Assembly: GCA_964349675.1 (NCBI GenBank)
Contig: CAYGHD010000004.1
Location: 1-54,387 of the forward strand
Length of the DNA: 54,387 nucleotides
Direction: 5' to 3'
Source of the DNA: an uncultured Candidatus Saccharibacteria bacterium
GTDB taxonomy: Bacteria; Patescibacteriota; Minisyncoccia; Phycocordibacterales; SBAW01
Under the pieces are notes generated by a model. That model saw only the letters and a list, made by a program, of their open reading frames with translations. It was not told the origin of the DNA and made no database searches. The translations under genes were made by a program, and so were the position numbers. Shown here one piece after another: positions 1-54,387 of the stretch (positions within the stretch are counted from its first letter, which is position 1; the number at the start of each line of letters is the position of its first letter).

Positions 1-252
1 GTTTCCTTTCTCTTGTGAGAGAGAAACGGAAAACTTGAGAACCGCAATAATTTGTTGTTGCGTCCTTCCATATATTTTTATATACGAGGACGAAATCCTG
101 AGACTAGTATTAGTAGTCGTAGGATTATATTTTTCTACAGTATTTTTTACCTTTGCCCATCTCCACCAAGCTGAAAAGACCCATGTGGGAAATTTCTTAG
201 TAGGATGGAATTCGTGTTTTCAAAGAAGCTCGCACCAACAGATTTTTCCCAA

Positions 253-277
253 TAAAAAAGCCGCTTTTGGAAGCGGC
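253..277 (-). terminator. Intrinsic terminator (stem GCCGCTT / AAGCGGC, loop ttgg, U-run on minus strand)
   Basis: 7-bp GC-rich hairpin at 260-277. It is preceded on the plus strand by AAAAAA (254-259), which reads as a U-tract on the minus strand. Confidence 0.6.
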
Positions 278-338
278 GGCGAGCCACAGGCTTACCGTCT
301 CTTCTTATGGTCGCTTTAATGTGGTCAACATATCTGTA
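253..338 (-). ncRNA. Candidate small transcript of about 85 nt, function unknown
   Basis: Bounded by a sigma70-like promoter (345-373) and the terminator at 253-277. The only ORF here (147..341) uses a TTG start and runs through the terminator hairpin. An internal CCACA/TGTGG stem lies at 284-288/320-324. Confidence 0.3.
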
Positions 339-344
339 CAAAGG

Positions 345-373
345 AGTATATAGGAGTATAAAAGGCGTGTCAA
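345..373 (-). promoter_or_regulatory. Sigma70-like promoter TTGACA-17 nt-TATACT
   Basis: On the minus strand, TTGACA lies at 373-368 and TATACT at 350-345, with an exact 17-nt spacer. Confidence 0.5.
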
Positions 374-402
374 ATTATACATCTCTGGGAGTCGGCTGAT
401 AC

Positions 403-429
403 AAAAACACCCCCAAAGGGGGTGTTTTT
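403..429 (-). terminator. Bidirectional intrinsic terminator (AAAAACACCCCC-aaa-GGGGGTGTTTTT)
   Basis: Perfect 12-bp palindromic arms with A/T runs on both sides, immediately downstream of the stop of the 452..1141 gene. Confidence 0.75.
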
Positions 430-451
430 GGTACAAGTTTGTGAGAGAAAT

Positions 452-1141
452 CTAACGACGATTCTTCATCTCTTCGCGTGTGCGCTCAAGGAAGCGCGCT
501 GCCGCCTCTTGACCACCCAGCCCAAACGAAAGACCGAAGGCAAGTGCAATAGCAACTACCACACCAGTAAAGAGCGTCTGAAGTACACCTTGCGCTATCT
601 GCAACTGCTCCATAGCAGCCAAGATTGCAAAAATCCAAATTGACCAGCGTGCGATTGTTCCTGCAAAACCAGAGGCACCAATACCTGCAGCACGCGCCAT
701 ACCCGTCACCACGCCATATGCAATTTCTGCAATAACTGCTGCGACGAGAATGATCAAGACTGCGATAATCACGTTAGGCAAGAAGCCGATGACTACTTGT
801 TGCAGGAAGAAAGTTACCTGCCCCAACCCAAGTGCTTGCAGTGATGCAATCAAGAATGCGAGGATGATAAACCATTTTACCAACGCACCTACAAATGCCC
901 CCGCATCGAGTTTATATCCAGCGCGAGACACTACTGCTTCAAACCCCGCAGTGCGGAGCGCGTGGTCAACCTTAAGCGCCTTGACCGCCTCAGTAATCAC
1001 CCAGCCCAACCACACAGCGATAACCCAACCGACGATAAAAATAATTATCGCGATCACCAAACTCGGAAGGAAGTTAACGACATTCCACAGCAGATTTAAA
1101 AATGACTGCTGTAGTACAAAACCCCATTGCTGAACGATCAT
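452..1141 (-). CDS. Multi-pass membrane protein, conserved TM-helix-repeat / small mechanosensitive-channel-like
   Basis: 229-aa ORF with several hydrophobic helices separated by short charged loops and a C-terminal charged tail (RFLERTREEMKNRR). The functional family is assigned by general resemblance only. Confidence 0.8.
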   Translation of the reverse strand: MIVQQWGFVLQQSFLNLLWNVVNFLPSLVIAIIIFIVGWVIAVWLGWVITEAVKALKVDHALRTAGFEAVVSRAGYKLDAGAFVGALVKWFIILAFLIASLQALGLGQVTFFLQQVVIGFLPNVIIAVLIILVAAVIAEIAYGVVTGMARAAGIGASGFAGTIARWSIWIFAILAAMEQLQIAQGVLQTLFTGVVVAIALAFGLSFGLGGQEAAARFLERTREEMKNRR

Positions 1142-1249
1142 ACGTATACATGTGTGAATAAATAATAATCTACCGTGACGCCTCTATTGTATACCCCCGG
1201 GGGCTGCCCTTACACCCCAAATGTGGATAAGGAAACAGCAGCCTAAAAA

Positions 1250-1828
1250 TTACTTTCGAGAGATGTTGACCCGGTCGAGCACCACCTTGTGCGTATAGTC
1301 GAGCACATCGCGCACCAGTTTGTCGTTCATATTGAGACGGTAAAACAAGTCGTCAGTTGCCAAGAGCGCGTATCGGATTTCTTTTCCTATTTCCGCTTCG
1401 AGCTGTCGGATGCGTTCACGCAAGATACGCTCTTTCATCCGGTCGCCCACAATGAGCAAGTCGAGGCGGCCATCCCATTCTCCGATAAAAATCCCCGAGA
1501 GCACGACGAGTTTGAGCGTGCCGGTACCACGTAAGCGCTTTACAATATCATCACCGCGAGTGGGTGCGTTGAGCAGTAAATTTTGCAACGCTGCCACATA
1601 GGCAAATGACCCATGCAACATATACCGCAACCCTTTGCCACGGACCGGACGCTCTGTAAGCCCAATGCGACAAAACAAAGTTATCTCGTGACGCGCTTCA
1701 GCGTCTGACACTCGCGCACGTTTTGCAGCATCTGCGATAGTAAATGACTGTCGTGGATTAAACAAAAAGAGGCGCAATAATTTTACTCGCGAGTTCGATC
1801 CAAAGAGTTTCTGTAAATTATCAGTCAT
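1250..1828 (-). CDS. Winged-helix + minimal nucleotidyltransferase-like regulator (hypothetical)
   Basis: The ORF 1250..1972 is trimmed to M49 (MTDNLQKLF...). The N-terminus is HTH-like (FTIADAAKRARVSDAEARHEI). A GxxxG...DLLIVGD signature suggests an NTase fold. Confidence 0.7.
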   Translation of the reverse strand: MTDNLQKLFGSNSRVKLLRLFLFNPRQSFTIADAAKRARVSDAEARHEITLFCRIGLTERPVRGKGLRYMLHGSFAYVAALQNLLLNAPTRGDDIVKRLRGTGTLKLVVLSGIFIGEWDGRLDLLIVGDRMKERILRERIRQLEAEIGKEIRYALLATDDLFYRLNMNDKLVRDVLDYTHKVVLDRVNISRK

Positions 1829-1927
1829 ACGGTATACAACAGTAGTACTAGGGTATTCTATGCAAAAGCACCCACTATTGCAAAGCGTCGCAAGCAACAC
1901 TGAAACACTGTCCCCAACAAACACCAC

Positions 1928-1957
1928 TTGGCACGCACGCGCAGCGTGTGCTATAGT
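1928..1957 (+). promoter_or_regulatory. Sigma70-like promoter TTGGCA-18 nt-TATAGT
   Basis: TTGGCA lies at 1928-1933 and TATAGT at 1952-1957. An ATG follows 9 nt after the -10 box, at 1967. Confidence 0.45.
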
Positions 1958-2096
1958 GTGCGGGCAATGCAATCACAGCTTACACACAAGCGTCGCACCA
2001 AGATTTCTCTCGCGGAGAAAGGTGGCGCCTTGTGTCTGTAAAAATTTTACACATACAAAACATACACCCGCCTTTCTCCCGAAAGGCGGGTTTTTT
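1958..2096 (+). promoter_or_regulatory. Candidate transcription-attenuation leader with 24-codon leader ORF (1967..2041) upstream of the HAD/ATP-grasp operon
   Basis: A long imperfect hairpin spans 1984-2035. Its apical stem pairs TTTCTC (2004-2009) with GAGAAA (2015-2020). An alternative pairing joins 2015-2025 to 2068-2078. The terminator at 2067-2096 lies 23 nt before the HAD start codon. Confidence 0.4.
2067..2096 (+). terminator. Intrinsic terminator CCCGCCTTTC-tccc-GAAAGGCGGG-TTTTTT
   Basis: Perfect 10-bp stem, 4-nt loop and a run of six T. Confidence 0.8.
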
Positions 2097-2119
2097 AGTA
2101 TCAACAAAAAAAATATATT

Positions 2120-2569
2120 ATGACACTCAAAAACACACTTATCATCTTCGATTTCAACCGGACGCTTTTTGACCCAGAGGAAGGGTCGCTCATTCCAGGC
2201 GCACATGAGATTCTTGCTCATTTGCAAAATGCAGGAGCCACGCTCTACCTCGTATCTCGTTTGGAGCCCGGGAGAGCAGGTGTGGTGGAGCGTCTTGGGC
2301 TCGACTCATATTTTGCAGGCACTACATTTGTCGAAGAAAAAAGTGCAGAACTGTTTGAAGACATTTTGCAAAAACATCCCGTCCCCCGCGAGCGTGTGTA
2401 TGTTGTCGGCGACCACCTTCATGGAGAAATACGCCACGGAAATAGCTGCCTCTTTCGCACCATTTGGCTAAAGCGCGGCAAGTTCCAAACGCTCACGCCA
2501 GAAGTGCCCGAGGATGTGCCTTGGCGGACGATAACAAACCTTATCGAAACACTGACCCACATCACATAA
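2120..2569 (+). CDS. HAD-superfamily hydrolase (short, capless-like)
   Basis: 149 aa. Motif I reads IIFDFNRTL, i.e. DxNxT in place of the usual DxDxT. The distal acidic motif is VYVVGDHLHGEI. Confidence 0.8.
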   Translation: MTLKNTLIIFDFNRTLFDPEEGSLIPGAHEILAHLQNAGATLYLVSRLEPGRAGVVERLGLDSYFAGTTFVEEKSAELFEDILQKHPVPRERVYVVGDHLHGEIRHGNSCLFRTIWLKRGKFQTLTPEVPEDVPWRTITNLIETLTHIT

Positions 2570-2660
2570 CACATGCGCGCGGGTACTGTGCTGACGGAGT
2601 CTAGAAGCCGTCAGCATGGTGCCTACGAGCACCATAGATTGTTCTTTGAAAGGAATGGAC

Positions 2661-3872
2661 ATGCAGTTCAGCGACCTTGGACTCACTCGCCCCGAACTAG
2701 TCGAACATCTGACACAATGCGGCTACTGGGGCGACGCCCACCGGCGGCAGCGCCACACCTACGTCTTGTCGCCTTGCGCGTATGTTGTGTCGCCTGCGCA
2801 ACATCGGCAACTGGATGAGTTGTCGCGCAGCACGTTTCGCGCGCTTGAGCATTTACAGCACGACTTGTGGAGTGTTGCACAAGATGCCGCACGGCCAAAT
2901 GCCGCAGCGCGCTTTTTGCGCTTGGCAACCCATGCCTCGCGTGGACTCCTCACGCCACATGATGGTCGGCTGGACGTGCCGCCGTACATCAAACTGGATC
3001 TCGTGCAAACCCCAGCGGGCGAATATCGTATTGTCGAAGTTGATGCGCATAACCCGCGAGGACTTCCCTATATCGCTTTTCTGGAAGGAACGCCGAAGCT
3101 TCCAGACCAGCGCTATCGCGGCATGGACGTGCTTTGCGCGATGCTCCGGCGTAAAACCGCACCCATCACTGCCCCCTGGACGCTCTTGGTGTCACACTAT
3201 GAGCGATACTATCTGCCCGCATTTGAGGTGTTGTGCGACACGCTCAACCAGCGCGGCATCGAAACGCGCATCGTGGAAGAAAAAGATGCGGCTGCGCTGC
3301 TGCAAGAAGATGCATCGCTCCACCTGCTCGCCATCCCTGAGTCTTTGTGCATGTACGATGGAGCGGACAGTGCCTTGAGGGACACTCTGATGCGCCGATA
3401 TCGTGCGGGCACCTTGGCAACACTCTTTCCTCCAGCCGCATACTTAGGGTCAAAAGCATTCCTGCCCTATTTGCGCGCCCAGCCAGGGATGGAAGCGCAC
3501 ATGCCCCCATCCGCTTTGGTCGGCAAAGGCTGTGCAACGCCGCACATCAACGGCACGCCCGTGGTGTTGAAAAAAGCGATGTCTGCGGGAATGAAGGGAG
3601 TGGTGATGCCTGGCGCCCCTGAGTTTGACATTCGTTTGCAAGAAGCGCAGGCGATGCATCCGTCATGGATCGTGCAAGACATGGTCGAGCAAGAGCCGCT
3701 GCCGGTGACCGTATTTACCGACACGGGTGAACGCACCACACGAGCATACTATCTGCGCGTCACCGCGTATGCGTCGCAGCACGGCATTATCTATGCGGAA
3801 GTAACGGGACGGCAAACCAAAGACGTGCATGGCGCGCCGGACTGCATTCAAGTTCCTACCATTCTGGCATAA
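2661..3872 (+). CDS. Circularly permuted / pre-ATP-grasp family ligase (glutathionylspermidine-synthase-like)
   Basis: The ORF is 2616..3872. ATG 2661 is preferred because AAAGGA lies 6 nt upstream; 2616 and 2655 are alternatives. Signatures include YIKLDLVQTPAGEYRIVEVDAHNPRG, VVLKKAMSAGMKGVV, WIVQDMVEQ and YYLRVTAY...VTGRQ...VHGAPD. GC content is visibly higher than in the flanks. Confidence 0.65.
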   Translation: MQFSDLGLTRPELVEHLTQCGYWGDAHRRQRHTYVLSPCAYVVSPAQHRQLDELSRSTFRALEHLQHDLWSVAQDAARPNAAARFLRLATHASRGLLTPHDGRLDVPPYIKLDLVQTPAGEYRIVEVDAHNPRGLPYIAFLEGTPKLPDQRYRGMDVLCAMLRRKTAPITAPWTLLVSHYERYYLPAFEVLCDTLNQRGIETRIVEEKDAAALLQEDASLHLLAIPESLCMYDGADSALRDTLMRRYRAGTLATLFPPAAYLGSKAFLPYLRAQPGMEAHMPPSALVGKGCATPHINGTPVVLKKAMSAGMKGVVMPGAPEFDIRLQEAQAMHPSWIVQDMVEQEPLPVTVFTDTGERTTRAYYLRVTAYASQHGIIYAEVTGRQTKDVHGAPDCIQVPTILA

Positions 3873-3881
3873 CTTACAGAC

Positions 3882-3916
3882 ACACCTCCGAGCCAAAAAC
3901 TTGGGGGTGTTTTTTA
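3882..3916 (+). terminator. Intrinsic terminator after the ATP-grasp gene
   Basis: ACACCTCC (3882-3889) pairs with GGGGGTGT (3903-3910) and is followed by TTTTTT. Confidence 0.6.
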
Positions 3917-3945
3917 TAAAAAATGCCTACTCAAAGAGAGTAGGC
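3911..3945 (-). terminator. Intrinsic terminator on the minus strand (GCCTACTC-tcttt-GAGTAGGC-ATTTTTT)
   Basis: 8-bp perfect stem at 3925-3932/3938-3945, with a T-run on the minus strand. No annotated minus-strand gene ends here. Confidence 0.6.
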
Positions 3946-4036
3946 GGAATGTGGAGAGAAGAGAAAGATTGGAAGAAAGAACTAAAGAGAACGAGGAGGG
4001 GTGAAAAAGAACTGGAGGAAGAAGAGAGGGGTGGAG
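3945..4036. other. Polypurine (plus strand) / polypyrimidine (minus strand) tract of about 90 nt, rich in GGA/GAGG
   Basis: Read directly from the sequence: cggaatgtggagagaagagaaagattggaagaaagaactaaagagaacgaggaggggtgaaaaagaactggaggaagaagagaggggtggagcg. It is roughly 85 percent purine with at least 7 GGA triplets. Confidence 0.7.
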
Positions 4037-4183
4037 CGTGTATAAAAACAGAGGCTCAAAAAATTGCGCGATCGCGATTATGCAATCATGCAGCTGGTAT
4101 TACCCACCAGACCCCCGCTGTCAGTCCCATCTTAAGACAGGGCATCCACCTATTACTACTACAGCGCAGCAGCGAAGGTTACA

Positions 4184-4217
4184 AAATACAAAAATCCGGC
4201 AAGATGCCGGATTTTTG
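4184..4217 (-). terminator. Bidirectional intrinsic terminator downstream of rplL (ATCCGGC-aagat-GCCGGAT)
   Basis: 7-bp stem flanked by AAAAA and TTTTT. Confidence 0.75.
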
Positions 4218-4246
4218 TGACAAGGGTAACCCTTGTATAGAAGAAA

Positions 4247-4660
4247 TTATTTCAACTCAACTTTGCCGCCAGCAGCTTCGACCGCCGCTTTGAGTTTGTC
4301 TGCATCCTCCTTCTTCATCCCCTCCTTGAGCATGGTTGGGACTGCGTCAACCAAATCTTTTGCCTCTTTAAGGCCAAGACCGAGCGCGTCTTTCACTGCT
4401 TTGATAACCTGCACCTTTTGAGCACCTGAGTCAGTGAGCTGTGCGTTGAACGAGGTCTTCTCTTCTGCTGCCTCACCTGCCGCAGCAGGCCCTGCAACCG
4501 CAACGGCTGCAGCCGAGACACCCCAATGTGCCTCAAGCACTTTGACGAGCTCGTGGAGCTCAAGCACTGACATTTTTTCTACCGCACTGACAACGTCTTT
4601 AAACTTTGCCGGAATTTCTACTGCTGCCGTTTCTGCAACAGTGGTTGTTTCATCTGCCAT
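4247..4660 (-). CDS. rplL: 50S ribosomal protein L7/L12
   Basis: 137 aa with an Ala-rich hinge. The C-terminal domain reads [24 protein letters not shown]...[21 protein letters not shown]. Confidence 0.97.
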
Positions 4661-4670
4661 ATATTTTTAA

Positions 4671-5159
4671 TTATTCTCCCTTCTCAGCTTTTGCGTTCAA
4701 GACGACTGCAAAGCGCTGGCGGGGGCTGTTAATGAGTTGTACAAACTGCGCACGGAGTGTCTGCAACCCTGGGATAGCCGCGATTGCTTTTATCTCTGTT
4801 GCATCGACATACTTGCCGCCAAAGACACCGCCCGCAAAGGCCAAGTGCTCGGGAAACTTTTTGACAAAGACTGCGAGCTCACGCGCTGGCGCGAGTTCAT
4901 CTTTGCTGTATGCAATGGCAACCTCACCTTCAAGCGCTGGGAAGTCACCAGCAAAGTTTTGTGCATCGAGCGCGCGGCGCACGAGCGTTTTCTTTGCGAC
5001 AGTGTACCCAACCTCTTGCGCGCGGAGTGCGCGGCGGAGCTCGCTTTGCTCAGACACTGGCAAGCCTTTGAACTTTGCAAAGACCAGCGTGGATGCACCT
5101 GACACGATATCCGTGACTTTTGCGACAATCTCCTCTTTCTTTTCTCTTGTAATTGCCAT
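4671..5159 (-). CDS. rplJ: 50S ribosomal protein L10
   Basis: The ORF 4671..5213 is trimmed to M19 (MAITREKKEEIV...). It has L10-like sequence and lies immediately upstream of rplL. Confidence 0.93.
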   Translation of the reverse strand: MAITREKKEEIVAKVTDIVSGASTLVFAKFKGLPVSEQSELRRALRAQEVGYTVAKKTLVRRALDAQNFAGDFPALEGEVAIAYSKDELAPARELAVFVKKFPEHLAFAGGVFGGKYVDATEIKAIAAIPGLQTLRAQFVQLINSPRQRFAVVLNAKAEKGE

Positions 5160-5330
5160 ACCAATTTTAATTATCGGAAAGAGCGTTTCCGTTTGTTCTG
5201 AAGGCTTCGACACCCTTTCTTACTGCTCTTCGCAGCAAGGGTTTAAGAGTTTCGACCTCGGCAGGCGCTCTTGTGGAGCATTACGGGGCTTGTCGCCCGA
5301 CCCACTGTCTCTAGCCTTATGCAAAAAAGA
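5160..5330 (-). promoter_or_regulatory. Possible L10-leader-type structured 5' UTR of rplJL
   Basis: 170-nt non-coding segment upstream of rplJ with several GC-rich helices and a repeated GTCGAA motif. The call rests on position only and no covariance model was run. Confidence 0.25.
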
Positions 5331-5474
5331 TTACCGTGGCAATGCCACATTGTCAACGGCAGCAGGCTCCTCCATCTGGGCAGAGGTAACAATAACCACT
5401 ACAAACGCTGCGCTGATTATCAGCAAAAACCCTATCAAAAACTTCATAAACGTAGGCGTTGCGTACCGGCTCAT
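5331..5474 (-). CDS. Possible small membrane protein (47 aa)
   Basis: MSRYATPTFMKFLIGFLLIISAAFVVVIVTSAQ... contains one clear TM helix. AGGATAGGGG lies just upstream of the ATG. No homology support. Confidence 0.3.
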   Translation of the reverse strand: MSRYATPTFMKFLIGFLLIISAAFVVVIVTSAQMEEPAAVDNVALPR

Positions 5475-5499
5475 ATCCCCTATCCTAGCACAAACAAGG

Positions 5500-8121
5500 T
5501 CAGGGCGACCCAAGCACAAACGGGATCACTTTGTAATTTTCATGCGGCGGTGTTGAAGTGCCGTTATTTTGCGCGCCAGTCGTAAAATACATTTCAAAAT
5601 TTTCAGCATCCTGTGGACTCGGCACGCTGGTGCGAGTCTCCCATATTGCAACAAAAAAATGAGTGCCTGGCGGATACGCATCAAATGACGGGACAAACGT
5701 ATAGTCCACCGGAATTTCCCCAATACCTGGGTAGGACAGATGCCCCACAGATCCTATGGACGTCGAACTGCCGACATCTCCCGCATAAATACCAGCAGAT
5801 CTTAGTGGGCCTACACCCAAAAAACGAGACTCGAAATAACAAAGTCTTGGAGACTGCGGATAATACGTTGCGTTTTGGATAATCGACTGCACGTCGGGCG
5901 TACAAAAGAATCCAACATCAGGATCATGAAAACTGTTACGGAGCCCTGGCGACCCTCCAACGTACCCGCGATTTATATCTTCACTGGGCGTATACAAATC
6001 ATTACTTGCCCAATTTGACGCAAGAAGACCGGAAGTATCTGCATCAATACGCTCCATAGAAAGTGTGTTTTGGTATCCATTTTCAGAGACAACGCCAAAC
6101 GACGATCCCGCGCACCATCCGCCACAAGTTGCAACAGAGGGCGTCTCGTCAAATGTTGTGGTTGCTCGCCCGTTGTTATGCACCAAGGTAAGTTGTGCTC
6201 CTGAAGCAGGCAGTACCTCAAATGTCGTGCGTAAAACTCCCCCACCCAAGGGAAACAGGGGGCCTCCCCGCTCTATAACATAATGTCCAAAACTTATATC
6301 TGTCGGCTCAGAGCCAGTAACTGTTCCGGATAATGGAATATACTGCGTTCCACCTTCTGTCACAGCTATTCCTACCCGAGCTAAATCAATAACAAATGGG
6401 GTTCTGTTTTTTAACTCTAACCATTGTGATTCAGGAGAATGACTCAACCCTGCCCACCCGACTTCATTTATGACCACTGGCTTTGTAAACACAAAGACAG
6501 ATTTTTCCAGAGAGACGGCTTCTGTGCTTGACGCATCCCGAGCAACTACGAAGACAGTTGAGGTTGCATGGTCAGAAAGCAATATAGCGGAACTAGTGGC
6601 AGTGGTAACACCTGTGCTCACCGCATTTACAAACAACTCATATGTTTGTGCACCTTCCACAATATCCCATGATGCAAAAACTTCCGCAGCAGCACTGACA
6701 CAAAAATGGGGACTCAAAGAATAGTTGCACTCACGTATCGATAGCGTGGGCGGAGTTGTTGATGCAGTAAAAAAAATTGGCGCAATGATCACCTCTTCTG
6801 TAGAAGTTGCTACAGTGTCTTCGGTGCTTGTAGCTATAGGCGGAGGCTCAACAAAAAGTTCTTCTTTTGGCGGCACGCTGGTACCGCCAACCGCAGCAGA
6901 CCCAACAAACACAGGGAGTGGCGCTTGTGTAGTACTGGCCACAGTAGTTGCGGGTGGAGAGCTGGTCGACTCGACAACAGGCTCCAACGTAGGCAGTACA
7001 ACCTCTTGCAAAGGCGTGCGCGTTTCTCTGACGACTGGGGGAGGTGTTGTTGTTTGATTTGTTTTTGGCGCTGGTATTGCCGCCACGGCTGCCGGCTGTA
7101 GACCAGCCAACTCTGTCGCATCTTCTGTGTTTAAACTAGAACCATATAAACTTTTTACCACTCCAAATTCGTTTTTTGGCGCCGGATCTACCGCCTCTGG
7201 GGCACGGGCAAATACTGAGAAAGCTGTTTGGGCAGCAGCATACCCACCACGAACAAGAGTAGCCGCAGTATTAAGTGCAAGAGCTGTCCCTTTATATGCA
7301 ACGACGGCGCCAAACCGCAAACCCTGCGCAACTGGGTCAGTAACTGCAAGCACGACTTGTTGTGCCCGGTAACTCAACGTTGGATCAGGAGGACTAAAAC
7401 AATCTCCAGACTCAGAGCTATATGTGGGCACTAATATTGCCAAACTATCTGACATGTCAGACAGTACGCGGGTTGGAGCTGCCGCCAAATATGCATTACT
7501 GAATGAGTGTCCAGGGAATAGCTCGTCGAACTCACTTTTTGGCAAAATTGCCTGCATATTTGGCGGCAGCGGTTGCGGACCACCTGCTTTTTGAGCAGCC
7601 TCGGCCAATGTGCCAATGAGCGCATCCTGTGCAAACGTAAGATATTTACCCCCACCCGCAGTAAATGTGGCCGGGCTCGCCACGTTATACACCCCCACCG
7701 ATTCTCTTGGCTCCCCATGCGCCAAAAGATATTCATACATTGCATTGGTGTAAAATGACCCCTGTGAATGCCCGACCAATAGCAATTTGCGGGTTTTTAT
7801 TTGTGGTTGTATTTGCCGCAAGATAGTGTCACGGTCAAAATTTGAGACAGTGGAACCAAACAACTGAAAAGTCGTCTGCGTTACATCCCCCAGTCCAGCT
7901 AAATGCGACGGGTTGTAAGCTGTAACAAAGTTAACGTCTTTTCTATTCGTAAGAATAACAAAGGCGTCTCTTAAGTTATTTTTGTCTTTATCTGCATCAC
8001 TTTGTTTATTCAGAATCCCATTTACATACACAACAGTATAACCATCTTGGAGGCACGCACCGAAAACTAACCCTGGACTTAGTGCCACCAACATTATCAA
8101 AGTTAGTAACAAATATTTCAT
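5500..8121 (-). CDS. Secreted serine hydrolase (lipase/cutinase-like GHSQG elbow) fused to a Pro/Thr-rich linker and a lamin-tail domain (LTD)
   Basis: 873 aa. The N-terminal signal peptide is MKYLLLTLIMLVALSPGLVFG. The nucleophile elbow LLLVGHSQGSFY is at residues 113-124, and the P/T/S-rich linker at about 340-460. The LTD-like block is VVINEVGWAG...SQWLELKNRT at residues about 545-665. Confidence 0.8.
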   Translation of the reverse strand: MKYLLLTLIMLVALSPGLVFGACLQDGYTVVYVNGILNKQSDADKDKNNLRDAFVILTNRKDVNFVTAYNPSHLAGLGDVTQTTFQLFGSTVSNFDRDTILRQIQPQIKTRKLLLVGHSQGSFYTNAMYEYLLAHGEPRESVGVYNVASPATFTAGGGKYLTFAQDALIGTLAEAAQKAGGPQPLPPNMQAILPKSEFDELFPGHSFSNAYLAAAPTRVLSDMSDSLAILVPTYSSESGDCFSPPDPTLSYRAQQVVLAVTDPVAQGLRFGAVVAYKGTALALNTAATLVRGGYAAAQTAFSVFARAPEAVDPAPKNEFGVVKSLYGSSLNTEDATELAGLQPAAVAAIPAPKTNQTTTPPPVVRETRTPLQEVVLPTLEPVVESTSSPPATTVASTTQAPLPVFVGSAAVGGTSVPPKEELFVEPPPIATSTEDTVATSTEEVIIAPIFFTASTTPPTLSIRECNYSLSPHFCVSAAAEVFASWDIVEGAQTYELFVNAVSTGVTTATSSAILLSDHATSTVFVVARDASSTEAVSLEKSVFVFTKPVVINEVGWAGLSHSPESQWLELKNRTPFVIDLARVGIAVTEGGTQYIPLSGTVTGSEPTDISFGHYVIERGGPLFPLGGGVLRTTFEVLPASGAQLTLVHNNGRATTTFDETPSVATCGGWCAGSSFGVVSENGYQNTLSMERIDADTSGLLASNWASNDLYTPSEDINRGYVGGSPGLRNSFHDPDVGFFCTPDVQSIIQNATYYPQSPRLCYFESRFLGVGPLRSAGIYAGDVGSSTSIGSVGHLSYPGIGEIPVDYTFVPSFDAYPPGTHFFVAIWETRTSVPSPQDAENFEMYFTTGAQNNGTSTPPHENYKVIPFVLGSP

Positions 8122-8125
8122 ACTC

Positions 8126-8755
8126 TTAAGTACGCAATAAACTCAAATCACACGCTTCACTATTAACATCTGAATAGGACGTCATAAACTTATTGAAAAA
8201 ATTTTCTCGCGTGTTTTTTCTTTCCGAGTTATTAAAAATCAAACTTTCGATTTGAAATTTGCTTTCGCTGACTGAATTTAAAAGAGAAGTTGTTGTTTGA
8301 AAACTATCCTTTAACTGAGATCTTGTTGTTGCTATACACAGACTTCCTCGACTAACCTGTTGAATAACAGCCACCAGAGTCTCTGAATTAGATACCTCTG
8401 TTAACTCCATTTGGAGTGCTTTTGCATACTGCAGCTCAGCAGCTCGAATACGGGGAGAGTCGGGATATTTTTTAAAAATAGCAAGCTCAACATCATCTCG
8501 AATGCCGTTTTTGTTTGCATCAACTCCCGCAAGTGTCGCGTTGTTCTCTTCTTCATTAGGGGTCGGGGGCAAGTGCGCGCCCATAACGTCGTCCAGGGTT
8601 ATTTTTTGAGCATGTATGTGCGCAACGGCTTCCACAGTACGTTCCTTTTCTCCCACCGCGGGTATTCGATACAGCACAAATCCTACATACAACACCAAAA
8701 GCACCCCGAGCGGCCATCGAGCAAACCGCCAGACTCGTTTGAGCGGAGGTTTCAT
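8126..8755 (-). CDS. Membrane-anchored hypothetical protein
   Basis: The ORF 8126..8776 has a preferred start at M8 (MKPPLKRVWRF...). It has one N-terminal TM helix and a 4-nt gap to the downstream 873-aa gene. The segment is AT-rich. Confidence 0.65.
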   Translation of the reverse strand: MKPPLKRVWRFARWPLGVLLVLYVGFVLYRIPAVGEKERTVEAVAHIHAQKITLDDVMGAHLPPTPNEEENNATLAGVDANKNGIRDDVELAIFKKYPDSPRIRAAELQYAKALQMELTEVSNSETLVAVIQQVSRGSLCIATTRSQLKDSFQTTTSLLNSVSESKFQIESLIFNNSERKNTRENFFNKFMTSYSDVNSEACDLSLLRT

Positions 8756-8802
8756 ACTATATAAAAATGGTAGCATACCCTTATTTTTTCAACCTGCTCC
8801 TT

Positions 8803-8836
8803 TTACAAAGGTCGCATCTCCGGAACTGTGGATAAC
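8803..8836. repeat. REP-like repeat, left copy (ttacaaaggtcgcatctccggaactgtggataac)
   Basis: Exact reverse complement of 9592..9625 (34/34). Confidence 0.9.
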
Positions 8837-9522
8837 CCGCCATACTCCCGTCCAGCTTTGTACCACCAAAAAAGACTATCGAGATCATTCTGCCGTAATA
8901 AAAAATCTGGAGAGGCGTGTAGGGAAAGGAGATTCCTTTGGGGCCGAAGCTCACTTTGATGAGTATAGTCTCTAAAACTACTAAACGGATAGTCTTCTAC
9001 AAACTTTTTAGATTGCATAGACGGCGCGGACTTTTTGTCTTTCCATCCGTATTCGACTATATCAAGCGGATTTAAATGTACATATGCAAATAAGTACCGG
9101 AAGTATGCTTCGTTATCAACATGCCTACTTTTAAAACGGCCCTGGAACAAAACTCCGCTGTGTGAATGTTTAAGATTAAAATACATCGCATATCCCACCC
9201 CAATACGCTTCATATACAAAGTGATACCGTTTTCTACTTTCTGACGCAACACAAGATGGATATGATTTGGCATCAAAGAGTAAGCCAGAACGTCGACGAG
9301 CGATTTATCTGTCTCTTCATGTGTAAAAACATCCAACATTGAACGACTTTCATACTTCCCCAGCAAATCCCTGATATTTATTGGCGCCGTGTTATTTGCC
9401 AAAAACAGCAACAATAAAAAACGGTGGTAATCTTTCTCTTCTATAAAAACGTCGCGCTTGTGGGCACCACGATTAAACACATGGTATGTCTCGCCCGCAA
9501 CCAACGGAGCGTCCCTGCTCAT
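8803..9522 (-). CDS. IS200-like Y1 (HUH) transposase / REP-associated tyrosine transposase (RAYT)-like
   Basis: 239 aa with YHVFNRGAHKRDVF and the HUH motif MPNHIHLV. The catalytic-Tyr region is FRYLFAYVHLNP. The last roughly 11 codons lie inside the flanking repeat. Confidence 0.85.
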   Translation of the reverse strand: MSRDAPLVAGETYHVFNRGAHKRDVFIEEKDYHRFLLLLFLANNTAPINIRDLLGKYESRSMLDVFTHEETDKSLVDVLAYSLMPNHIHLVLRQKVENGITLYMKRIGVGYAMYFNLKHSHSGVLFQGRFKSRHVDNEAYFRYLFAYVHLNPLDIVEYGWKDKKSAPSMQSKKFVEDYPFSSFRDYTHQSELRPQRNLLSLHASPDFLLRQNDLDSLFWWYKAGREYGGLSTVPEMRPL

Positions 9523-9563
9523 TTGCCCCCATTGTAGATGTTTCTAAAAAAAATAAATGGGGT

Positions 9564-9634
9564 TATCCCCAGTTACAAAGGTCGCACCTTTGTTATCCAC
9601 AGTTCCGGAGATGCGACCTTTGTAACTGGGGATA
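9564..9634. repeat. REP-like hairpin, right copy (23-bp perfect stem 9564-9586 / 9612-9634 enclosing the 34-bp repeat 9592-9625)
   Basis: tatccccagttacaaaggtcgca ... tgcgacctttgtaactggggata. A nested shorter hairpin pairs tatccacagtt with aactggggata. Confidence 0.9.
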
Positions 9635-9692
9635 GCGGAGGGGGCAGAGAAATGGCGGAGAGGTGGCGGGAGGATGGTGGACGGTGGGGTGA

Positions 9693-11897
9693 TTAGGGTT
9701 GGGAGATGGCGGAAAGGAAGGTTGGGTCGGTTTCAACCAGGCCGGGAGATTTTTGGCGCAGTAGGTCAACTATCTGCCCTGCTTTTACTTTATCTCCGGT
9801 CAAAAATACAACTTTTGCATAGTCATACAGCACTGGGTAGTTGGTTGGCGTGTCACCCAATACGTCGGCTAAAAACAGCGCCGCATGCGGCCAGTCCTCA
9901 ACAGCGATGTAATATTTTGCAGCATGTTTTGCAACGTCAGGGTTGCCAACATAGAGCTCGAGCCCCTCGCTTGCCCACCTTGCCGCCTCGGTTTTGTTTT
10001 GAAGCGCGAGGTAGACGTTTGCGATGATAAATCGTGGATCAGCAAACTTCGGCACTGCTGCCGCGTACGCTTGCAGAATAGTAATCGCTTCTTTGTATGC
10101 AGTATTTTTTGCCTGTTGCGTAGTAGCAACGTCTCCTTTGCGGAGCGCAATGTTTGAGAGCAGATAGTGCGACTGCGCCTGTTTTGGAGACAACAAAATA
10201 GCTCGCTCCAGTACCCTGCGGAGCTCTACTTCATTGATCCCCACCTCGCTCGGCGCTGTGTCTATGACGTGCGCCAAATATACAGCGGTACGCGCATCGT
10301 ACGGATAGCGCTCGAAGTTTTTTTGCAATACTTTTTGGGCAAAAGCGTGTGCTTTCACTCTGTCGACGCCGCGCAATTGCACAAGCTGTTGTTCGGTATA
10401 CAACACATACACTTGGTAGCCATACTCAAGGTCGGCATAGGTGTGCAGTGCAAGCCCCCGTTCCATTGCGGCAAGATAACGGTCAACATCGGCTACTTGA
10501 TAGACATACCCATCTGCCAGCGCCCAATTTGCCCGCAGGGGTTGTATACACACCGGCGCCAGCAAAGTGAGCAGCGCCACACCCACCACTGGCGCCGCAT
10601 ATTTTTTATACGGCACCCGCAATGCCTGCGGCGAAACAACATTGTCAGTAAATGACGCAGCATACAGCATCAGCAGCAACCAAAGCGTTACTGCAGTATC
10701 AAAAACAAAGAAGTTTTGTACTGCATATACGATGCCGATGAGCATGAGGCCCCAACCAAAACGCTCTGCGCGCCGACGCCACCCCTGCCATATAACTCCT
10801 CCGATAAGTGCACAGTAGAGCGCAAACCCCACAACACCAAACTGCACAAAGTAATCGAGAAAAGCGTTATGCGAGCGGTCAAACCACTGCTCCACAATGA
10901 GGCCTGGGTCATACGCTTGGTTAAATAGCGGTGCAATCTGCTCTGCACCGTATCCAACCCATGGCCGTTCAAGCCCTTTTGCAAACAAATGCTGCCATAC
11001 AAACAAGCGGCTCGAGACGGTTCCTTCGGTGAGCGATATGGATGCAACACGCTTAATCGGTTCAAAAGGCACCTCGGCCAACTGTGCACGAAACATAAAA
11101 AATAAACCCGCAACAATACCAAGGAGCACCACACCCACCCGAGCAATTGTTTTGTATCTGTTTTTGTTGCTCAAGGCGACATATACAAGTGCACAAAATG
11201 CTGCAACCAAGAGCGCCAACAGCGTACCTCGTGTTGCGGTCAGCAACACCACAAGCACTTGCATACCAGCGCTTGCATATGCCCCGATACGCCACCGGCG
11301 TGTATAGGCAGGAGCCACGGCAATGGTCGCAAAAAATGTTATCCCCAAATATGCCGCAAGAAACGCGGCATTTCCAAACGTTCCTCCGATGCGGCCTTGA
11401 GCGCTCTCAATAAAAAGCATGTCCGCCCCAGACACCAACTGCACCCACTGCAGCAGCGCGTACCCTGCTACCATCGTGCCTACCCATGCAGCGCCTGTGT
11501 ATATTTTTTTTAGATGCGCTGCTTGTGCATATATGAGTGTTGTGTAAAAAAATACCACGCACACCGACAGCGTCAGTAAGCCGTCTCCGCGTTCAAACGT
11601 TGACCAAAAGCTCCTATAAAAGTCGGCTCCAAAGAGCGAAGTGCTGTATGCAACAACAAGCAAGAGTCCGGGTATCCATGTCCAAACAGAAGCAAGCCGC
11701 TTCCAAAACAGCTGCGTCCCGCTCAGCAGCAGATATGCAAACGCTGCAAGCAAGATAACTCCCAAACCACGCAGCAGTAGTGTTTTGGGAGCTAAGTACG
11801 GATACAGCATCCCGTCCATGTACAAGAGCGGCAACACAAGCGGAGCCAGCAGAAGCCAAGACAGCAGGGTTGCAATACGCTCTTTCATACGAGACAT
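9693..11897 (-). CDS. O-antigen ligase/polymerase (Wzy_C-like) multi-pass membrane protein with C-terminal TPR domain
   Basis: 734 aa with about 10-12 TM helices. The motif RGTLLALLV...DRSHNAFLDYFVQFGVVGFALY is present. The C-terminal roughly 270 aa are TPR-like helical repeats. Confidence 0.8.
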   Translation of the reverse strand: MSRMKERIATLLSWLLLAPLVLPLLYMDGMLYPYLAPKTLLLRGLGVILLAAFAYLLLSGTQLFWKRLASVWTWIPGLLLVVAYSTSLFGADFYRSFWSTFERGDGLLTLSVCVVFFYTTLIYAQAAHLKKIYTGAAWVGTMVAGYALLQWVQLVSGADMLFIESAQGRIGGTFGNAAFLAAYLGITFFATIAVAPAYTRRWRIGAYASAGMQVLVVLLTATRGTLLALLVAAFCALVYVALSNKNRYKTIARVGVVLLGIVAGLFFMFRAQLAEVPFEPIKRVASISLTEGTVSSRLFVWQHLFAKGLERPWVGYGAEQIAPLFNQAYDPGLIVEQWFDRSHNAFLDYFVQFGVVGFALYCALIGGVIWQGWRRRAERFGWGLMLIGIVYAVQNFFVFDTAVTLWLLLMLYAASFTDNVVSPQALRVPYKKYAAPVVGVALLTLLAPVCIQPLRANWALADGYVYQVADVDRYLAAMERGLALHTYADLEYGYQVYVLYTEQQLVQLRGVDRVKAHAFAQKVLQKNFERYPYDARTAVYLAHVIDTAPSEVGINEVELRRVLERAILLSPKQAQSHYLLSNIALRKGDVATTQQAKNTAYKEAITILQAYAAAVPKFADPRFIIANVYLALQNKTEAARWASEGLELYVGNPDVAKHAAKYYIAVEDWPHAALFLADVLGDTPTNYPVLYDYAKVVFLTGDKVKAGQIVDLLRQKSPGLVETDPTFLSAISQP

Positions 11898-12451
11898 TAC
11901 TCGGATGTTTCTCCGAGGATCTCGCGCAAGGTACGCTCTGCAGTTTCAAGTGCGGCAGTATCCGAAGGGAGATATTTTTTCAAAAACTCAATGTATGCCG
12001 TGTGATAAAAAACAGCGTCAAACTCTGAGTGCACTGCTTTTTCAAAGGCTGCTTGCGCAGTGTGATAGGCACCCAGACGGGTCATCAACTGTGCCATGTT
12101 GTACCAGACCAAACCACTGTTTGGTCCTGCGGCGGCAGCTTTGTTTAAATATTCATATGTCTTTTTGCCATCTCCAAGCAGCTCGTATTGGTTTGCAATG
12201 CTAATGTACAGTTCATAGTCAGAAAACTGCTCTTTACCAAAAAGCTTTTCGAGCCGTGCTATTTCTTTTTTTGCTTTGTCGCTCTGCGACGCATCGCCAG
12301 CACTCACCGCTGGAAACGTCCAAGAGAAAGCCGCGTCCTTTGTAGAGAGCGGAAGCATTATTGGGGTTTTTGTTTTATACCAAACAGCAAACACACCGCC
12401 TCCTACAAGTATCATTGCAAGCACAGCGCTTATGAGTATTTTCTTTTTCAT
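11897..12451 (-). CDS. Membrane-anchored TPR-repeat protein
   Basis: 184 aa with the N-terminal TM helix MKKKILISAVLAMILVGGGVFAVW and TPR-like repeats (ANQYELLGDGKKTYEYLNKA...). Its stop overlaps the start of the downstream gene by 1 nt. Confidence 0.75.
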   Translation of the reverse strand: MKKKILISAVLAMILVGGGVFAVWYKTKTPIMLPLSTKDAAFSWTFPAVSAGDASQSDKAKKEIARLEKLFGKEQFSDYELYISIANQYELLGDGKKTYEYLNKAAAAGPNSGLVWYNMAQLMTRLGAYHTAQAAFEKAVHSEFDAVFYHTAYIEFLKKYLPSDTAALETAERTLREILGETSE

Positions 12452-12484
12452 ACTCCGAGTATACCGCTCTGTCCCCTAAAATAC

Positions 12485-12520
12485 AAAACCGCCCCAGCGT
12501 ATGCTGGGGCGGTTTGTTTT
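12485..12520 (-). terminator. Bidirectional intrinsic terminator (AACCGCCCCAGC-gtat-GCTGGGGCGGTT)
   Basis: Perfect 12-bp stem with A/T runs on both sides, 40 nt downstream of the giant gene stop. Confidence 0.85.
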
Positions 12521-12560
12521 GTCAGGCCAATTCCCTGACTAGAATCCTTCGTGAGAAGAA

Positions 12561-15500
12561 TTAGAAGTTGACCGAACGAGTACCAAGGGTAATCGGCAAG
12601 GTCTTCACAAGGTAGTCATCTGTCCAGTCAGACGTAGACTCGCTGTGAACGGTGCTGATCGATGAGCGATCTGTCCAGCCGAACGATGGAGTTGAAGCCA
12701 CTGTATCTGCTGCGACACCGGTTGCTGTGCCTGTGGTGATCGACGTAGAAGGGTTTGCGATGCTGACGCTAACCGAGTTTGCACCCGATGCGATGCCGCC
12801 AACCGTTCCGCGAAGCTCGTAGGTTCGTGACGAACCTGCGGTTACCTGCTGTTCGCTGTCTGCAACGAAGGTAAGGTTACCGCTAGTTGCACCAGAGAGG
12901 GAGTCACCACCGGGAATTGCACCGGTAGTTGTACCGAATACACCCGCAACTGATACTGCTGAGCCGCTCGTAATGTCCCAGAGCTTAATGGTCGAAGTTG
13001 CGCCGAGCGTAATTGCTGCGGTTTTGTTGACGGTGAAAGAAATTTTCTTCCAGCCAATATCACCTGAATTATCAGCTGACACTTTTACGCGACCAAGCAC
13101 CTGGTCAGAACCTGCTTGCAGCGTTGTGCTGTCGAGCGCAACTGCTGAAAGGGTTGCAATAGACTTGCGGACATACAGAGTACCTTTGCCGCTGGTTGCA
13201 GCTGAGTTTAGGTCAGATGCGCTGAGCGAGGTGTCTGCCGTGCCTGAAGAGTCTGTTGCGTTGAAGCCTTCACCTGCATCCAAGAGTACCGAGATAGCTG
13301 CACCAGTTGATGCGCCAGACGCGATAGTTGGGATACTGACGTAGACATCGAGGTCGCGGTCAGTGTTTTCTGGGATGTAGAAGGTAAGACCGGTGAAGGT
13401 AGACGTTGCGTGGGTCTGGCCTGCTCCTGTAGAGAGCGCCACTGCCTGTGTCGCGGTCTGCTCAGCACCGTTTATGTCTTTGTATTTCAGCATGACGCTT
13501 GATACAGAAGTTGCTGCGTTTGCAGGGATTTTAACAGCGACTTTGTCTACTGTGTATCCAGAGTACTGTGTCGTAAAGCGGAACGAACCAACTTTAACTG
13601 ACGTTGCACCTGCAACTACGTTTGCAGCATCTGGAGTAGAACCAGTGTTGACAGCTGCGGTAAGCACTGCGCTACCGATGGTGATGGTCTGCAGGGTTGC
13701 TGCAGTACCAACGCTCACTGAGTTACCAGTGATAGATGCGGTACCGGTTGTGTTTGTCGTAACTGTTGTTGCTGGAATTGCACCAGCTGAAGCATCAGTC
13801 TTCACATTTGCGTACACATCAATGGTCTTTGTACCAGACGCTGGAATGTTAATGCTTACAGAAAACGCGTTGGTTGTACCAACTGTCGACTTTGCTGTAC
13901 CTATTACGGCATTACCGTTTGTAGGATCTTTAAGCACGAGGTCTGAGATGAGTGAACTCACAGCTGACCCGAAGCCAATTTCGATTGTATTGACGTTCAC
14001 TCCTTCGGTAGAACCGCCAGAGAGTACGAACGAACCGATCTTAGCGTTTTGTGAGCCAGCAATGATGGTCTGGTTACCATAGCCTGAAGCCTTTGTCGCA
14101 GTGAGCGAAGCAGAAGCAACGGTGATGGTGTTACCAGAGACAGTACCGGTAGGGACGTTCACGCTTGAGAGCGAGATCTGACCCTGACCGTTCTGAGAAC
14201 CTGCAGTCAATGAAACAGCTACTGTTTCAGTGTTTGAGAGGTTTGTTGAAGTTGAAGTCTTCGCATCTGCGTAGATGTCAACAGTTGCGACAGTGCCAGC
14301 CTTGAGGATCATTGATGAACCGAATGTGAAGTTCACATCAGTTGCCTCAACGAGGTCCTTTGTAGAGCCGATCTGCACACCATTGAGAAATACTTTACCG
14401 TTGTCGAGACCACCGTTATGCACAGAGGTGTTGACGTTAACGTTCAGACTCTCAACTTTTACATCTTCACCGTTCGCAAGGAACTTGAAGGATGCCCACT
14501 TAACATTTGAAGCGCCAACTGACACGTTTTGCGTTGGAGAGTCCGACGCGCGGGTGATTGAAGGAGCTGATGTTGAGATAGAGTTGATTGTTGCTGAAGT
14601 TGCGGTGCGAGGTGAGAAGGTTGTACCGGCTGCAGTTGGGAGCACTGGCTGGTTAAGGTCAGTGTCTACCATGATTGCATCAGATGGGTAGCGCAGCGAC
14701 AAGCTGAAAGTGCGTGATGCACCGCCAACTACGTCTGCAAGTACTTTCACCACACGACCGCCAGTCTCAATACGAACTGGAGAAGCTGAGAGGTCGAAGG
14801 TGACTATGCTATTTGCGTCAACTGTTGCAACTGCTGAGCCAACCTGCACGCCGTCTACATAGAGGCGGAAGTTGCGGACATCACCAGTTTGGATAGAACC
14901 GATGTTGCGGAGTGCGAATGACTTCATAGTCACTGCGCGCGTACCGACAGTGATGTTGTTCTGCCAAACAGTATAGTCAGCTTGTGGGTCAACGGTGCTT
15001 ACAGAAGGAAGCGTTGATGTGTTGAAGTCAACTGTCGCAAGCGTTGCGGCAGATACTGACTGCAAACCGCCGTTGATTGGGAAGGACACAGAAGAGTCAA
15101 GTGCTCCTGATGCGCCAACTGAAACCAACTGAACGCCGATCTGCTGACCAGAGGTTGAACCTGCAATGTCAGAGCGTACAGACACAGTGTATGTGCTGCC
15201 AGCTGGGACAGTGAAGAGACCTACTGGGTTGCTGTAGTTGAATGCCGAGTTGCTGACGCCAGCTGAGTCGGTCAAACGAACTGCACCATTGTAGATGTAC
15301 ACGTTCGTCATTGTTGAGTCGTTAGAAACACCAATGCGCTTGAACGCGAGGTTAGTAACTACAACTGACGCAGATGTTGGGTTAGCAAAAGTGAACTTTG
15401 CGAGCTCACCTGCTGCCTGACCCTGCACGAGCGAAACGTTTACTGGTGAGTCAGATGCGAGCATGACTTTGAGGCCATTGCCCGTAACTGGAGTACCTGG

Positions 15501-16028
15501 AACGTTTGGATTAGTCGTAGTGGTACCGCACATGCTGTTAAGCTTTGCGCGAGTCAATGGACCAACGTAGCCAGAAGTTGGAGAAATTCCGTACTTAGCC
15601 TGGAATTTAACTACTGCTGCTTTTGTTGCTGGACCAAAGTACATGGTCTCCGCACCTGGAGAACCAGCACCCGTTGCTGCAACCATGGTGCTTGAATCTT
15701 TGTTCAAGAACTGCTGGAGCATTTTAACTTCTGCATTGCTTGAACCTACCTGGAGGTTGGTTACAAACATTGCTGTGCATGAACCGCCAGTGGTACCACC
15801 TGTAGGTGTACCTGGAGTTGCTTGACCGTTGAGCGCTGCGGTGACGTTGTTAAGCGTCGCCTGGTCAGCACCAAAGGCTTGAAGCAGACCAACAATTTGT
15901 TTGATCTGATCCTGTGTGAGGCCTGCAGCTTTTGCTGGTCCTGCGATTACTCCGAACAAAAGTCCGAGAGCAAGAACAGAGCCGGCTGCGACTGCGATGA
16001 GCCGAGTTGAACTCTGAGTAATAGTCAT
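12561..16028 (-). CDS. Large cell-surface protein: signal anchor + peptidoglycan-binding (PG_binding_1-like) domain + long Thr/Ser/Ala/Val/Gly-rich beta-repeat region
   Basis: The ORF 12561..16193 is trimmed to M56 (MTITQSSTRLIAVAAGSVLALGLLFGVIAGPAKA). The PG-binding-like motif is VKMLQQFLN...GPATKAAVVKFQAKYGISPTSGYVGPLTRAKL. The remaining roughly 950 aa are Ig-like/low-complexity beta sequence. Confidence 0.85.
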   Translation of the reverse strand: MTITQSSTRLIAVAAGSVLALGLLFGVIAGPAKAAGLTQDQIKQIVGLLQAFGADQATLNNVTAALNGQATPGTPTGGTTGGSCTAMFVTNLQVGSSNAEVKMLQQFLNKDSSTMVAATGAGSPGAETMYFGPATKAAVVKFQAKYGISPTSGYVGPLTRAKLNSMCGTTTTNPNVPGTPVTGNGLKVMLASDSPVNVSLVQGQAAGELAKFTFANPTSASVVVTNLAFKRIGVSNDSTMTNVYIYNGAVRLTDSAGVSNSAFNYSNPVGLFTVPAGSTYTVSVRSDIAGSTSGQQIGVQLVSVGASGALDSSVSFPINGGLQSVSAATLATVDFNTSTLPSVSTVDPQADYTVWQNNITVGTRAVTMKSFALRNIGSIQTGDVRNFRLYVDGVQVGSAVATVDANSIVTFDLSASPVRIETGGRVVKVLADVVGGASRTFSLSLRYPSDAIMVDTDLNQPVLPTAAGTTFSPRTATSATINSISTSAPSITRASDSPTQNVSVGASNVKWASFKFLANGEDVKVESLNVNVNTSVHNGGLDNGKVFLNGVQIGSTKDLVEATDVNFTFGSSMILKAGTVATVDIYADAKTSTSTNLSNTETVAVSLTAGSQNGQGQISLSSVNVPTGTVSGNTITVASASLTATKASGYGNQTIIAGSQNAKIGSFVLSGGSTEGVNVNTIEIGFGSAVSSLISDLVLKDPTNGNAVIGTAKSTVGTTNAFSVSINIPASGTKTIDVYANVKTDASAGAIPATTVTTNTTGTASITGNSVSVGTAATLQTITIGSAVLTAAVNTGSTPDAANVVAGATSVKVGSFRFTTQYSGYTVDKVAVKIPANAATSVSSVMLKYKDINGAEQTATQAVALSTGAGQTHATSTFTGLTFYIPENTDRDLDVYVSIPTIASGASTGAAISVLLDAGEGFNATDSSGTADTSLSASDLNSAATSGKGTLYVRKSIATLSAVALDSTTLQAGSDQVLGRVKVSADNSGDIGWKKISFTVNKTAAITLGATSTIKLWDITSGSAVSVAGVFGTTTGAIPGGDSLSGATSGNLTFVADSEQQVTAGSSRTYELRGTVGGIASGANSVSVSIANPSTSITTGTATGVAADTVASTPSFGWTDRSSISTVHSESTSDWTDDYLVKTLPITLGTRSVNF

Positions 16029-16384
16029 ATGTAAGTTCGAACAGTTAATAATTACTTGTAATCTACGAATAATGAGAAACCTAACAGTTTCTACCCAGCT
16101 TTTATAATGATATGGACACTCCACAACTCGTATTCTCTTTTTTAAAAAAGAGGAGTTGCGGGGAACATATCTCATAATCGCTCTTGGTAGCAAGAATGGA
16201 TTGGGTCACGCGGAATGAGCTGCCAGTAACGGGACAAGGAATTCGGGATGTATGAAATTGTCAACGATCTTTCAAGAGCAGTTTTGTACCAACCGTACTA
16301 GATGAGTGAACATTTCACGCATCTAGTAAAACAGTGCCGACATGCAGTCGCTCTGCCTAGTATAGGTTGCTTTACACAAGAACT

Positions 16385-16456
16385 GCAAAAATACCCTGTG
16401 GACAACAGCACAAATGACCGCCGAGGGCGGATCACTTTTAACTGCTTCCACAGGGG
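16385..16456 (-). terminator. Long compound hairpin + U-run, probable terminator of the 16505..17248 gene
   Basis: CCCTGTGGA (16394-16402) pairs with TCCACAGGG (16447-16455). An inner CCGCC-gag-GGCGG hairpin is present, followed on the minus strand by TATTTTT. Confidence 0.5.
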
Positions 16457-16504
16457 TTCAATGTACCGCAAAAGGGGTCTTTGGTCAACGAGAAAAACCT
16501 CACG

Positions 16505-17248
16505 CTATAAACTCGGAATATACTGGCTCCAGCGTCGGTCTCCGACCCGTTTTACAAGGCCACGAGCTATAAGGACAGCAAGCTCTCTTTGGAGTGTCTT
16601 TTCACTGCAATCCCGGATAACGTTTGATATGTCTTTTATAGATACAGCCTTATTTTTAAGCACAATATCCAATACTTTTGATAGCCTCTCTTCTTGGCCT
16701 TTTGAAGCAATTTTTCGCGTCTCTTCGGTCTGAGTAGATTGTCTTTTATACTGTCCTTTAGTGTCCTTTAGTACTTGGTCTTCAAACATTCCGGTTTTAT
16801 AGCTTTCAAGCGCCAGCGGCATCGGCGCTGCAAAAGAGGGGAGCATAAAATCCTTCTCGGATGCAAAAGGGGAGAGTTGCGCGCTTTCTGAAAACTTCTC
16901 TATAAGCTGCTCGCATTCTTTGTGTAGAATATTAAAATTTTCAACTCCAATCCATCCGTGCGTTTGCGCCAAACGCAATTGAAACAGTAGCGTCACTAGC
17001 TCTGCCAGCACACTACTTGCAGCCTTTTCTCCAGCAGCAAAGTGCGCTATAGACTGTGGAATATTCTCGGCTGTACGAGACAAGTCCTTTAAGACTCCCC
17101 TCACCTCGCCCGGCAACGTATTGGACAACAGCACCAGAACATGTGCAATTTTTTCTGACTTTAAAAAACAAAAATACCAATCACTGCGTCCTTTAAAAAG
17201 AGCCGAGTTTATAGATTTATTATGAAAATTGGTTTCTTTATTCGACAC
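16505..17248 (-). CDS. Putative transcriptional regulator (N-terminal helical domain + C-terminal DeoR-like winged HTH)
   Basis: 247 aa with a GTG start and AAGGA 9 nt upstream. The C-terminal wHTH-like block is LSKVLDIVLKNKAVSIKDISNVIRDCSEKTLQRELAVLIARGLVKRVG. Confidence 0.7.
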   Translation of the reverse strand: MSNKETNFHNKSINSALFKGRSDWYFCFLKSEKIAHVLVLLSNTLPGEVRGVLKDLSRTAENIPQSIAHFAAGEKAASSVLAELVTLLFQLRLAQTHGWIGVENFNILHKECEQLIEKFSESAQLSPFASEKDFMLPSFAAPMPLALESYKTGMFEDQVLKDTKGQYKRQSTQTEETRKIASKGQEERLSKVLDIVLKNKAVSIKDISNVIRDCSEKTLQRELAVLIARGLVKRVGDRRWSQYIPSL

Positions 17249-17392
17249 GTTGTTTGTCCTTAATGTCTTTAAACTGTCTCTTTGGTTACTTCAGCCTATG
17301 CGACACTTACTATGTCTTTGAGTATACTCCCCTGTTTTGCTCTGCGTAAAGTTTCCGCACAGCCGGACGCTCTCGTGCTACTATGTGTCAAT

Positions 17393-19612
17393 ATGGCGCG
17401 CAAAAATACGAAGCAGCAAAAGGATAGAAACGGCGGAGCAGCTAATACACTACCGAGTGAAACAAAGCGGGCGATTGCGGTGGTATTACTTTTTGCGCTC
17501 GGCTTATTTTTAACGCTTGCAGCGTTTGGTGCCGCAGGAGTTGCCGGCTCTGACGCCTATGAGTTTTTTGCATACTTACTTGGCGTTGGGTACTTCCTGC
17601 TCCCCTTGCTGTTTTTTGTACTTGCCGGAAGCGCTCTGCGCCCTGAAGCCAGCGGCTTTACCCCAGTTAAAATAGCAGCGAGTGGGTTGTTTATTTTTTC
17701 AGGCCTTGGGTTTATTGAAGTAGTTGCGCATAGAGGTGGCCTCGTTGGTGCTGCAATAGCAGGACCCTCGGTGCTTTTTTTTGATATTTACGCGGCACTG
17801 ATAGCCTTGGGGAGTTTGTCACTTATTTCGTTATTAGTGCTGCTTGAGGGCAGGCTCCCAAGCGAAGCTTTTGTGCGCCTTGGAGAGTCGCTACGTCAAG
17901 GCATACACACATGCTGGAATTTTTGCACCGGCCAGAAAGACCAAAATGTGCTTTCTGATTCTGAAGATTTTCCGAATATACAGCCAGAGAATCCTGAGGA
18001 TGCGGAAGAGGATGCTGATTCAGAGGAAGAAGAGGTTGCCGGATCTCAACCTCCAGCACCTCGAGCAATGGCTGCCTCTGCCCGCGACACCCAAGCCCGC
18101 AACGCGCAGGCAATACTTAAAAGCTTACTGGGACAATACACACCTCCCCCACTCTCTTTGCTTGAGCGCGACAAAGGCCGCCCCGGCGTTGGCGACATAA
18201 AAGCAAACGCAAATATTATTAAGCGCACGCTGGCAAACTTTGGCATCGTGGTCGAGTTGGATGAAATCTCAATCGGCCCGTCAGTTACCCGGTATGCGAT
18301 TAAACCGGCAGAGGGTGTGCGTTTGCAAAAAATCGTCGGGCTGCAAACCAACCTCGAGTTGGCGCTTGCCGCACACCCTGTGCGCATTGAGGCACCTATA
18401 CCGGGCAAATCATTGGTGGGTATTGAGGTGCCAAACTCTGCAAAAGTGACCGTAGGCTTAGGCACTTTGTTGGAAGCGCAAGAATTTGCCGACTCTCCAA
18501 AACCGTTACTGGTGGCGCTTGGCCGTGACATCGCTGGAGGGTCACATTTTGGCAATATTGCAAAAATGCCGCACATGCTTATCGCAGGAGCAACGGGCTC
18601 TGGAAAGTCTGTAACAATCCACGCCGTTATCAATTCGCTTTTGTATCGCTGCGGCCCGCAGCAGCTGCGTTTTTTGATGATCGACCCCAAGCGCGTTGAA
18701 TTGACCTTGTACAACAAACTCCCTCACCTGCTTTCTCCAGTCATCACTGACCCTAAAAAAGCGATCATGGCGCTCCGCTGGGCAGGCAAAGAAATGGAAC
18801 GTCGGTACAACATACTCGAGCAAGAGCGCGTGCGTGACATTGAGTCGTATCATCAAAACATCCTCACCCCGGCGCTCGAGAAGCTCCGCAAAGACAAAGC
18901 TCCTGACGAAGGCGCCCCTATACCCGAGGCAATGCCCTATATCGTGGTTATTATCGATGAGTTGGCAGATATTATGCAGACGTACCCTCGTGAACTTGAG
19001 GCTGCAATTGTTCGTCTTGCCCAAATGAGCCGAGCTGTGGGTATCCACCTACTCCTTTCGACTCAGCGACCGTCTGTGAATGTTATTACCGGCCTCATTA
19101 AGGCTAACGTCCCTGCACGCCTTGCGCTCCAGGTTGCCTCGCAAATAGACTCTCGTACCATTTTGGACCAAGGCGGCGCAGAAAAACTGCTTGGCGCAGG
19201 CGACATGCTGTACTTGGGCGGAGATATGGGCAAACCGATCCGTTTACAGAGCGCTTTTATCGGCGAGACTGAGGTAAAGAAAGTCGTAGACTTTATCGCA
19301 GATAACAATGATGCGGAGCTGCCGGTCGACATCGCAGCGCCAACTCAGGGCACTAGCATTTCACTCACCGACAACGGCGCAGATGAAGAAGTAGACGATG
19401 ACATGTACGAAGCCGCAAAAGAAGCAGTGCTTGAGGCAGGCAAAGCTTCAACCTCATACATTCAGCGGAAACTGCGCGTTGGATACGCACGCGCAGCACG
19501 CCTGATAGATATGCTCGAGGAGCGTGGCGTCATAGGACCAGGTGACGGTGCAAAACCAAGAGAAGTTTTGGGCCGAAGCCCTGCCCCAGAGTCTCAAGAC
19601 GAGCAGCTCTAG
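17393..19612 (+). CDS. ftsK: DNA translocase FtsK/SpoIIIE
   Basis: The ORF 17282..19612 is trimmed to M38 (MARKNTKQQ...). It has N-terminal TM helices and an acidic linker. Walker A is AGATGSGKS, followed by VVIIDELADIM, and the C-terminal gamma wHTH is SYIQRKLRVGYARAARLIDMLEERGVIG. Confidence 0.93.
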   Translation: MARKNTKQQKDRNGGAANTLPSETKRAIAVVLLFALGLFLTLAAFGAAGVAGSDAYEFFAYLLGVGYFLLPLLFFVLAGSALRPEASGFTPVKIAASGLFIFSGLGFIEVVAHRGGLVGAAIAGPSVLFFDIYAALIALGSLSLISLLVLLEGRLPSEAFVRLGESLRQGIHTCWNFCTGQKDQNVLSDSEDFPNIQPENPEDAEEDADSEEEEVAGSQPPAPRAMAASARDTQARNAQAILKSLLGQYTPPPLSLLERDKGRPGVGDIKANANIIKRTLANFGIVVELDEISIGPSVTRYAIKPAEGVRLQKIVGLQTNLELALAAHPVRIEAPIPGKSLVGIEVPNSAKVTVGLGTLLEAQEFADSPKPLLVALGRDIAGGSHFGNIAKMPHMLIAGATGSGKSVTIHAVINSLLYRCGPQQLRFLMIDPKRVELTLYNKLPHLLSPVITDPKKAIMALRWAGKEMERRYNILEQERVRDIESYHQNILTPALEKLRKDKAPDEGAPIPEAMPYIVVIIDELADIMQTYPRELEAAIVRLAQMSRAVGIHLLLSTQRPSVNVITGLIKANVPARLALQVASQIDSRTILDQGGAEKLLGAGDMLYLGGDMGKPIRLQSAFIGETEVKKVVDFIADNNDAELPVDIAAPTQGTSISLTDNGADEEVDDDMYEAAKEAVLEAGKASTSYIQRKLRVGYARAARLIDMLEERGVIGPGDGAKPREVLGRSPAPESQDEQL

Positions 19613-19615
19613 CTT

Positions 19616-19999
19616 ATGCCCTTGCCCCACCACCACGACTTTGCTCGCCGTTTTTACAAAGGAGCGCTCTTTGGGGCAGCGCTGCTGATACTCCTCTACG
19701 GCCTTTTTGAAGGGCGGCGGCTTTTGCTTGGGCCGCAAATTACTATCACCGCCCCCCATAGCGGCGAGGCCACCTCTTCGGCGGCAGTAACTATTGCAGG
19801 GACGGCTTCAAATATTTCGTTTTTGACCATAAACGACAAACCGGCCTTCACTGACGAAGCCGGGCATTTTACGCTCACCCTTTCTCCCCCGTTAGGCTAT
19901 ACTGTATTCACTGTTGTTGGAGTCGACCGCTTTGGCCGCACAACAAAAAAACAGGTGTCGCTCATGGTGCTGAATTATTGTCCTTATAACATTACCTAA
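19616..19999 (+). CDS. Small membrane-anchored protein with Ig-like beta domain (hypothetical)
   Basis: 127 aa with one TM helix (ALFGAALLILLYGLF). It starts 3 nt after the ftsK stop. Confidence 0.6.
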   Translation: MPLPHHHDFARRFYKGALFGAALLILLYGLFEGRRLLLGPQITITAPHSGEATSSAAVTIAGTASNISFLTINDKPAFTDEAGHFTLTLSPPLGYTVFTVVGVDRFGRTTKKQVSLMVLNYCPYNIT

Positions 20000-20002
20000 C
20001 CT

Positions 20003-21058
20003 ATGGCAAAGAAAGACGAAAAAAAGGGCGCAGTCACCCGGGACACCAGCGCTATTGATGCGGCTATCCGTGAAATAAAAACAAAGTTCGGCGACGAAGC
20101 GATTATGAAGCTTGGGGAAACAGCGCGGGTTGATGTCGACGCTATTCCCTCTGGATCTATCGGCCTGGACTGGGCGCTTGGCATCGGAGGGTATCCTCGC
20201 GGACGTATTTTAGAAGTGTTTGGCCCAGAGTCGTCGGGTAAAACAACCCTTTCACTCCATGCTATTGCCGAAGCGCAAAAAAAAGGTGGTGTCTGTGCCT
20301 TTATCGACGCAGAACACGCGCTCGACCCCGAGTATGCAAAAAAAATAGGCGTTAAGCTCGACGAACTGCTTGTCTCACAACCCGACACAGGTGAGCAAGC
20401 GCTCGAGATAGTGGAGTCACTGGTGCGCTCGGGCAAAGTCGACATTATTGTTATCGACTCTGTTGCAGCGCTTACTCCAAAAGACGAAATCGAAGGAGAT
20501 ATGGGCGCAATGCATGTCGGCAAACAGGCACGGCTCATGTCACAAGCGCTGCGCAAATTAACTGCTATTACCTCAAAATCAAAAACAGTTGTGGTGTTTA
20601 TCAACCAAATCCGCATGCAAATCGGCATGATGTTTGGCAACCCCGAGACAACCCCAGGAGGCAAGGCGCTTAAATTTTACACATCGGTGAGACTCGACAT
20701 ACGCCGTATTGCGCAGATAAAGAAAGGCGAAGAAGTCGTCGGCGGACGCCATCGGGTCAAAGTTGTAAAAAATAAAGTCGCAGCCCCATTCCGCAAAGTT
20801 GAGTTTGACCTACTCTACAATGAGGGCATCTCGCGCGAGGGTGAGCTTTTGGCGCTTGGAGAGAGTTTAGGTATTGTGAAAAAAAGCGGCTCATCCTATG
20901 CGTTTGGTGAAGAAAAGCTCGGCCGTGGCTATGACGCATCCCGTACCTATTTGCGAGAAAACAAGAAGGTTGCAAACGACCTACTCAAACAAATACAAAC
21001 TGCGCTTGAAAGCAACGCGCCGGGCAAAGTAGCAAGTGGCGGCGACTCAGACGAGTAG
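20003..21058 (+). CDS. recA: Recombinase RecA
   Basis: 351 aa with Walker [10 protein letters not shown]. Characteristic segments include [28 protein letters not shown] and [22 protein letters not shown]. Confidence 0.98.
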
Positions 21059-21061
21059 TTG

Positions 21062-21388
21062 TTACGCCGTGTGCGCCCGAAGTGGCGACACAAAACGTAC
21101 TGCGTCTACCGCTAGCGACGCTGCAGCAAAAGCTCCAACAGCAAGAGCAAGCTGTACTACCGCCGTAGTACCTACAATTGCAGAAAATAAAAACACAGCG
21201 ACGCTTGCTGCCCCCCCTTCTGCTACCGTTGTAAAATTTTCTGCAACGTTTGAAAGGGATACAAAAAGCACAATACCAAACGCTGACAAAGCGAGCGCAT
21301 ACATCTTGAGCGCAAATGCGCTGGTCAAACGACGCGCCGCGTATACCACCATAACCCCCGCCATTACCTGCTGTTCAATGTTAGTCAT
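21062..21388 (-). CDS. Small membrane protein, possible anti-sigma factor
   Basis: 108 aa with 3 predicted TM helices, located directly downstream of the ECF-type sigma gene. The anti-sigma role is inferred from position only. Confidence 0.55.
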   Translation of the reverse strand: MTNIEQQVMAGVMVVYAARRLTSAFALKMYALALSAFGIVLFVSLSNVAENFTTVAEGGAASVAVFLFSAIVGTTAVVQLALAVGAFAAASLAVDAVRFVSPLRAHTA

Positions 21389-21403
21389 AGTAATTGTTTT
21401 TTA

Positions 21404-21994
21404 TTATAAACGAGTAGTAATAGTTTCATATACTCGGCGGAATTCTTGCTTGGCTCGGTGCACCCGAGTCTTGACCGCACCAACGCTCACCCCCTCTTGC
21501 GCTGCTATCTCCTCTTGGGATTTACCTTCGATAAAAAAGGCGTTCAGCGCCCGAGCCAGCGGGGCCGGTAGACGCGCCAGCACCGACACCACTTCGTCAA
21601 CAAACTCAGCTTTTTCAAACTGTCGCAGTTGTTTGTCCGGAATCAGCTGCCAAATTTCTTCATCCAAGTCGGCGCGCACCAACCCTTCTTTTTTGCGCTT
21701 TGCATAATGCGTCAGCGCTGTATTGATGAGAATGCGGTATCCCCACGAAGAGAATGTTGCCCCTTCTTGTTTTTTAAATTTATGCGCATAGAGATATATC
21801 TTTGTAAACGCCTCTTGCACAATGTCCTCCGCTTCCCGCTCGTCTTTGACGATAGATATTGCCTTGCGCAAAAAAGGTGCCTCGTACTTGCGCACCAATT
21901 GCGCAAACAGCGCCGGCTCAGCGACAGAGCGAGCCAGTACCTCTTCATCTAAAAGAACCGCCTCCTCTTCTGTAGACAGATACTCTTTTGGCAT
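21404..21994 (-). CDS. RNA polymerase sigma-70 family (ECF-type) sigma factor
   Basis: The ORF 21404..22048 is trimmed to M19 (MPKEYLS...). The region 2-like block is EDIVQEAFTKIYLYAHKFK...FSSWGYRILINTAL. The region 4 HTH is GKSQEEIAAQEGVSVGAVKTRVHRAK. A TATATC -10 box lies 8 nt upstream of the ATG. Confidence 0.88.
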   Translation of the reverse strand: MPKEYLSTEEEAVLLDEEVLARSVAEPALFAQLVRKYEAPFLRKAISIVKDEREAEDIVQEAFTKIYLYAHKFKKQEGATFSSWGYRILINTALTHYAKRKKEGLVRADLDEEIWQLIPDKQLRQFEKAEFVDEVVSVLARLPAPLARALNAFFIEGKSQEEIAAQEGVSVGAVKTRVHRAKQEFRRVYETITTRL

Positions 21995-22060
21995 AGATAC
22001 AGGATATAGCATATGGAGCGCACTATCTACAACCCCGCTCGGCAGCACTAGGTTTCTATA

Positions 22061-22089
22061 TTGGACAAGCGCTGTTTTTTCGCTACAAT
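22061..22089 (+). promoter_or_regulatory. Sigma70-like promoter TGGACA-17 nt-TACAAT, 8 nt upstream of the efp ATG
   Basis: TGGACA lies at 22061-22066 and TACAAT at 22084-22089. The efp ATG is at 22098, with no Shine-Dalgarno sequence in between. Confidence 0.5.
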
Positions 22090-22097
22090 GCCCAAAT

Positions 22098-22688
22098 ATG
22101 CTTGAATATAATGATATTTTACCGAAAAAGGTAATTCTGATGGACGGCGAGCCCTATGAAGTGCTCGAGGCGCACGTATTCCGCAAACAAATGCGTAAGC
22201 CGGTCAACCAGACAAAATTGCGACACCTGATAACCGGCAAAGTGACCGAACAGGCCTTCCATCAGTCTGAGAAGGCCGAAGAGGCTGACTTGTCGCTCAA
22301 ACCCGTCAAATACCTCTATGCGAACAAAGGTGAGTATTGGTTTTGTAGCGAGAAAAACCCTGCTGACCGCTTTGCATTATCTCAAGAGACCGTCGGAGAC
22401 GCTGGGCAGTTTTTAAAACCAAACGCAGTAGTTGAAGCGCTGGTGTTTGATGAACCAAACAATGACGATGAGGGCAAAATAATCGCCGTACGCGTCCCCA
22501 TAAAAGTCGAACTGCTTGTGAAGGAAGCGCCGCCAGCCGTGCGCGGGAACACCGCACAAGGCGGCAGCAAGCAAGTGGTGCTTGAAACGGGCGCCACAAT
22601 AAACGCCCCACTATTTATCAACGAAGGCGACGTGGTCCGCATCAATACCGAAACCGGACAATACGTTGAGCGCGTAGACAAAAAATAA
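22098..22688 (+). CDS. efp: Elongation factor P
   Basis: The ORF 21822..22688 is trimmed to MLEYNDILPKKVILMDGEPYEVLEAHV... (196 aa). It has EF-P N-terminal KOW-like and OB domains and the C-terminal block GATINAPLFINEGDVVRINTETGQYVERV. Confidence 0.92.
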   Translation: MLEYNDILPKKVILMDGEPYEVLEAHVFRKQMRKPVNQTKLRHLITGKVTEQAFHQSEKAEEADLSLKPVKYLYANKGEYWFCSEKNPADRFALSQETVGDAGQFLKPNAVVEALVFDEPNNDDEGKIIAVRVPIKVELLVKEAPPAVRGNTAQGGSKQVVLETGATINAPLFINEGDVVRINTETGQYVERVDKK

Positions 22689-22705
22689 TACACTGGGATC
22701 CAAAC

Positions 22706-22736
22706 AAAAAGCCCCGAAGTAACTTCGGGGCTTTTT
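22706..22736. terminator. Bidirectional intrinsic terminator shared by efp (+) and rpsR (-)
   Basis: AAAAA-GCCCCGAAG-taa-CTTCGGGGC-TTTTT. Confidence 0.85.
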
Positions 22737-22750
22737 GTTATCTGCGCACT

Positions 22751-22948
22751 TTATCGAACAATGTAGGGCAACAGTGCCATAAACCGAGCGCGTTTTACCG
22801 CCTCCGCCAAAGCTCGTTGGTTTGGAGCAGAGAGGCCAGTGCGACGACGAGGCATGATTTTGCCATGTGGGTTGAGAAACTTTTTCAACAAGTCGACATC
22901 TTTGTAGTCGATGCGCTGAAACTGTGCGACATAGGTATCTTTTTCCAT
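22751..22948 (-). CDS. rpsR: 30S ribosomal protein S18
   Basis: 65 aa; [50 protein letters not shown]. Confidence 0.96.
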
Positions 22949-22960
22949 AATACGTTTTAT

Positions 22961-23422
22961 TTAGAACGGAATATCGTCTGGATTAATATCTTCTTGTGGG
23001 TAATCAATTGCATCGTCTTTTGGAGCTTTACTGCCGCCAAATGATTGCGGCTCAGCGTCTGCTGCCTCGTAGGGCGCAGCTCCGCCTGCACTGCCGCCTG
23101 CGCGGGGGCCAAACTGCACACGCTCTGCAATGATTTCAGTACGATACTGTTTGGCTCCATCCTTGTCCCAGCTACGGGTCTGGATGCGCCCCTCAACATA
23201 TACAGAGCTCCCTTTTTTGAGATACTGAGAGACAATTTCTGCTTGGCGCCCAAATACCACAACGTTGTGATAGTCAGTTTGCTCTTGCTTGCCGCCATCT
23301 GCCTTTTTAAAGACACGGTTGGTTGCCACGCTAAACGAGGCCACTTGCCCGCCAGACGGCAGTGCACGCAGCTCTGGGTCACGCGTGAGGTTCCCAAACA
23401 GCATTGCTTTATTGATGTACAT
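22961..23422 (-). CDS. ssb: Single-stranded DNA-binding protein
   Basis: 153 aa with the OB fold MYINKAMLFGNLTRDPELR...TDYHNVVVFGRQAE...VYVEGRIQTRSW. It has a Gly-rich tail and an acidic C-terminus ending DDIPF. Confidence 0.96.
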   Translation of the reverse strand: MYINKAMLFGNLTRDPELRALPSGGQVASFSVATNRVFKKADGGKQEQTDYHNVVVFGRQAEIVSQYLKKGSSVYVEGRIQTRSWDKDGAKQYRTEIIAERVQFGPRAGGSAGGAAPYEAADAEPQSFGGSKAPKDDAIDYPQEDINPDDIPF

Positions 23423-23428
23423 AGTGTT

Positions 23429-23956
23429 TTACGCAACGAGCGCGTCAATTGATTTGTCGAGATCTTCTTCAGAAATATCTGCAACTTTTTCTACCGGAAC
23501 TTCTGGCTTTTTAATCGTCTCACCCTCGAGCCGGTCAGAGGCAAACACTGCGCGGCGTGGTGCCTTTGCAACGTCTTCGCGAACGGTCTCAATCAACAAA
23601 TAGCGCAGAATGTCTCTGTCGACGCGGAGCGCTTGCTCAAACGCCGGAATATTTTCTCGCTCTAATGCAAACTTCATAACACCAAAATACGCTTCATTAT
23701 ACTTGTCGCGGCGGCCAACGTTTGCCCGCTCAACCGTGTACGCAAGCGCCATTTTTTGTGGGAACTGCTCGTTAATAATTTCAGCACCACCAAGCGCTTG
23801 ACGGACTTTTTCCACCACAGCCGCTACCCCGTCTTCTGGGATAGTAGGCACGACGTGAAAGCCGACCTCGTATACGACGCGCTCGCCTGCATCAGCAGAT
23901 GAGTCAATCGCTTGGGTTAATCCTTCTTCAGGATGCGATTTTGTAACCATGGCCAC
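23429..23956 (-). CDS. rpsF: 30S ribosomal protein S6 (with N- and C-terminal extensions)
   Basis: 175 aa. The core YEVGFHVVP...QKMALAYTV...AYFGVMKFALE...RVDRDILRYLLIE is S6-like, and the gene sits first in an rpsF-ssb-rpsR arrangement. Confidence 0.88.
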   Translation of the reverse strand: MAMVTKSHPEEGLTQAIDSSADAGERVVYEVGFHVVPTIPEDGVAAVVEKVRQALGGAEIINEQFPQKMALAYTVERANVGRRDKYNEAYFGVMKFALERENIPAFEQALRVDRDILRYLLIETVREDVAKAPRRAVFASDRLEGETIKKPEVPVEKVADISEEDLDKSIDALVA

Positions 23957-23989
23957 ACTGTACCAGAATATTTGAAGAATGCAACCGGG

Positions 23990-24817
23990 CTAGGAAAGGT
24001 CGAAAACCCTTTGCGCTGTACGGAGGATTTGCTCGCGCATGACTTCCTCCTCTACCCCTTTAATCTCGGCTAGTTTGCGCACAATGTCTGGGATGTATAT
24101 TGGCTCGTTGCGCTTGCCACGGTTGGGCACCGGCGTAATGTAGGGCGCATCAGTCTCAGACAAGAGCATATCGAGCGGTGTGTTGCGCACCACCTCGTCA
24201 TAGTCGTGCGTGAAAGTCACAACACCGGTGAATGACAGAGTGAAACTCATATCGAGGAATTGTTTTGCCACTTCCCACTGCCCTGCAAAAAAGTGCACGT
24301 CGCCTTGTACTTTGGAATGGGTTTTGAGTAGTTCCAGAGCATCTTTGTATGCATCCCCACCCTCGCCGTTGCGGATGTGTAACATAAGCGGTTTGCCCAG
24401 CGTGTTGGCCAATTCGATTTGTGCAATAAACGCCTCGTACTGTATTTTTTTTGTCTCTTCGTCGAGGCGGTAATAGTCGAGCCCACATTCCCCCACCGCG
24501 ATTACCTTTTTGTCTTGGCCCAACTTTTTATAAAACTCAAAATCAAACACTTCACCTCGTGAGGTAAATTCTTTTCCTCCTTCACCCAGCTCTTTAGTAT
24601 CATGATACGACTTTGCGGTATGCACGGGGTGCAGGCCGATTGTTGCATATACACCTTCCCTGCCCTGCGCCGCATCTACACCCGCCTTGGATGTGTCTTG
24701 CTGGGTGCCGACCAAGTTCATCCCCACCTGCAGCTCTGCGGCACGTGCAAAAACCTCCTCCCGGTCAGCATCAAAGGCAACAAACTGCACGTGTGTATGT
24801 GCGTCAAAGTACTTCAT
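23990..24817 (-). CDS. tatD: TatD-family metal-dependent hydrolase/DNase
   Basis: 275 aa with MKYFDAHTHVQF, AVGECGLDYY, LMLHIRN, HFFAG and SETDAPYITP. Confidence 0.9.
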   Translation of the reverse strand: MKYFDAHTHVQFVAFDADREEVFARAAELQVGMNLVGTQQDTSKAGVDAAQGREGVYATIGLHPVHTAKSYHDTKELGEGGKEFTSRGEVFDFEFYKKLGQDKKVIAVGECGLDYYRLDEETKKIQYEAFIAQIELANTLGKPLMLHIRNGEGGDAYKDALELLKTHSKVQGDVHFFAGQWEVAKQFLDMSFTLSFTGVVTFTHDYDEVVRNTPLDMLLSETDAPYITPVPNRGKRNEPIYIPDIVRKLAEIKGVEEEVMREQILRTAQRVFDLS

Positions 24818-26250
24818 TAGTCTTTACGAGGAAAAAGGTTCTCGGGTTTTTTGTTTGCCACAATCGCCTCGATTATTTTTTTACTCGTCTGCGGCATCAG
24901 TGGCTCAAGCAAAAGGTCTATAGCAGCAAGCTCGTGTACCAACTCCTCGATTATTTTTTTCCCTTTTTCTGCATCTACTTTTATCACCTTAAACGGCTCA
25001 GTCTCGGTAATTTTTTGATTGAGTGCTTGTATGCGGCCCCACACATACTCTGCTGCGCGGTGGATCTCAAATTTTTCCAGCGCCTCGGTGTACTCCTCTG
25101 GGTACGGTACAAACGCCACTTCAACCGGACCCGCTAAATGCGCTTCCGCAAGCGTCAAAATCCGCGACGTCAAATTTCCTAGCCCGTTTGCTAAGTCGGC
25201 ATTGTATGCATCTTTAAACCGCTCCATGGTTACATCGCTGTCGTCAAACGGATGCACATGCCGTGCCAAAAAGTAGCGCAGTGCGTCAGTGCCGTACTCG
25301 GCCACAATAGCAAACGGGTCTATCACGTTGCCGAGCGACTTACTCATTTTTTGCCCACCACTGGTGATAAAGCCGTGGTATACCACATGGTCGGTGTTTT
25401 TGACTTGCCCAGACATCAACATCGCCTGCCACATAATGGACTGAAAGCGTACTTGGTCTTTGCCCGCCACCTGCACCACCTCGCCTTCTTGCCAGTATTT
25501 TTTAAAATTTCCTTCTGTGTTTGGCCATCCCGTAGTGGAAATATAGTTGGTGAGCGCATCAAACCACACATACATCACCTGCGCTTCGTCGCCCGGCACT
25601 GGGATACCCCAACTCATGCGCGCCTTTTCGCGAGAGATACTAAAGTCCTCGAGCCCATCACGTACAAATTTTATTGCTTCTTGGCGACGCCAATCTGGAA
25701 GTATAGAGTCTTCGCGCGCCAAGTACGCCAGCAACTTGTCTTGGTAGGCACTGAGTTTAAAGAAATAATTTTCTTCCTCTATCTCAATCGGCTCCATGTT
25801 TGGGTGGTTGGGGCACTTGCCGTCTACAATGTCTGTCTCTTTTAAAAACATCTCATCGCCCACACAGTACAAACCTTTGTATTTTTTCTTGTAGATGTCG
25901 CCTGCCTGCTCGCATCTGCGCCACAATTCTTGCGCCGCCTCTGTGTGACGATCTTCAGTTGTGCGGATAAATGCACCGTAAGACAAATTGAGCGCCTCTT
26001 TCAACTTCCCAAACTGGCGGGCAAAATGGTCAACGTATTCTTGCACATCCCGCCCCTCTTTTGTTGCTATTTGAAAAATCTTTTGCCCATGCTCGTCTGT
26101 GCCGGTTGAGAAAAACACGTCGCGGCCCAAAAGGCGCTGATAGCGCGCCTGAATGTCCGCATGCACAATCTCCAGCGCAAAGCCAATATGCGGGTCGGCA
26201 TTCACATAGGGCAGCGTGGTGGTGATGTAGAGAGGTTTTTTCTGCTCCAT
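24817..26250 (-). CDS. metG: Methionine--tRNA ligase (short form, no C-terminal tRNA-binding domain)
   Basis: 477 aa with the HIGH-type motif PYVNADPHIGFALE and the KMSKS motif KMSKSLGN. Its stop overlaps the tatD start by 1 nt. Confidence 0.95.
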   Translation of the reverse strand: MEQKKPLYITTTLPYVNADPHIGFALEIVHADIQARYQRLLGRDVFFSTGTDEHGQKIFQIATKEGRDVQEYVDHFARQFGKLKEALNLSYGAFIRTTEDRHTEAAQELWRRCEQAGDIYKKKYKGLYCVGDEMFLKETDIVDGKCPNHPNMEPIEIEEENYFFKLSAYQDKLLAYLAREDSILPDWRRQEAIKFVRDGLEDFSISREKARMSWGIPVPGDEAQVMYVWFDALTNYISTTGWPNTEGNFKKYWQEGEVVQVAGKDQVRFQSIMWQAMLMSGQVKNTDHVVYHGFITSGGQKMSKSLGNVIDPFAIVAEYGTDALRYFLARHVHPFDDSDVTMERFKDAYNADLANGLGNLTSRILTLAEAHLAGPVEVAFVPYPEEYTEALEKFEIHRAAEYVWGRIQALNQKITETEPFKVIKVDAEKGKKIIEELVHELAAIDLLLEPLMPQTSKKIIEAIVANKKPENLFPRKD

Positions 26251-26262
26251 ATATCAACAAAA

Positions 26263-27336
26263 CTACTGCCCTTCTGTCTTAGGCGCAAGGCCCGCCCGCA
26301 CAAGCAACCGCGCTTTCTTTTTTTCAATATCAGTGACGAACTCTTGTATAGCGCCTGCGATAGGCACCGACAGCAGTACTCCCAAAAATCCGACCAATTT
26401 GAGCCCCACAAGCAACGCCAAAATCACCAATAGTGGTGGCACACCTACCACTTTTTTTACTACCACAGGGTAAATTAAATGTGCTTCAAATTGTTGCACA
26501 ATGACATACAATCCCGCCGCCATAAGTGCCTCAGTGACCCCACCAAACGTAAATGCGACCGCGACCGCGGGGATTGCTGCTAAAATTTGACCAAATACAG
26601 GGATAAGCTCGAATATTGCGGCCAATACTGCCAATAACAAAGGATGCGGGATTCCTAAAATAAGTAATCCTAAATAGAGAAGCACGCCCACAATCACCCC
26701 CAATATCAGCTGCCCTTGCATCCACTTGCCTATCTTGTCTTGACTGCGTTTCCACAAATCCAACACATATGCTTCATGTTCGACCGGAGTGATAATGCGC
26801 AAAAAGTCATCGACGCCTGTTTCTTGGACAGAAAAGTAGAATGAAAAAACAACAATGAGCACCAAAGACGTCAGGCCGCCAAAAAATGCCGACACGGTAG
26901 TAAACATGCCGCCGGTGGAATTTGCGAGAGTATTTGATAAGTCACGTAAAAAATCTGCCGAAGACAGTGTCCCTGTTAAAGAGCCCGGCAAGAGCCCGTG
27001 GGTCATATCCGCCAAGTTAAGACTTGAGAGTGTCGCGGGCAACTGCTGCAGCAGGCTTGCCGCATCATTTAACACGGGTGGGATGAAGAAAAAAAGTATA
27101 CCGGAAAACGCACCGATAACGCCCGCATAGATGCCTATCACTGAAAACAGACGGCTCACGCCGCGGCGCATCAACGCATGCACCCCTGGCTCTATCGCCG
27201 AAGCAATCACCACAGCGGAAAGCACAATAAGCACAATGTCGCGCAAGTACCACAGCAGTGCGATCAGAATACAAAAAAGAATCGTCTTGATGATACTCCC
27301 CGACGTGATATGCACGCTAATATCACGATCTGTCAT
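26263..27336 (-). CDS. AI-2E family transporter (UPF0118/PerM-like permease)
   Basis: 357 aa with about 8 TM helices. Characteristic segments are LELIPVFGQILAAIP and VQQFEAHLIYPVVVKKVVGVPPLLVILALLVG. Confidence 0.8.
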   Translation of the reverse strand: MTDRDISVHITSGSIIKTILFCILIALLWYLRDIVLIVLSAVVIASAIEPGVHALMRRGVSRLFSVIGIYAGVIGAFSGILFFFIPPVLNDAASLLQQLPATLSSLNLADMTHGLLPGSLTGTLSSADFLRDLSNTLANSTGGMFTTVSAFFGGLTSLVLIVVFSFYFSVQETGVDDFLRIITPVEHEAYVLDLWKRSQDKIGKWMQGQLILGVIVGVLLYLGLLILGIPHPLLLAVLAAIFELIPVFGQILAAIPAVAVAFTFGGVTEALMAAGLYVIVQQFEAHLIYPVVVKKVVGVPPLLVILALLVGLKLVGFLGVLLSVPIAGAIQEFVTDIEKKKARLLVRAGLAPKTEGQ

Positions 27337-27370
27337 GTGCCCATACTACCACAAGTACCTTTTTGGTATG

Positions 27371-27403
27371 TAAAAAGAGCCCCGACACGGTATGTCGGGG
27401 CTC
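27371..27403 (-). terminator. Intrinsic terminator (GAGCCCCGAC-acggtat-GTCGGGGCTC + U-run on minus strand)
   Basis: 10-bp perfect stem at 27377-27386/27394-27403, with AAAAA on the plus strand at 27372-27376. Confidence 0.75.
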
Positions 27404-27411
27404 AGGTGCGC

Positions 27412-28140
27412 CTAGCGCTTGGCTGGCATGGTGGTGTCCTGCATCATCTGGAAAACCTGTTTGAGGTAGTCTAGGGAATGCAGACCGCGAAAGACGGCCG
27501 CTTGGACGCTTGAGACGTTCAGAAAAATAAGCAGTGGCGCCGCTGAGGCCTGTTCAGACGCCTCCGCAACGTGCTGTTTGATGCGGGCCGCATGGCGCTG
27601 TGACTCCATACACAGGGCAAATACGCCCCTGTTTGCACCCACAGTCTCTGCCAGTTGAGGAAATGGATCGGCCAGGTCAAACAACGCCTTCTGATTCATG
27701 AAGACAATGTCCGCGAACCGATCGAATCCGTCTTGCCCCAACTGCTCGCCCATGCATTCTGCGGCATGCGCAGCATCATGCGGAGACATTGCTGCTGGGA
27801 AATGACGATAAATGACAGAGACCTGGCCATCCAGCCCAACATACAATCCTCGAAGCGCCTCGTACTGCTTGGCGCATTCCGCACAGCCGAAGTCCAAGTA
27901 CGCGATAACGACGATACTGTTGTCTGTGCTGCCGCCCACAAAGCGGTCGTCCTCGCGGGGCGGATACACAGACACCGACGCTGGAGCTACTCGGGGCTGA
28001 AATAGAGCAGATTGTTGCTGAGGAGGTGCTGTGAGTGTCGTCAACAGCATCAACGGGCGTTCTCCTGCCATCCACACCAGCAGGAAAAACGAAGCGGTAT
28101 ACAACCTTTTTCCGAACACCATGACGTCATCCCCTTTCAC
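27412..28140 (-). CDS. DsbA-like thioredoxin-fold thiol:disulfide oxidoreductase, membrane anchored
   Basis: 242 aa with an N-terminal TM helix. The CxxC active site reads YLDFGCAECAKQ. GC content is higher than the surroundings. Confidence 0.8.
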   Translation of the reverse strand: MKGDDVMVFGKRLYTASFFLLVWMAGERPLMLLTTLTAPPQQQSALFQPRVAPASVSVYPPREDDRFVGGSTDNSIVVIAYLDFGCAECAKQYEALRGLYVGLDGQVSVIYRHFPAAMSPHDAAHAAECMGEQLGQDGFDRFADIVFMNQKALFDLADPFPQLAETVGANRGVFALCMESQRHAARIKQHVAEASEQASAAPLLIFLNVSSVQAAVFRGLHSLDYLKQVFQMMQDTTMPAKR

Positions 28141-28193
28141 AGGGCTTGAGTTCTAGTCTCCTACTTTAGTCCATACAAACCAACGCAATTTTG

Positions 28194-29564
28194 CTATACT
28201 TTTATCGCTTTTGTCAAGATGCCCGCAAGTTCTTGTATTGAGACTCTTTTTTGCTCACCCGTGTCTCGGTCTCGCAGCGTTACGGTGTCTGCAAGCTCGG
28301 CGTTTTCGCCCAGCGTGTCAAAGTCGACCGTAATACAAAACGGCGTACCAATTTCGTCTTGGCGGCGGTAGCGTTTGCCTATATTACCGTTGTCGTCCCA
28401 GACAATCTGCGGAATTTCTTTTTTAAGGTTGACGTATACTTCGCGCGCTTTTGCCACCAACTCGGGTTTGTTTTTAAGCAGCGGAAATACAGCCGCTTTG
28501 ACGGGCGCCAAGTGCGGGGGGAATTTTAGGTACACGCGGGGCTCGCCGCCCAACTCATCTTCGGTATATGCTTTGACCAACACCGCCAACAGGTGGCGCC
28601 CTACACCAAACGTCGGCTCAAGCACATGCGGCACAAACTTTTCGTTTGTCTGCGGGTCCATGTACTGCAAGTCGGCTTTACTGTGCTCGATATGATTTTT
28701 CAGATCAAAGTCGGTACGGTAGGCCAAACCGCCTATCTCGTCAAACTTGTGCGGATAGTTAAAGTGGAAGTCCACGGTGCGCTTGGAGTAGTGCGCACGC
28801 TCCCCGTCTGGTATCTCTACCTCGCGGATGTCTTCTGGCGCAAAGCCCAAAAGGCTAAACCAGCCGTGCATTTGTTTTTGCCAATAGGCAAAATGCTCAC
28901 CCCAAGTTTTTTCTTCTATAAAATATTCAAACTCCATTAGCTCCAACTCGCGCACACGAAACACGAAGTCGCGCGGCGCTATTTCATTGCGGAAGTTGCG
29001 CCCAATCTGCGCCATCCCAAACGGGAGTTTTGGGTGGAAGGAGTCTACAATATTTTTAAAGTTCACAAACATCCCCTGCGCCGTCTCGGGGCGCAGGTAC
29101 ACCGTAGTGTCTGTGCCGTCGACCGAGCCAACAGACGTTTTAAACATCATATTAAACTGCTGCGGCACCGATAGTTCATTACCGTCGGGGCTTTTTATTT
29201 TTTTCTCTACTATCGCCGCGCCCATCTGCTCGAGCGTCATGCCGCTCGGGTCTACGCCCACATCCTCCAATAAATGGTCGGCGCGATAGCGTTTTTTTGT
29301 TTTAACATCAGACACCAGCGGGTCGTTAAACCCGCCCACGTGGCCACTTGCCTCCCACACTTTCGGGTTCATCAAAATTGCCGAGTCGATGCCGTACATG
29401 TCGTCGCGCGACTCAACAAAATAGCGCCACCACAAATTTTCTATATTTTTCTTGAGCGCCACACCCAAAGGCCCGTAGTCCCACGTACCCGCCAAGCCGC
29501 CATAAATTTCTGAGCCTTGGTACACAAAGCCGCGCCGTTTACACAACGAGACAATTTTCTCCAT
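28194..29564 (-). CDS. glyQS: Glycine--tRNA ligase (class II, alpha2 type)
   Basis: The ORF 28194..29582 has a preferred start at M7 (MEKIVSLCKRRGFVYQGSEIYGGLAGTWDYGPLG) with GAAGGGA upstream. Class II motifs include FRNEIAPRDFVFRVRELELMEFEYF. Confidence 0.95.
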   Translation of the reverse strand: MEKIVSLCKRRGFVYQGSEIYGGLAGTWDYGPLGVALKKNIENLWWRYFVESRDDMYGIDSAILMNPKVWEASGHVGGFNDPLVSDVKTKKRYRADHLLEDVGVDPSGMTLEQMGAAIVEKKIKSPDGNELSVPQQFNMMFKTSVGSVDGTDTTVYLRPETAQGMFVNFKNIVDSFHPKLPFGMAQIGRNFRNEIAPRDFVFRVRELELMEFEYFIEEKTWGEHFAYWQKQMHGWFSLLGFAPEDIREVEIPDGERAHYSKRTVDFHFNYPHKFDEIGGLAYRTDFDLKNHIEHSKADLQYMDPQTNEKFVPHVLEPTFGVGRHLLAVLVKAYTEDELGGEPRVYLKFPPHLAPVKAAVFPLLKNKPELVAKAREVYVNLKKEIPQIVWDDNGNIGKRYRRQDEIGTPFCITVDFDTLGENAELADTVTLRDRDTGEQKRVSIQELAGILTKAIKV

Positions 29565-29589
29565 TACGTTCCCTTCTTTCATATATGGT

Positions 29590-31569
29590 TTATTGTTTTG
29601 GCACTACTTGCCCCGTCCCTCCTTGAAAATTTGCATCCCCAACCAACAATGTCGTCGGCCCTACCCCGCGCACCTGCACGGGCACTTGTGCAAATCTATC
29701 TTGTCCAGAAAACTGCGGGTCGCCAGTGAGCATTGGTGCCTGGCCAATTTGCGATGTGCTTGGCGTAAGCGCCACTTGGAACGTCGCCGTCCGTGCCTGA
29801 GCAGTATACCCAACCCCGGCTTTAAGGTCGCCAGCCGTCCATGTCACGGTGCGGCTCGAAGCATTGTATTGCACGCCACTATTTGGCTGAGCTGCCACAA
29901 AACGCACATACGTCGGCAATACTGCAGACACCGTCGCATTGGCAATAGTATTTGAAGAATTGCTTAACGTCCAGACGATATTGTAGGTGGTCGTTTGCTC
30001 AGCAACTGGCGGCACTGGCCCGGTATTTACAAATGCCCCACTGGAGTAAAGTGCTTGCGCGGTCAGTCCCACAATCGACGAGACTTGTACTTCGGCCATT
30101 GCAGCTGAGGCAACTTTTTCTGGCACCTTGTCTTGACCTTGGCGAACACCCGCAACACTGACATTAAAGTTGAGCGTCGGGTTTGTATATGCCACCCCAC
30201 CAGCCCCAGGCGGCGTAGTAGTAAAACTAAAACGCAGCACCCCGGATCCTCCCGGCGGAACATCCGCCAAGGTAGAGAGTTGGTCTTTAGTCCACACAAT
30301 CACATCATCTTTAGATTGGTAAAAACCGTCTGGAGACTGTATAGAGCTTCGGTCAAGCGTAGCGCCTGCCATCGACAATCGTATTTCCACATCAGACACC
30401 GAATCTGGTAAATTATTCTGCCAAGAAATACTCCCTTGTGTTGTGGCACCCGCGGGCACCGCAACGGTCTTGCCCGACTGGCCCGCAATTGCAATTGTTG
30501 CGCTGATAAATGGGCGTTCAACCGTGAGTGTTTGCGGCACCGTCAAAAACGGTACTTTTATTTGCGTGTTTGTTTGATCTCCATCTGACCCCGCTAAAAA
30601 GCGGAATACCCGTTGGTCACCATCTTGACCTTCTATTTTGCCGATAATTTTGATTACCTTGCTCGTGCCTGGCTCCATTTTGCCCAACCGCCAAATAGTG
30701 TCCCCCGCTTCTGCGGCGGGCATCGCACTTAAAATTGAAAATCCAAACGGATATTGACCCTGAATGACCACGTCTTCAACCGGCGTTGTGGCATTGCTCT
30801 GGATTGTAAGCGTTATCGGAAACTCTTGCCCCGCGACAGCATTGGTTGGTGAGTCTATAGACACGGACACAGGTGATGATCCGACCAAAAAATCAACTTC
30901 AGTCTCTTTTTCAAAAATCGCGTTTGAGCCGGGAATCGTGTACTCAAGGCGCGCGCGCACTTTTTGCGGCATCCCCTCCTGCCCGTAAAATACCGCTGCT
31001 GCAGTGCGTTTTATCTGTTGCCCCGAGTCTATAGCACCGACCGTTTGCCGCTCGCGCGCGAGCACTTTTGTTTGGTCTGCCGGGTCTCTGGTCCCCTCTG
31101 GGTAGTCGATGACCAAATCAACAAGCTGCAGCTGGGTGGGATTGCGATTGTTGATGAGGATTTGCAGCGTTGTCTCTTTACCACCATCAATAAGCGATGG
31201 CGCAATGATTTGCATGTCGATATTTTGTGGAGAAATCGTGTTGGAGTCGAAGAAGATAACGTATGCAGCAAAACTTCCCGCAACGAGAAAGAACGCGACC
31301 GACGCGAGAAAAAACTTTACTGCAAAAGAGGTCTTTTTTTTACGTGCCATAGGAACAACTTTGGTAATATCCCCACCATGAAATGCTGCTGACTGCCCTG
31401 CCGCTGGAGCTACGGGAGGTGGAGGTGGTGCACCCTCCCACGCAACCGGCACATGCGACGCCTCATGGGTAAGCGGTGTGCGCTCCTCTGGATGTACCTC
31501 GGGCTCTTCTGTCCTGGAATAGAGCTTTTCCTTTAAACCCTCGACGGAGTTGTTTTTCTTCCCTGCCAT
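29590..31569 (-). CDS. Large membrane-anchored extracellular protein of unknown function (beta-rich repeats)
   Basis: The ORF 29590..31602 is trimmed to M12 (MAGKKNN...). It has a Pro-rich cytoplasmic N-terminus and one TM helix (FAVKFFLASVAFFLVAGSFAAYVIFF). About 540 aa are extracellular. It follows the pilin gene after a 40-nt gap. Confidence 0.75.
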   Translation of the reverse strand: MAGKKNNSVEGLKEKLYSRTEEPEVHPEERTPLTHEASHVPVAWEGAPPPPPVAPAAGQSAAFHGGDITKVVPMARKKKTSFAVKFFLASVAFFLVAGSFAAYVIFFDSNTISPQNIDMQIIAPSLIDGGKETTLQILINNRNPTQLQLVDLVIDYPEGTRDPADQTKVLARERQTVGAIDSGQQIKRTAAAVFYGQEGMPQKVRARLEYTIPGSNAIFEKETEVDFLVGSSPVSVSIDSPTNAVAGQEFPITLTIQSNATTPVEDVVIQGQYPFGFSILSAMPAAEAGDTIWRLGKMEPGTSKVIKIIGKIEGQDGDQRVFRFLAGSDGDQTNTQIKVPFLTVPQTLTVERPFISATIAIAGQSGKTVAVPAGATTQGSISWQNNLPDSVSDVEIRLSMAGATLDRSSIQSPDGFYQSKDDVIVWTKDQLSTLADVPPGGSGVLRFSFTTTPPGAGGVAYTNPTLNFNVSVAGVRQGQDKVPEKVASAAMAEVQVSSIVGLTAQALYSSGAFVNTGPVPPVAEQTTTYNIVWTLSNSSNTIANATVSAVLPTYVRFVAAQPNSGVQYNASSRTVTWTAGDLKAGVGYTAQARTATFQVALTPSTSQIGQAPMLTGDPQFSGQDRFAQVPVQVRGVGPTTLLVGDANFQGGTGQVVPKQ

Positions 31570-31609
31570 ACCGCAAAGTATACCATTGTGCCGCTCTTGC
31601 AAAATGACA

Positions 31610-32107
31610 CTACCGAGTAACGGAAATGGTCTCGCCCAACTCCGCCGATGGAGCGCTCACTATAATTCGCCCCGTTGCGGTGTCTCGCCCTACTCGGTAG
31701 CAAGTATTGTAGTTTGTCGCATCTGTATATGCGGCTGTGCATGTGGTAGAGCCAACTGGGTCAAATGGCAATATTGTTAGATATGTTGGGACCAGGCAAG
31801 GCGCCAAGTCGTACGCTGACGACCCGCCACTTTTTATCTCGCCCGCCTCACCGCTGGTGCTTGCAATAGCAAGCGACGCGCCATTACACATAAACACACC
31901 TTTATTTTCTGCGATGTTTTGGGTTATCGCATTAAGAATCGCATTAACATTGCTGACACGCTGGCTATTGCGCGCTTGCGCAAACTGCCGCGCTGGATTT
32001 ACCGCAACCACTACAACCGTCGCTAAAATCGCAATAATACCGATAACAATGAGCAACTCAATGAGCGTAAAACCTCTCCATTGTTTCCCAAACCTTTTTG
32101 AGTTCAT
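31610..32107 (-). CDS. Type IV pilin (prepilin-type N-terminal cleavage/methylation domain), probable major pilin
   Basis: The ORF 31610..32209 is trimmed to M35. MNSKRFGKQWRGFTLIELLIVIGIIAILATVVVVAV is a canonical class III signal with G-1/F+1/E+5. 165 aa. Confidence 0.88.
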   Translation of the reverse strand: MNSKRFGKQWRGFTLIELLIVIGIIAILATVVVVAVNPARQFAQARNSQRVSNVNAILNAITQNIAENKGVFMCNGASLAIASTSGEAGEIKSGGSSAYDLAPCLVPTYLTILPFDPVGSTTCTAAYTDATNYNTCYRVGRDTATGRIIVSAPSAELGETISVTR

Positions 32108-32165
32108 ATTCGTAAAAACACAGTTACGAACGTAAATAATATGCCAACATAAGCATAGCATCTCT

Positions 32166-32546
32166 TTATGGAACGGCGCGCCATGACTGTATCGTGAAAG
32201 ACGTAGCATCTACCACAACCTCTGCCTGTGTATGTGCTGTGTTATACATAGCGGTTACAAAAAATGCATATTGCATAGCAGTGCTTGTCACTACACCAAC
32301 TTCGCACAACCCTTCTGTGGTTGACATTGGCACTCCACCCACGAAAGCAGAATTCTGTATCAATGCCACCACCACCGCATCTGTGCATTCGCGCGCCGCA
32401 AGCAGGCTACGCTGCGCATATTCATATGCCAACAAATCAGACTGGGTATACCATAAGGAAAAACTAAGCGCCGTTGACAAGGTCAAAAGTATCGCGGCAA
32501 GTATCACCGCTGAAATGTATGCCACAAAACCTTTGGGTTGTGCCAT
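32166..32546 (-). CDS. Membrane-anchored pilus-operon protein, possible non-canonical minor pilin
   Basis: The N-terminus MAQPKGFVAYISAVILAAILLTLSTAL is hydrophobic but lacks Glu+5. The call rests on its position inside the pilus operon. Confidence 0.55.
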   Translation of the reverse strand: MAQPKGFVAYISAVILAAILLTLSTALSFSLWYTQSDLLAYEYAQRSLLAARECTDAVVVALIQNSAFVGGVPMSTTEGLCEVGVVTSTAMQYAFFVTAMYNTAHTQAEVVVDATSFTIQSWRAVP

Positions 32547-32606
32547 CCCCCACATCGGGACTTTATCGTAGCACGACAGAAGCGGAGCCTTTGCTATACT
32601 ATGTAT

Positions 32607-32822
32607 ATGGACCTATTGGTAGCGGCCGGAATGCTCGCGCTCGTGTGTATTGTTGCGCTGCTTATTTGGTCTGTCGCTACCCCAGCTAAAACAGCCGACA
32701 TAGATAAAGAGGAAGAAGCGCACGTGGTCTCTGAACATGCTGACCCTAAAGAGGTGCTTGCTCCGCATAGCAAAACCCGCGAAGAAAAAGCTGCAGAAAT
32801 GGCGTACTACGAGCAAGACTAG
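32607..32822 (+). CDS. Possible small membrane protein (71 aa), encoded opposite to the surrounding pilus operon
   Basis: MDLLVAAGMLALVCIVALLIWSV is a TM helix, followed by an acidic tail. A TATACT -10 box at 32595-32600 lies 6 nt upstream of the ATG (leaderless geometry). The gene fills an otherwise empty 263-bp gap. Confidence 0.4.
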   Translation: MDLLVAAGMLALVCIVALLIWSVATPAKTADIDKEEEAHVVSEHADPKEVLAPHSKTREEKAAEMAYYEQD

Positions 32823-33319
32823 TTTTTTATGTATATATTTTCAAGAATATATTCCACTTCAAATATTTGGCCATTAATAACCATTGCGACACCCAAACGC
32901 GCTGGCAGACTTCCTTCTGCAGGAAGGTTATGAAATACCAAGGATGAGACCGTTGCTGCATTGGTAGTCAGCGGAATAAATGCGCTTTCTGTGTTTCTCT
33001 GCAACTCTATACTACTGCTTGCGGCATTATGCCGGACAGTCGCGTGCGCGTATACCCCTTGTTCATATCTTTGTATCGTTACCGCGGAGCTAGTCCCAGA
33101 GACTGGCGTAACCGCCACCGCGGCAATGAGCAGCGGTTCAATTTTTTGAATAACAAATATTCCCTCCTGCTCTGTACGGAGTTGAGCTGTTGCACTACGA
33201 ACACCGCTCACCACCTGCCACACCACTGCGGCCGTGCTGGTTATAAAAAAAGAAAGAAGTGCCACATATATACACACCTCAAGGAGCGAAAACCCTCTTT
33301 TTGTAGCGGTTAAAAACAT
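32819..33319 (-). CDS. Pseudopilin / minor pilin (prepilin-type N-terminus)
   Basis: The ORF 32819..33409 is trimmed to M31. The N-terminus is MFLTATKRGFSLLEVCIYVALLSFFITSTAAVV. Confidence 0.8.
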   Translation of the reverse strand: MFLTATKRGFSLLEVCIYVALLSFFITSTAAVVWQVVSGVRSATAQLRTEQEGIFVIQKIEPLLIAAVAVTPVSGTSSAVTIQRYEQGVYAHATVRHNAASSSIELQRNTESAFIPLTTNAATVSSLVFHNLPAEGSLPARLGVAMVINGQIFEVEYILENIYIKN

Positions 33320-33326
33320 TTTATCT

Positions 33327-34817
33327 TTATTCTCCGACCCATATTTGAACGCTGCTCGTCCCCTGCCCAGTCGCGTACAAGCGGCCGCGCTCGTAGTCAA
33401 ACCCACCAACCATAGCGCCTAACACTGAGTGCAGCGACTCTGTTGAAAAAGCGCTGCCGTAGTTCCATATCTGAAGCTCTTTGGTAACTTTTGAGGTAAG
33501 GAGGAAAACACGCGAGTGCATCGCTATGAGCCCCATAACTCCGGTGTTGATATCTTGAGATGCAAGTTCATGTAGCCCCGCAGTTGGGTTGGTGGCGGAA
33601 AATAGGTATACATCTGGACCATTTGGAGTAGAAGCTCTTCCAACATAGAGTGCATCGCCGAGCATGCAGATACTTTGTGCATTTTGACTCCCAGGAAGGT
33701 CGACTGTTGCGGCAAGCACCTCACTCACAGAGCCTTGTTCAGGAACATCCGTAACATCGAATACGCGCACCTCGCTGTGGAGTTGACTGGTCGCAGTATA
33801 CAAAAAACGTTTCCGCACTCCCTGTATAATCTGCTCTTGAACCGCAAGCGCATTTATTGTGGCGCCCACTTCAAAGCCAGATCCAAGCTCTGTTGGAAAA
33901 TTTGGATCGGACACGTCAAAGACGTGAAGCTCGGGACCTGCTGTATATTTGGTCGTCATGTACACCCGCGGCGCATAGTATACAAGCCGGTGACCCATCG
34001 GCTCCGAGCCCGTAGTACTCACGTTGCGCAGCGAGCGACGCGCTATGGTGACGGGGTTGTGTATATCAGTAACATCAATGACATGCAACTGTTCTTGCGA
34101 AGCGTTTAGTGCGGCATATACATAGGTCCTCATGTCCCCGTCAGTGTCGCGCTGCTGCACTACATCTAAAAACACAATGTGTTCGGGGAGTGAAAAATTA
34201 TTTTCAAATGATACAAAAGAGAGCGCATCTCCAGCGTGTACGGCTCGCGTATTGCTGATAAACAAATATGGGGCTACAGAGCCTCCCATGTATATCACCC
34301 CATCAAGTACATCTATCGCGGTTGGTTTGCCCAAGGGTAATGTCCCTTGTGCTAAAACCGCTGGTCGGGACCAATCGCCAAGATCCGCAGCAGTCTCACA
34401 ATCCCCTCCTAAAGCTAGAAGTTTTTGAACATCATACACTGTTGTCCTGATAGACAGATTTCGTGGACGCAAAGCACCCTCAACCCAGGCAACGCTACTT
34501 GTTGCAGACACAGCACAAGGCGCATCAGCGTGTAATTCCATTCGTCGCGTATAGGTTGTCGACGCGATTGTCATTACTTCAGAAGCATCTTCTATGCTAG
34601 CGACTCGAGCGACCCTCATTGTATACAGAGCGTGCGCGGACAGCTGCAGCGCTTGGTTTTTGGCGCGAGCGCCATATGAGACAAGCATTCCTCCAAATAC
34701 TATTTCTGCAGCGATGGAAATGCTCATAACTAACAGGGCAAAAGCAATGAGTACCTCAATGGTGCTGAACCCTTGTGCACGCGCTTGCAAACTACCAGAG
34801 AATAGTCCCTTCTTCAT
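33327..34817 (-). CDS. Large pseudopilin with LVIVD-repeat beta-propeller-like domain
   Basis: 496 aa with the prepilin N-terminus AQGFSTIEVLIAFALLVMSISIAA. Repeated motifs are LHVIDVTDIHNPV, LHVFDVSDPNFPT, VRVFDVTDVPEQG and LQIWNYG. Confidence 0.8.
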   Translation of the reverse strand: MKKGLFSGSLQARAQGFSTIEVLIAFALLVMSISIAAEIVFGGMLVSYGARAKNQALQLSAHALYTMRVARVASIEDASEVMTIASTTYTRRMELHADAPCAVSATSSVAWVEGALRPRNLSIRTTVYDVQKLLALGGDCETAADLGDWSRPAVLAQGTLPLGKPTAIDVLDGVIYMGGSVAPYLFISNTRAVHAGDALSFVSFENNFSLPEHIVFLDVVQQRDTDGDMRTYVYAALNASQEQLHVIDVTDIHNPVTIARRSLRNVSTTGSEPMGHRLVYYAPRVYMTTKYTAGPELHVFDVSDPNFPTELGSGFEVGATINALAVQEQIIQGVRKRFLYTATSQLHSEVRVFDVTDVPEQGSVSEVLAATVDLPGSQNAQSICMLGDALYVGRASTPNGPDVYLFSATNPTAGLHELASQDINTGVMGLIAMHSRVFLLTSKVTKELQIWNYGSAFSTESLHSVLGAMVGGFDYERGRLYATGQGTSSVQIWVGE

Positions 34818-35238
34818 TTATTTGTATGCGCCGCAGCATAGCATCACCATGCAGATATATGTCGACCGGTGTTGTTGTCGCCGTGTGTTGCGTAAAGAGT
34901 ATTGTCGGAAAAGTTTCCTCAAAACCGGAAGCTTCCGCAACATAGCGCGCAGCGTATATACGTTCGCTCGTTTGAGCATCTGGTGCGCAAACGGTGCCTT
35001 CAAAAATAATATAGTACGGTGACGCGTAACACACACCATGCACAGTAGCGTGCACGCGAGTGAGCGCTTGACTACGCGCCCTGTGAAGCACACTCACGAG
35101 TATTTGGTGCTCGGCCTGTACGACATAGGATGTGTATGCGCCCACACTGAGCATTGTTCCTGCGCTAAAAAGTATAATGACTATCGTCAATACAATTAAC
35201 AACTCCAATAAGGTACACCCATTATTTTGCGGAGACAT
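34792..35238 (-). CDS. Pseudopilin (GspH/FimT-like)
   Basis: The ORF 34792..35289 is trimmed to M18. The N-terminus is MSPQNNGCTLLELLIVLTIVIILFSAG. It overlaps both neighbouring genes. Confidence 0.78.
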   Translation of the reverse strand: MSPQNNGCTLLELLIVLTIVIILFSAGTMLSVGAYTSYVVQAEHQILVSVLHRARSQALTRVHATVHGVCYASPYYIIFEGTVCAPDAQTSERIYAARYVAEASGFEETFPTILFTQHTATTTPVDIYLHGDAMLRRIQINEEGTILW

Positions 35239-36307
35239 GCGCAGTAATGCTATACATAGGCGAAATAATTGCGAGTGCCACAAACCCAACCATACATCCG
35301 ACCATAATCATAAGCGCAGGCTCAAGCGCATTCGTGAGATTCTTTGTTTGTTCATCCACATCAGCTTCATAGAGATCACTCAGATACCCGAGCGTTGCCG
35401 GTAGCGTACCAACCCTTTCCCCTACCGCAACGAGTTGCTGCGCCATACTCGGGAACGCCCGTGTAAACTTCAACATGCCGTGTGAAAGAGACCCGCCTTG
35501 CGCGACAGATTCTGCTATCTGCAGAAACGCTGCTTTGTAGTATCTGTTGGATGCGAGGTCTCCAAGATGCATAAGCGCATCTGGCAAGCGCATTCCGCTC
35601 AACAACAAAAGCCCGAGCGCCCGACAACAATTTGCCATTGTATAGCTGCGCACAAACGTTGCGATAATTGGCGTCCGCAATAACACAGCATCAAACATTG
35701 AACGAAAAAATGTCTGTTTATAGTACAAATATATTACTGCACTCACGCTCATGCAGAGGGTTGCGAGGAGTTGCGGCCAATATGCTAATAAACCACTACT
35801 CACGACCATGAGCACCCGGGTCGAGAGCGGCAACTCAATCTTTAGCGACTGAAAAATGGGTAGGATTTTTGGAAAAACATACATAAGCAATACTCCGGTA
35901 ATGCCTGCCGTACTGACGCAGATGAGCGTCGGGTATACAAGAGCATTTTTTACTTTTTGCCGTAGACGCTGCTTCTTCCCTAGCTCATCTGAAAGATACT
36001 GGAGGGTCTGCGCCAAAGACCCACTTTGCTCTCCAATACGGATGCTGCTGATAAAGAAATTATTACGGATCAGATGAGTTTTAGTGATACTCGCAGATAA
36101 CGACTGCCCATTGAACATGTCCTGAATAACCGAATCGAGCAACGCGCCCTGTCTCACAGAGACTGTTTGCACGCGGATAATTTCTAGACTTTCCAAAATA
36201 GGAACCTCTGCATTGAGCAGAAAAGAAAGCTGCTTTGTAAACAACATTTGCTCTTTTATAGACAGCTGCCGTACGCGCCATGTGAAAATGGGAAGCAGAC
36301 TACTCAT
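35222..36307 (-). CDS. pilC: Type IV pilus platform protein PilC (T2SS F family)
   Basis: The ORF 35222..36367 has a preferred start at M21. Two T2SSF repeats are present (GEQSGSLAQTLQYLSD and GERVGTLPATLGYLSDLYE) along with 3 TM segments. Confidence 0.9.
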   Translation of the reverse strand: MSSLLPIFTWRVRQLSIKEQMLFTKQLSFLLNAEVPILESLEIIRVQTVSVRQGALLDSVIQDMFNGQSLSASITKTHLIRNNFFISSIRIGEQSGSLAQTLQYLSDELGKKQRLRQKVKNALVYPTLICVSTAGITGVLLMYVFPKILPIFQSLKIELPLSTRVLMVVSSGLLAYWPQLLATLCMSVSAVIYLYYKQTFFRSMFDAVLLRTPIIATFVRSYTMANCCRALGLLLLSGMRLPDALMHLGDLASNRYYKAAFLQIAESVAQGGSLSHGMLKFTRAFPSMAQQLVAVGERVGTLPATLGYLSDLYEADVDEQTKNLTNALEPALMIMVGCMVGFVALAIISPMYSITAHVSAK

Positions 36308-37517
36308 ATACGGTACGGAGCACTTCGGCAATACTGGTATGCCCGGCAAGGGCTTTATTAAACCCATCTTGAAATAATGTAGTCATACCATTCTGTATCG
36401 CTACCTTCCGTATATCCGCAGCAGGAGCGCGAGCCAAAATAGCGTCGTGCACTTCTCGGTCGACGACCAAGACCTCATAAATCCCTATCCGCCCCATATA
36501 TCCAGTACCCCTGCACGCATCACATCCAGTGCCGATAAAAAATGGTTCGTCTTTGCAAATTAGCCCCTGAACGTGTCTTTGCAAAAAATCATATTCAACC
36601 TCCGTTACATGCATCTCACGTCTACAATGCTGGCACAGCGTGCGCAGTAATCTTTGACCAATAGCAACAGAGACTGTTGATGCGACAAGATACGCATCCA
36701 CCCCCATGTCGAGCAGCCGAGGCAGCGTCGTTGCAGCGTCGCTTGTATGTAGTGTTGAGAGTACTAAGTGGCCGGTAAGTGCCGCGTTAACTGAGACTTT
36801 AGCGGTCTCTGCGTCCCTAATCTCACCCACCATAATAATGTTCGGATCTTGCCGCAGAATAGAACGCAAACCAGCGGCAAAAGTTAAGCCAGTTTTCGGC
36901 TGCAATTGAATTTGAGTCACGTTGCTAATCGCATATTCAATAGGATCTTCAATAGTTATGATCGAGACCTCTTTGGTGTTAAGCATTTGTATGAGCGTAT
37001 AGAGCGTGGTTGTTTTACCAGAGCCCGTTGGGCCAGTCGCCAACAGCATCCCATGCGGACGTGTCATTGCTCGAACAATCCGCTCTTGATCAAGAGCGCT
37101 AAACCCGAGGCTTGTAAGCGTATGACTTTCTGGAGCCTCTGCCAACAATCGCAGTACGGCATTCTCTCCAAAATAGGTCGGCGTAATAGAAACACGCACA
37201 TCGATAGGCAGAGACCCTTCTTTGGAAACCCTAAATCGACCATCTTGCGCGGCCTGATGCTCGTCGGTGCGCAACCATGCAAGTACCTTAATGCGCGAAA
37301 TAACTTCAGTGTGAATATTTTTTTGTAATAAAAACACTTCTTGCAGTACCCCGTCAACCCGTAAACGGATTTTGAGCGTCGTATCGGTCGGATCGATATG
37401 AATATCTGACGCGCGCATCGTGTGGGCTTGCCAAATGAGCGCATCTACCAGGTCAGAGATTGAAAAACCCGCAGCACGAGAGATAAGGTCTGCGACGACT
37501 CCCTCAGGGGTCTCCAT
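36300..37517 (-). CDS. pilB: Type IV pilus assembly ATPase PilB/GspE family (short, no N-terminal extension domains)
   Basis: 405 aa with Walker A GPTGSGKTT, Walker B IIMVGEIRD and His box GHLVLSTLHT. The tetracysteine motif is CQHCRRE...GTGCDACRGTGY. Confidence 0.93.
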   Translation of the reverse strand: METPEGVVADLISRAAGFSISDLVDALIWQAHTMRASDIHIDPTDTTLKIRLRVDGVLQEVFLLQKNIHTEVISRIKVLAWLRTDEHQAAQDGRFRVSKEGSLPIDVRVSITPTYFGENAVLRLLAEAPESHTLTSLGFSALDQERIVRAMTRPHGMLLATGPTGSGKTTTLYTLIQMLNTKEVSIITIEDPIEYAISNVTQIQLQPKTGLTFAAGLRSILRQDPNIIMVGEIRDAETAKVSVNAALTGHLVLSTLHTSDAATTLPRLLDMGVDAYLVASTVSVAIGQRLLRTLCQHCRREMHVTEVEYDFLQRHVQGLICKDEPFFIGTGCDACRGTGYMGRIGIYEVLVVDREVHDAILARAPAADIRKVAIQNGMTTLFQDGFNKALAGHTSIAEVLRTVYE

Positions 37518-37609
37518 GAGGATTTAATTGTAATACGGAGCTGTTATTTTTTACCGAAAACATTCAATCCCCAATCAAATACTCCCTTTTTGATTTGTAA
37601 AATAGTCGA

Positions 37610-37654
37610 GTTATCCCCAATTCCGGAGATGCGATCTTTGTAATTGGGGATAAC
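37610..37654. repeat. REP-like hairpin, third copy (gttatccccaatt-ccggagatgcgatctttgt-aattggggataac)
   Basis: 13-bp perfect stem. The loop and stem match the 9593-9634 element except for a few substitutions. It is intergenic between recO and pilB. Confidence 0.85.
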
Positions 37655-37663
37655 TTTTGAGTT

Positions 37664-38242
37664 TTAGAGACCGGTAGCACCAAGCGACTCGTTGATAGCG
37701 CGGATGAGCACTGTGCGCGAGCGCGCTGCCGCTGCAGCCAGCTCCATTGAAAAAAAATCTTGTTCTAAAAAAGGACGTATCTCAGCAGTCTGCGGCAAGT
37801 AGCCTAAGTGAGACAGAATGCGCAAAACCAATACGCATTCAATATGTTCGGCTTCTTCATCACTACTTTTTGCTAAATACTGTAGCCCCTGAGAAACAGT
37901 CGCATATAATTCCGGCACCGACTCTTCCCCATGGATGAGGCGCGTAAGCAACCGCGCAACGCGCCCCACCGCACGCCGGCGCAGTGGCGAGTCGGCACTA
38001 TGAACACGCGAAAGATCTTGCACCCCAACGAGCTTCCATTCAAATACGCCGCGCACTAAAGAAAACCTGCCAGACGTGAGCGGCTCTAACCCATATCGTA
38101 ATTTTGATTTTGCCAAGCGCGCACTCCGCGCAGAAGCACGTATCAACCCCAAATCATCGCTTAAAAGTGATACGAGCGTGTTTGCTTCACCAACCCCCCG
38201 CTTGCCAAGCACAATGGCGTCTATCACAACAATTTTATGCAT
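37664..38242 (-). CDS. recO: DNA repair protein RecO
   Basis: The ORF 37664..38389 is trimmed to M50 (MHKIVVIDAIVLGKRGVGEANTLVSLLSDDLGLIRASARSAR...). It has a RecO-like OB N-terminus and overlaps the ileS stop by 8 nt. Confidence 0.75.
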   Translation of the reverse strand: MHKIVVIDAIVLGKRGVGEANTLVSLLSDDLGLIRASARSARLAKSKLRYGLEPLTSGRFSLVRGVFEWKLVGVQDLSRVHSADSPLRRRAVGRVARLLTRLIHGEESVPELYATVSQGLQYLAKSSDEEAEHIECVLVLRILSHLGYLPQTAEIRPFLEQDFFSMELAAAAARSRTVLIRAINESLGATGL

Positions 38243-41200
38243 GGATATCCAACCCTCCAAGACCAGTTGCGGCAATAATCTCATTCTGGAACTTGCGTGC
38301 AACCACAGCTTCCTCTGGAGAGACAGTGAGCGTATGTGTTGGTCTGTCAGCAATTTGTAGACCTGATTTTTTGCGCCACTCCTGCACACGGCGGATTAAG
38401 TCTCTCAGCACCCCCTCTTCTTTCAGCGCTGGAGTCATGGCTGTGTCGAGCCACACAACATCGACCGTTTCATCTTGAAGCACTTCTTTGACATTCAATT
38501 CATCAACGATAAGTGCTTGAAGCCCCGGGTCTTTTGGCAGTGTCTTTGCTTTGAGTGTTTGGAGCGGCTGCCGCACTTTTATCCCCGCCTTTTCACGCAA
38601 CTCCAACCCGCGCGAACAAATTGTACGCACTTGCTCCATGTCTTGAAGCAACACTTGGTCTACAACGGGAGCTTTTGGCCAAACGGAAAGGTGTACACTC
38701 TCTGGATCTGCTTCAGCACGCAAGCGGCGGTACAGGTCATCTGCAAAAAATGGCATCGTGGGCGCCATCACCTGCGCCACCGTACAGAGCACTTGCCGCA
38801 GAGTCTGAAGCGCAGCGTCTTTATCTTTGCCATCTGTTTTAAACCGATCACGAGAACGGCGTATATACCACGTAGACAAATCATCGATAAAATTTGCGAG
38901 CGGACGTGTTGCCTCATCGAGCTCGTATTTTTCAAACCCTTGTGTCGTGTCACGCACCAACTCGCCCATTCGAGACATGATCCATGCATCTAGCGGGTGT
39001 GTTGTATGTTTTGCGCTCAATGCTTTGGCCTGCGCAACAGGCGCTCCTACAGCGGACTCTGCAGGCGCATAGAGGTCATAAAAACTCCTCACGTTGTCTA
39101 GCCGCATTAAGAGTTTTTTTGCAACTTCCTCCACCCCGCGCGCAGAGAAACGCACATCCTCGCCACGAATCACTGGAGAAGAGAGTAAATAGTAACGCAG
39201 CGCATCGACTCCAAATTGGTCAACCAGCTCCATAGGATCGGGATAATTTTTTAGACGCTTACTCATCTTTTGTCCGTCTTGAGCGAGTAATTGCCCATTC
39301 GTTATTACCGCCTTGTATGGGCTTTTCCCAAAAAGTGCCGTACCCAAAACAATCAACGAGTAAAACCATCCGCGCGTCTGATCGATACCTTCAGCGATAA
39401 AATCGGCTGGGTACCCTTTTGGCAGTAGGCCGAGAAACCGCTTTGGATCAAAAATGCCTTTACGAAATGGGTAGTGATTTGACGCAAATGGCATCGACCC
39501 TGACTCAAACCAACAGTCGAATACGTCGCTCACACGCTTCCATTCTCCACTCAATGGGTCACCCAGCGTGATTGCGTCTATATACGGACGATGCAGGTCG
39601 AGCTCAAAATTTTCATTGTGCGGATACGGCGTGAAAGACAGTTTTTGCCATTGCCCTGTTTTAAACAAGTTTCCACCATGTGGCTGAGCTACCAAGTCTG
39701 GCATAAGCGTGCGGGAGGTAATTTCGGTGAGCAGCCATGCGCCGACCCCGTGCGTCACAAGCAACACCCGCTTGCCTGAATAACGCTTGTCGATATCAAA
39801 AATAAAATCAGCCACGCGGTTGCGCACTTGCGCGTAGGTCTCTCCGCCAACAGCGGCTGTATTAAACTTGTCTGACAAGGTAGCGAACAGTGCCTCCCAT
39901 TCGGGTAGCGGTGCGCCGTTTTTATCTCCAAAATGCACCTCAACCAAACGCGTATCAGTCATGATGACTGAGTGCGGCAAACCCAACTCATCGCACACCA
40001 GACGCGCTGTTTCTTGCGCACGTAGCAATGGTGACGCAACCACCATATCTATTTTTTGCGATTTAAGCTTGCGCGCAGAAGCACGCACCTCGGCTTGACC
40101 TTTGTGGGTAAGATGGTTCTCGACGGTATCATCTGAATTAGCAAAACCTTCTACATTGCTTCGCGCCTCCCCATGCCGCATAACGATATACTCGTTCCCT
40201 GACCGACGAGACATTGCCAACAAATCCTCAACGGACCCGACTACTTTTATCTCTTTTGTTTTACTGTGTCTCCAAACAGGGATAGGTGCCCCCCAGTAGC
40301 GGCTACGAGAAATTGCCCAATCTGGCGCATTTTGCAGCAGATTGTTAAAACGACCAGAACCTACACGATCTGGAACCCAATGTACTTTTGTATTTTGTGC
40401 GAGCAGTTTGCTTTTTATCGATGAAACTTTTACAAACCATGAGTTTGCTGCCCAATTAAGCAGCGGGGTGTCGCAACGCCAACAATGTGGGTAGGAATGC
40501 CTGATCTTTTCCTGTCGGAAAAGCCTCCCCCGCTGCTCTAAATTTTCAGCAATTTTTGCGTCAGTTTCCATATGCCGACCTTTTGGCTTTACCGGCAAAT
40601 GAGCGAAGTCCGCAACCGTTGCAACAAATTTACCGTCATCAGTGACATGATGAATGAGTGGTATCTTCTCTTTCTGTGCAAGCTCCAAATCTTCAGCACC
40701 GTACGCTGGGGCTAGGTGGACAATACCAGTACCGTCTTGCAATGTTACATACGGCGCAGCGTACACGCGCCATGCATGTGTCTTGTGCTTGTGTATTGTG
40801 TCGACAAAATAGTCAAACGGTGGAGTGTAGCGCTTGCCTACTAAATCTTTACCAAGAATTTCGCCGTATATTTTTAAATCTTCGCCCAACACTTTTTGCG
40901 CCAAGTCTTTTGCTACAACCACAAAACCACCGTCCGTGCGCACTTTAACGTATGTAGCTTGTGCGTTTACAGCAACCGCAACATTGCCAGGAAGTGTCCA
41001 CGGCGTCGTGGTCCAAATCAGCAATGAGGTCTCAGGCTCATCGACAAGCGGCATCTTTACGGTCACGGCAATATCGTCGATATCTTGGTACCCTTGGGCT
41101 ACCTCAAAATTTGAAAGCGTTGTGCCACAGCGCGGACACAGATGCATCGCTTTAAAGCCCTCGTACACTAACCCTTTATCGTACAGACTTTTAAATGCCC

Positions 41201-41735
41201 ACCACACACTCTCTGTATATGAGGAGTCCATGGTCTTATAGTCTTGCTCCATGTCTGCCCAACGACCCATACGGGGGATAATCCGCTTCCAGTCGGCGAC
41301 ATCCTTCATGATGCTTGTGCGGGCAGCAGCGTTGAACTTTTCGATACCGTATTCTTCAATATCACGCTTGGTTTTAAACCCAAGCTCTTTTTCTACCAAG
41401 TTCTCAACGGGGAGTCCGTGACAGTCCCACCCCCATTGCCTGGCAACACGGTAACCCTGCATCGTGCGGTAACGCGGGATCGCGTCTTTGAGCGCGCTTT
41501 GTAATATATGTCCGTAGTGCGGCAAACCGTTTGCAAACGGCGGCCCATCATAAAAAACATACTCTCCTTTTGGAGCCTTCTTTTGCAGTGTTTTTTCAAA
41601 AATATTGTTAGCCTGCCAAAAAGCGAGTATTGCTTCTTCGCGCTCAGCGAGCGGGCTCTTTGAACCCACTTCTGGCCCACGATGCTGCTCTTCCCCACCC
41701 TGCTTTGGTGAATCCATATCTAGAGAATATAGCAC
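38235..41735 (-). CDS. ileS: Isoleucine--tRNA ligase (type 2/eukaryote-like) carrying an internal histidine-phosphatase-like insertion
   Basis: 1166 aa with the HIGH motif PHYGH, CP1 editing-domain motifs (TTTPWTLPGN) and DWAISRSRYWGAPIPVW. The KMSKS motif is KMSKRL. The insertion at residues about 514-708 carries RHGE, SPLLRAQETA and VTHG. Confidence 0.95.
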   Translation of the reverse strand: MLYSLDMDSPKQGGEEQHRGPEVGSKSPLAEREEAILAFWQANNIFEKTLQKKAPKGEYVFYDGPPFANGLPHYGHILQSALKDAIPRYRTMQGYRVARQWGWDCHGLPVENLVEKELGFKTKRDIEEYGIEKFNAAARTSIMKDVADWKRIIPRMGRWADMEQDYKTMDSSYTESVWWAFKSLYDKGLVYEGFKAMHLCPRCGTTLSNFEVAQGYQDIDDIAVTVKMPLVDEPETSLLIWTTTPWTLPGNVAVAVNAQATYVKVRTDGGFVVVAKDLAQKVLGEDLKIYGEILGKDLVGKRYTPPFDYFVDTIHKHKTHAWRVYAAPYVTLQDGTGIVHLAPAYGAEDLELAQKEKIPLIHHVTDDGKFVATVADFAHLPVKPKGRHMETDAKIAENLEQRGRLFRQEKIRHSYPHCWRCDTPLLNWAANSWFVKVSSIKSKLLAQNTKVHWVPDRVGSGRFNNLLQNAPDWAISRSRYWGAPIPVWRHSKTKEIKVVGSVEDLLAMSRRSGNEYIVMRHGEARSNVEGFANSDDTVENHLTHKGQAEVRASARKLKSQKIDMVVASPLLRAQETARLVCDELGLPHSVIMTDTRLVEVHFGDKNGAPLPEWEALFATLSDKFNTAAVGGETYAQVRNRVADFIFDIDKRYSGKRVLLVTHGVGAWLLTEITSRTLMPDLVAQPHGGNLFKTGQWQKLSFTPYPHNENFELDLHRPYIDAITLGDPLSGEWKRVSDVFDCWFESGSMPFASNHYPFRKGIFDPKRFLGLLPKGYPADFIAEGIDQTRGWFYSLIVLGTALFGKSPYKAVITNGQLLAQDGQKMSKRLKNYPDPMELVDQFGVDALRYYLLSSPVIRGEDVRFSARGVEEVAKKLLMRLDNVRSFYDLYAPAESAVGAPVAQAKALSAKHTTHPLDAWIMSRMGELVRDTTQGFEKYELDEATRPLANFIDDLSTWYIRRSRDRFKTDGKDKDAALQTLRQVLCTVAQVMAPTMPFFADDLYRRLRAEADPESVHLSVWPKAPVVDQVLLQDMEQVRTICSRGLELREKAGIKVRQPLQTLKAKTLPKDPGLQALIVDELNVKEVLQDETVDVVWLDTAMTPALKEEGVLRDLIRRVQEWRKKSGLQIADRPTHTLTVSPEEAVVARKFQNEIIAATGLGGLDIHA

Positions 41736-41747
41736 TTTTTGAGCTTT

Positions 41748-43433
41748 TTACATCTCTTTTGGTACAGGGATGCCAAGCAGCTGCAGTCCTTTGTTGAGAG
41801 TCTGCTCAACCGCCTCTGCAAGCAACAGCGCGTACGATGGATAGTCGCCATCTATGACGCGCACCTGCGCATACCAAGAGTTAAATGCGGCAGAAAGCTC
41901 TGTGAGGTATGTAGTAACATAGTGCGGCTCAAGTTCGTGCGCCGCGCGTGCCGCCACTGACGGGTAGTGTATGAGCAAACGGTCAAGCGTGAGTGTATGC
42001 AAAAATTCTGTAATATCTTGCACACTCTCTACCTTGTCACTCACGCCAGCTGTACGCGCTTTTTCTATCAAAGACTGAGCGCGTGTATGTGCGTACTGCA
42101 AGTACGGCCCCGAATCACCCTCGAGAGAGAGTGATTTTTCTGCGTCAAACGCGATATCCTTACCGCTCCCCTGTTTAAGCACCGTGTATTTAATTGCCCC
42201 CACGGCCACTTGTTCGGCAACTTTTTCTGTATCAGGCAAGTCTCGGCCTTGCATTTTTTCTTTTGCTACGTCTTTAAGGTCCATTAAGAGCGACTCACCC
42301 GTTATGACGTTGCCTTTGCGCGATGACATCTTACCCTGCGCAAACCGCATCATGCCGTGTGTTATGTGGGTGGTTTTTTCTGCAATATCGTGCAGTTTGG
42401 GGATTTCTTTCGCAGCAGCGAGCATCACCTTAAAATACTCACTCTGCTCATGGGCCGTGACTGTAGTAGATTGATCCAAGGCGGCTGTTTCTTTTTTAAG
42501 CTGGAGGAGCCCTAAGTCTTTTGCCTCGTAGGTTGGCAGACCTTGCGAGTTTACAAACACGCGCGTATGCAACCCAACCTTCTCGCCCTTGTACACCACG
42601 GCGCCATCACTTTTTTCAAACACGCTCGGCGTATTGTCCGCCACCAACTGCAGCCCCTTTGCACTTGTCTCGCTTTCAAAAAAATAATGCTCAAACTTTG
42701 TACCCAACATGCGGTAGAGCTCTTCAAAATGCTCGAGCGACACCTCTCGGCCAATTGTATATAAAGCATTTACCTGCGGGTCTGTTTTTTCGTATACCGC
42801 TTTATTTATCTCGTCGATGCGTTTTTTATATTCTGCGCTTTCTTCATATCGCGATGCGCCGAGCACGTACGCCTCACCTAACTCTTTACTATTTGGATGC
42901 GTGATACCCAACTCCATCAAACCAAAAATACCTTTAGCCACATGTGGGCCCACATCTCCTTGGTAGTTAGCGCGGATCACCTTTGCACCTGCGTTCTCGA
43001 GCGTGTGCGCCACAGACTCACCAATAACATTGGTCATCAAATGGCCTATGTGGAACTCTTTAAACGGATTTGGATCCGTATACTCGACCATTACCGTTTT
43101 ATCTTTATACAAGTTATTCTGCCCCCACGCCTCGTCTGTAGCGGCTTTTTGCACCTCCTGTAGAATAGCTTCGCGCGATAAACGGAAATTAATAAACCCC
43201 GGGCCAGCAATTTCGATTTTTTCTACTCCCTCTATTTTCTCATCAAGTTTTGCCTTCAGCTTTTCTGCCACCTCGCGAGGGTTTTTACCAAGCTGCTTAG
43301 CCGCCGCCATTGCTGCGTTGGTAGCATAGTCGCCGTGCGCCAAGTCTCCGGGGCGCTCCACCACAAAAGCCACATCCGGCGCGCCCAGCGCCTCTAGTGC
43401 TTTTTGGATTGCGGCATATATCGCTTCACTCAT
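41748..43433 (-). CDS. argS: Arginine--tRNA ligase
   Basis: 561 aa with the N-terminal Arg_tRNA_synt_N domain, the HIGH-like motif EFHIGHLM and MSSRKGNVI (the KMSK equivalent). The C-terminal anticodon-binding domain ends PVPKEM. Confidence 0.95.
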   Translation of the reverse strand: MSEAIYAAIQKALEALGAPDVAFVVERPGDLAHGDYATNAAMAAAKQLGKNPREVAEKLKAKLDEKIEGVEKIEIAGPGFINFRLSREAILQEVQKAATDEAWGQNNLYKDKTVMVEYTDPNPFKEFHIGHLMTNVIGESVAHTLENAGAKVIRANYQGDVGPHVAKGIFGLMELGITHPNSKELGEAYVLGASRYEESAEYKKRIDEINKAVYEKTDPQVNALYTIGREVSLEHFEELYRMLGTKFEHYFFESETSAKGLQLVADNTPSVFEKSDGAVVYKGEKVGLHTRVFVNSQGLPTYEAKDLGLLQLKKETAALDQSTTVTAHEQSEYFKVMLAAAKEIPKLHDIAEKTTHITHGMMRFAQGKMSSRKGNVITGESLLMDLKDVAKEKMQGRDLPDTEKVAEQVAVGAIKYTVLKQGSGKDIAFDAEKSLSLEGDSGPYLQYAHTRAQSLIEKARTAGVSDKVESVQDITEFLHTLTLDRLLIHYPSVAARAAHELEPHYVTTYLTELSAAFNSWYAQVRVIDGDYPSYALLLAEAVEQTLNKGLQLLGIPVPKEM

Positions 43434-43510
43434 GTGTCTACAGTAACAGAAAGAAGTTTATATAAAAAGAAGGCTCCCTTCCACTTATAGCAAGGTTTAA
43501 CCTTACTGTT

Positions 43511-44608
43511 TTACAAGGTGGTTGTGGAAAGTGCGGGTAGCGTTGAGGCTTCGACTGCATCAAAACGGATGCGGCCGATAAGTTGGCCGCGCGTTGTTTC
43601 TACATTGCAGCGCCACTTCCCCGCCGCCAACCCAACCTTCAAACTCCAACCACGATACCCACCTTCTCTGCCACCGTTGATAGGGAACGAAACAACAGAT
43701 TTCGTCTCCCATAGTTGTTTTTGCTCATCATATTGCTGCCATCGATGCACAATTGAAGTTGCTAAATTTGACGGAGCGTATACTGCACTAAAGCAATATG
43801 CAGTTTGCTCTGGTCCATACGTAAATGTTGCACTGGTATCGCGCCAAAACACATATCGCGGTGGCGCCTCAAAAGTTACCGTGTAGTTGCCGCTAGTGTC
43901 GCGCAAAAGCGTATGATATATCCCTCCCTGTTTGAGCGACAGCGGCACTGGGGGGATAACATTCGTAAAATACAGACCAGTGAACAACACGTATACGCCA
44001 AGTACTATACCCGAAAGTTCATATATATACCTTTTGTGTTTGCGACGAAATACGACAACAAAAATTATTGCGATGAAGCACGCCATATATACGACACTCA
44101 CCAGTCCGCTCACTATAAACACCCCTGTGCCAACACGGTGCAATATAAACGTCGGGATTGCCATGACCACATAGGTTAAAAGCAAAAAGTAGTAGATACC
44201 GACGGTAAACTGCAGTTGTGCATAACGGCTTTTGAGCAATTCGTTCCCGATAAGAAACCCTGCCAGCAACAGCACGAACAAAGCGCCCGTTCCTGCGGTA
44301 CCGCTTTTGCCATAGAGAATGAGTAAACTACTTGCCAAACCGCCGAAACAAAATTGCAGCACAAAGGTCAGGATGAGCGGCTCAGTCGGGCTGCTTTTTT
44401 CCATCTGCCGTCGAGTCCGACGATTCAGTACTATGATAATCGCGCCAGCTAACAGTAAGTATGCGAGCAAAAGCAGATTATCAGAAACACTTTCGGGGCT
44501 TTTTGCCAAATATAAGTCGAACGCAAAACCGCTGGCCAAGGCAGCAACACTAATATGGCGCTCATAGCGATTCCATACCGCTACAATATGCTTTTTTAGC
44601 CGACGCAT
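43511..44608 (-). CDS. Multi-pass membrane protein with C-terminal soluble beta domain (DUF2914-like)
   Basis: 365 aa with about 7 TM helices and then a roughly 130-aa domain (YHTLLRDTSGNYTVTFEAP...GKWRCNVETTRGQLIGRIRFD). The family assignment is tentative. Confidence 0.7.
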   Translation of the reverse strand: MRRLKKHIVAVWNRYERHISVAALASGFAFDLYLAKSPESVSDNLLLLAYLLLAGAIIIVLNRRTRRQMEKSSPTEPLILTFVLQFCFGGLASSLLILYGKSGTAGTGALFVLLLAGFLIGNELLKSRYAQLQFTVGIYYFLLLTYVVMAIPTFILHRVGTGVFIVSGLVSVVYMACFIAIIFVVVFRRKHKRYIYELSGIVLGVYVLFTGLYFTNVIPPVPLSLKQGGIYHTLLRDTSGNYTVTFEAPPRYVFWRDTSATFTYGPEQTAYCFSAVYAPSNLATSIVHRWQQYDEQKQLWETKSVVSFPINGGREGGYRGWSLKVGLAAGKWRCNVETTRGQLIGRIRFDAVEASTLPALSTTTL

Positions 44609-44641
44609 AGCGTCTATTCTACCCCGACTTCCTCGATCTGC

Positions 44642-45910
44642 TTACACAAACGAGTCTGGGATTGGGAATTCGGCGCAAAGTTTTTTAATTTCTTGATGTA
44701 CTGTAGCAAGTGCTGCAGCATCTGTGCGTTTTTGCAGCGCTTGGAGCATCAGCTCTGCCACGCGAGCGCTTTCCTTTTCGGCAAACCCACGGGTGGTAAT
44801 GGCTGGCGTACCGAAGCGAATTCCTGAAGGATCCATTGGGCTGCGCGAATCATCCGCGATGACATTTTTATTAAGGGTGATACCAACGGTATCTAACACT
44901 TCTTCAGCCTCTTTTCCGGGCACGCCCAATGACCCAAACACATCTGCCAAGATAAGATGATTGGAGGTGCCACCACCAAGCATGCGGACGTTATTTGCAC
45001 GAAACACTGCTTCCATTGCTTTGGCGTTTTTGAGGATCTGCGCAGCGTATGTTTGAAAGTTTGGATGCAGCGCCTCGCCAAAAGAAACTGCTTTTGCAGC
45101 AACGACGTGCATGAGCGGCCCGCCTTGAAGGCCTGGGAACACTGCTTTGTCTATTTTTTTTGCAAGCTCTTCGCTCTCTCGCGTCAAAATCATTCCTCCG
45201 CGAGGGCCGCGTAGCGTCTTATGCGTCGTTGTCGTCATCACATCAAAACCATAGTCAAAAGGATTTTTGGCAGCCTTGCCCGCAATCAACCCTGCAATGT
45301 GTGCAGCGTCCATAACGGCATATGCGCCAACCTCTCGCGCAATAGCAACAAACTTTTCATAGTCGAGTTCACGCGAATATGCAGAAAAACCAGCGAGTAC
45401 GATTTTCGGCTTCGTCTCTTTTGCAACGCGCAACATGTCGTCATAGTCAATCTCACCTGTTTCTGCGTCCTTCATTTTGTATCGCACAAAGTTAAAAAAC
45501 TTGGTGATATAGGTCACCGGGTGGCCGTGGGTTAGATGCCCCCCGTGAGACAAGTCCATACCAAGCACCGTATCGCCAGGCTGCAATAGCGCAAAATACA
45601 TACCTACGTTTGCATTTGCACCTGAATGCGGCTGTACGTTTGCAAACTGTGCTCCAAAAAGTTTTTTCGCCCGTTCAATCGCCAACTCTTCCGCCTTGTC
45701 CGTATATGTTTGGCCACCGTAGTATCGTTTATGCGGATATCCTTCGGAATATTTATTGGTGAGGATAGACCCTTGCGCCTCGCGCACTGCCCTAGACACG
45801 TAATTTTCAGACGGGATAAGTTCTAGTCCCTCACGCTCTCTTGTTTCCTCCCCTTCAATAACCGCGAATAGTTCTTTGTCTTGTTTTTCAATAGCGTCGT
45901 ATGAGTGCAT
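44642..45910 (-). CDS. glyA: Serine hydroxymethyltransferase
   Basis: 422 aa with ELIPSENYVS, GYPHKRYYGG, LSHGGHLTHG and the PLP-Lys motif TTTTHKTLRGPRGG. Confidence 0.97.
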   Translation of the reverse strand: MHSYDAIEKQDKELFAVIEGEETREREGLELIPSENYVSRAVREAQGSILTNKYSEGYPHKRYYGGQTYTDKAEELAIERAKKLFGAQFANVQPHSGANANVGMYFALLQPGDTVLGMDLSHGGHLTHGHPVTYITKFFNFVRYKMKDAETGEIDYDDMLRVAKETKPKIVLAGFSAYSRELDYEKFVAIAREVGAYAVMDAAHIAGLIAGKAAKNPFDYGFDVMTTTTHKTLRGPRGGMILTRESEELAKKIDKAVFPGLQGGPLMHVVAAKAVSFGEALHPNFQTYAAQILKNAKAMEAVFRANNVRMLGGGTSNHLILADVFGSLGVPGKEAEEVLDTVGITLNKNVIADDSRSPMDPSGIRFGTPAITTRGFAEKESARVAELMLQALQKRTDAAALATVHQEIKKLCAEFPIPDSFV

Positions 45911-46062
45911 AGGAAAATACTTACGTAAATAAGCGAACCCTCAATCAATGTCGTAAGCGTTAGATCATGAAAGTATTAGCGTATATTCCCCTCACTTTTA
46001 ATTACTCCGCGCACTGTGCGGTCAGCAAGTTTTTGATATGCATCAAAGTCCATACGTGGAGT

Positions 46063-46764
46063 TTACCGTGGAAGATGTCTCCGGACAATTCCCCAGATTT
46101 TCTCATGTATCTCCTCGCGCGGCAAAATAGCGTCTTTATGAGCGCAAGTAACCTTTTGCCAATTATTGTGTGCCTTAACCAGCTTGAGCGCCCCCTCTTG
46201 CGCGTTAAGCAAGTAACGAGTATCACTTTCGACCGTATCCTTTGCCATCCCCTTCCCTAGATACGTCTTTTTTTTAGTTGCGCTTTTTTTTGATAACAAT
46301 TGAAGTGATATTTCCAGTGGCAAATGGAGACACAAAATAAGGTCGGGCCGGGGCAGCCCAAACACACCATACTCCATCTGATCGAGCCAGGTCAAAAAAG
46401 CTTTCCGTGCACGCGCGTCGCGGATTTTGCCGCCCTGATGCATTTGGTTTGCACTGACGTAACGGTCGAGCACCACCACCTTGCCTTCGCGCAACCACTT
46501 TTCTATTTTTCCCTTCGATTCAAACCTGTCGGCCGCATACAGCACCGAGGCGATGTGGGGGTCGAGCGCGACAAAGTTGCCGTACTTGCCTGCCAAACAT
46601 CCTCCCACTAACTTGCCAAAAAAATTGCTCTCGTATTGTGGGAAGTCGAGTGTCGCCACCGGGATTTTTTCTTTCCGGAGCCGCTCCACCAGCAACTTCG
46701 TTTGCGTAGCCTTCCCCACCCCGTCGGAGCCATCAATAACAATCAATTTTCCTTTGTATTTCAT
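46063..46764 (-). CDS. tmk: dTMP kinase (thymidylate kinase)
   Basis: 233 aa with the P-loop IVIDGSDGVGKATQ, the DRY-like motif VLDRYVSAN and a LID region. Confidence 0.9.
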   Translation of the reverse strand: MKYKGKLIVIDGSDGVGKATQTKLLVERLRKEKIPVATLDFPQYESNFFGKLVGGCLAGKYGNFVALDPHIASVLYAADRFESKGKIEKWLREGKVVVLDRYVSANQMHQGGKIRDARARKAFLTWLDQMEYGVFGLPRPDLILCLHLPLEISLQLLSKKSATKKKTYLGKGMAKDTVESDTRYLLNAQEGALKLVKAHNNWQKVTCAHKDAILPREEIHEKIWGIVRRHLPR

Positions 46765-46779
46765 AAAAATACCGGCAGC

Positions 46780-47265
46780 TTATGCAAACTGCCGGCCAAT
46801 AATATTATCCGGATGATCCCGGTTAAACAATCTCTCACTTCCTTCTACAGCAAAAACATCAGTGATGCCTGCGGCAATAATCGCCTCCCAGCAAGACTCG
46901 CACGCCCACCAATGACCCCACAGGTAGAGACTCGCGCCAGCAAGCTGATGCCCTTTTGCGGTGGCATTGGTAATTGCGCGCAGCTCGCTGTGATTTTTGG
47001 GGTGGCATCCCTCACACAGATCATATCTTTGCCCCGTCGGCACTCCTTGCTGCACACGCTCACAAATATGAGTTTTGTGATAGTCGCTCCCATTTGCACC
47101 CCAACCCAGCACAACACCATCCAACACTACCACCGAGCCCATGGGCATGGTTGTATCGAGAGAATGCTCGCGAGCATGTGCTTTTGCCGCAACCATATGC
47201 GGATGCTCGGCAGATACATACTTGATATGGCGGTTTTTGGGGATATATGGATACGTGATGCTCAT
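46780..47265 (-). CDS. dCMP deaminase-like cytidine/deoxycytidylate deaminase (zinc-binding)
   Basis: The ORF 46780..47421 is trimmed to M53 (MSITYPY...) with AAGGAAAGGGA upstream. Zinc/catalytic motifs are HSELRAI (a variant of H-A-E) and WWACESCWEAI (CxxC). An extra C...C pair (CEGCHPKNHSE) is typical of dCMP deaminases. Confidence 0.8.
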   Translation of the reverse strand: MSITYPYIPKNRHIKYVSAEHPHMVAAKAHAREHSLDTTMPMGSVVVLDGVVLGWGANGSDYHKTHICERVQQGVPTGQRYDLCEGCHPKNHSELRAITNATAKGHQLAGASLYLWGHWWACESCWEAIIAAGITDVFAVEGSERLFNRDHPDNIIGRQFA

Positions 47266-47316
47266 GGTAGTTCCCTTTCCTTGGCATTTATACCATACGT
47301 GCAAAAAAGCTCTATC

Positions 47317-47345
47317 TTGTAGCCGCCCCTCCCTACCCCTATAAT
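47317..47345 (+). promoter_or_regulatory. Sigma70-like promoter TTGTAG-17 nt-TATAAT, 7 nt upstream of the thyA-like ATG
   Basis: TTGTAG lies at 47317-47322 and TATAAT at 47340-47345. The ATG is at 47353, with no Shine-Dalgarno sequence. Confidence 0.55.
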
Positions 47346-47352
47346 TGGCCCC

Positions 47353-48189
47353 ATGGCTACCTTCGACCGAATCTACCAGGGACTCCTCGGTCAAATCCTT
47401 AAAAATGGAGTGCGCGAGCAATCAGAGCGCACCAAACACGAAACAACAGCGCTTCCTGGGCTTCATTTTTCAATCGACATAGAAAAAGAGGGATTCCCCT
47501 TACTTACGTTGCGCAAAATTCCAATCCAAATGTTTGTGGCAGAGCAGATATGGTTTGTCGCCGGCACCCGAAAACCCGCTGACTTTTTAAGAGAGTACAC
47601 AAAAGTATGGGACAGCTTTACTAACCCCGGCGACGTGGTCACCGTTGCCTATGGGTACCGGTGGCGAAAACATTTCGGCCGCGACCAACTCGGCAAACTT
47701 ATTGATTTGTTAAAAAAAGAGCCGAGTTCGCGCCACGGAGTTGTTATTACATGGGACCCTGCGACTGACGGATTGAGTTTGTTTAAGAAAAAAAACGTTC
47801 CCTGCCCCTACTCGTTTACCGTCAATATTATTGGCGGGAGACTTCACCTACACAATATCGTCCGATCGAACGACATGGTGCTGGGGTTCCCTTCTGATGT
47901 TGCGGGATTTGCCCTGCTCCAATGCATGTTGGCCCAAAAACTAGGCGTGCGAGTTGGTGTGTATTCACATTCTATTTCAAATGCACATGTCTATGACAAC
48001 CAATATGCGGCAGTAAAAGAATTACTCAAGCGCAAAAGCAGCCACAAACCAATTCAGGTGACTATGCCAAAGAATGCATTTGATCGGGCAGAGAAGAAAG
48101 ACCGGAAGTTGGTGGATGAACTGGTGTCGAGCTTTAAAGAGCAATACCAGCCACTCCCTGCAATTTCAGGGCTTCAGATTGTTTTATAA
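47353..48189 (+). CDS. Thymidylate synthase (ThyA) family pyrimidine-nucleotide C5 methylase/hydroxymethylase; Asp at the Asn177-equivalent position
   Basis: 278 aa. It aligns without gaps to my recollection of E. coli ThyA from the catalytic Cys onward: PCPYSF...RSNDMVLGFPSDVAGFALL versus PCHAFF...RSCDVFLGLPFNIASYALL. Arg166, Ser167, Asp169, His207 and Tyr209 equivalents are conserved, and Asn177 is replaced by Asp. Confidence 0.85.
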   Translation: MATFDRIYQGLLGQILKNGVREQSERTKHETTALPGLHFSIDIEKEGFPLLTLRKIPIQMFVAEQIWFVAGTRKPADFLREYTKVWDSFTNPGDVVTVAYGYRWRKHFGRDQLGKLIDLLKKEPSSRHGVVITWDPATDGLSLFKKKNVPCPYSFTVNIIGGRLHLHNIVRSNDMVLGFPSDVAGFALLQCMLAQKLGVRVGVYSHSISNAHVYDNQYAAVKELLKRKSSHKPIQVTMPKNAFDRAEKKDRKLVDELVSSFKEQYQPLPAISGLQIVL

Positions 48190-48201
48190 TTCATTTCACT
48201 T

Positions 48202-48843
48202 ATGACCATCCTTACTAAAAAAGAAATACTAGAACGCGTCGAGAGTGGGAGTATTGGTATTAACCCAAGCCTCGACAGCTTTCAACTCCAGATGCATGCG
48301 ATAGATCTGCGCTTGGGTTTTACCTTTCTTATTCCCAAAGCATGGCGCATGACCGACCAAGGTCGAGAGGCACTGAGTATTGACCCGCTGCGCGACCACG
48401 GACCCGAATACTTTGACGTAATTGAGCTTGAGCAAGGACAACACTTTGACCTGTTGCCCGAGGAGTATGTGCTTGTGTCGAGCTTTGAAACAATAAAAAT
48501 CCCCAATGATCTCATGGCGATCCTCTATCCTCGCTCATCGGTTAACCGCAAAGGACTCTCGGTCGACCTTACCGGCATTATTGATTCTGGATATGAAGGG
48601 CCGCTTACGCTCCCGATACGTAACAATACGAGCTCACAGGTTATCCAGCTCCATCCGGGTGAGCGGTTTTGCCAAATCGTCTTTGAAGAATTAGCCCATG
48701 CGGTGGAGCCGCGCAAAAGCCGCTGGCATCAGAAAGATGTTGTTGATAAAGGCAAGAAAGAAAAATCGACAGAAATGAAGTTTGTATTCAATGGCGATAT
48801 CAAAAAACTCAAAAAAGACTTTGCGGTAACAAAAAAGCACTAA
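48202..48843 (+). CDS. dCTP deaminase/dUTPase-superfamily protein (Dcd-like fold, deaminase Glu not conserved)
   Basis: 213 aa with AIDLRLG, YPRSSVNRKGLSV and GIIDSGYEGPLTLPIRNNT. Where Dcd has ..L-E-(F/L).. this protein reads TLPI. Confidence 0.75.
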   Translation: MTILTKKEILERVESGSIGINPSLDSFQLQMHAIDLRLGFTFLIPKAWRMTDQGREALSIDPLRDHGPEYFDVIELEQGQHFDLLPEEYVLVSSFETIKIPNDLMAILYPRSSVNRKGLSVDLTGIIDSGYEGPLTLPIRNNTSSQVIQLHPGERFCQIVFEELAHAVEPRKSRWHQKDVVDKGKKEKSTEMKFVFNGDIKKLKKDFAVTKKH

Positions 48844-48845
48844 CC

Positions 48846-49358
48846 ATGGCACACCCACGAGTAAGTAGCATCGCTGCCATCGGCAAAAATAGAGAGCTCG
48901 GCCGCGGGAATGACTTATTGTGGCGCATCCCGGGTGACCTCAAGCAAATGCGGCAGCGCACCGAAGGACACACACTCATTATGGGGCGGAAAACATTCGA
49001 ATCTATTATCGAGGCGCGCAAAACCCCGCTCCCAAACCGCACGAGCATCGTTATTACACGCTCAACTGCTCACAACCCGAACTTCGATTTTCCAAATGTG
49101 ATTCTCGCGCACTCAATGGAAGATGCGCTGGCAAAGGCGCGAGCGGTTGAACCCGAAGAAATTTTTATCTTCGGTGGTGCACAAATATACGCAGAAGCGA
49201 TGCCGTTTGTAGACCGGCTCTATTTAACACTCATTGATGCCACAGAAAATGCGGATACCTTTTTCCCACCGTATGAACACCTATTTACCAGAAAAGTTTC
49301 AGAACAAAAAGAAGTTTGGGACGGGCTCGCATACACACTAGTAATTTTAGAAAAATAA
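48846..49358 (+). CDS. folA: Dihydrofolate reductase
   Basis: 170 aa with IAAIGKNRELGRGNDLLWRIPGDLKQMRQRTEGHTLIMGRKTFESI, FGGAQIY and LYLTLID. Confidence 0.93.
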   Translation: MAHPRVSSIAAIGKNRELGRGNDLLWRIPGDLKQMRQRTEGHTLIMGRKTFESIIEARKTPLPNRTSIVITRSTAHNPNFDFPNVILAHSMEDALAKARAVEPEEIFIFGGAQIYAEAMPFVDRLYLTLIDATENADTFFPPYEHLFTRKVSEQKEVWDGLAYTLVILEK

Positions 49359-49360
49359 TT

Positions 49361-50077
49361 ATGCATGTACACGCACTCCATACCCGACTGTTTATAGAGG
49401 GTGAGAATTTAGAAAAATTTATTATTGAACATGTGCCAACACTCAAGGATAAAGACATCCTTGTGGTGACTTCAAAAATAGTCGCACTTGCAGAAAACAG
49501 GACGGTTATTGCGACTGACCAAAAGAGCAAGGAGTCTTTGATTATAAAAGAAAGCGAGTGGGCAATGCCTACTAAGTATATCTGGATAAGTATTAAAGAT
49601 GGGATGATTATGGCAGCGGCCGGCATTGATGAATCCAACGCGGCCGGCAAGCTGATACTCCTTCCTAAAGACAGTTTTGCTGCCGCAGCTCGTCTACGCA
49701 CAGCCTTACGTAAACACTATCGGATAAAAAAGTTAGGCGTTATACTCACCGACAGTCGCGTATTGCCACTAAGAGCTGGTGTTGTTGGTGTTGCAGTTGG
49801 ATATGCCGGATTTCGTGGCGTCAAAGACTACCGCGGCACGGCAGATCTCTTCGGCAGAAAAATGCGCATGACCAAGGTCGATATCGCTGACAGCCTAGCC
49901 ACTGCAGCAGTATTGTTAATGGGAGAAGGTAAAGAACGTCGCCCGCTTGCAATAGCGAGTGACGCGGCAGTTGAATTTTGTGAACGCGTGTCTCGACATG
50001 AACTTGCTATTGCCCCGGAAGACGACCTGTATGCGCCTCTCTTCAAACATCTTGGCATCAAACCTAAACGCGTATGA
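49361..50077 (+). CDS. CofE-family gamma-glutamyl ligase (F420-0:glutamate ligase fold); possibly a FolC2-type folate glutamate ligase
   Basis: The ORF 49316..50077 is trimmed to M16 (MHVHALH...) and starts 2 nt after the folA stop. CofE-like blocks are KDILVVTSKIVALAENR, AAAGIDESNA, VILTDSRVLPLRAGVVGVAVGYAG and VDIADSLATAAVLLMGEGKERRPLA. Confidence 0.75.
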   Translation: MHVHALHTRLFIEGENLEKFIIEHVPTLKDKDILVVTSKIVALAENRTVIATDQKSKESLIIKESEWAMPTKYIWISIKDGMIMAAAGIDESNAAGKLILLPKDSFAAAARLRTALRKHYRIKKLGVILTDSRVLPLRAGVVGVAVGYAGFRGVKDYRGTADLFGRKMRMTKVDIADSLATAAVLLMGEGKERRPLAIASDAAVEFCERVSRHELAIAPEDDLYAPLFKHLGIKPKRV

Positions 50078-50143
50078 TTGCTCGTTTTTAATAAGTACTG
50101 TACCATCCGTCTGGATTCAACAGGTATAGAAAGACCCCATATC

Positions 50144-51154
50144 ATGAAAAAAGGAAAACCTGCCACACCGTTGGTCGGCACCATCTTCTCTAAAATTGCT
50201 CCGCATATAGGCGCGAAGGTATTGCTCGAACCCCAGTGGGGCATCGCGGGACAAATCACATTCCGGAGCGGACGCAAGCGGTACTTTCGATATTCAAGTA
50301 TCGACTTGAACACCCTTGGCGCATCAGAAATTGCAAAGGATAAAGACTATGCCAACTTCTTCATGAAAGGGATGGGCTACAAGACAGTACCCGGCAAAGT
50401 CTTTTTCTCTGATACTTGGGCGAAAGCAATTGAGTCAACCGACAATATTGATGGCGCATACGCATACGCACAGACAATCGGGTTGCCGGTCATTGTAAAG
50501 CCAAACAGCGGCAGCCAAGGCAAAGGTGTTGCGCTGGTACATACAAAACGCGAATTTTACCGAGCGATGCGGCGTATTTTTGCCATTGACCGCGTTGCGT
50601 TGGTACAACAGCCTGTATCGGGCAAAGACTATCGAGTAGTTGTTCTTGATGACAGAATTATTTCCGCGTATGAACGTGTCCCGCTCAACGTCGTCGGAGA
50701 CGGCCGGTCAACAATTAGACAGCTTTTAGCAAAAAAACAGCGAGCGTTTGCTGCAAGCAGCCGTGACACCGTTATCAAGCCAGCCGATTTGCGCATGGGA
50801 GCAAAACTGAAACGGGCGGGATTGACGATGGACACCGTCCCCCACAAAGCGCAGCGGGTATTTCTGCTCGACAACGCCAATCTTTCAACTGGTGGCGATT
50901 CTATCGATGTGACCGCAATGGTACACCCAGATTTCAAAAAAATCGCGGTGCAACTGACCCGCGACATGGGACTCAAACTTTGCGGCGTCGACCTTATGAT
51001 ACAAGGAGATATCTCTTTGCCTCCCAAAGAATGGTGGGTGCTTGAAATAAACTCTGCCCCTGGCCTCGACCATTACGCAAGCAGCGGCAAAGCGCAGCAA
51101 AAAATTGTCGAAGACATGTACTTGGAAGTGCTTAAAAGTATGGAGCACTCGTAG
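50144..51154 (+). CDS. ATP-grasp amino-acid ligase (cyanophycin-synthetase-N-domain / RimK-like)
   Basis: The ORF 50078..51154 is trimmed to M23 (MKKGKPATP...). Conserved blocks are LPVIVKPNSGSQGKGV, DYRVVVLD, NLSTGGDSIDVT, GLKLCGVDLM and VLEINSAPGL. Confidence 0.8.
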   Translation: MKKGKPATPLVGTIFSKIAPHIGAKVLLEPQWGIAGQITFRSGRKRYFRYSSIDLNTLGASEIAKDKDYANFFMKGMGYKTVPGKVFFSDTWAKAIESTDNIDGAYAYAQTIGLPVIVKPNSGSQGKGVALVHTKREFYRAMRRIFAIDRVALVQQPVSGKDYRVVVLDDRIISAYERVPLNVVGDGRSTIRQLLAKKQRAFAASSRDTVIKPADLRMGAKLKRAGLTMDTVPHKAQRVFLLDNANLSTGGDSIDVTAMVHPDFKKIAVQLTRDMGLKLCGVDLMIQGDISLPPKEWWVLEINSAPGLDHYASSGKAQQKIVEDMYLEVLKSMEHS

Positions 51155-51155
51155 C

Positions 51156-51195
51156 CACAACACAACAGCCCCCGAAAGGGAGCTGTTGTGTTGTG
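51156..51195. terminator. Long GC/AC hairpin between convergent genes (CACAACACAACAGC...GCTGTTGTGTTGTG)
   Basis: 14-bp perfect arms plus an inner CCC/GGG pairing. It has no clean U-tract, so a terminator function is inferred from position. Confidence 0.5.
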
Positions 51196-51209
51196 TATAT
51201 TGAGTATTT

Positions 51210-51632
51210 TTATTTCACATCTACCCCCATTGAGCGAGCAGAACCGGCAATAATTTTCATAGCAGCCTCTACATCGTTTGCGTTCAAGTCGGTCATCTTT
51301 TGCTCAGCAATGGCACGGAGCTGGTCTTTAGACAGCGTGCCGATTTTAGCGGTGTTTGGTTTGCCCGACCCCTTCTCTTTACCAAGCGCTTTCATTATGA
51401 GACCAGACGCTGGTGGGGTTTTGAGGATAAAGTCGTATGACCGGTCATCATAAATGGTTATTTCACACGGGATGAGGTTGCCGATCATTGGCTGTGTTGC
51501 GTCGTTGAATTTTTTTACAAATTCACCAATGTTGATGCCTGCTGGGCCGAGCGTGGTACCCAAAGGAGGCGCAGGTGTAGCCTTCCCCGCTGGGGCAATA
51601 ATCTTGATTTTCTTTACTATTTTCTTTGCCAT
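51210..51632 (-). CDS. rplK: 50S ribosomal protein L11
   Basis: 140 aa; PAGKATPAPPLGTTLGPAGINIGEFVKKFN...ITIYDDRSYDF...PPASGLI. Confidence 0.97.
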   Translation of the reverse strand: MAKKIVKKIKIIAPAGKATPAPPLGTTLGPAGINIGEFVKKFNDATQPMIGNLIPCEITIYDDRSYDFILKTPPASGLIMKALGKEKGSGKPNTAKIGTLSKDQLRAIAEQKMTDLNANDVEAAMKIIAGSARSMGVDVK

Positions 51633-51728
51633 AAGCTAGCGAGTGAGCGAAATAAAGCTTGCTTTAATTTCCGAGCGAGCGACGGTTATATGAGAGCGAA
51701 GCTGCTCATATGGTGGGGACACTGTACC

Positions 51729-52298
51729 TTATATACGTTTAATCTGCAAGAAATCCAATTCGACGGGGGTTTCTCGACCGAACATCGAAACGAGGACTTT
51801 TACTTTGCCACGAGACTCATCTACCTCACCCACCTTACCGTCGAGGTCTTTAAATGGGCCGTCAACAATCACCACAGCGTCACCCACAGCAACTTCAATT
51901 GCATGTTTTACAGAACCTTCTTTCTCTTGCATACGGCCAAGGAGCGCATCCACTTCAGTTTGTTTAAGGGGAACTGGGTTTACCCCAGAGCCAACAAATC
52001 CGGTAACGCGAGGAGTGTTGCGGACCACAAACCACGACTGGTCATCCACTATCATCTCTACCAACACATATCCTGGGTACACCTTTTCCTCTTCCTCGAC
52101 ACGACGACCTCCTTTTATTTTGACCGTTCGTTCAGTTGGCACCACCACGCTAAAAATTTTGTCAGAAATACCAAGCGACTCGATACGCTGGCGTAAATTT
52201 CGCGCCACCGCATTTTCATACCCAGCATACGTATGTATCGCATACCATGCTCGCCCGACGCTGGAATCTTGTTTTCCCATAGTTTTTTGGATACCCAT
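51729..52298 (-). CDS. nusG: Transcription termination/antitermination factor NusG
   Basis: 189 aa (alternative start M7 at 52280). The NGN domain is WYAIHTYAGYENAV, and the KOW motif is GDAVVIVDGPFKDLDGKVGEVD. Confidence 0.95.
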   Translation of the reverse strand: MGIQKTMGKQDSSVGRAWYAIHTYAGYENAVARNLRQRIESLGISDKIFSVVVPTERTVKIKGGRRVEEEEKVYPGYVLVEMIVDDQSWFVVRNTPRVTGFVGSGVNPVPLKQTEVDALLGRMQEKEGSVKHAIEVAVGDAVVIVDGPFKDLDGKVGEVDESRGKVKVLVSMFGRETPVELDFLQIKRI

Positions 52299-52301
52299 TA
52301 G

Positions 52302-52472
52302 TTAAATTATCTGCTTTATCGTAAACGAAAAGATGTAGTCCCAAAGCCCCAGATACAGCGCTGTAATAACGGACACTCCGATAACTACCGCAGTATACAT
52401 AACCGCCTGACTCCGCGTGGGCCAGGACACGTGTCGCATCTCCGCACGAACTTCTTTAAAGTAACGCATCAT
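52302..52472 (-). CDS. secE: Preprotein translocase subunit SecE (56 aa; below the ORF-track length cutoff)
   Basis: Hand translation gives MMRYFKEVRAEMRHVSWPTRSQAVMYTAVVIGVSVITALYLGLWDYIFSFTIKQII. It shows the SecE signature and lies directly upstream of nusG. Confidence 0.85.
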   Translation of the reverse strand: MMRYFKEVRAEMRHVSWPTRSQAVMYTAVVIGVSVITALYLGLWDYIFSFTIKQII

Positions 52473-52519
52473 AATATTTTGGCATTTTTAAAAGCCCTTC
52501 CGGGCCTTTGATACTGACC

Positions 52520-52548
52520 AATATACCCCCGGGATTGACCCTTGTCAA
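52520..52548 (-). promoter_or_regulatory. Consensus-like sigma70 promoter TTGACA-17 nt-TATATT for secE-nusG-rplK
   Basis: On the minus strand, TTGACA lies at 52548-52543 and TATATT at 52525-52520, with an exact 17-nt spacer. The element is about 48 nt upstream of the secE ATG. Confidence 0.65.
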
Positions 52549-52550
52549 CA

Positions 52551-52596
52551 ACAAAACCAACCCGATCAGAGGAGCCTCTGGTCGGGTTGGTTTTTT
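52551..52596 (-). terminator. Bidirectional intrinsic terminator after the SIMPL gene
   Basis: 16-bp stem CCAACCCGATCAGAGG/CCTCTGGTCGGGTTGG with one G-U pair, flanked by AAAA and TTTTTT. Confidence 0.8.
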
Positions 52597-52611
52597 AAGA
52601 ATGGACTTGGT

Positions 52612-53409
52612 TTAGCGAATCTCGTAGGTAATAGTTACGTCACTTTGCACCTTGTTTTGACCAACAGAAATTTCTGGAGCCGCAACTTTTGCATCCATTG
52701 CCACAACCCCTCCCCTGCCGTAGGCCATAGGCTGCGGGTAGTTACCGCTCTCGTTGAAAGAGACAACGCGTACAAGGCGGACTCCGAGTTCATCAGCAAG
52801 TTTTTCTGCTTTTTCTTTTGCATCTGCAATTGCTTTTGCACGCGCCTCTTCAGCGGGCATACTAGGATCATCGAATGTGAATGTGAGCCCGCTTACTTCA
52901 GTAGCGCCTTTGCTTCCGACTCCAGCAAGTAATGTCCCTGCTTTTGCGGTATCGCGAACTTTTATAGTCGTTGTTTGACGTACTTCATACCCAGTAAGCA
53001 CCTGCTTGCCGGGCGTACAGTTGCCAACACAGTTACTGACCGTCCACTCATACCGTGGCGCAACCGAGTAGTCGCTGGTTTGTATATCTTTTTCATCAAT
53101 GCCCTGCTCTTTGAGGTATGCGGTCATTGCATTTGCTTTACTGGTTGCCTCAGTTTGAGCATCAGCTACTGTTGGCTTTACAACAACAACACTTGCCGTA
53201 AACAGAGCGATGTCTGGTATGGCAAGTTTTTCTCCATGCCCGGTTACTGAAATGACATTTGTCGCAGGCAATCCTGCCCCAACGTACCGCAACCCCATAA
53301 AACGACTGAGTGATTCAACTGCAAGTAATACTGCAAGCAATATGATTGCGACCAGAATCATCTTTTTAATCAAGGCCCCCGCTGAACCTTCGAAAAGTGT
53401 GTTTGGCAT
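52612..53409 (-). CDS. SIMPL-domain (DUF541) periplasmic/outer-surface protein
   Basis: 265 aa with an N-terminal TM/signal anchor. SIMPL-like segments are ISVTGHGEKLAIPDIALFTASVV, YLKEQGIDEKDIQTSDYSVAPRYE and ADAKEKAEKLADELGV. Confidence 0.8.
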   Translation of the reverse strand: MPNTLFEGSAGALIKKMILVAIILLAVLLAVESLSRFMGLRYVGAGLPATNVISVTGHGEKLAIPDIALFTASVVVVKPTVADAQTEATSKANAMTAYLKEQGIDEKDIQTSDYSVAPRYEWTVSNCVGNCTPGKQVLTGYEVRQTTTIKVRDTAKAGTLLAGVGSKGATEVSGLTFTFDDPSMPAEEARAKAIADAKEKAEKLADELGVRLVRVVSFNESGNYPQPMAYGRGGVVAMDAKVAAPEISVGQNKVQSDVTITYEIR

Positions 53410-53439
53410 ATTATTTTTTGTGACTATAAGTAATCTCCT

Positions 53440-54126
53440 TTATTGTACACTGCGCACCGCTGCCATGATTTGTGCATATGGCAGCGCCCCTGCAAATGAC
53501 GTTGTTTTGCCTGTTTTGGTATTTATCACGACTACAAATGGAGTACCGTTTGCACCATTACTTGTTGCCTCTGACGAGTCGGCGGTAACCTTGTGCTGAT
53601 ACGTTTGTTTAGCTACACATTGCGTATATGCAGCCATATCTGCCCCAAGCGACTGGGCAGTCTGCACGTAATAGGCGCTACTCATGCTCTGCTGATTTGA
53701 AAATATTTGGTCAGCAAATTTCCAAAACCCTTCTTGCCCAAGCTGTGCGCCTACGCACTCAGCAGCGTTTGCAGCCGGCTCAGCTTCCGGATGTATCGAT
53801 GTAAGGGGCAAGTGCCGATAGACCCATGCGATACTCCCGTTTGATTCACCGACGATTTTTCTGAGAGTTGGGTTTATGAGGTTGCAGTATGGGCATTGGA
53901 AGTCAGAGTATTCGACAATCACCACCGGAGCATCTTGTGCGCCGACACGGTAGTCGTCTGCTGTAGGCGGCCGGATGTTGATTGTTGCGGCATTGCCTAG
54001 AGCAGCAAGCGCCTTGCCCGTATCAACCGGTTGTGTACGCGTAAACACAATCGCCCCAGCGATAATAACCCCGGCGATGACAATCGCGAGAGCGGGTGAT
54101 AACTCTATTTTTTTTGTCTCAGTCAT
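53440..54126 (-). CDS. DsbA-family thiol:disulfide oxidoreductase, membrane anchored
   Basis: 228 aa with a TM helix (LSPALAIVIAGVIIAGAIVF). The CxxC active site is YSDFQCPYCNL. It is a paralogue of the 27412..28140 gene. Confidence 0.85.
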   Translation of the reverse strand: MTETKKIELSPALAIVIAGVIIAGAIVFTRTQPVDTGKALAALGNAATINIRPPTADDYRVGAQDAPVVIVEYSDFQCPYCNLINPTLRKIVGESNGSIAWVYRHLPLTSIHPEAEPAANAAECVGAQLGQEGFWKFADQIFSNQQSMSSAYYVQTAQSLGADMAAYTQCVAKQTYQHKVTADSSEATSNGANGTPFVVVINTKTGKTTSFAGALPYAQIMAAVRSVQ

Positions 54127-54181
54127 ATACAGGACAGTATACCACTTCCCCTCTGAAACTCAGCCGAGGCAGCCCGACACC

Positions 54182-54387
54182 CTATTTTGTAGCCTTGAGA
54201 AGGTCTCGGATTTCCTCAAGCAAGCGTTCCTGTGCTGGTTTGGTGTGCTGCGGCGCAACATCCCCTTGACTAAAGAGACGCTTGCGGGCGCTCGAGATAA
54301 TCTTGAACACTAAAAATATAGAGAGTGCGATAACAAAAAAGTTAATGATTGTCTGCATAAACGCACCGTAGTTGAGCAATATAGGGC
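54182..54387 (-). CDS. mscL: Large-conductance mechanosensitive channel MscL, C-terminal part (gene truncated by the window edge)
   Basis: NYGAFMQTIINFFVIALSIFLVFKII...RLLEEIRDLLKATK matches TM2 and the C-terminal helix of MscL. The ORF is open to the window end. Confidence 0.8.
   Translation of the reverse strand, partial: PILLNYGAFMQTIINFFVIALSIFLVFKIISSARKRLFSQGDVAPQHTKPAQERLLEEIRDLLKATK

What the first reader, a model, noticed from the sequence alone, without database searches (positions are those of the whole stretch)
39612..40196. Histidine-phosphatase (PGAM-like) domain inserted in-frame inside isoleucyl-tRNA synthetase
ileS (38235..41735, minus strand) encodes 1166 aa. The insertion lies between the core motif DWAISRSRYWGAPIPVW (residues about 472-488) and the HRPYID...DVFDCWFESGS segment (residues about 715-746). 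As I recall them, type-2 IleRS enzymes have only a few tens of residues at this point. Here there is a block of about 195 aa (residues about 514-708) carrying all three hallmark motifs of histidine phosphatase superfamily branch 1. These are IVMRHGEARSN (RHG-E-x3-N), VVASPLLRAQETA and VLLVTHGVGAW. The reading frame is continuous, and the HIGH (PHYGH), editing-domain and KMSKS (KMSKR) motifs are intact. It therefore looks like a genuine domain insertion into an essential enzyme rather than a pseudogene or a fusion junction. I know of no characterised aminoacyl-tRNA synthetase with an embedded phosphatase/mutase-fold domain. Possible roles are purely speculative: acting on a phosphorylated nucleotide or tRNA end, hydrolysing an inhibitor, or regulation.
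Basis: partly seen in the sequence, partly recalled or inferred. Interest (0 to 1): 0.75.

Follow-up and report, generated by a model that had tools for sequence, protein, structure and literature searches.

The report
Phosphatase domain embedded inside isoleucyl-tRNA synthetase
An essential translation enzyme (isoleucyl-tRNA synthetase) of a Patescibacteria bacterium carries a complete, apparently active phosphatase enzyme spliced into one of its surface loops; related bacteria encode the same phosphatase as a separate gene right next to the synthetase gene, which points to an unrecognised working partnership between the two enzymes.

Summary
ORF 38235..41735(-) encodes a 1166-aa type-2 IleRS (TIGR00392, 889 bits). 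Residues 512-711 are a complete histidine-phosphatase domain (Pfam His_Phos_1, E 7.7e-30). In solved IleRS structures only 3-7 residues occupy this point, between the two helices of the CP3 subdomain. The catalytic residues R520, H521, R572, E599 and H662 are invariant in 68/68 sequences. The insert evolves about as slowly as the anticodon-binding domain. AlphaFold models it confidently as a PhoE-like phosphatase, not a mutase.

New findings: the closest free-standing relatives (187-195 aa) align end to end with the insert. In 5/5 cases examined they lie 1-9 nt upstream of an ileS that lacks the insert, in the same argS-ileS-recO neighbourhood. Insert and stand-alone gene are complementary. 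Related domains also sit at three other IleRS sites, in up to three copies, and rarely in ValRS (four copies), always with catalytic residues kept.

Best reading: a tethered accessory phosphomonoesterase functionally coupled to IleRS, substrate unknown. No paper describing it was found.

The parts
38235..41735 (-). ileS: 1166-aa type-2 isoleucyl-tRNA synthetase with embedded phosphatase domain. The GTG start at 41735 is uncertain; an ATG lies at 41717, and residues 1-23 are disordered in the model.
   Evidence: (TIGR00392 889 bits)
40203..41735 (-). IleRS N-terminal part (residues 1-511): first half of the Rossmann fold, CP1 editing domain, CP2, the WAISR linker and the first half of CP3
41508..41522 (-). 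HIGH signature (PHYGH, residues 72-76)
40203..40286 (-). CP3 first half (PIPVWRHSKTKEIKVVGSVEDLLAMSRR, residues 484-511): beta hairpin plus helix alpha1. The zinc-knuckle cysteines present in 27/68 relatives are absent here.
39603..40202 (-). The insert, residues 512-711 (200 aa): a complete histidine-phosphatase domain plus a junction linker, replacing a 3-7 residue turn of ordinary IleRS
39735..40187 (-). Pfam His_Phos_1 core match, residues 517-667
   Evidence: E 7.7e-30; pLDDT 91; PhoE 1EBB TM 0.77, rmsd 2.4 A
40173..40178 (-). R520-H521 of the RHG motif (H521 is the predicted phospho-accepting nucleophile)
   Evidence: invariant 68/68
40020..40022 (-). R572, second phosphate-binding arginine (SPLLRA)
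   Evidence: invariant 68/68
39939..39941 (-). E599, predicted general acid/base
   Evidence: invariant 68/68
39750..39752 (-). H662, second catalytic histidine (VTHG)
   Evidence: invariant 68/68
39603..39734 (-). Insert C-terminal part, residues 668-711: the last helices and strand of the phosphatase fold, then the family-specific junction motif P705-H706-N707-x-N-(Y/F)-E711
   Evidence: 64-68/68 conserved for P705, H706, N707 and E711; absent from stand-alone homologues
38235..39602 (-). IleRS C-terminal part (residues 712-1166 plus stop): CP3 helix alpha2 and hairpin, second half of the Rossmann fold, anticodon-binding domain and type-2 C-terminal domain
39255..39269 (-). KMSKS signature (KMSKR, residues 823-827)
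41748..43433 (-). argS (arginyl-tRNA synthetase), directly upstream. In sister lineages the stand-alone phosphatase gene lies between argS and ileS.
37664..38242 (-). recO, directly downstream. The probable ATG at 38240-38242 lies 2 nt after the ileS stop codon. Part of the conserved argS-ileS-recO block.

Best explanation
The gene encodes a functional type-2 isoleucyl-tRNA synthetase. A complete small histidine phosphatase of the PhoE/GpgP/PspA/CobC-like subgroup is inserted in frame between the two helices of its CP3 subdomain. CP3 is an exposed peripheral module that starts right after the WAISR linker lining the tRNA-CCA pocket. SHOWN: the insert equals one entire stand-alone phosphatase ORF plus short linkers. 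It is inherited across a large Parcubacteria/Paceibacteria clade, keeps every catalytic residue, and evolves under constraint similar to other IleRS domains. In sister lineages the same phosphatase family is a separate gene 1-9 nt upstream of an ileS that lacks the insert, in the same argS-ileS-recO block, and the two arrangements are complementary. INFERRED: the domain is an active phosphomonoesterase working through a phospho-histidine (H521) intermediate. It acts as an accessory enzyme of IleRS that became covalently docked to it. The conserved, ordered junction motif suggests rigid docking. Its substrate is most likely a phosphomonoester linked to the synthetase's nucleotide or tRNA chemistry, for example a 2'/3'-phosphorylated adenosine nucleotide or tRNA end, AMP, or a phosphorylated molecule that competes at the active site. 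The substrate is not identified. My confidence by step: real in-frame domain insertion into a working IleRS, about 0.97; catalytically active phosphatase, about 0.8; functionally coupled to IleRS rather than hitch-hiking, about 0.6; a nucleotide or tRNA-end type substrate, about 0.3.
For: Identity. The best 80 all come from Patescibacteria-type or unclassified MAGs, and nearly all span both junctions. One search found 67 intact ORFs of 1100-1367 aa. Catalytic residues are invariant in 68/68 sequences and are kept in 20/20 domain copies at all sites, apart from one N-to-A change. Constraint: insert mean pairwise identity is 0.445, against 0.46 for the anticodon-binding domain and 0.50 for the editing domain. 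Rosetta-stone evidence: stand-alone homologues align end to end with the insert. In 5/5 cases they lie directly upstream of an ileS without the insert, downstream of argS and with recO following wherever the contig extends that far. Only 1/80 insert-bearing loci has even a weak extra His_Phos ORF nearby. Recurrent fusion: related domains occur at three further IleRS sites and in ValRS, in different lineages and genomic contexts. The junction motif PHNxN(Y/F)E is nearly invariant and confidently modelled. CP3 is an exposed docking surface in human IARS1 (PMC13439101). The CP2-CP3 linker lines the tRNA-CCA/reveromycin pocket (PMC7955072).
Against: No activity or substrate has been measured. The invariant residues are the generic superfamily ones and say nothing about specificity. 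Scores against every NCBIfam equivalog (CobC, PspA, dPGM, SixA) are below cutoff. Gene adjacency within one phylum could partly be synteny by descent. One insertion site (site D, in the anticodon-binding domain) is far from the aminoacylation site, which argues against a strict geometric requirement. Histidine phosphatases act on terminal phosphomonoesters, so Ile-AMP and adenylate-mimic inhibitors are not plausible substrates. Correlation between core and insert divergence is significant but weak (Mantel r 0.32).
Confidence: 0.6

Rival explanations
1. Hitch-hiking metabolic phosphatase. The domain is an ordinary broad-specificity housekeeping phosphatase (for example for phosphoserine, sugar phosphates or a cofactor precursor) with no mechanistic link to aminoacylation. 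IleRS serves only as a stable, constitutively expressed scaffold in a streamlined genome.
For: The closest solved relatives are broad or metabolic phosphatases: PhoE, Rv2419c, PspA and CobC. The domain occurs at several sites, including one far from the active site, and in multiple copies, which suits a geometry-independent role. No other His_Phos gene is present in the 54-kb window.
Against: Fusion happened repeatedly and independently to the same partner type: IleRS at four sites, and ValRS. The stand-alone gene is tightly adjacent to ileS across two divergent IleRS subtypes. Both are hard to explain without functional coupling. The junction is conserved and ordered.
Confidence: 0.2
2. Regulatory module. 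The domain senses a phosphorylated metabolite, or acts as a protein (phospho-Ser/Thr/His) phosphatase like PGAM5 or SixA. It thereby switches IleRS activity or reverses an inhibitory phosphorylation of the synthetase.
For: Some branch-1 histidine phosphatases are protein phosphatases (established knowledge). There is a weak SixA match (TIGR00249, 37-41 bits). The domain appears rigidly docked next to the catalytic domain.
Against: The SixA score is below its cutoff of 74.5. The structural neighbours are small-molecule phosphatases. No kinase partner is seen in the neighbourhood. Tandem copies are not expected for a simple switch.
Confidence: 0.1
3. Structural pseudo-enzyme. The domain has lost catalysis and serves as a docking or tRNA-binding platform.
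For: CP3 is used as a protein-docking surface in human IARS1. A sub-lineage close to the window has a deletion of about 35 aa in the cap region of the insert.
Against: R520, H521, R572, E599 and H662 are invariant in 68/68 orthologues and in all 20 copies examined at every site. That pattern is what selection on catalysis predicts.
Confidence: 0.05
4. Genuine cofactor-dependent phosphoglycerate mutase supplying a glycolytic step.
For: The superfamily includes dPGM. There are weak NCBIfam dPGM hits.
Against: dPGM models score far below cutoff (74-78 against 225; 36-41 against 316). The sequence after the catalytic Glu is EVHFG rather than the dPGM-type ERHYG (the dPGM motif is from memory). Foldseek fits small phosphatases at rmsd 2.4-3.2 A, but most dPGMs only at about 5-9 A.
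Confidence: 0.03
5. Artefact: a chimeric assembly, a pseudogene, or an intein-like mobile insertion.
For: Some long-read metagenome contigs show the gene split into pieces (L001, L002, L092). The junction superficially ends in His-Asn.
Against: There are 67 independent intact ORFs. Composition is uniform across the insert. The IleRS motifs are conserved. There is no HINT or intein Pfam hit. The residue after HN is E, D, K, R or A in the tally, not C, S or T. The fold is an alpha/beta histidine phosphatase.
Confidence: 0.01

Closest known systems
PhoE/YhfR broad-specificity phosphatase of Geobacillus stearothermophilus (PDB 1EBB, 1H2E), with related small branch-1 histidine phosphatases (Rv2419c GpgP 4QIH, PspA 4IJ5, CobC 6NRU)
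   Same: Same fold and size (about 190-210 aa) and the same catalytic set (RHG, Asn, second Arg, Glu, second His). These are the best sequence hits (E 3e-10) and structure hits (TM 0.74-0.77, rmsd 2.4-3.2 A).
   Different: Those are free-standing enzymes with known small-molecule substrates. This one is nested inside an aminoacyl-tRNA synthetase, shares only 22-27 % identity with them, and passes no equivalog cutoff.
Type-2 isoleucyl-tRNA synthetase (IleRS2; Thermus 1ILE, Priestia 8C8V, yeast 8WND, Candida 6LDK)
   Same: Full domain set, HIGH/KMSKS signatures, editing motifs and type-2 C-terminal domain. TM normalised to the target is 0.81-0.91.
   Different: Ordinary IleRS2 has a turn of 3-7 residues between the CP3 helices, where this protein has a 200-aa enzyme domain.
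Stand-alone histidine phosphatase encoded between argS and ileS in other Paceibacteria (e.g. MBI3631270.1, Candidatus Staskawiczbacteria)
   Same: The closest free-standing relatives of the insert (33-35 % identity). They align end to end with it and lie in the same argS-ileS-recO locus.
   Different: A separate polypeptide lacking the PHNxN(Y/F)E junction motif. Its neighbouring IleRS has an intact short CP3 with zinc-knuckle cysteines.
Bifunctional RNase H / acid phosphatase (Rv2228c type, NCBIfam NF005567)
   Same: A precedent for a CobC-like histidine phosphatase fused to a nucleic-acid enzyme. It is the joint best NCBIfam match of the insert (78 bits).
   Different: That is an end-to-end fusion, not a nested insertion, and the partner is RNase HI. 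The score is far below the cutoff of 326.
IleRS with an N-acetyltransferase domain (NCBIfam NF040702 'ileS_w_GNAT'), and other synthetases with accessory catalytic domains (ProRS INS, ThrRS N2 editing domains; from memory)
   Same: The concept of an extra enzymatic domain built into a synthetase. One relative (P0162) carries both His_Phos and GNAT domains.
   Different: The known accessory domains are hydrolytic editing or acetyltransferase modules. No synthetase with a phosphatase domain was found in the literature searched.

Membership tests
Histidine phosphatase superfamily, branch 1 (Pfam PF00300) | Profile match above the curated gathering score | tested here: met
   104.4 bits against 21.7, E 7.7e-30, residues 517-667
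Histidine phosphatase superfamily, branch 1 (Pfam PF00300) | RHG motif with the nucleophilic histidine at the start of the domain | tested here: met
   R520-H521-G522. R and H are invariant in 68/68 orthologues and in 20/20 copies.
Histidine phosphatase superfamily, branch 1 (Pfam PF00300) | Second Arg, second His and an acidic proton donor completing the phosphate pocket | tested here: met
   R572, H662 and E599 invariant 68/68; N527 in 65/68
Histidine phosphatase superfamily, branch 1 (Pfam PF00300) | Alpha/beta/alpha fold superposable on solved members | tested here: met
   AF2 pLDDT 91, pTM 0.89. Foldseek: PhoE 1EBB TM 0.77, rmsd 2.4 A.
Histidine phosphatase superfamily, branch 1 (Pfam PF00300) | Phosphomonoesterase or mutase activity through a phospho-histidine intermediate | not testable with these tools
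   Needs an enzyme assay
Cofactor-dependent phosphoglycerate mutase (dPGM) | Equivalog-level profile score | tested here: not met
   NF038349 74-78 bits against 225; NF002339 36-41 against 316; TIGR01258 35 against 81.7
Cofactor-dependent phosphoglycerate mutase (dPGM) | Closest structural similarity is to mutases | tested here: not met
   dPGM/BPGM hits have rmsd mostly about 5-9 A, against 2.4-3.2 A for the small phosphatases
Alpha-ribazole phosphatase CobC / phosphoserine phosphatase PspA / SixA | Equivalog-level profile score | tested here: not met
   TIGR03162 69-73 against 162.9; NF045917 48-53 against 350; TIGR00249 38-41 against 74.5
Isoleucyl-tRNA synthetase (TIGR00392) | Equivalog profile score above cutoff | tested here: met
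   888.9 bits against 621.4, in two stretches flanking the insert
Isoleucyl-tRNA synthetase (TIGR00392) | Class I HIGH and KMSKS signatures and CP1 editing motifs present | tested here: met
   PHYGH 72-76, KMSKR 823-827, WTTTPWT 241-247, GTGIVH 335-340
Isoleucyl-tRNA synthetase (TIGR00392) | Type-2 (eukaryote-like) architecture | tested here: met
   Best folds are Priestia IleRS2 8C8V, yeast 8WND and Thermus 1ILE; type-1 enzymes score worse. DUF5915 C-terminal domain is present.
Isoleucyl-tRNA synthetase (TIGR00392) | Aminoacylation of tRNA-Ile | not testable with these tools
   Inferred from intact motifs and from being the only ileS seen in the window and related loci
IleRS with GNAT domain (NF040702) / MupA, MupB resistance IleRS | Exception-model score above cutoff | tested here: not met
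   336 against 1999; 655 and 700 against 1900
Intein | HINT fold, an N-terminal Cys/Ser nucleophile, and C-terminal His-Asn followed by Cys/Ser/Thr | tested here: not met
   No Hint/intein Pfam hit. The residue after H706-N707 is E, D, K, R or A in the tally. The fold is a histidine phosphatase.

The most novel reading that the evidence does not exclude
The embedded phosphatase is a third catalytic site of the synthetase, alongside the synthetic and editing sites, with a dedicated role in aminoacylation quality or substrate repair. Examples would be removing a blocking 2'/3'-phosphate (or the terminal phosphate of a pyrophosphate) from the tRNA-Ile CCA end, or clearing a phosphorylated nucleotide that poisons the active site. 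That would define a new class of synthetase accessory activity, one that in sister lineages is supplied in trans by the operon-encoded phosphatase.
Probability: 0.25. Interest if true: 0.9.

Novelty: new variant of a known kind. Interest (0 to 1): 0.72.

Why it matters
Aminoacyl-tRNA synthetases are among the best-studied enzymes. Their known built-in accessory activities are hydrolytic editing domains. Here a conserved and apparently active phosphatase is coupled to IleRS in three ways: nested in the protein across a large clade, at several independent sites, or as a tightly linked operon partner. That implies a phosphate-removing step is relevant to isoleucyl-tRNA synthesis in a major, poorly understood bacterial radiation. 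It gives a directly testable system: a wild-type enzyme, point mutants, a clean deletion whose boundaries are known, and a natural two-protein version. It also shows that the CP3 loop and a few other surface loops of class Ia synthetases tolerate whole-enzyme insertions, which is useful for protein engineering. Finally, automated annotation currently labels fragments of these genes as 'histidine phosphatase family protein', and that should be corrected.

Tried and rejected
- **Locus scan pattern.** The first insert alignment (A2, 13 sequences) was too divergent for the scan to derive search patterns. A 5-sequence subset (A3) worked.
- **Fragment-only hits.** The search for homologous proteins returned only fragments of 526 aa or less. 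Full-length evidence therefore came from genome loci and the representative library.
- **Pfam tally.** A Pfam scan of all 145 representatives exceeded the residue limit. I replaced it with a local BLAST/HMM tally.
- **Geometry.** The orientation of the phosphatase active site relative to the Ile-AMP site and the tRNA CCA end could not be measured.
- **Co-divergence.** The core-versus-insert test gave a significant but weak correlation (Mantel r 0.32, 0/999). I do not lean on it.
- **Defence-system link.** No PADLOC hit for the insert or a stand-alone homologue.
- **Intein.** Rejected.
- **dPGM, CobC, PspA, SixA membership.** Rejected on curated cutoffs.
- **Adenylate-mimic detoxification.** I considered this because a GNAT domain co-occurs in P0162. 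I judged it chemically unlikely, because histidine phosphatases need a terminal phosphomonoester (established knowledge).
- **ValRS context.** Locus L092 is frameshifted and uninformative.
- **Fragmented loci.** L001 and L002 carry the gene in pieces, probably long-read errors.
- **Odd taxon names.** Hits named Methylomirabilis and Rectinemataceae are on contigs of about 1.3-1.4 kb and are probably mis-binned.
- **tRNA genes.** None in the window.
- **Literature.** Seven searches found no description of this architecture. One search failed on syntax.
Full report
**1.
The minus-strand ORF 38235..41735 encodes 1166 aa. NCBIfam identifies it as isoleucine-tRNA ligase (TIGR00392, 888.9 bits, cutoff 621.4), matched in two stretches that stop at about residue 516 and resume at about residue 731. 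Pfam places His_Phos_1 at residues 517-667 (E 7.7e-30; 104 bits against 21.7). The HIGH (PHYGH 72-76), editing (WTTTPWT 241-247, GTGIVH 335-340), WAISR (472-477) and KMSKS (KMSKR 823-827) motifs are all present. G+C content is uniform across the region.

**2. Exact anatomy.**
Aligned to solved IleRS structures, window residue 511 corresponds to Candida IleRS (6LDK) residue 501, and window residue 712 to residue 505. In yeast IleRS (7D5C, 8WND) the gap is 7 residues. The insert is therefore residues 512-711 (window 39603..40202) and replaces a tight turn.

Published domain boundaries put this point inside the CP3 subdomain: Candida CP3 is residues 473-534 with beta-beta-alpha-alpha topology, and yeast CP3 is 459-526 (PMC7191050, PMC7955072). 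The insert lies between the two CP3 helices. The CP2-CP3 linker just upstream (ARDWNVSRNRYWG in yeast, APDWAISRSRYWG here) lines the tRNA-CCA/reveromycin pocket. In human IARS1, CP3 is an exposed protein-docking surface (PMC13439101). Thermus CP3 carries a zinc motif. Of 68 orthologues, 27 keep CxxC...CxC around the insert; the window protein does not.

A query with residues 512-711 removed aligns contiguously (99-100 % coverage, 46-56 % identity) to about 2000 ordinary IleRS fragments from eukaryotes, Myxococcota, Chlamydiae, Clostridia and at least one Patescibacteria MAG. None of the 120 listed has PF00300.

**3. Not an artefact, and not rare.**
- The best 80 loci nearly all span both junctions.
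- Their titles are Adler-, Kaiser-, Nomura-, Lloyd-, Campbell-, Vogel-, Taylor- and Wolfebacteria, Paceibacterota, Parcubacteria and Patescibacteria, or unclassified. Twenty-five carry a bulk 'uncultured Saccharibacteria' title that I regard as unreliable.
- In 67 of the 80 loci the gene is a single intact ORF of 1100-1367 aa that aligns to window residues about 22-1164.
- The closest relatives (62-68 % identity over the whole protein) are mostly Adlerbacteria MAGs.
- An exhaustive phmmer search of the insert against 1.84 billion cluster representatives gave 682 hits at E <= 1e-10. Of the 145 newly retrieved proteins among the best 150, 97 have IleRS-like flanks.

**4. The domain looks catalytically alive.**
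- R520, H521, R572, E599 and H662 are invariant in 68/68 sequences. N527 and E632 are each conserved in 65/68.
- Mean pairwise identity of the insert is 0.445. That compares with 0.46 for the anticodon-binding domain, 0.50 for the editing domain and 0.53 for the second Rossmann half.
- The full-length AlphaFold model has mean pLDDT 89 and pTM 0.83, with the insert blocks mostly at 88-97 and a dip to 71-80 around residues 670-690. The core superposes on Thermus IleRS 1ILE (TM 0.91 normalised to the target, rmsd 3.1 A) and Priestia IleRS2 8C8V.
- The insert alone is modelled at pLDDT 91 and pTM 0.89. Its best structural matches are small phosphatases: PhoE 1EBB/1H2E, Rv2419c 4QIH, mycobacterial hydrolases 6S2Q, PspA 4IJ5 and CobC 6NRU. 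These give TM 0.65-0.77 and, for PhoE, Rv2419c and PspA, rmsd 2.4-3.2 A.
- Phosphoglycerate mutases fit mostly at rmsd about 5-9 A.
- All NCBIfam equivalog models (dPGM, CobC, PspA, SixA) score below cutoff.
- The domain is therefore a branch-1 histidine phosphatase of the phosphatase subgroup, with unassigned specificity.

**5. The key new evidence: a Rosetta-stone relationship.**
Among the closest relatives without synthetase flanks is a family of 187-205-aa proteins that begin 'MKLNNKYYILRHG' and end 'GELRELN'. They align with the insert from S512/N514 to about residue 703. The insert is therefore one whole phosphatase ORF plus linkers of about 7 and about 12 residues.

For all five members examined, the gene lies 1-9 nt upstream of an ileS that lacks the insert. 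Those ileS genes are 931-991 aa where complete, with 8-18 residues at the CP3 site and intact zinc-knuckle cysteines. The phosphatase gene lies downstream of argS, and recO follows ileS wherever the contig extends that far. The window has the same argS-ileS-recO order with nothing between argS and ileS.

Among the 80 insert-bearing loci, ArgRS lies upstream on the same strand in 58 and RecO on the same strand in 59. Only one locus has an additional small His_Phos ORF, and that match is weak at 36 bits. The two arrangements are thus complementary. The adjacency holds next to two divergent IleRS subtypes (43-47 % and 32-36 % identity to the window enzyme). That argues for more than inherited gene order.

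**6. Recurrent fusion.**
The same domain family occurs at other positions:
- Site B: the CP3 hairpin (P0208, P0214).
- Site C: between WFESG and DQTRGWF (P0138, P0208).
- Site D: inside the anticodon-binding domain (P0138, P0226, P0109).
- Up to three copies occur in one IleRS.
- Four copies occur in a ValRS (P0124; NF004349 411 bits).

P0138 has an uninterrupted CP3. It recurs as six 1419-aa proteins on contigs up to 1.06 Mb, and it lies in a different neighbourhood (purA, DAHP synthase, an SLH protein). It is therefore an independent event in another lineage. Copies within one protein are only 24-36 % identical. Yet all 20 copies examined keep the catalytic residues, apart from one N-to-A change. 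The ValRS form is rare (five hits).

**7. Interpretation.**
Shown: a real, ancient, clade-wide nested insertion of a complete phosphatase into a structurally normal IleRS2. Selection maintains its catalytic residues. Operon adjacency, complementary distribution and repeated independent fusion link this phosphatase family genomically to IleRS.

Inferred: it is an active phosphomonoesterase that serves IleRS as an accessory enzyme. In this lineage it is docked rigidly. The junction motif P705-H706-N707-x-N-(Y/F)-E711 is nearly invariant (64-68/68 for P705, H706, N707 and E711), is absent from the stand-alone proteins, and is confidently modelled.

The substrate cannot be read from the sequence. 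Chemistry restricts it to a terminal phosphomonoester, or possibly a terminal anhydride or acyl-phosphate. I consider a nucleotide or tRNA-end species the most interesting candidate. I give it only about 0.3, because site D is far from the active site and multiple copies suggest that geometry is not always critical. The main rival is a mechanistically unrelated housekeeping phosphatase using IleRS as a scaffold (0.2). Regulatory, pseudo-enzyme, true-mutase and artefact explanations are less likely, as detailed under the rival explanations.

**8. Novelty.**
Seven full-text searches found no description of a synthetase with a histidine-phosphatase domain. They included a 2026 preprint on IleRS domain evolution, which mentions neither Patescibacteria nor a phosphatase. 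Sequence databases hold the proteins only under generic names such as 'histidine phosphatase family protein, partial' and 'class I tRNA ligase family protein'. Synthetases with accessory catalytic domains are a known kind, and NCBIfam even has an IleRS-with-GNAT model. I therefore class this as a new variant of a known kind, with a real chance that the underlying function is new.

Noticed in passing
P0162 (JGI metagenome protein, 1066 aa; not in the window): This IleRS relative carries three foreign domains. A REP-associated tyrosine transposase/IS200-like domain (NF047646, 81 bits; Pfam Y1_Tnp) lies at residues 326-472 (NCBIfam; Pfam 340-461), inside the editing-domain region. A His_Phos domain sits at the CP3 site. 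A GNAT acetyltransferase lies at residues 935-1063, after the WFESG motif.
   Followed up: partly
P0138 and its cluster P0266-P0270; P0208; P0214; P0226; P0233 (not in the window); locus L091: IleRS proteins with 2-3 histidine-phosphatase domains at sites other than, or in addition to, the window's site. P0138 has an uninterrupted CP3 and lies in a different gene neighbourhood (purA, DAHP synthase, SLH protein), on contigs up to 1.06 Mb. Its taxon was not identified.
   Followed up: partly
P0124 (ValRS fragment, 1161 aa), P0390-P0394: A valyl-tRNA synthetase with four histidine-phosphatase domains, all keeping the RHG motif. A handful of other ValRS fragments have one such domain.
   Followed up: partly
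L037, L068, P0001, P0024, P0031, P0032 (close relatives of the window protein): A sub-lineage has a deletion of about 35 aa inside the insert, between the catalytic-Glu strand and the GGE helix (the cap region). This gives an anchor-to-anchor length of 192 aa instead of about 227. The core catalytic residues are retained in L037 and L068, while P0001 appears to have Asp in place of E599.
   Followed up: partly
window 41700-41760 and 38230-38245: The ileS start is ambiguous: GTG at 41735 or ATG at 41717. The first 23 residues are disordered in the model, and relatives align from about residue 22. The recO ORF as listed overlaps the 3' end of ileS, but its probable ATG (38240-38242) lies 2 nt after the ileS stop, so argS-ileS-recO form a tight operon.
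   Followed up: yes
L083, L085, L088, L090 (stand-alone phosphatase loci): A short amino-acid-kinase-family gene (PF00696, about 109-229 aa) sits directly upstream of argS in these loci, preceded by an rplT-infC-smpB block. It is not present at the equivalent place in the window, where a DUF2914 protein and SHMT lie upstream of argS.
   Followed up: no
window 5500-8121(-), 33327-34817(-), 12561-16193(-), 29590-31602(-): Large ORFs of 873 and 496 aa have no Pfam match at E <= 1e-5. A 1210-aa ORF has only a peptidoglycan-binding domain, and a 670-aa ORF has only DUF11. These are probably lineage-specific surface proteins.
   Followed up: no
L002 (ENA contig_38825, 100.6 kb, last 10 kb): Three consecutive ORF fragments are 49-61 % identical to window IleRS residues 437-1108, including part of the insert. 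They lie next to TPR/BTAD regulator and methyltransferase genes at a contig end. This is either a noisy long-read assembly or a decaying gene copy.
   Followed up: no
P0023, P0031, P0499 (NCBI names): Fragments of insert-bearing IleRS, and of a ValRS, are labelled Candidatus Methylomirabilis or Rectinemataceae. They sit on contigs of about 1.2-1.4 kb, so these are probably binning contaminants rather than occurrences outside Patescibacteria.
   Followed up: no
window 484-511 of IleRS (40203-40286) compared with relatives: The CP3 zinc-knuckle cysteines (CxxC...CxC) are present in 27 of 68 insert-bearing orthologues and lost in the rest, including the window protein and all its close Adlerbacteria relatives. 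Some relatives carry extra low-complexity loops between the two N-terminal cysteines.
   Followed up: partly

Follow-up and report, generated by a model that had tools for sequence, protein, structure and literature searches.

A chromosomal thymidylate synthase homologue of CPR bacteria with a predicted Xp12-type dCMP methylase active site

To our knowledge, all cells are taken to form thymidylate from dUMP, with ThyA or ThyX as the enzyme, and the only descriptions of a route in which dCMP is first methylated and then deaminated come from phages that rewrite their DNA. The chemical steps of the classical route run in the order deamination, pyrophosphate removal, methylation. In phages Xp12 and PaMx74, cytosine in DNA is replaced by 5-methylcytosine (5mC), and the Xp12 thymidylate synthase (TS) homologue, like five metagenomic Asp-type homologues, made 5mdC in vivo in an assay in which E. 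coli required a phage kinase for 5mdC to enter DNA (bioRxiv 10.1101/2024.12.05.627091). The same study found that mSCD-B5, the sole characterised phage deaminase encoded in cis, acts on 5mdCTP and not on 5mdCMP, which would put 5mdCTP into the nucleotide pool. The Xp12 module consists of a HAD hydrolase, TS, a deaminase and dihydrofolate reductase (DHFR), that of PaMx74 of an NTP pyrophosphohydrolase, TS, cd and frd, and such modules yield 5mC nucleotides and, via deamination, dTTP. Among TS residues (E. coli ThyA numbering), positions 147 and 177 best discriminate the cytosine-modifying phage enzymes (PMC8670742). In the published literature, every family member so far characterised that has Asp at 177 is a cytosine-nucleotide enzyme, and Asn-to-Asp mutants of TS switched to dCMP. 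A published residue code further associates a bulky hydrophobic residue at 143 with a methyl product, Asp or Glu at 143 with a hydroxymethyl product and Asn at 169 with 5-hydroxy-dCMP synthases of the RB69 and DLP3 type, and Ser167 is tied to deoxyribose preference, with Ala167 and a Lys accompanying the ribo-substrates of MilA.

Here we describe a cellular locus that resembles these phage modules, found in a 54,387-nt stretch of DNA of an ultra-small CPR (Patescibacteria) bacterium (contig CAYGHD010000004.1 of assembly GCA_964349675.1) that we refer to in its entirety as the window. On balance, and with modest confidence, we favour the reading that its operon encodes an Xp12-type dCMP C5-methyltransferase, a cellular housekeeping form of the phage route. 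The features of the locus are as follows.

44642 to 45910, minus strand: serine hydroxymethyltransferase (SHMT, glyA; PF00464, E 7e-149)
46063 to 46764, minus strand: thymidylate-kinase-family kinase (Tmk-like; PF02223, 5e-19)
46780 to 47265, minus strand: zinc deaminase of the dCMP-deaminase family, 161 aa, divergent from the TS gene (PF00383, E 6e-10)
47266 to 47352, no strand: divergent intergenic region of 87 bp between the deaminase and TS genes
47353 to 48189, plus strand: thyA-superfamily gene, 278 aa, ATG start, with a predicted Xp12-type dCMP-methylase active site
48202 to 48843, plus strand: DCD/dUTPase-fold protein (PF22769, 1e-34; TIGR02274, 111 bits against a cutoff of 92.8)
48846 to 49358, plus strand: dihydrofolate reductase (folA; PF00186, E 4e-43)
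49361 to 50077, plus strand: CofE-like gamma-glutamyl ligase, putatively for folate polyglutamylation (PF01996, 2e-41)
50144 to 51154, plus strand: ATP-grasp ligase resembling cyanophycin-synthetase and GshAB ligase domains (profile matches; gene called in locus L092)

An earlier note on this DNA, made from its letters, had placed folA immediately downstream of the TS gene, a position that is in fact occupied by the DCD-like gene at 48202-48843. The CofE-like ligase, also called as a gene in L092, scores 198 bits with TIGR04132, under the cutoff of 350, and the ATP-grasp protein is possibly a second folate glutamate ligase. The Tmk-like kinase falls under the NCBIfam dTMP-kinase cutoffs (116 against 193 for NF005923 and 64.9 against 83.25 for TIGR00041). 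In the intergenic region, a TATAAT can be read at 47340-47345, 7 nt ahead of the TS start codon, without support from a promoter and terminator scan of the window, which stayed at chance level; Rfam and tRNA scans of the window gave no matches. A dCMP-family deaminase, a dUTPase-fold pyrophosphatase, DHFR, SHMT and Tmk are also what the classical dUMP route needs.

The protein encoded at 47353-48189 belongs to the ThyA superfamily, as its residues 7-254 match PF00303 (Thymidylat_synt) with an E-value of 6.8e-52 and 176.7 bits against a gathering cutoff of 24.3. Its catalytic Cys (C151) and phosphate-binding arginines (R26, R127 and R171) are aligned, and an AF2 model (pLDDT 90.5) adopts the TS fold over its full length, with TM scores of 0.8-0.85 to the E. 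coli and L. casei enzymes. A phmmer comparison with three solved thymidylate synthases in the PDB shows the gap-free alignment from the catalytic Cys onward that the earlier note had described, and sets ‘gfpsDvagf’ of the window enzyme against their ‘gvpfNiasy’. MAFFT alignment with E. coli ThyA exactly reproduces the Cys-relative offsets of +20, +21, +23 and +31 that the note had counted, giving C151=C146, R171=R166, S172=S167, D174=D169 and D182=N177, and it likewise bears out the proposed His and Tyr equivalents, with H212=H207 and Y214=Y209. Both profile and multiple alignments thus put Asp182 at the position of N177, which was the note's central claim. The C-terminal tail is indeed TS-like, the window enzyme ending in ‘YQPLPAISGLQIVL’ and E. 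coli ThyA in ‘YDPHPGIKAPVAI’; T4 gp42, unlike both, has no such tail.

The Asp is accompanied by further changes in the active site. In E. coli numbering the window enzyme carries N143, C146, P147, V165, D169, D177 and F83; none of the residues that line the canonical ThyA pocket (Asn177, His147, Leu143, Gln165 and Trp83) is present, and L143N, H147P, Q165V and W83F co-vary with N177D. It has the complete Xp12-type set of D177 with N143, P147, a hydrophobic residue at 165 and D169. Over a shell of 12 residues within 6 Å of C5 (list from PMC13326640), it is identical to Xp12 at 10, to PaMx74 at 9, to gp42 at 8 and to E. coli ThyA at 6, the last being just the six universal ones. The earlier note had asked whether orthologues in related genomes share the Asp, and they do: it is kept in 120/120 close homologues and in 81/81 orthologues (80 species genomes and the window), so that Asp182 is no sequencing accident; Asp at 177 was found in all 200 of the orthologues examined, and Asp174, the equivalent of D169, is present in 81/81. 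Judged by these residues, the signature of the window enzyme is that of a phage dCMP methylase rather than of a dUMP enzyme, and dCMP is very probably its substrate.

A competing reading, which the earlier note had named as a fallback, is that the enzyme is a true, if divergent, thymidylate synthase working on dUMP; the deaminase would convert dCMP to dUMP, the DCD-like protein would act as a dUTPase of archaeal type and a protonated Asp would read uracil. This reading draws on a gene set that matches the needs of the classical pathway, on the dUTPase-type motifs of the DCD-like protein, in whose place some viral relatives have a classical dUTPase, and on the TIGR03284 ThyA model, whose cutoff the window enzyme just clears (122 against 108 bits). 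That score, however, resembles those of Xp12 (99.6) and PaMx74 (100.4) and not that of E. coli ThyA (455); NF002497 gives 140 against a cutoff of 327, and the remaining NCBIfam ThyA models are far under cutoff. The behaviour of characterised Asp-type enzymes and of the Asn-to-Asp mutants also speaks against it, as do the four additional co-varying changes, given that L143 is kept in 15/15 and H147 in 14/15 of the Asn-type proteins in the tree set. With the signature and the clade (see below) against it and the gene set and TIGR03284 in its favour, it is now a minority view that we consider improbable. Because the gene neighbourhood suits the classical dUMP route too, only the active-site signature discriminates between the two substrates.

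Given dCMP as the substrate, a methyl product is likely. D169, a non-acidic residue at 143, the tail and the linked folA and glyA point to methylation rather than to hydroxymethylation or hydroxylation, although Asn143 fits neither side of the published rule and the methyl call therefore rests on the identity to Xp12 and PaMx74 and on the DHFR linkage. The alternative of a dCMP hydroxymethylase or hydroxylase making 5hm-dCMP or 5ho-dCMP can appeal to Asp177, which is common with T4 gp42, to the 8 of 12 shell residues equal to those of gp42, and to the fact that the large Asp-type TS family certainly includes hydroxymethylases. We regard it as very improbable: N143 is as in Xp12 and is not Asp or Glu, the retention of D169 in place of Asn argues against a 5-hydroxy-dCMP synthase, the tail that gp42 has lost is present, Ser167 is kept where MilA has Ala167 with a Lys, and DHFR linkage would be purposeless for a reaction that releases THF. 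Nor did scans of the operon genes and of further ORFs in the window turn up a glycosyl- or carbamoyl-transferase. The earlier proposal of a reductive dCMP methylase that produces dihydrofolate, with 5-methyl-dCMP destined for DNA or for dTMP through the deaminase, is thus supported at the level of sequence by the signature, the clade, the phage matches, the residue codes and the gene linkage.

In a neighbour-joining tree of 137 ThyA-superfamily taxa, the family placement that the earlier note had called for, a split with 79% bootstrap sets a group of 120, in which every protein has Asp177 and to which the window enzyme, Xp12 and PaMx74 belong, apart from 17 others that comprise 15 Asn-type proteins, E. 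coli ThyA among them, T4 gp42 and one more Asp177 protein. The CPR clade has 100% bootstrap, and the tree does not order the deep branches inside the Asp-type clade. The top phage tblastn matches of the window enzyme are Xp12, PaMx74 and their relatives. Its nearest viral relatives show 47-56% identity, and their TS-Asp genes are often adjoined by a deaminase of the window-deaminase subfamily; two of them (L090 and L100) also have a Pro-type DCD-like gene, and fusions of deaminase with TS(Asp) and of a MazG-like domain with TS(Asp) are known. Papers on CPR bacteria handle the gene as ordinary thyA, and a Parcubacteria core-gene table lists thyA (COG0207) with thyX not among its entries. Our literature search turned up nothing on an Asp-type ThyA in CPR/Patescibacteria, nor on dCMP methylation or 5mC substitution there, and tblastn with a T. 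maritima ThyX sequence gave no match in the window and 80 loci (1.25 Mb), a result of little weight since all of these loci are centred on TS.

The gene downstream of TS, which databases would label ‘dCTP deaminase’, passes the TIGR02274 (Dcd) profile cutoff but has Pro at the catalytic Glu of 4xjc and 2qlp in PDB alignments, a replacement found in at least 95% of 74 DCD-like orthologues. The dUTPase-like motifs PRSS, IIDSGYEG and Q are kept. Because the catalytic Glu is so consistently Pro, deamination is not expected of this protein, and it is probably a dCTP and/or dUTP pyrophosphatase that would supply the monophosphate.

The divergently transcribed deaminase has the H-x-E and C-x-x-C motifs of the dCMP-deaminase family, which are invariant in its orthologues, and a second Cys/His cluster. 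With the single window sequence phmmer found no matches in the PDB, and a profile of orthologues was needed to reach the dCMP deaminases, namely the S. mutans, S-TIM5, T4 and human enzymes (2hvv, E 1.4e-8; 4p9c, 1.2e-7; 1vq2 and 2w4l). It shows no BLASTP similarity to the Xp12 deaminase. The earlier note had drawn attention to HSE in place of HAE in this motif; the middle residue is Ser or Ala among orthologues, and we dropped the idea, the Ser carrying no weight. We propose that this protein is a 5-methyl-dC nucleotide deaminase, and lean towards the view that it turns the TS product into thymidylate.

The locus is conserved on cellular chromosomes. Among TS-centred loci from 80 Paceibacteria species genomes, the deaminase lies near TS in 78/80, at the same position, the DCD-like gene directly downstream in 76/80, SHMT in 66/80, DHFR within about 3 kb downstream in 51/80 and an adjacent Tmk-like gene in 34/80; the 29/80 loci in whose fetched flanks DHFR is not found are partly explained by contig ends. 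The linkage of DHFR and a cytosine-nucleotide deaminase to TS, seen in Xp12 and PaMx74, therefore holds for the window and for these 51/80 and 78/80 loci. Median identities across genomes are 73% for TS, 76% for the DCD-like protein and 65% for SHMT. That the TS gene is prophage or mobile-element cargo with no host metabolic role is scarcely credible, even though its nearest relatives outside the CPR clade are on viral or phage-like contigs: glyA, tmk and folA keep the same synteny across the 80 species genomes, which span many lineages of Paceibacteria, identity is high (68-89%), the flanks are housekeeping genes (ArgRS, IleRS, L11 and NusG), and we found no phage structural or integrase genes near the locus. 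The window as a whole, with FtsK, RecA, aminoacyl-tRNA synthetases, L11 and NusG, reads as a cellular chromosome. This conserved chromosomal context already effectively refutes an origin in a prophage or mobile island, which we reject.

From sequence, we infer the substrates and products of all operon enzymes and the phosphorylation state of the nucleotide that the deaminase takes. The Glu-less DCD-like protein would convert dCTP, and perhaps dUTP, to the monophosphate, and the TS homologue would methylate dCMP: Cys151 would attack C6 of dCMP, Asp182 would read or protonate the N3/N4 edge of the cytosine in a pocket that V170 and P152 render non-polar and free of histidine, and the methylene of 5,10-CH2-THF would be passed on and then reduced by the cofactor hydride, giving 5-methyl-dCMP and dihydrofolate. 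The divergent deaminase would then act on the methylated cytosine nucleotide, yielding a thymine nucleotide that the Tmk-like kinase would phosphorylate. DHFR, SHMT and the folate glutamate ligases would recycle the cofactor, dihydrofolate arising solely from reductive methylation and SHMT regenerating 5,10-methylene-THF. The order would be pyrophosphate removal, methylation, deamination, yielding thymidylate without dUMP, and the cell would presumably rely on this as its only thymidylate route.

The same enzymes might instead fill the pool with 5-methyl-dCTP, such that 5mC replaces much or all of the C in the organism's own DNA and the deaminase diverts some of the 5mdCTP to dTTP, with the DCD-like protein as a dCTPase and the Tmk-like protein as a 5mdCMP kinase. 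The set of activities is of the same kind as in Xp12 and PaMx74, the one in-cis deaminase so far characterised takes 5mdCTP as its substrate, the kinase falls under the dTMP-kinase cutoffs, and the DCD-like protein has kept hydrolysis motifs after a presumed loss of deamination. We nonetheless find this unlikely. Among cellular organisms there is no known precedent, entry of 5mdC into the DNA of E. coli depended on a phage kinase, no more than 34/80 loci have an adjacent Tmk-like gene, and the window, at about 49% G+C, bears no sign of the C-to-T decay that might be expected of an all-5mC genome lacking dedicated repair; this last argument is weak. A still bolder and quite doubtful version is that the Paceibacteria/Parcubacteria (at least 328 GTDB species genomes) lack a dUMP-dependent TS and run the phage-type 5-methyl-dC pathway, with 5-methyl-dCTP an ordinary constituent of the pool, as in Xp12 and PaMx74, and 5mC replacing a large part or all of chromosomal C; this would be the first cellular genome with wholesale base substitution.

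Should the operon work as we favour, methylating dCMP before deamination, a large and abundant bacterial lineage would make thymine nucleotides without dUMP, by a pathway that may be a domesticated phage route or the ancestor of one. Across thousands of CPR genomes, genes annotated ‘thyA’, ‘dcd’ or ‘dCMP deaminase’ would need to be reread, and metabolic models of these symbionts would be affected in folate dependence, dUTP/uracil handling and sensitivity to 5-FU and antifolates. Their DNA may carry 5mC with no DNA methyltransferase involved, a testable possibility, and methylome sequencing technology could draw on the lineage as a new cellular source of dCMP methylases and of deaminases selective for 5mC.

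Compared with canonical ThyA (EC 2.1.1.45), the window enzyme has the same fold, catalytic Cys, R21, E58, W80, Y94, R126, R166, S167, D169, H207 and Y209, a similar tail and coupling to DHFR and SHMT, and probably similar reductive chemistry, but it differs by N177D, L143N, H147P, Q165V, W83F, R127H and F176S and in its predicted substrate, dCMP. With T4 gp42, MilA and the RB69-type enzymes it shares the Asp at N177, a non-His residue after the catalytic Cys and a hydrophobic residue at Q165; it differs from gp42 and the hydroxymethylases, which have Asp or Glu at 143, from the hydroxylases, which have Asn at 169, from gp42 in having the tail, and from MilA in keeping Ser167. The DCD-like protein shares its fold, PRSS, IDxGYxG and the motif-4 Gln with dCTP deaminases, bifunctional DCD-DUT enzymes and Dcd-fold dUTPases, and has Pro in place of the catalytic Glu (E138 of E. 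coli Dcd, E129 of the M. tuberculosis enzyme).

The likeness to Xp12 and PaMx74 extends from the ThyA fold, the 10 of 12 shell residues (with N143, P147 and D177), F83 and the TS-like tail to the gene neighbourhood, where TS adjoins a deaminase, DHFR and a nucleotide (pyro)phosphohydrolase, so that the phage modules and the window operon are of the same kind (pyrophosphatase, TS-Asp, deaminase, DHFR). Overall identity to the Xp12 enzyme is 33%, with the long shared motifs AYGYRWR.HFGRDQ and KNVPCP.SFT. Unlike Xp12, the window TS is chromosomal, belongs to a cellular lineage, is apparently housekeeping and has His at R127 (E. coli numbering); its probable pyrophosphatase partner has the DCD fold without the catalytic Glu and is neither MazG nor HAD, its deaminase belongs to a different subfamily, and its locus further includes SHMT, Tmk and folate glutamate ligases. 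As the deaminases share no BLASTP similarity and the DHFRs are only 26% identical, the module is no recent wholesale transfer from an Xp12-like phage.

The ORF at 47353-48189 (+) encodes a 278-aa protein of the thymidylate-synthase (TS) superfamily (PF00303, E 6.8e-52); its AlphaFold2 model has a full-length TS fold (pLDDT 90.5, TM 0.8–0.85), and the PDB contains no structure of a TS of the type found in Xanthomonas phage Xp12. A phmmer search against the PDB gave alignments with three solved thymidylate synthases that are gap-free beyond the catalytic Cys and place 'GFPSDVAGF' over their 'GVPFNIASY', and MAFFT alignment with E. coli ThyA gave the equivalences C151=C146, R171=R166, S172=S167, D174=D169, D182=N177, H212=H207 and Y214=Y209. 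The earlier note had arrived at Asp in place of N177 by counting residues from the catalytic Cys, and both alignments show that this count was exact. Asp occupies the position in 120/120 close homologues and in 81/81 orthologues (80 species genomes plus the window). Against the NCBIfam model TIGR03284 (cutoff 108) the window protein scores 122 bits, compared with 99.6 for Xp12, 100.4 for phage PaMx74 and 455 for ThyA, and because it lies only narrowly above the cutoff, pipelines label it 'thymidylate synthase' by a small margin.

Judging from the alignments, Asp177 (E. coli numbering) belongs to a larger active-site signature, as the protein also differs from ThyA by L143N, H147P, Q165V, W83F, R127H and F176S. 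The 12 residues within 6 Å of dUMP C5 are tabulated in a 2026 NAR paper (PMC13326640); of these, the window protein shares 10 with the Xp12 enzyme, 9 with that of PaMx74, 8 with T4 gp42 and, with ThyA, only the 6 that are conserved universally. An exhaustive HMMER search yielded 136 representatives of 50%-identity clusters long enough for alignment. Asp177 is present in 118, most of which also have P147 and F83, and the 16 with Asn177 show the classical W/R/C/H pattern (His147 in 15, Cys in one). Within the set used for the tree, N143 occurs in 111 of 122 Asp-type proteins and L143 in all 15 Asn-type proteins. An independent metagenome-phenotype study, which compared TS genes from phage contigs with modified and with unmodified cytosine, found that positions 147 and 177 told the two groups apart best (PMC8670742).

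When 50,697 phage genomes were searched by tblastn, Xp12, PaMx74 and their relatives were among the top matches (~33% identity, E 1e-39 to 1e-47). In Xp12, the classical case, 5mC takes the place of all C. Replacement of C by 5mC is also described for PaMx74, and in vivo production of 5mdC has been demonstrated for the TS homologue of Xp12 and for five Asp-type TSs from metagenomes (bioRxiv 10.1101/2024.12.05.627091). Neighbour joining on 269 columns from 137 taxa, with 100 bootstraps, recovered the Patescibacteria (CPR) clade with 100% bootstrap and a 79% split between 120 proteins, all with Asp177 and including those of the window, Xp12 and PaMx74, and 17 others, namely 15 Asn-type proteins including ThyA, T4 gp42 and one more Asp177 protein; deep nodes within the Asp clade lacked resolution. 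The nearest relatives outside the CPR clade (43–56% identity) are on viral or phage-like contigs. The enzyme is best classed with the Xp12-type dCMP methyltransferases, as a putative new member from a cellular organism.

A published residue code takes Asp177 as the mark of dCMP as substrate, an acidic side chain at 143 as that of a hydroxymethyl product (T4-like enzymes, MilA) and Asn at 169 as that of a 5-hydroxy product. The window TS has N143, in common with Xp12 and PaMx74, and keeps D169; T4 gp42 lacks the TS-like C-terminal tail that the window TS has ('YQPLPAISGLQIVL' vs 'YDPHPGIKAPVAI'). The gene is also linked to DHFR and SHMT genes. To our knowledge, oxidation of the cofactor to DHF, and hence the need for DHFR, arises only with reductive methylation. 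These four features suggest 5-methyl-dCMP as the product and make a hydroxymethylase or hydroxylase very improbable; combined with the Xp12-type signature, they support the reductive dCMP methylase that the earlier note had preferred.

The surrounding genes are as follows.
44642-45910 (-), glyA
46063-46764 (-), Tmk-family kinase
46780-47265 (-), deaminase, 161 aa, divergent from the TS gene
48202-48843 (+), DCD-like gene
48846-49358 (+), folA
49361-50077 (+), CofE-like gamma-glutamyl ligase after folA (TIGR04132 'putative folate metabolism gamma-glutamate ligase', 198 bits, below cutoff)
50144-51154 (+), ATP-grasp ligase after folA, cyanophycin-synthetase/GshAB-like

The DCD-like gene thus occupies the place immediately downstream of TS that the earlier note had given to folA, and the Ser of the deaminase 'HSE' motif, which it had singled out, is not conserved among orthologues. 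The two ligases together may carry out non-FolC polyglutamylation of salvaged folate. A perfect TATAAT (47340-47345) precedes the TS start codon by 7 nt, and the gap contains no Shine-Dalgarno sequence, so the TS-DCD-folA transcript may be leaderless; a consensus promoter scan did not report this element because it has no -35 match. A G+C-rich 11-bp hairpin followed by a T-run (46771-46796, (-)) overlaps the deaminase 3' end and suggests that the deaminase is transcribed alone, apart from tmk.

The window is cellular chromosome, encoding FtsK, RecA, EF-P, S6, L11, NusG and Met-, Ile- and Arg-tRNA synthetases, and matches a 547-kb JGI contig (Ga0376277_0000096, L092) at 98.5% identity. At strain level the two differ in the presence of a pterin gene beside the folate cluster, where a 498-bp L092 segment with folB (dihydroneopterin aldolase; 13797-14294) is missing from the window and 61 bp (51149-51209) stand in its place just after the ATP-grasp gene. 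Elsewhere, the catalytic domain of the isoleucyl-tRNA synthetase (38235-41735 (-), 1166 aa) is split into two halves by an inserted histidine-phosphatase domain at residues 517-667 (PF00300, E 8e-30), an architecture shared by L092 and a further related contig, L093. Among three ORFs at 8803-9522, 5500-8121 and 33327-34817 (all (-)), one encodes an IS200-like Y1 transposase, and the two large ones (873 and 496 aa) had no Pfam match.

A GTDB scan with one genome per species found a relative in 328 genomes. The best 80 of the 328, on which all locus counts are based, are all Patescibacteria of the Parcubacteria/Paceibacteria group (68–89% identity), among them Kaiser-, Adler-, Nomura-, Taylor-, Campbell-, Colwell-, Vogel- and Doudnabacteria. 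Of the 80 loci, 78 have the deaminase in divergent orientation and 76 have the DCD-like gene directly downstream; SHMT, DHFR and Tmk occur in 66, 51 and 34, and many of the absences fall at contig ends. With median identities to the window of 73% and 76%, TS and the DCD-like protein are both more conserved than SHMT (65%). Prophage cargo was rejected given this conserved housekeeping synteny. Nelson & Stegen 2015 list thyA (COG0207) among Parcubacteria core genes and thyX does not occur in their supplement.

With 111 bits against 92.8, the DCD-like protein clears the equivalog cutoff for dCTP deaminase, but in PDB alignments it has Pro at the catalytic Glu of B. halodurans and M. tuberculosis Dcd ('GYEGPLTLPIRNN' vs 'GFNGQITLELFN'), and of the 74 orthologues at least 95% keep this Pro. 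Since it retains the dUTPase-type motifs PRSS, IDSGY.G and Gln, we read it as a predicted dNTP pyrophosphatase on dCTP and/or dUTP rather than a deaminase. The deaminase ortholog profile, with invariant H-x-E and C-x-x-C motifs, best matches solved dCMP deaminases, namely those of S. mutans (2hvv, E 1.4e-8) and cyanophage S-TIM5 (4p9c, 1.2e-7), T4 cd and human DCTD. The Tmk-family gene, the cluster's least conserved member (median 41% identity), falls under both NCBIfam dTMP-kinase cutoffs (116 vs 193; 64.9 vs 83.25); its candidate substrates are dTMP and 5-methyl-dCMP.

This gene context would suit a genuine dUMP-dependent TS carrying an atypical Asp equally well, because the classical route also needs dCMP deaminase, dUTPase, DHFR and SHMT; that reading is contradicted solely, but strongly, by the five-residue active-site signature common to proven dCMP methylases, and we consider it unlikely. 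The sub-threshold Tmk-like kinase, and the one characterised deaminase, which acts on a triphosphate (bioRxiv 10.1101/2024.12.05.627091), would fit a phage-like purpose in which 5mC replaces C in the cell's own DNA, which would be extraordinary if true and which we likewise regard as improbable. The sequence signatures, the placement in the tree, the loss of the DCD Glu and the conserved synteny are observations; for the preferred route to thymidylate through 5-methyl-dCMP, we infer all substrates and products, and likewise the lack of any other thymidylate synthase in these genomes. The Glu-less DCD-like enzyme would hydrolyse dCTP from ribonucleotide reduction or salvage to dCMP, which the TS homologue would convert to 5-methyl-dCMP with release of DHF; DHFR, SHMT and the glutamate ligases would regenerate polyglutamylated CH2-THF. 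The deaminase, acting on the mono- or triphosphate, would then turn the methylated cytosine nucleotide into a thymine nucleotide, and the Tmk-like kinase would carry the monophosphate on.

Comparable units occur in 5mC phages: Xp12 has consecutive genes for HAD hydrolase, TS, dCMP deaminase and DHFR, and PaMx74 has NTP pyrophosphohydrolase, thyA, cd and frd. Two natural metagenomic fusions join an Asp-type TS to a dCMP-family deaminase (P0138, 433 aa) or to a MazG/PRA-PH-type NTP pyrophosphohydrolase (P0169, 424 aa), lending Rosetta-stone support to a probable joint working of the three activities. Most of the nearest non-CPR relatives adjoin deaminases of the CPR deaminase's subfamily (29–36% identity; hhalign probability 99.2 for the viral or phage-like contig L090), and L090 and a second such contig, L100, also encode a DCD-like protein that shares both the Pro and a C-terminal LKKDFA motif with its CPR counterpart. 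One in-cis deaminase acts selectively on 5mdCTP and yields dTTP, and bypass of dUMP-dependent TS through such a deaminase has been proposed for 5mC phages (bioRxiv 10.1101/2024.12.05.627091). The unit of Asp-type TS, deaminase and pyrophosphatase is a known phage device, and our literature search found no paper noting it as a cellular thymidylate operon. What is new is that a large cellular lineage carries the unit on its chromosome, where it is conserved as a 'thymidylate operon' and appears to be a novel version of the phage 5mC/dTTP module with a housekeeping role.
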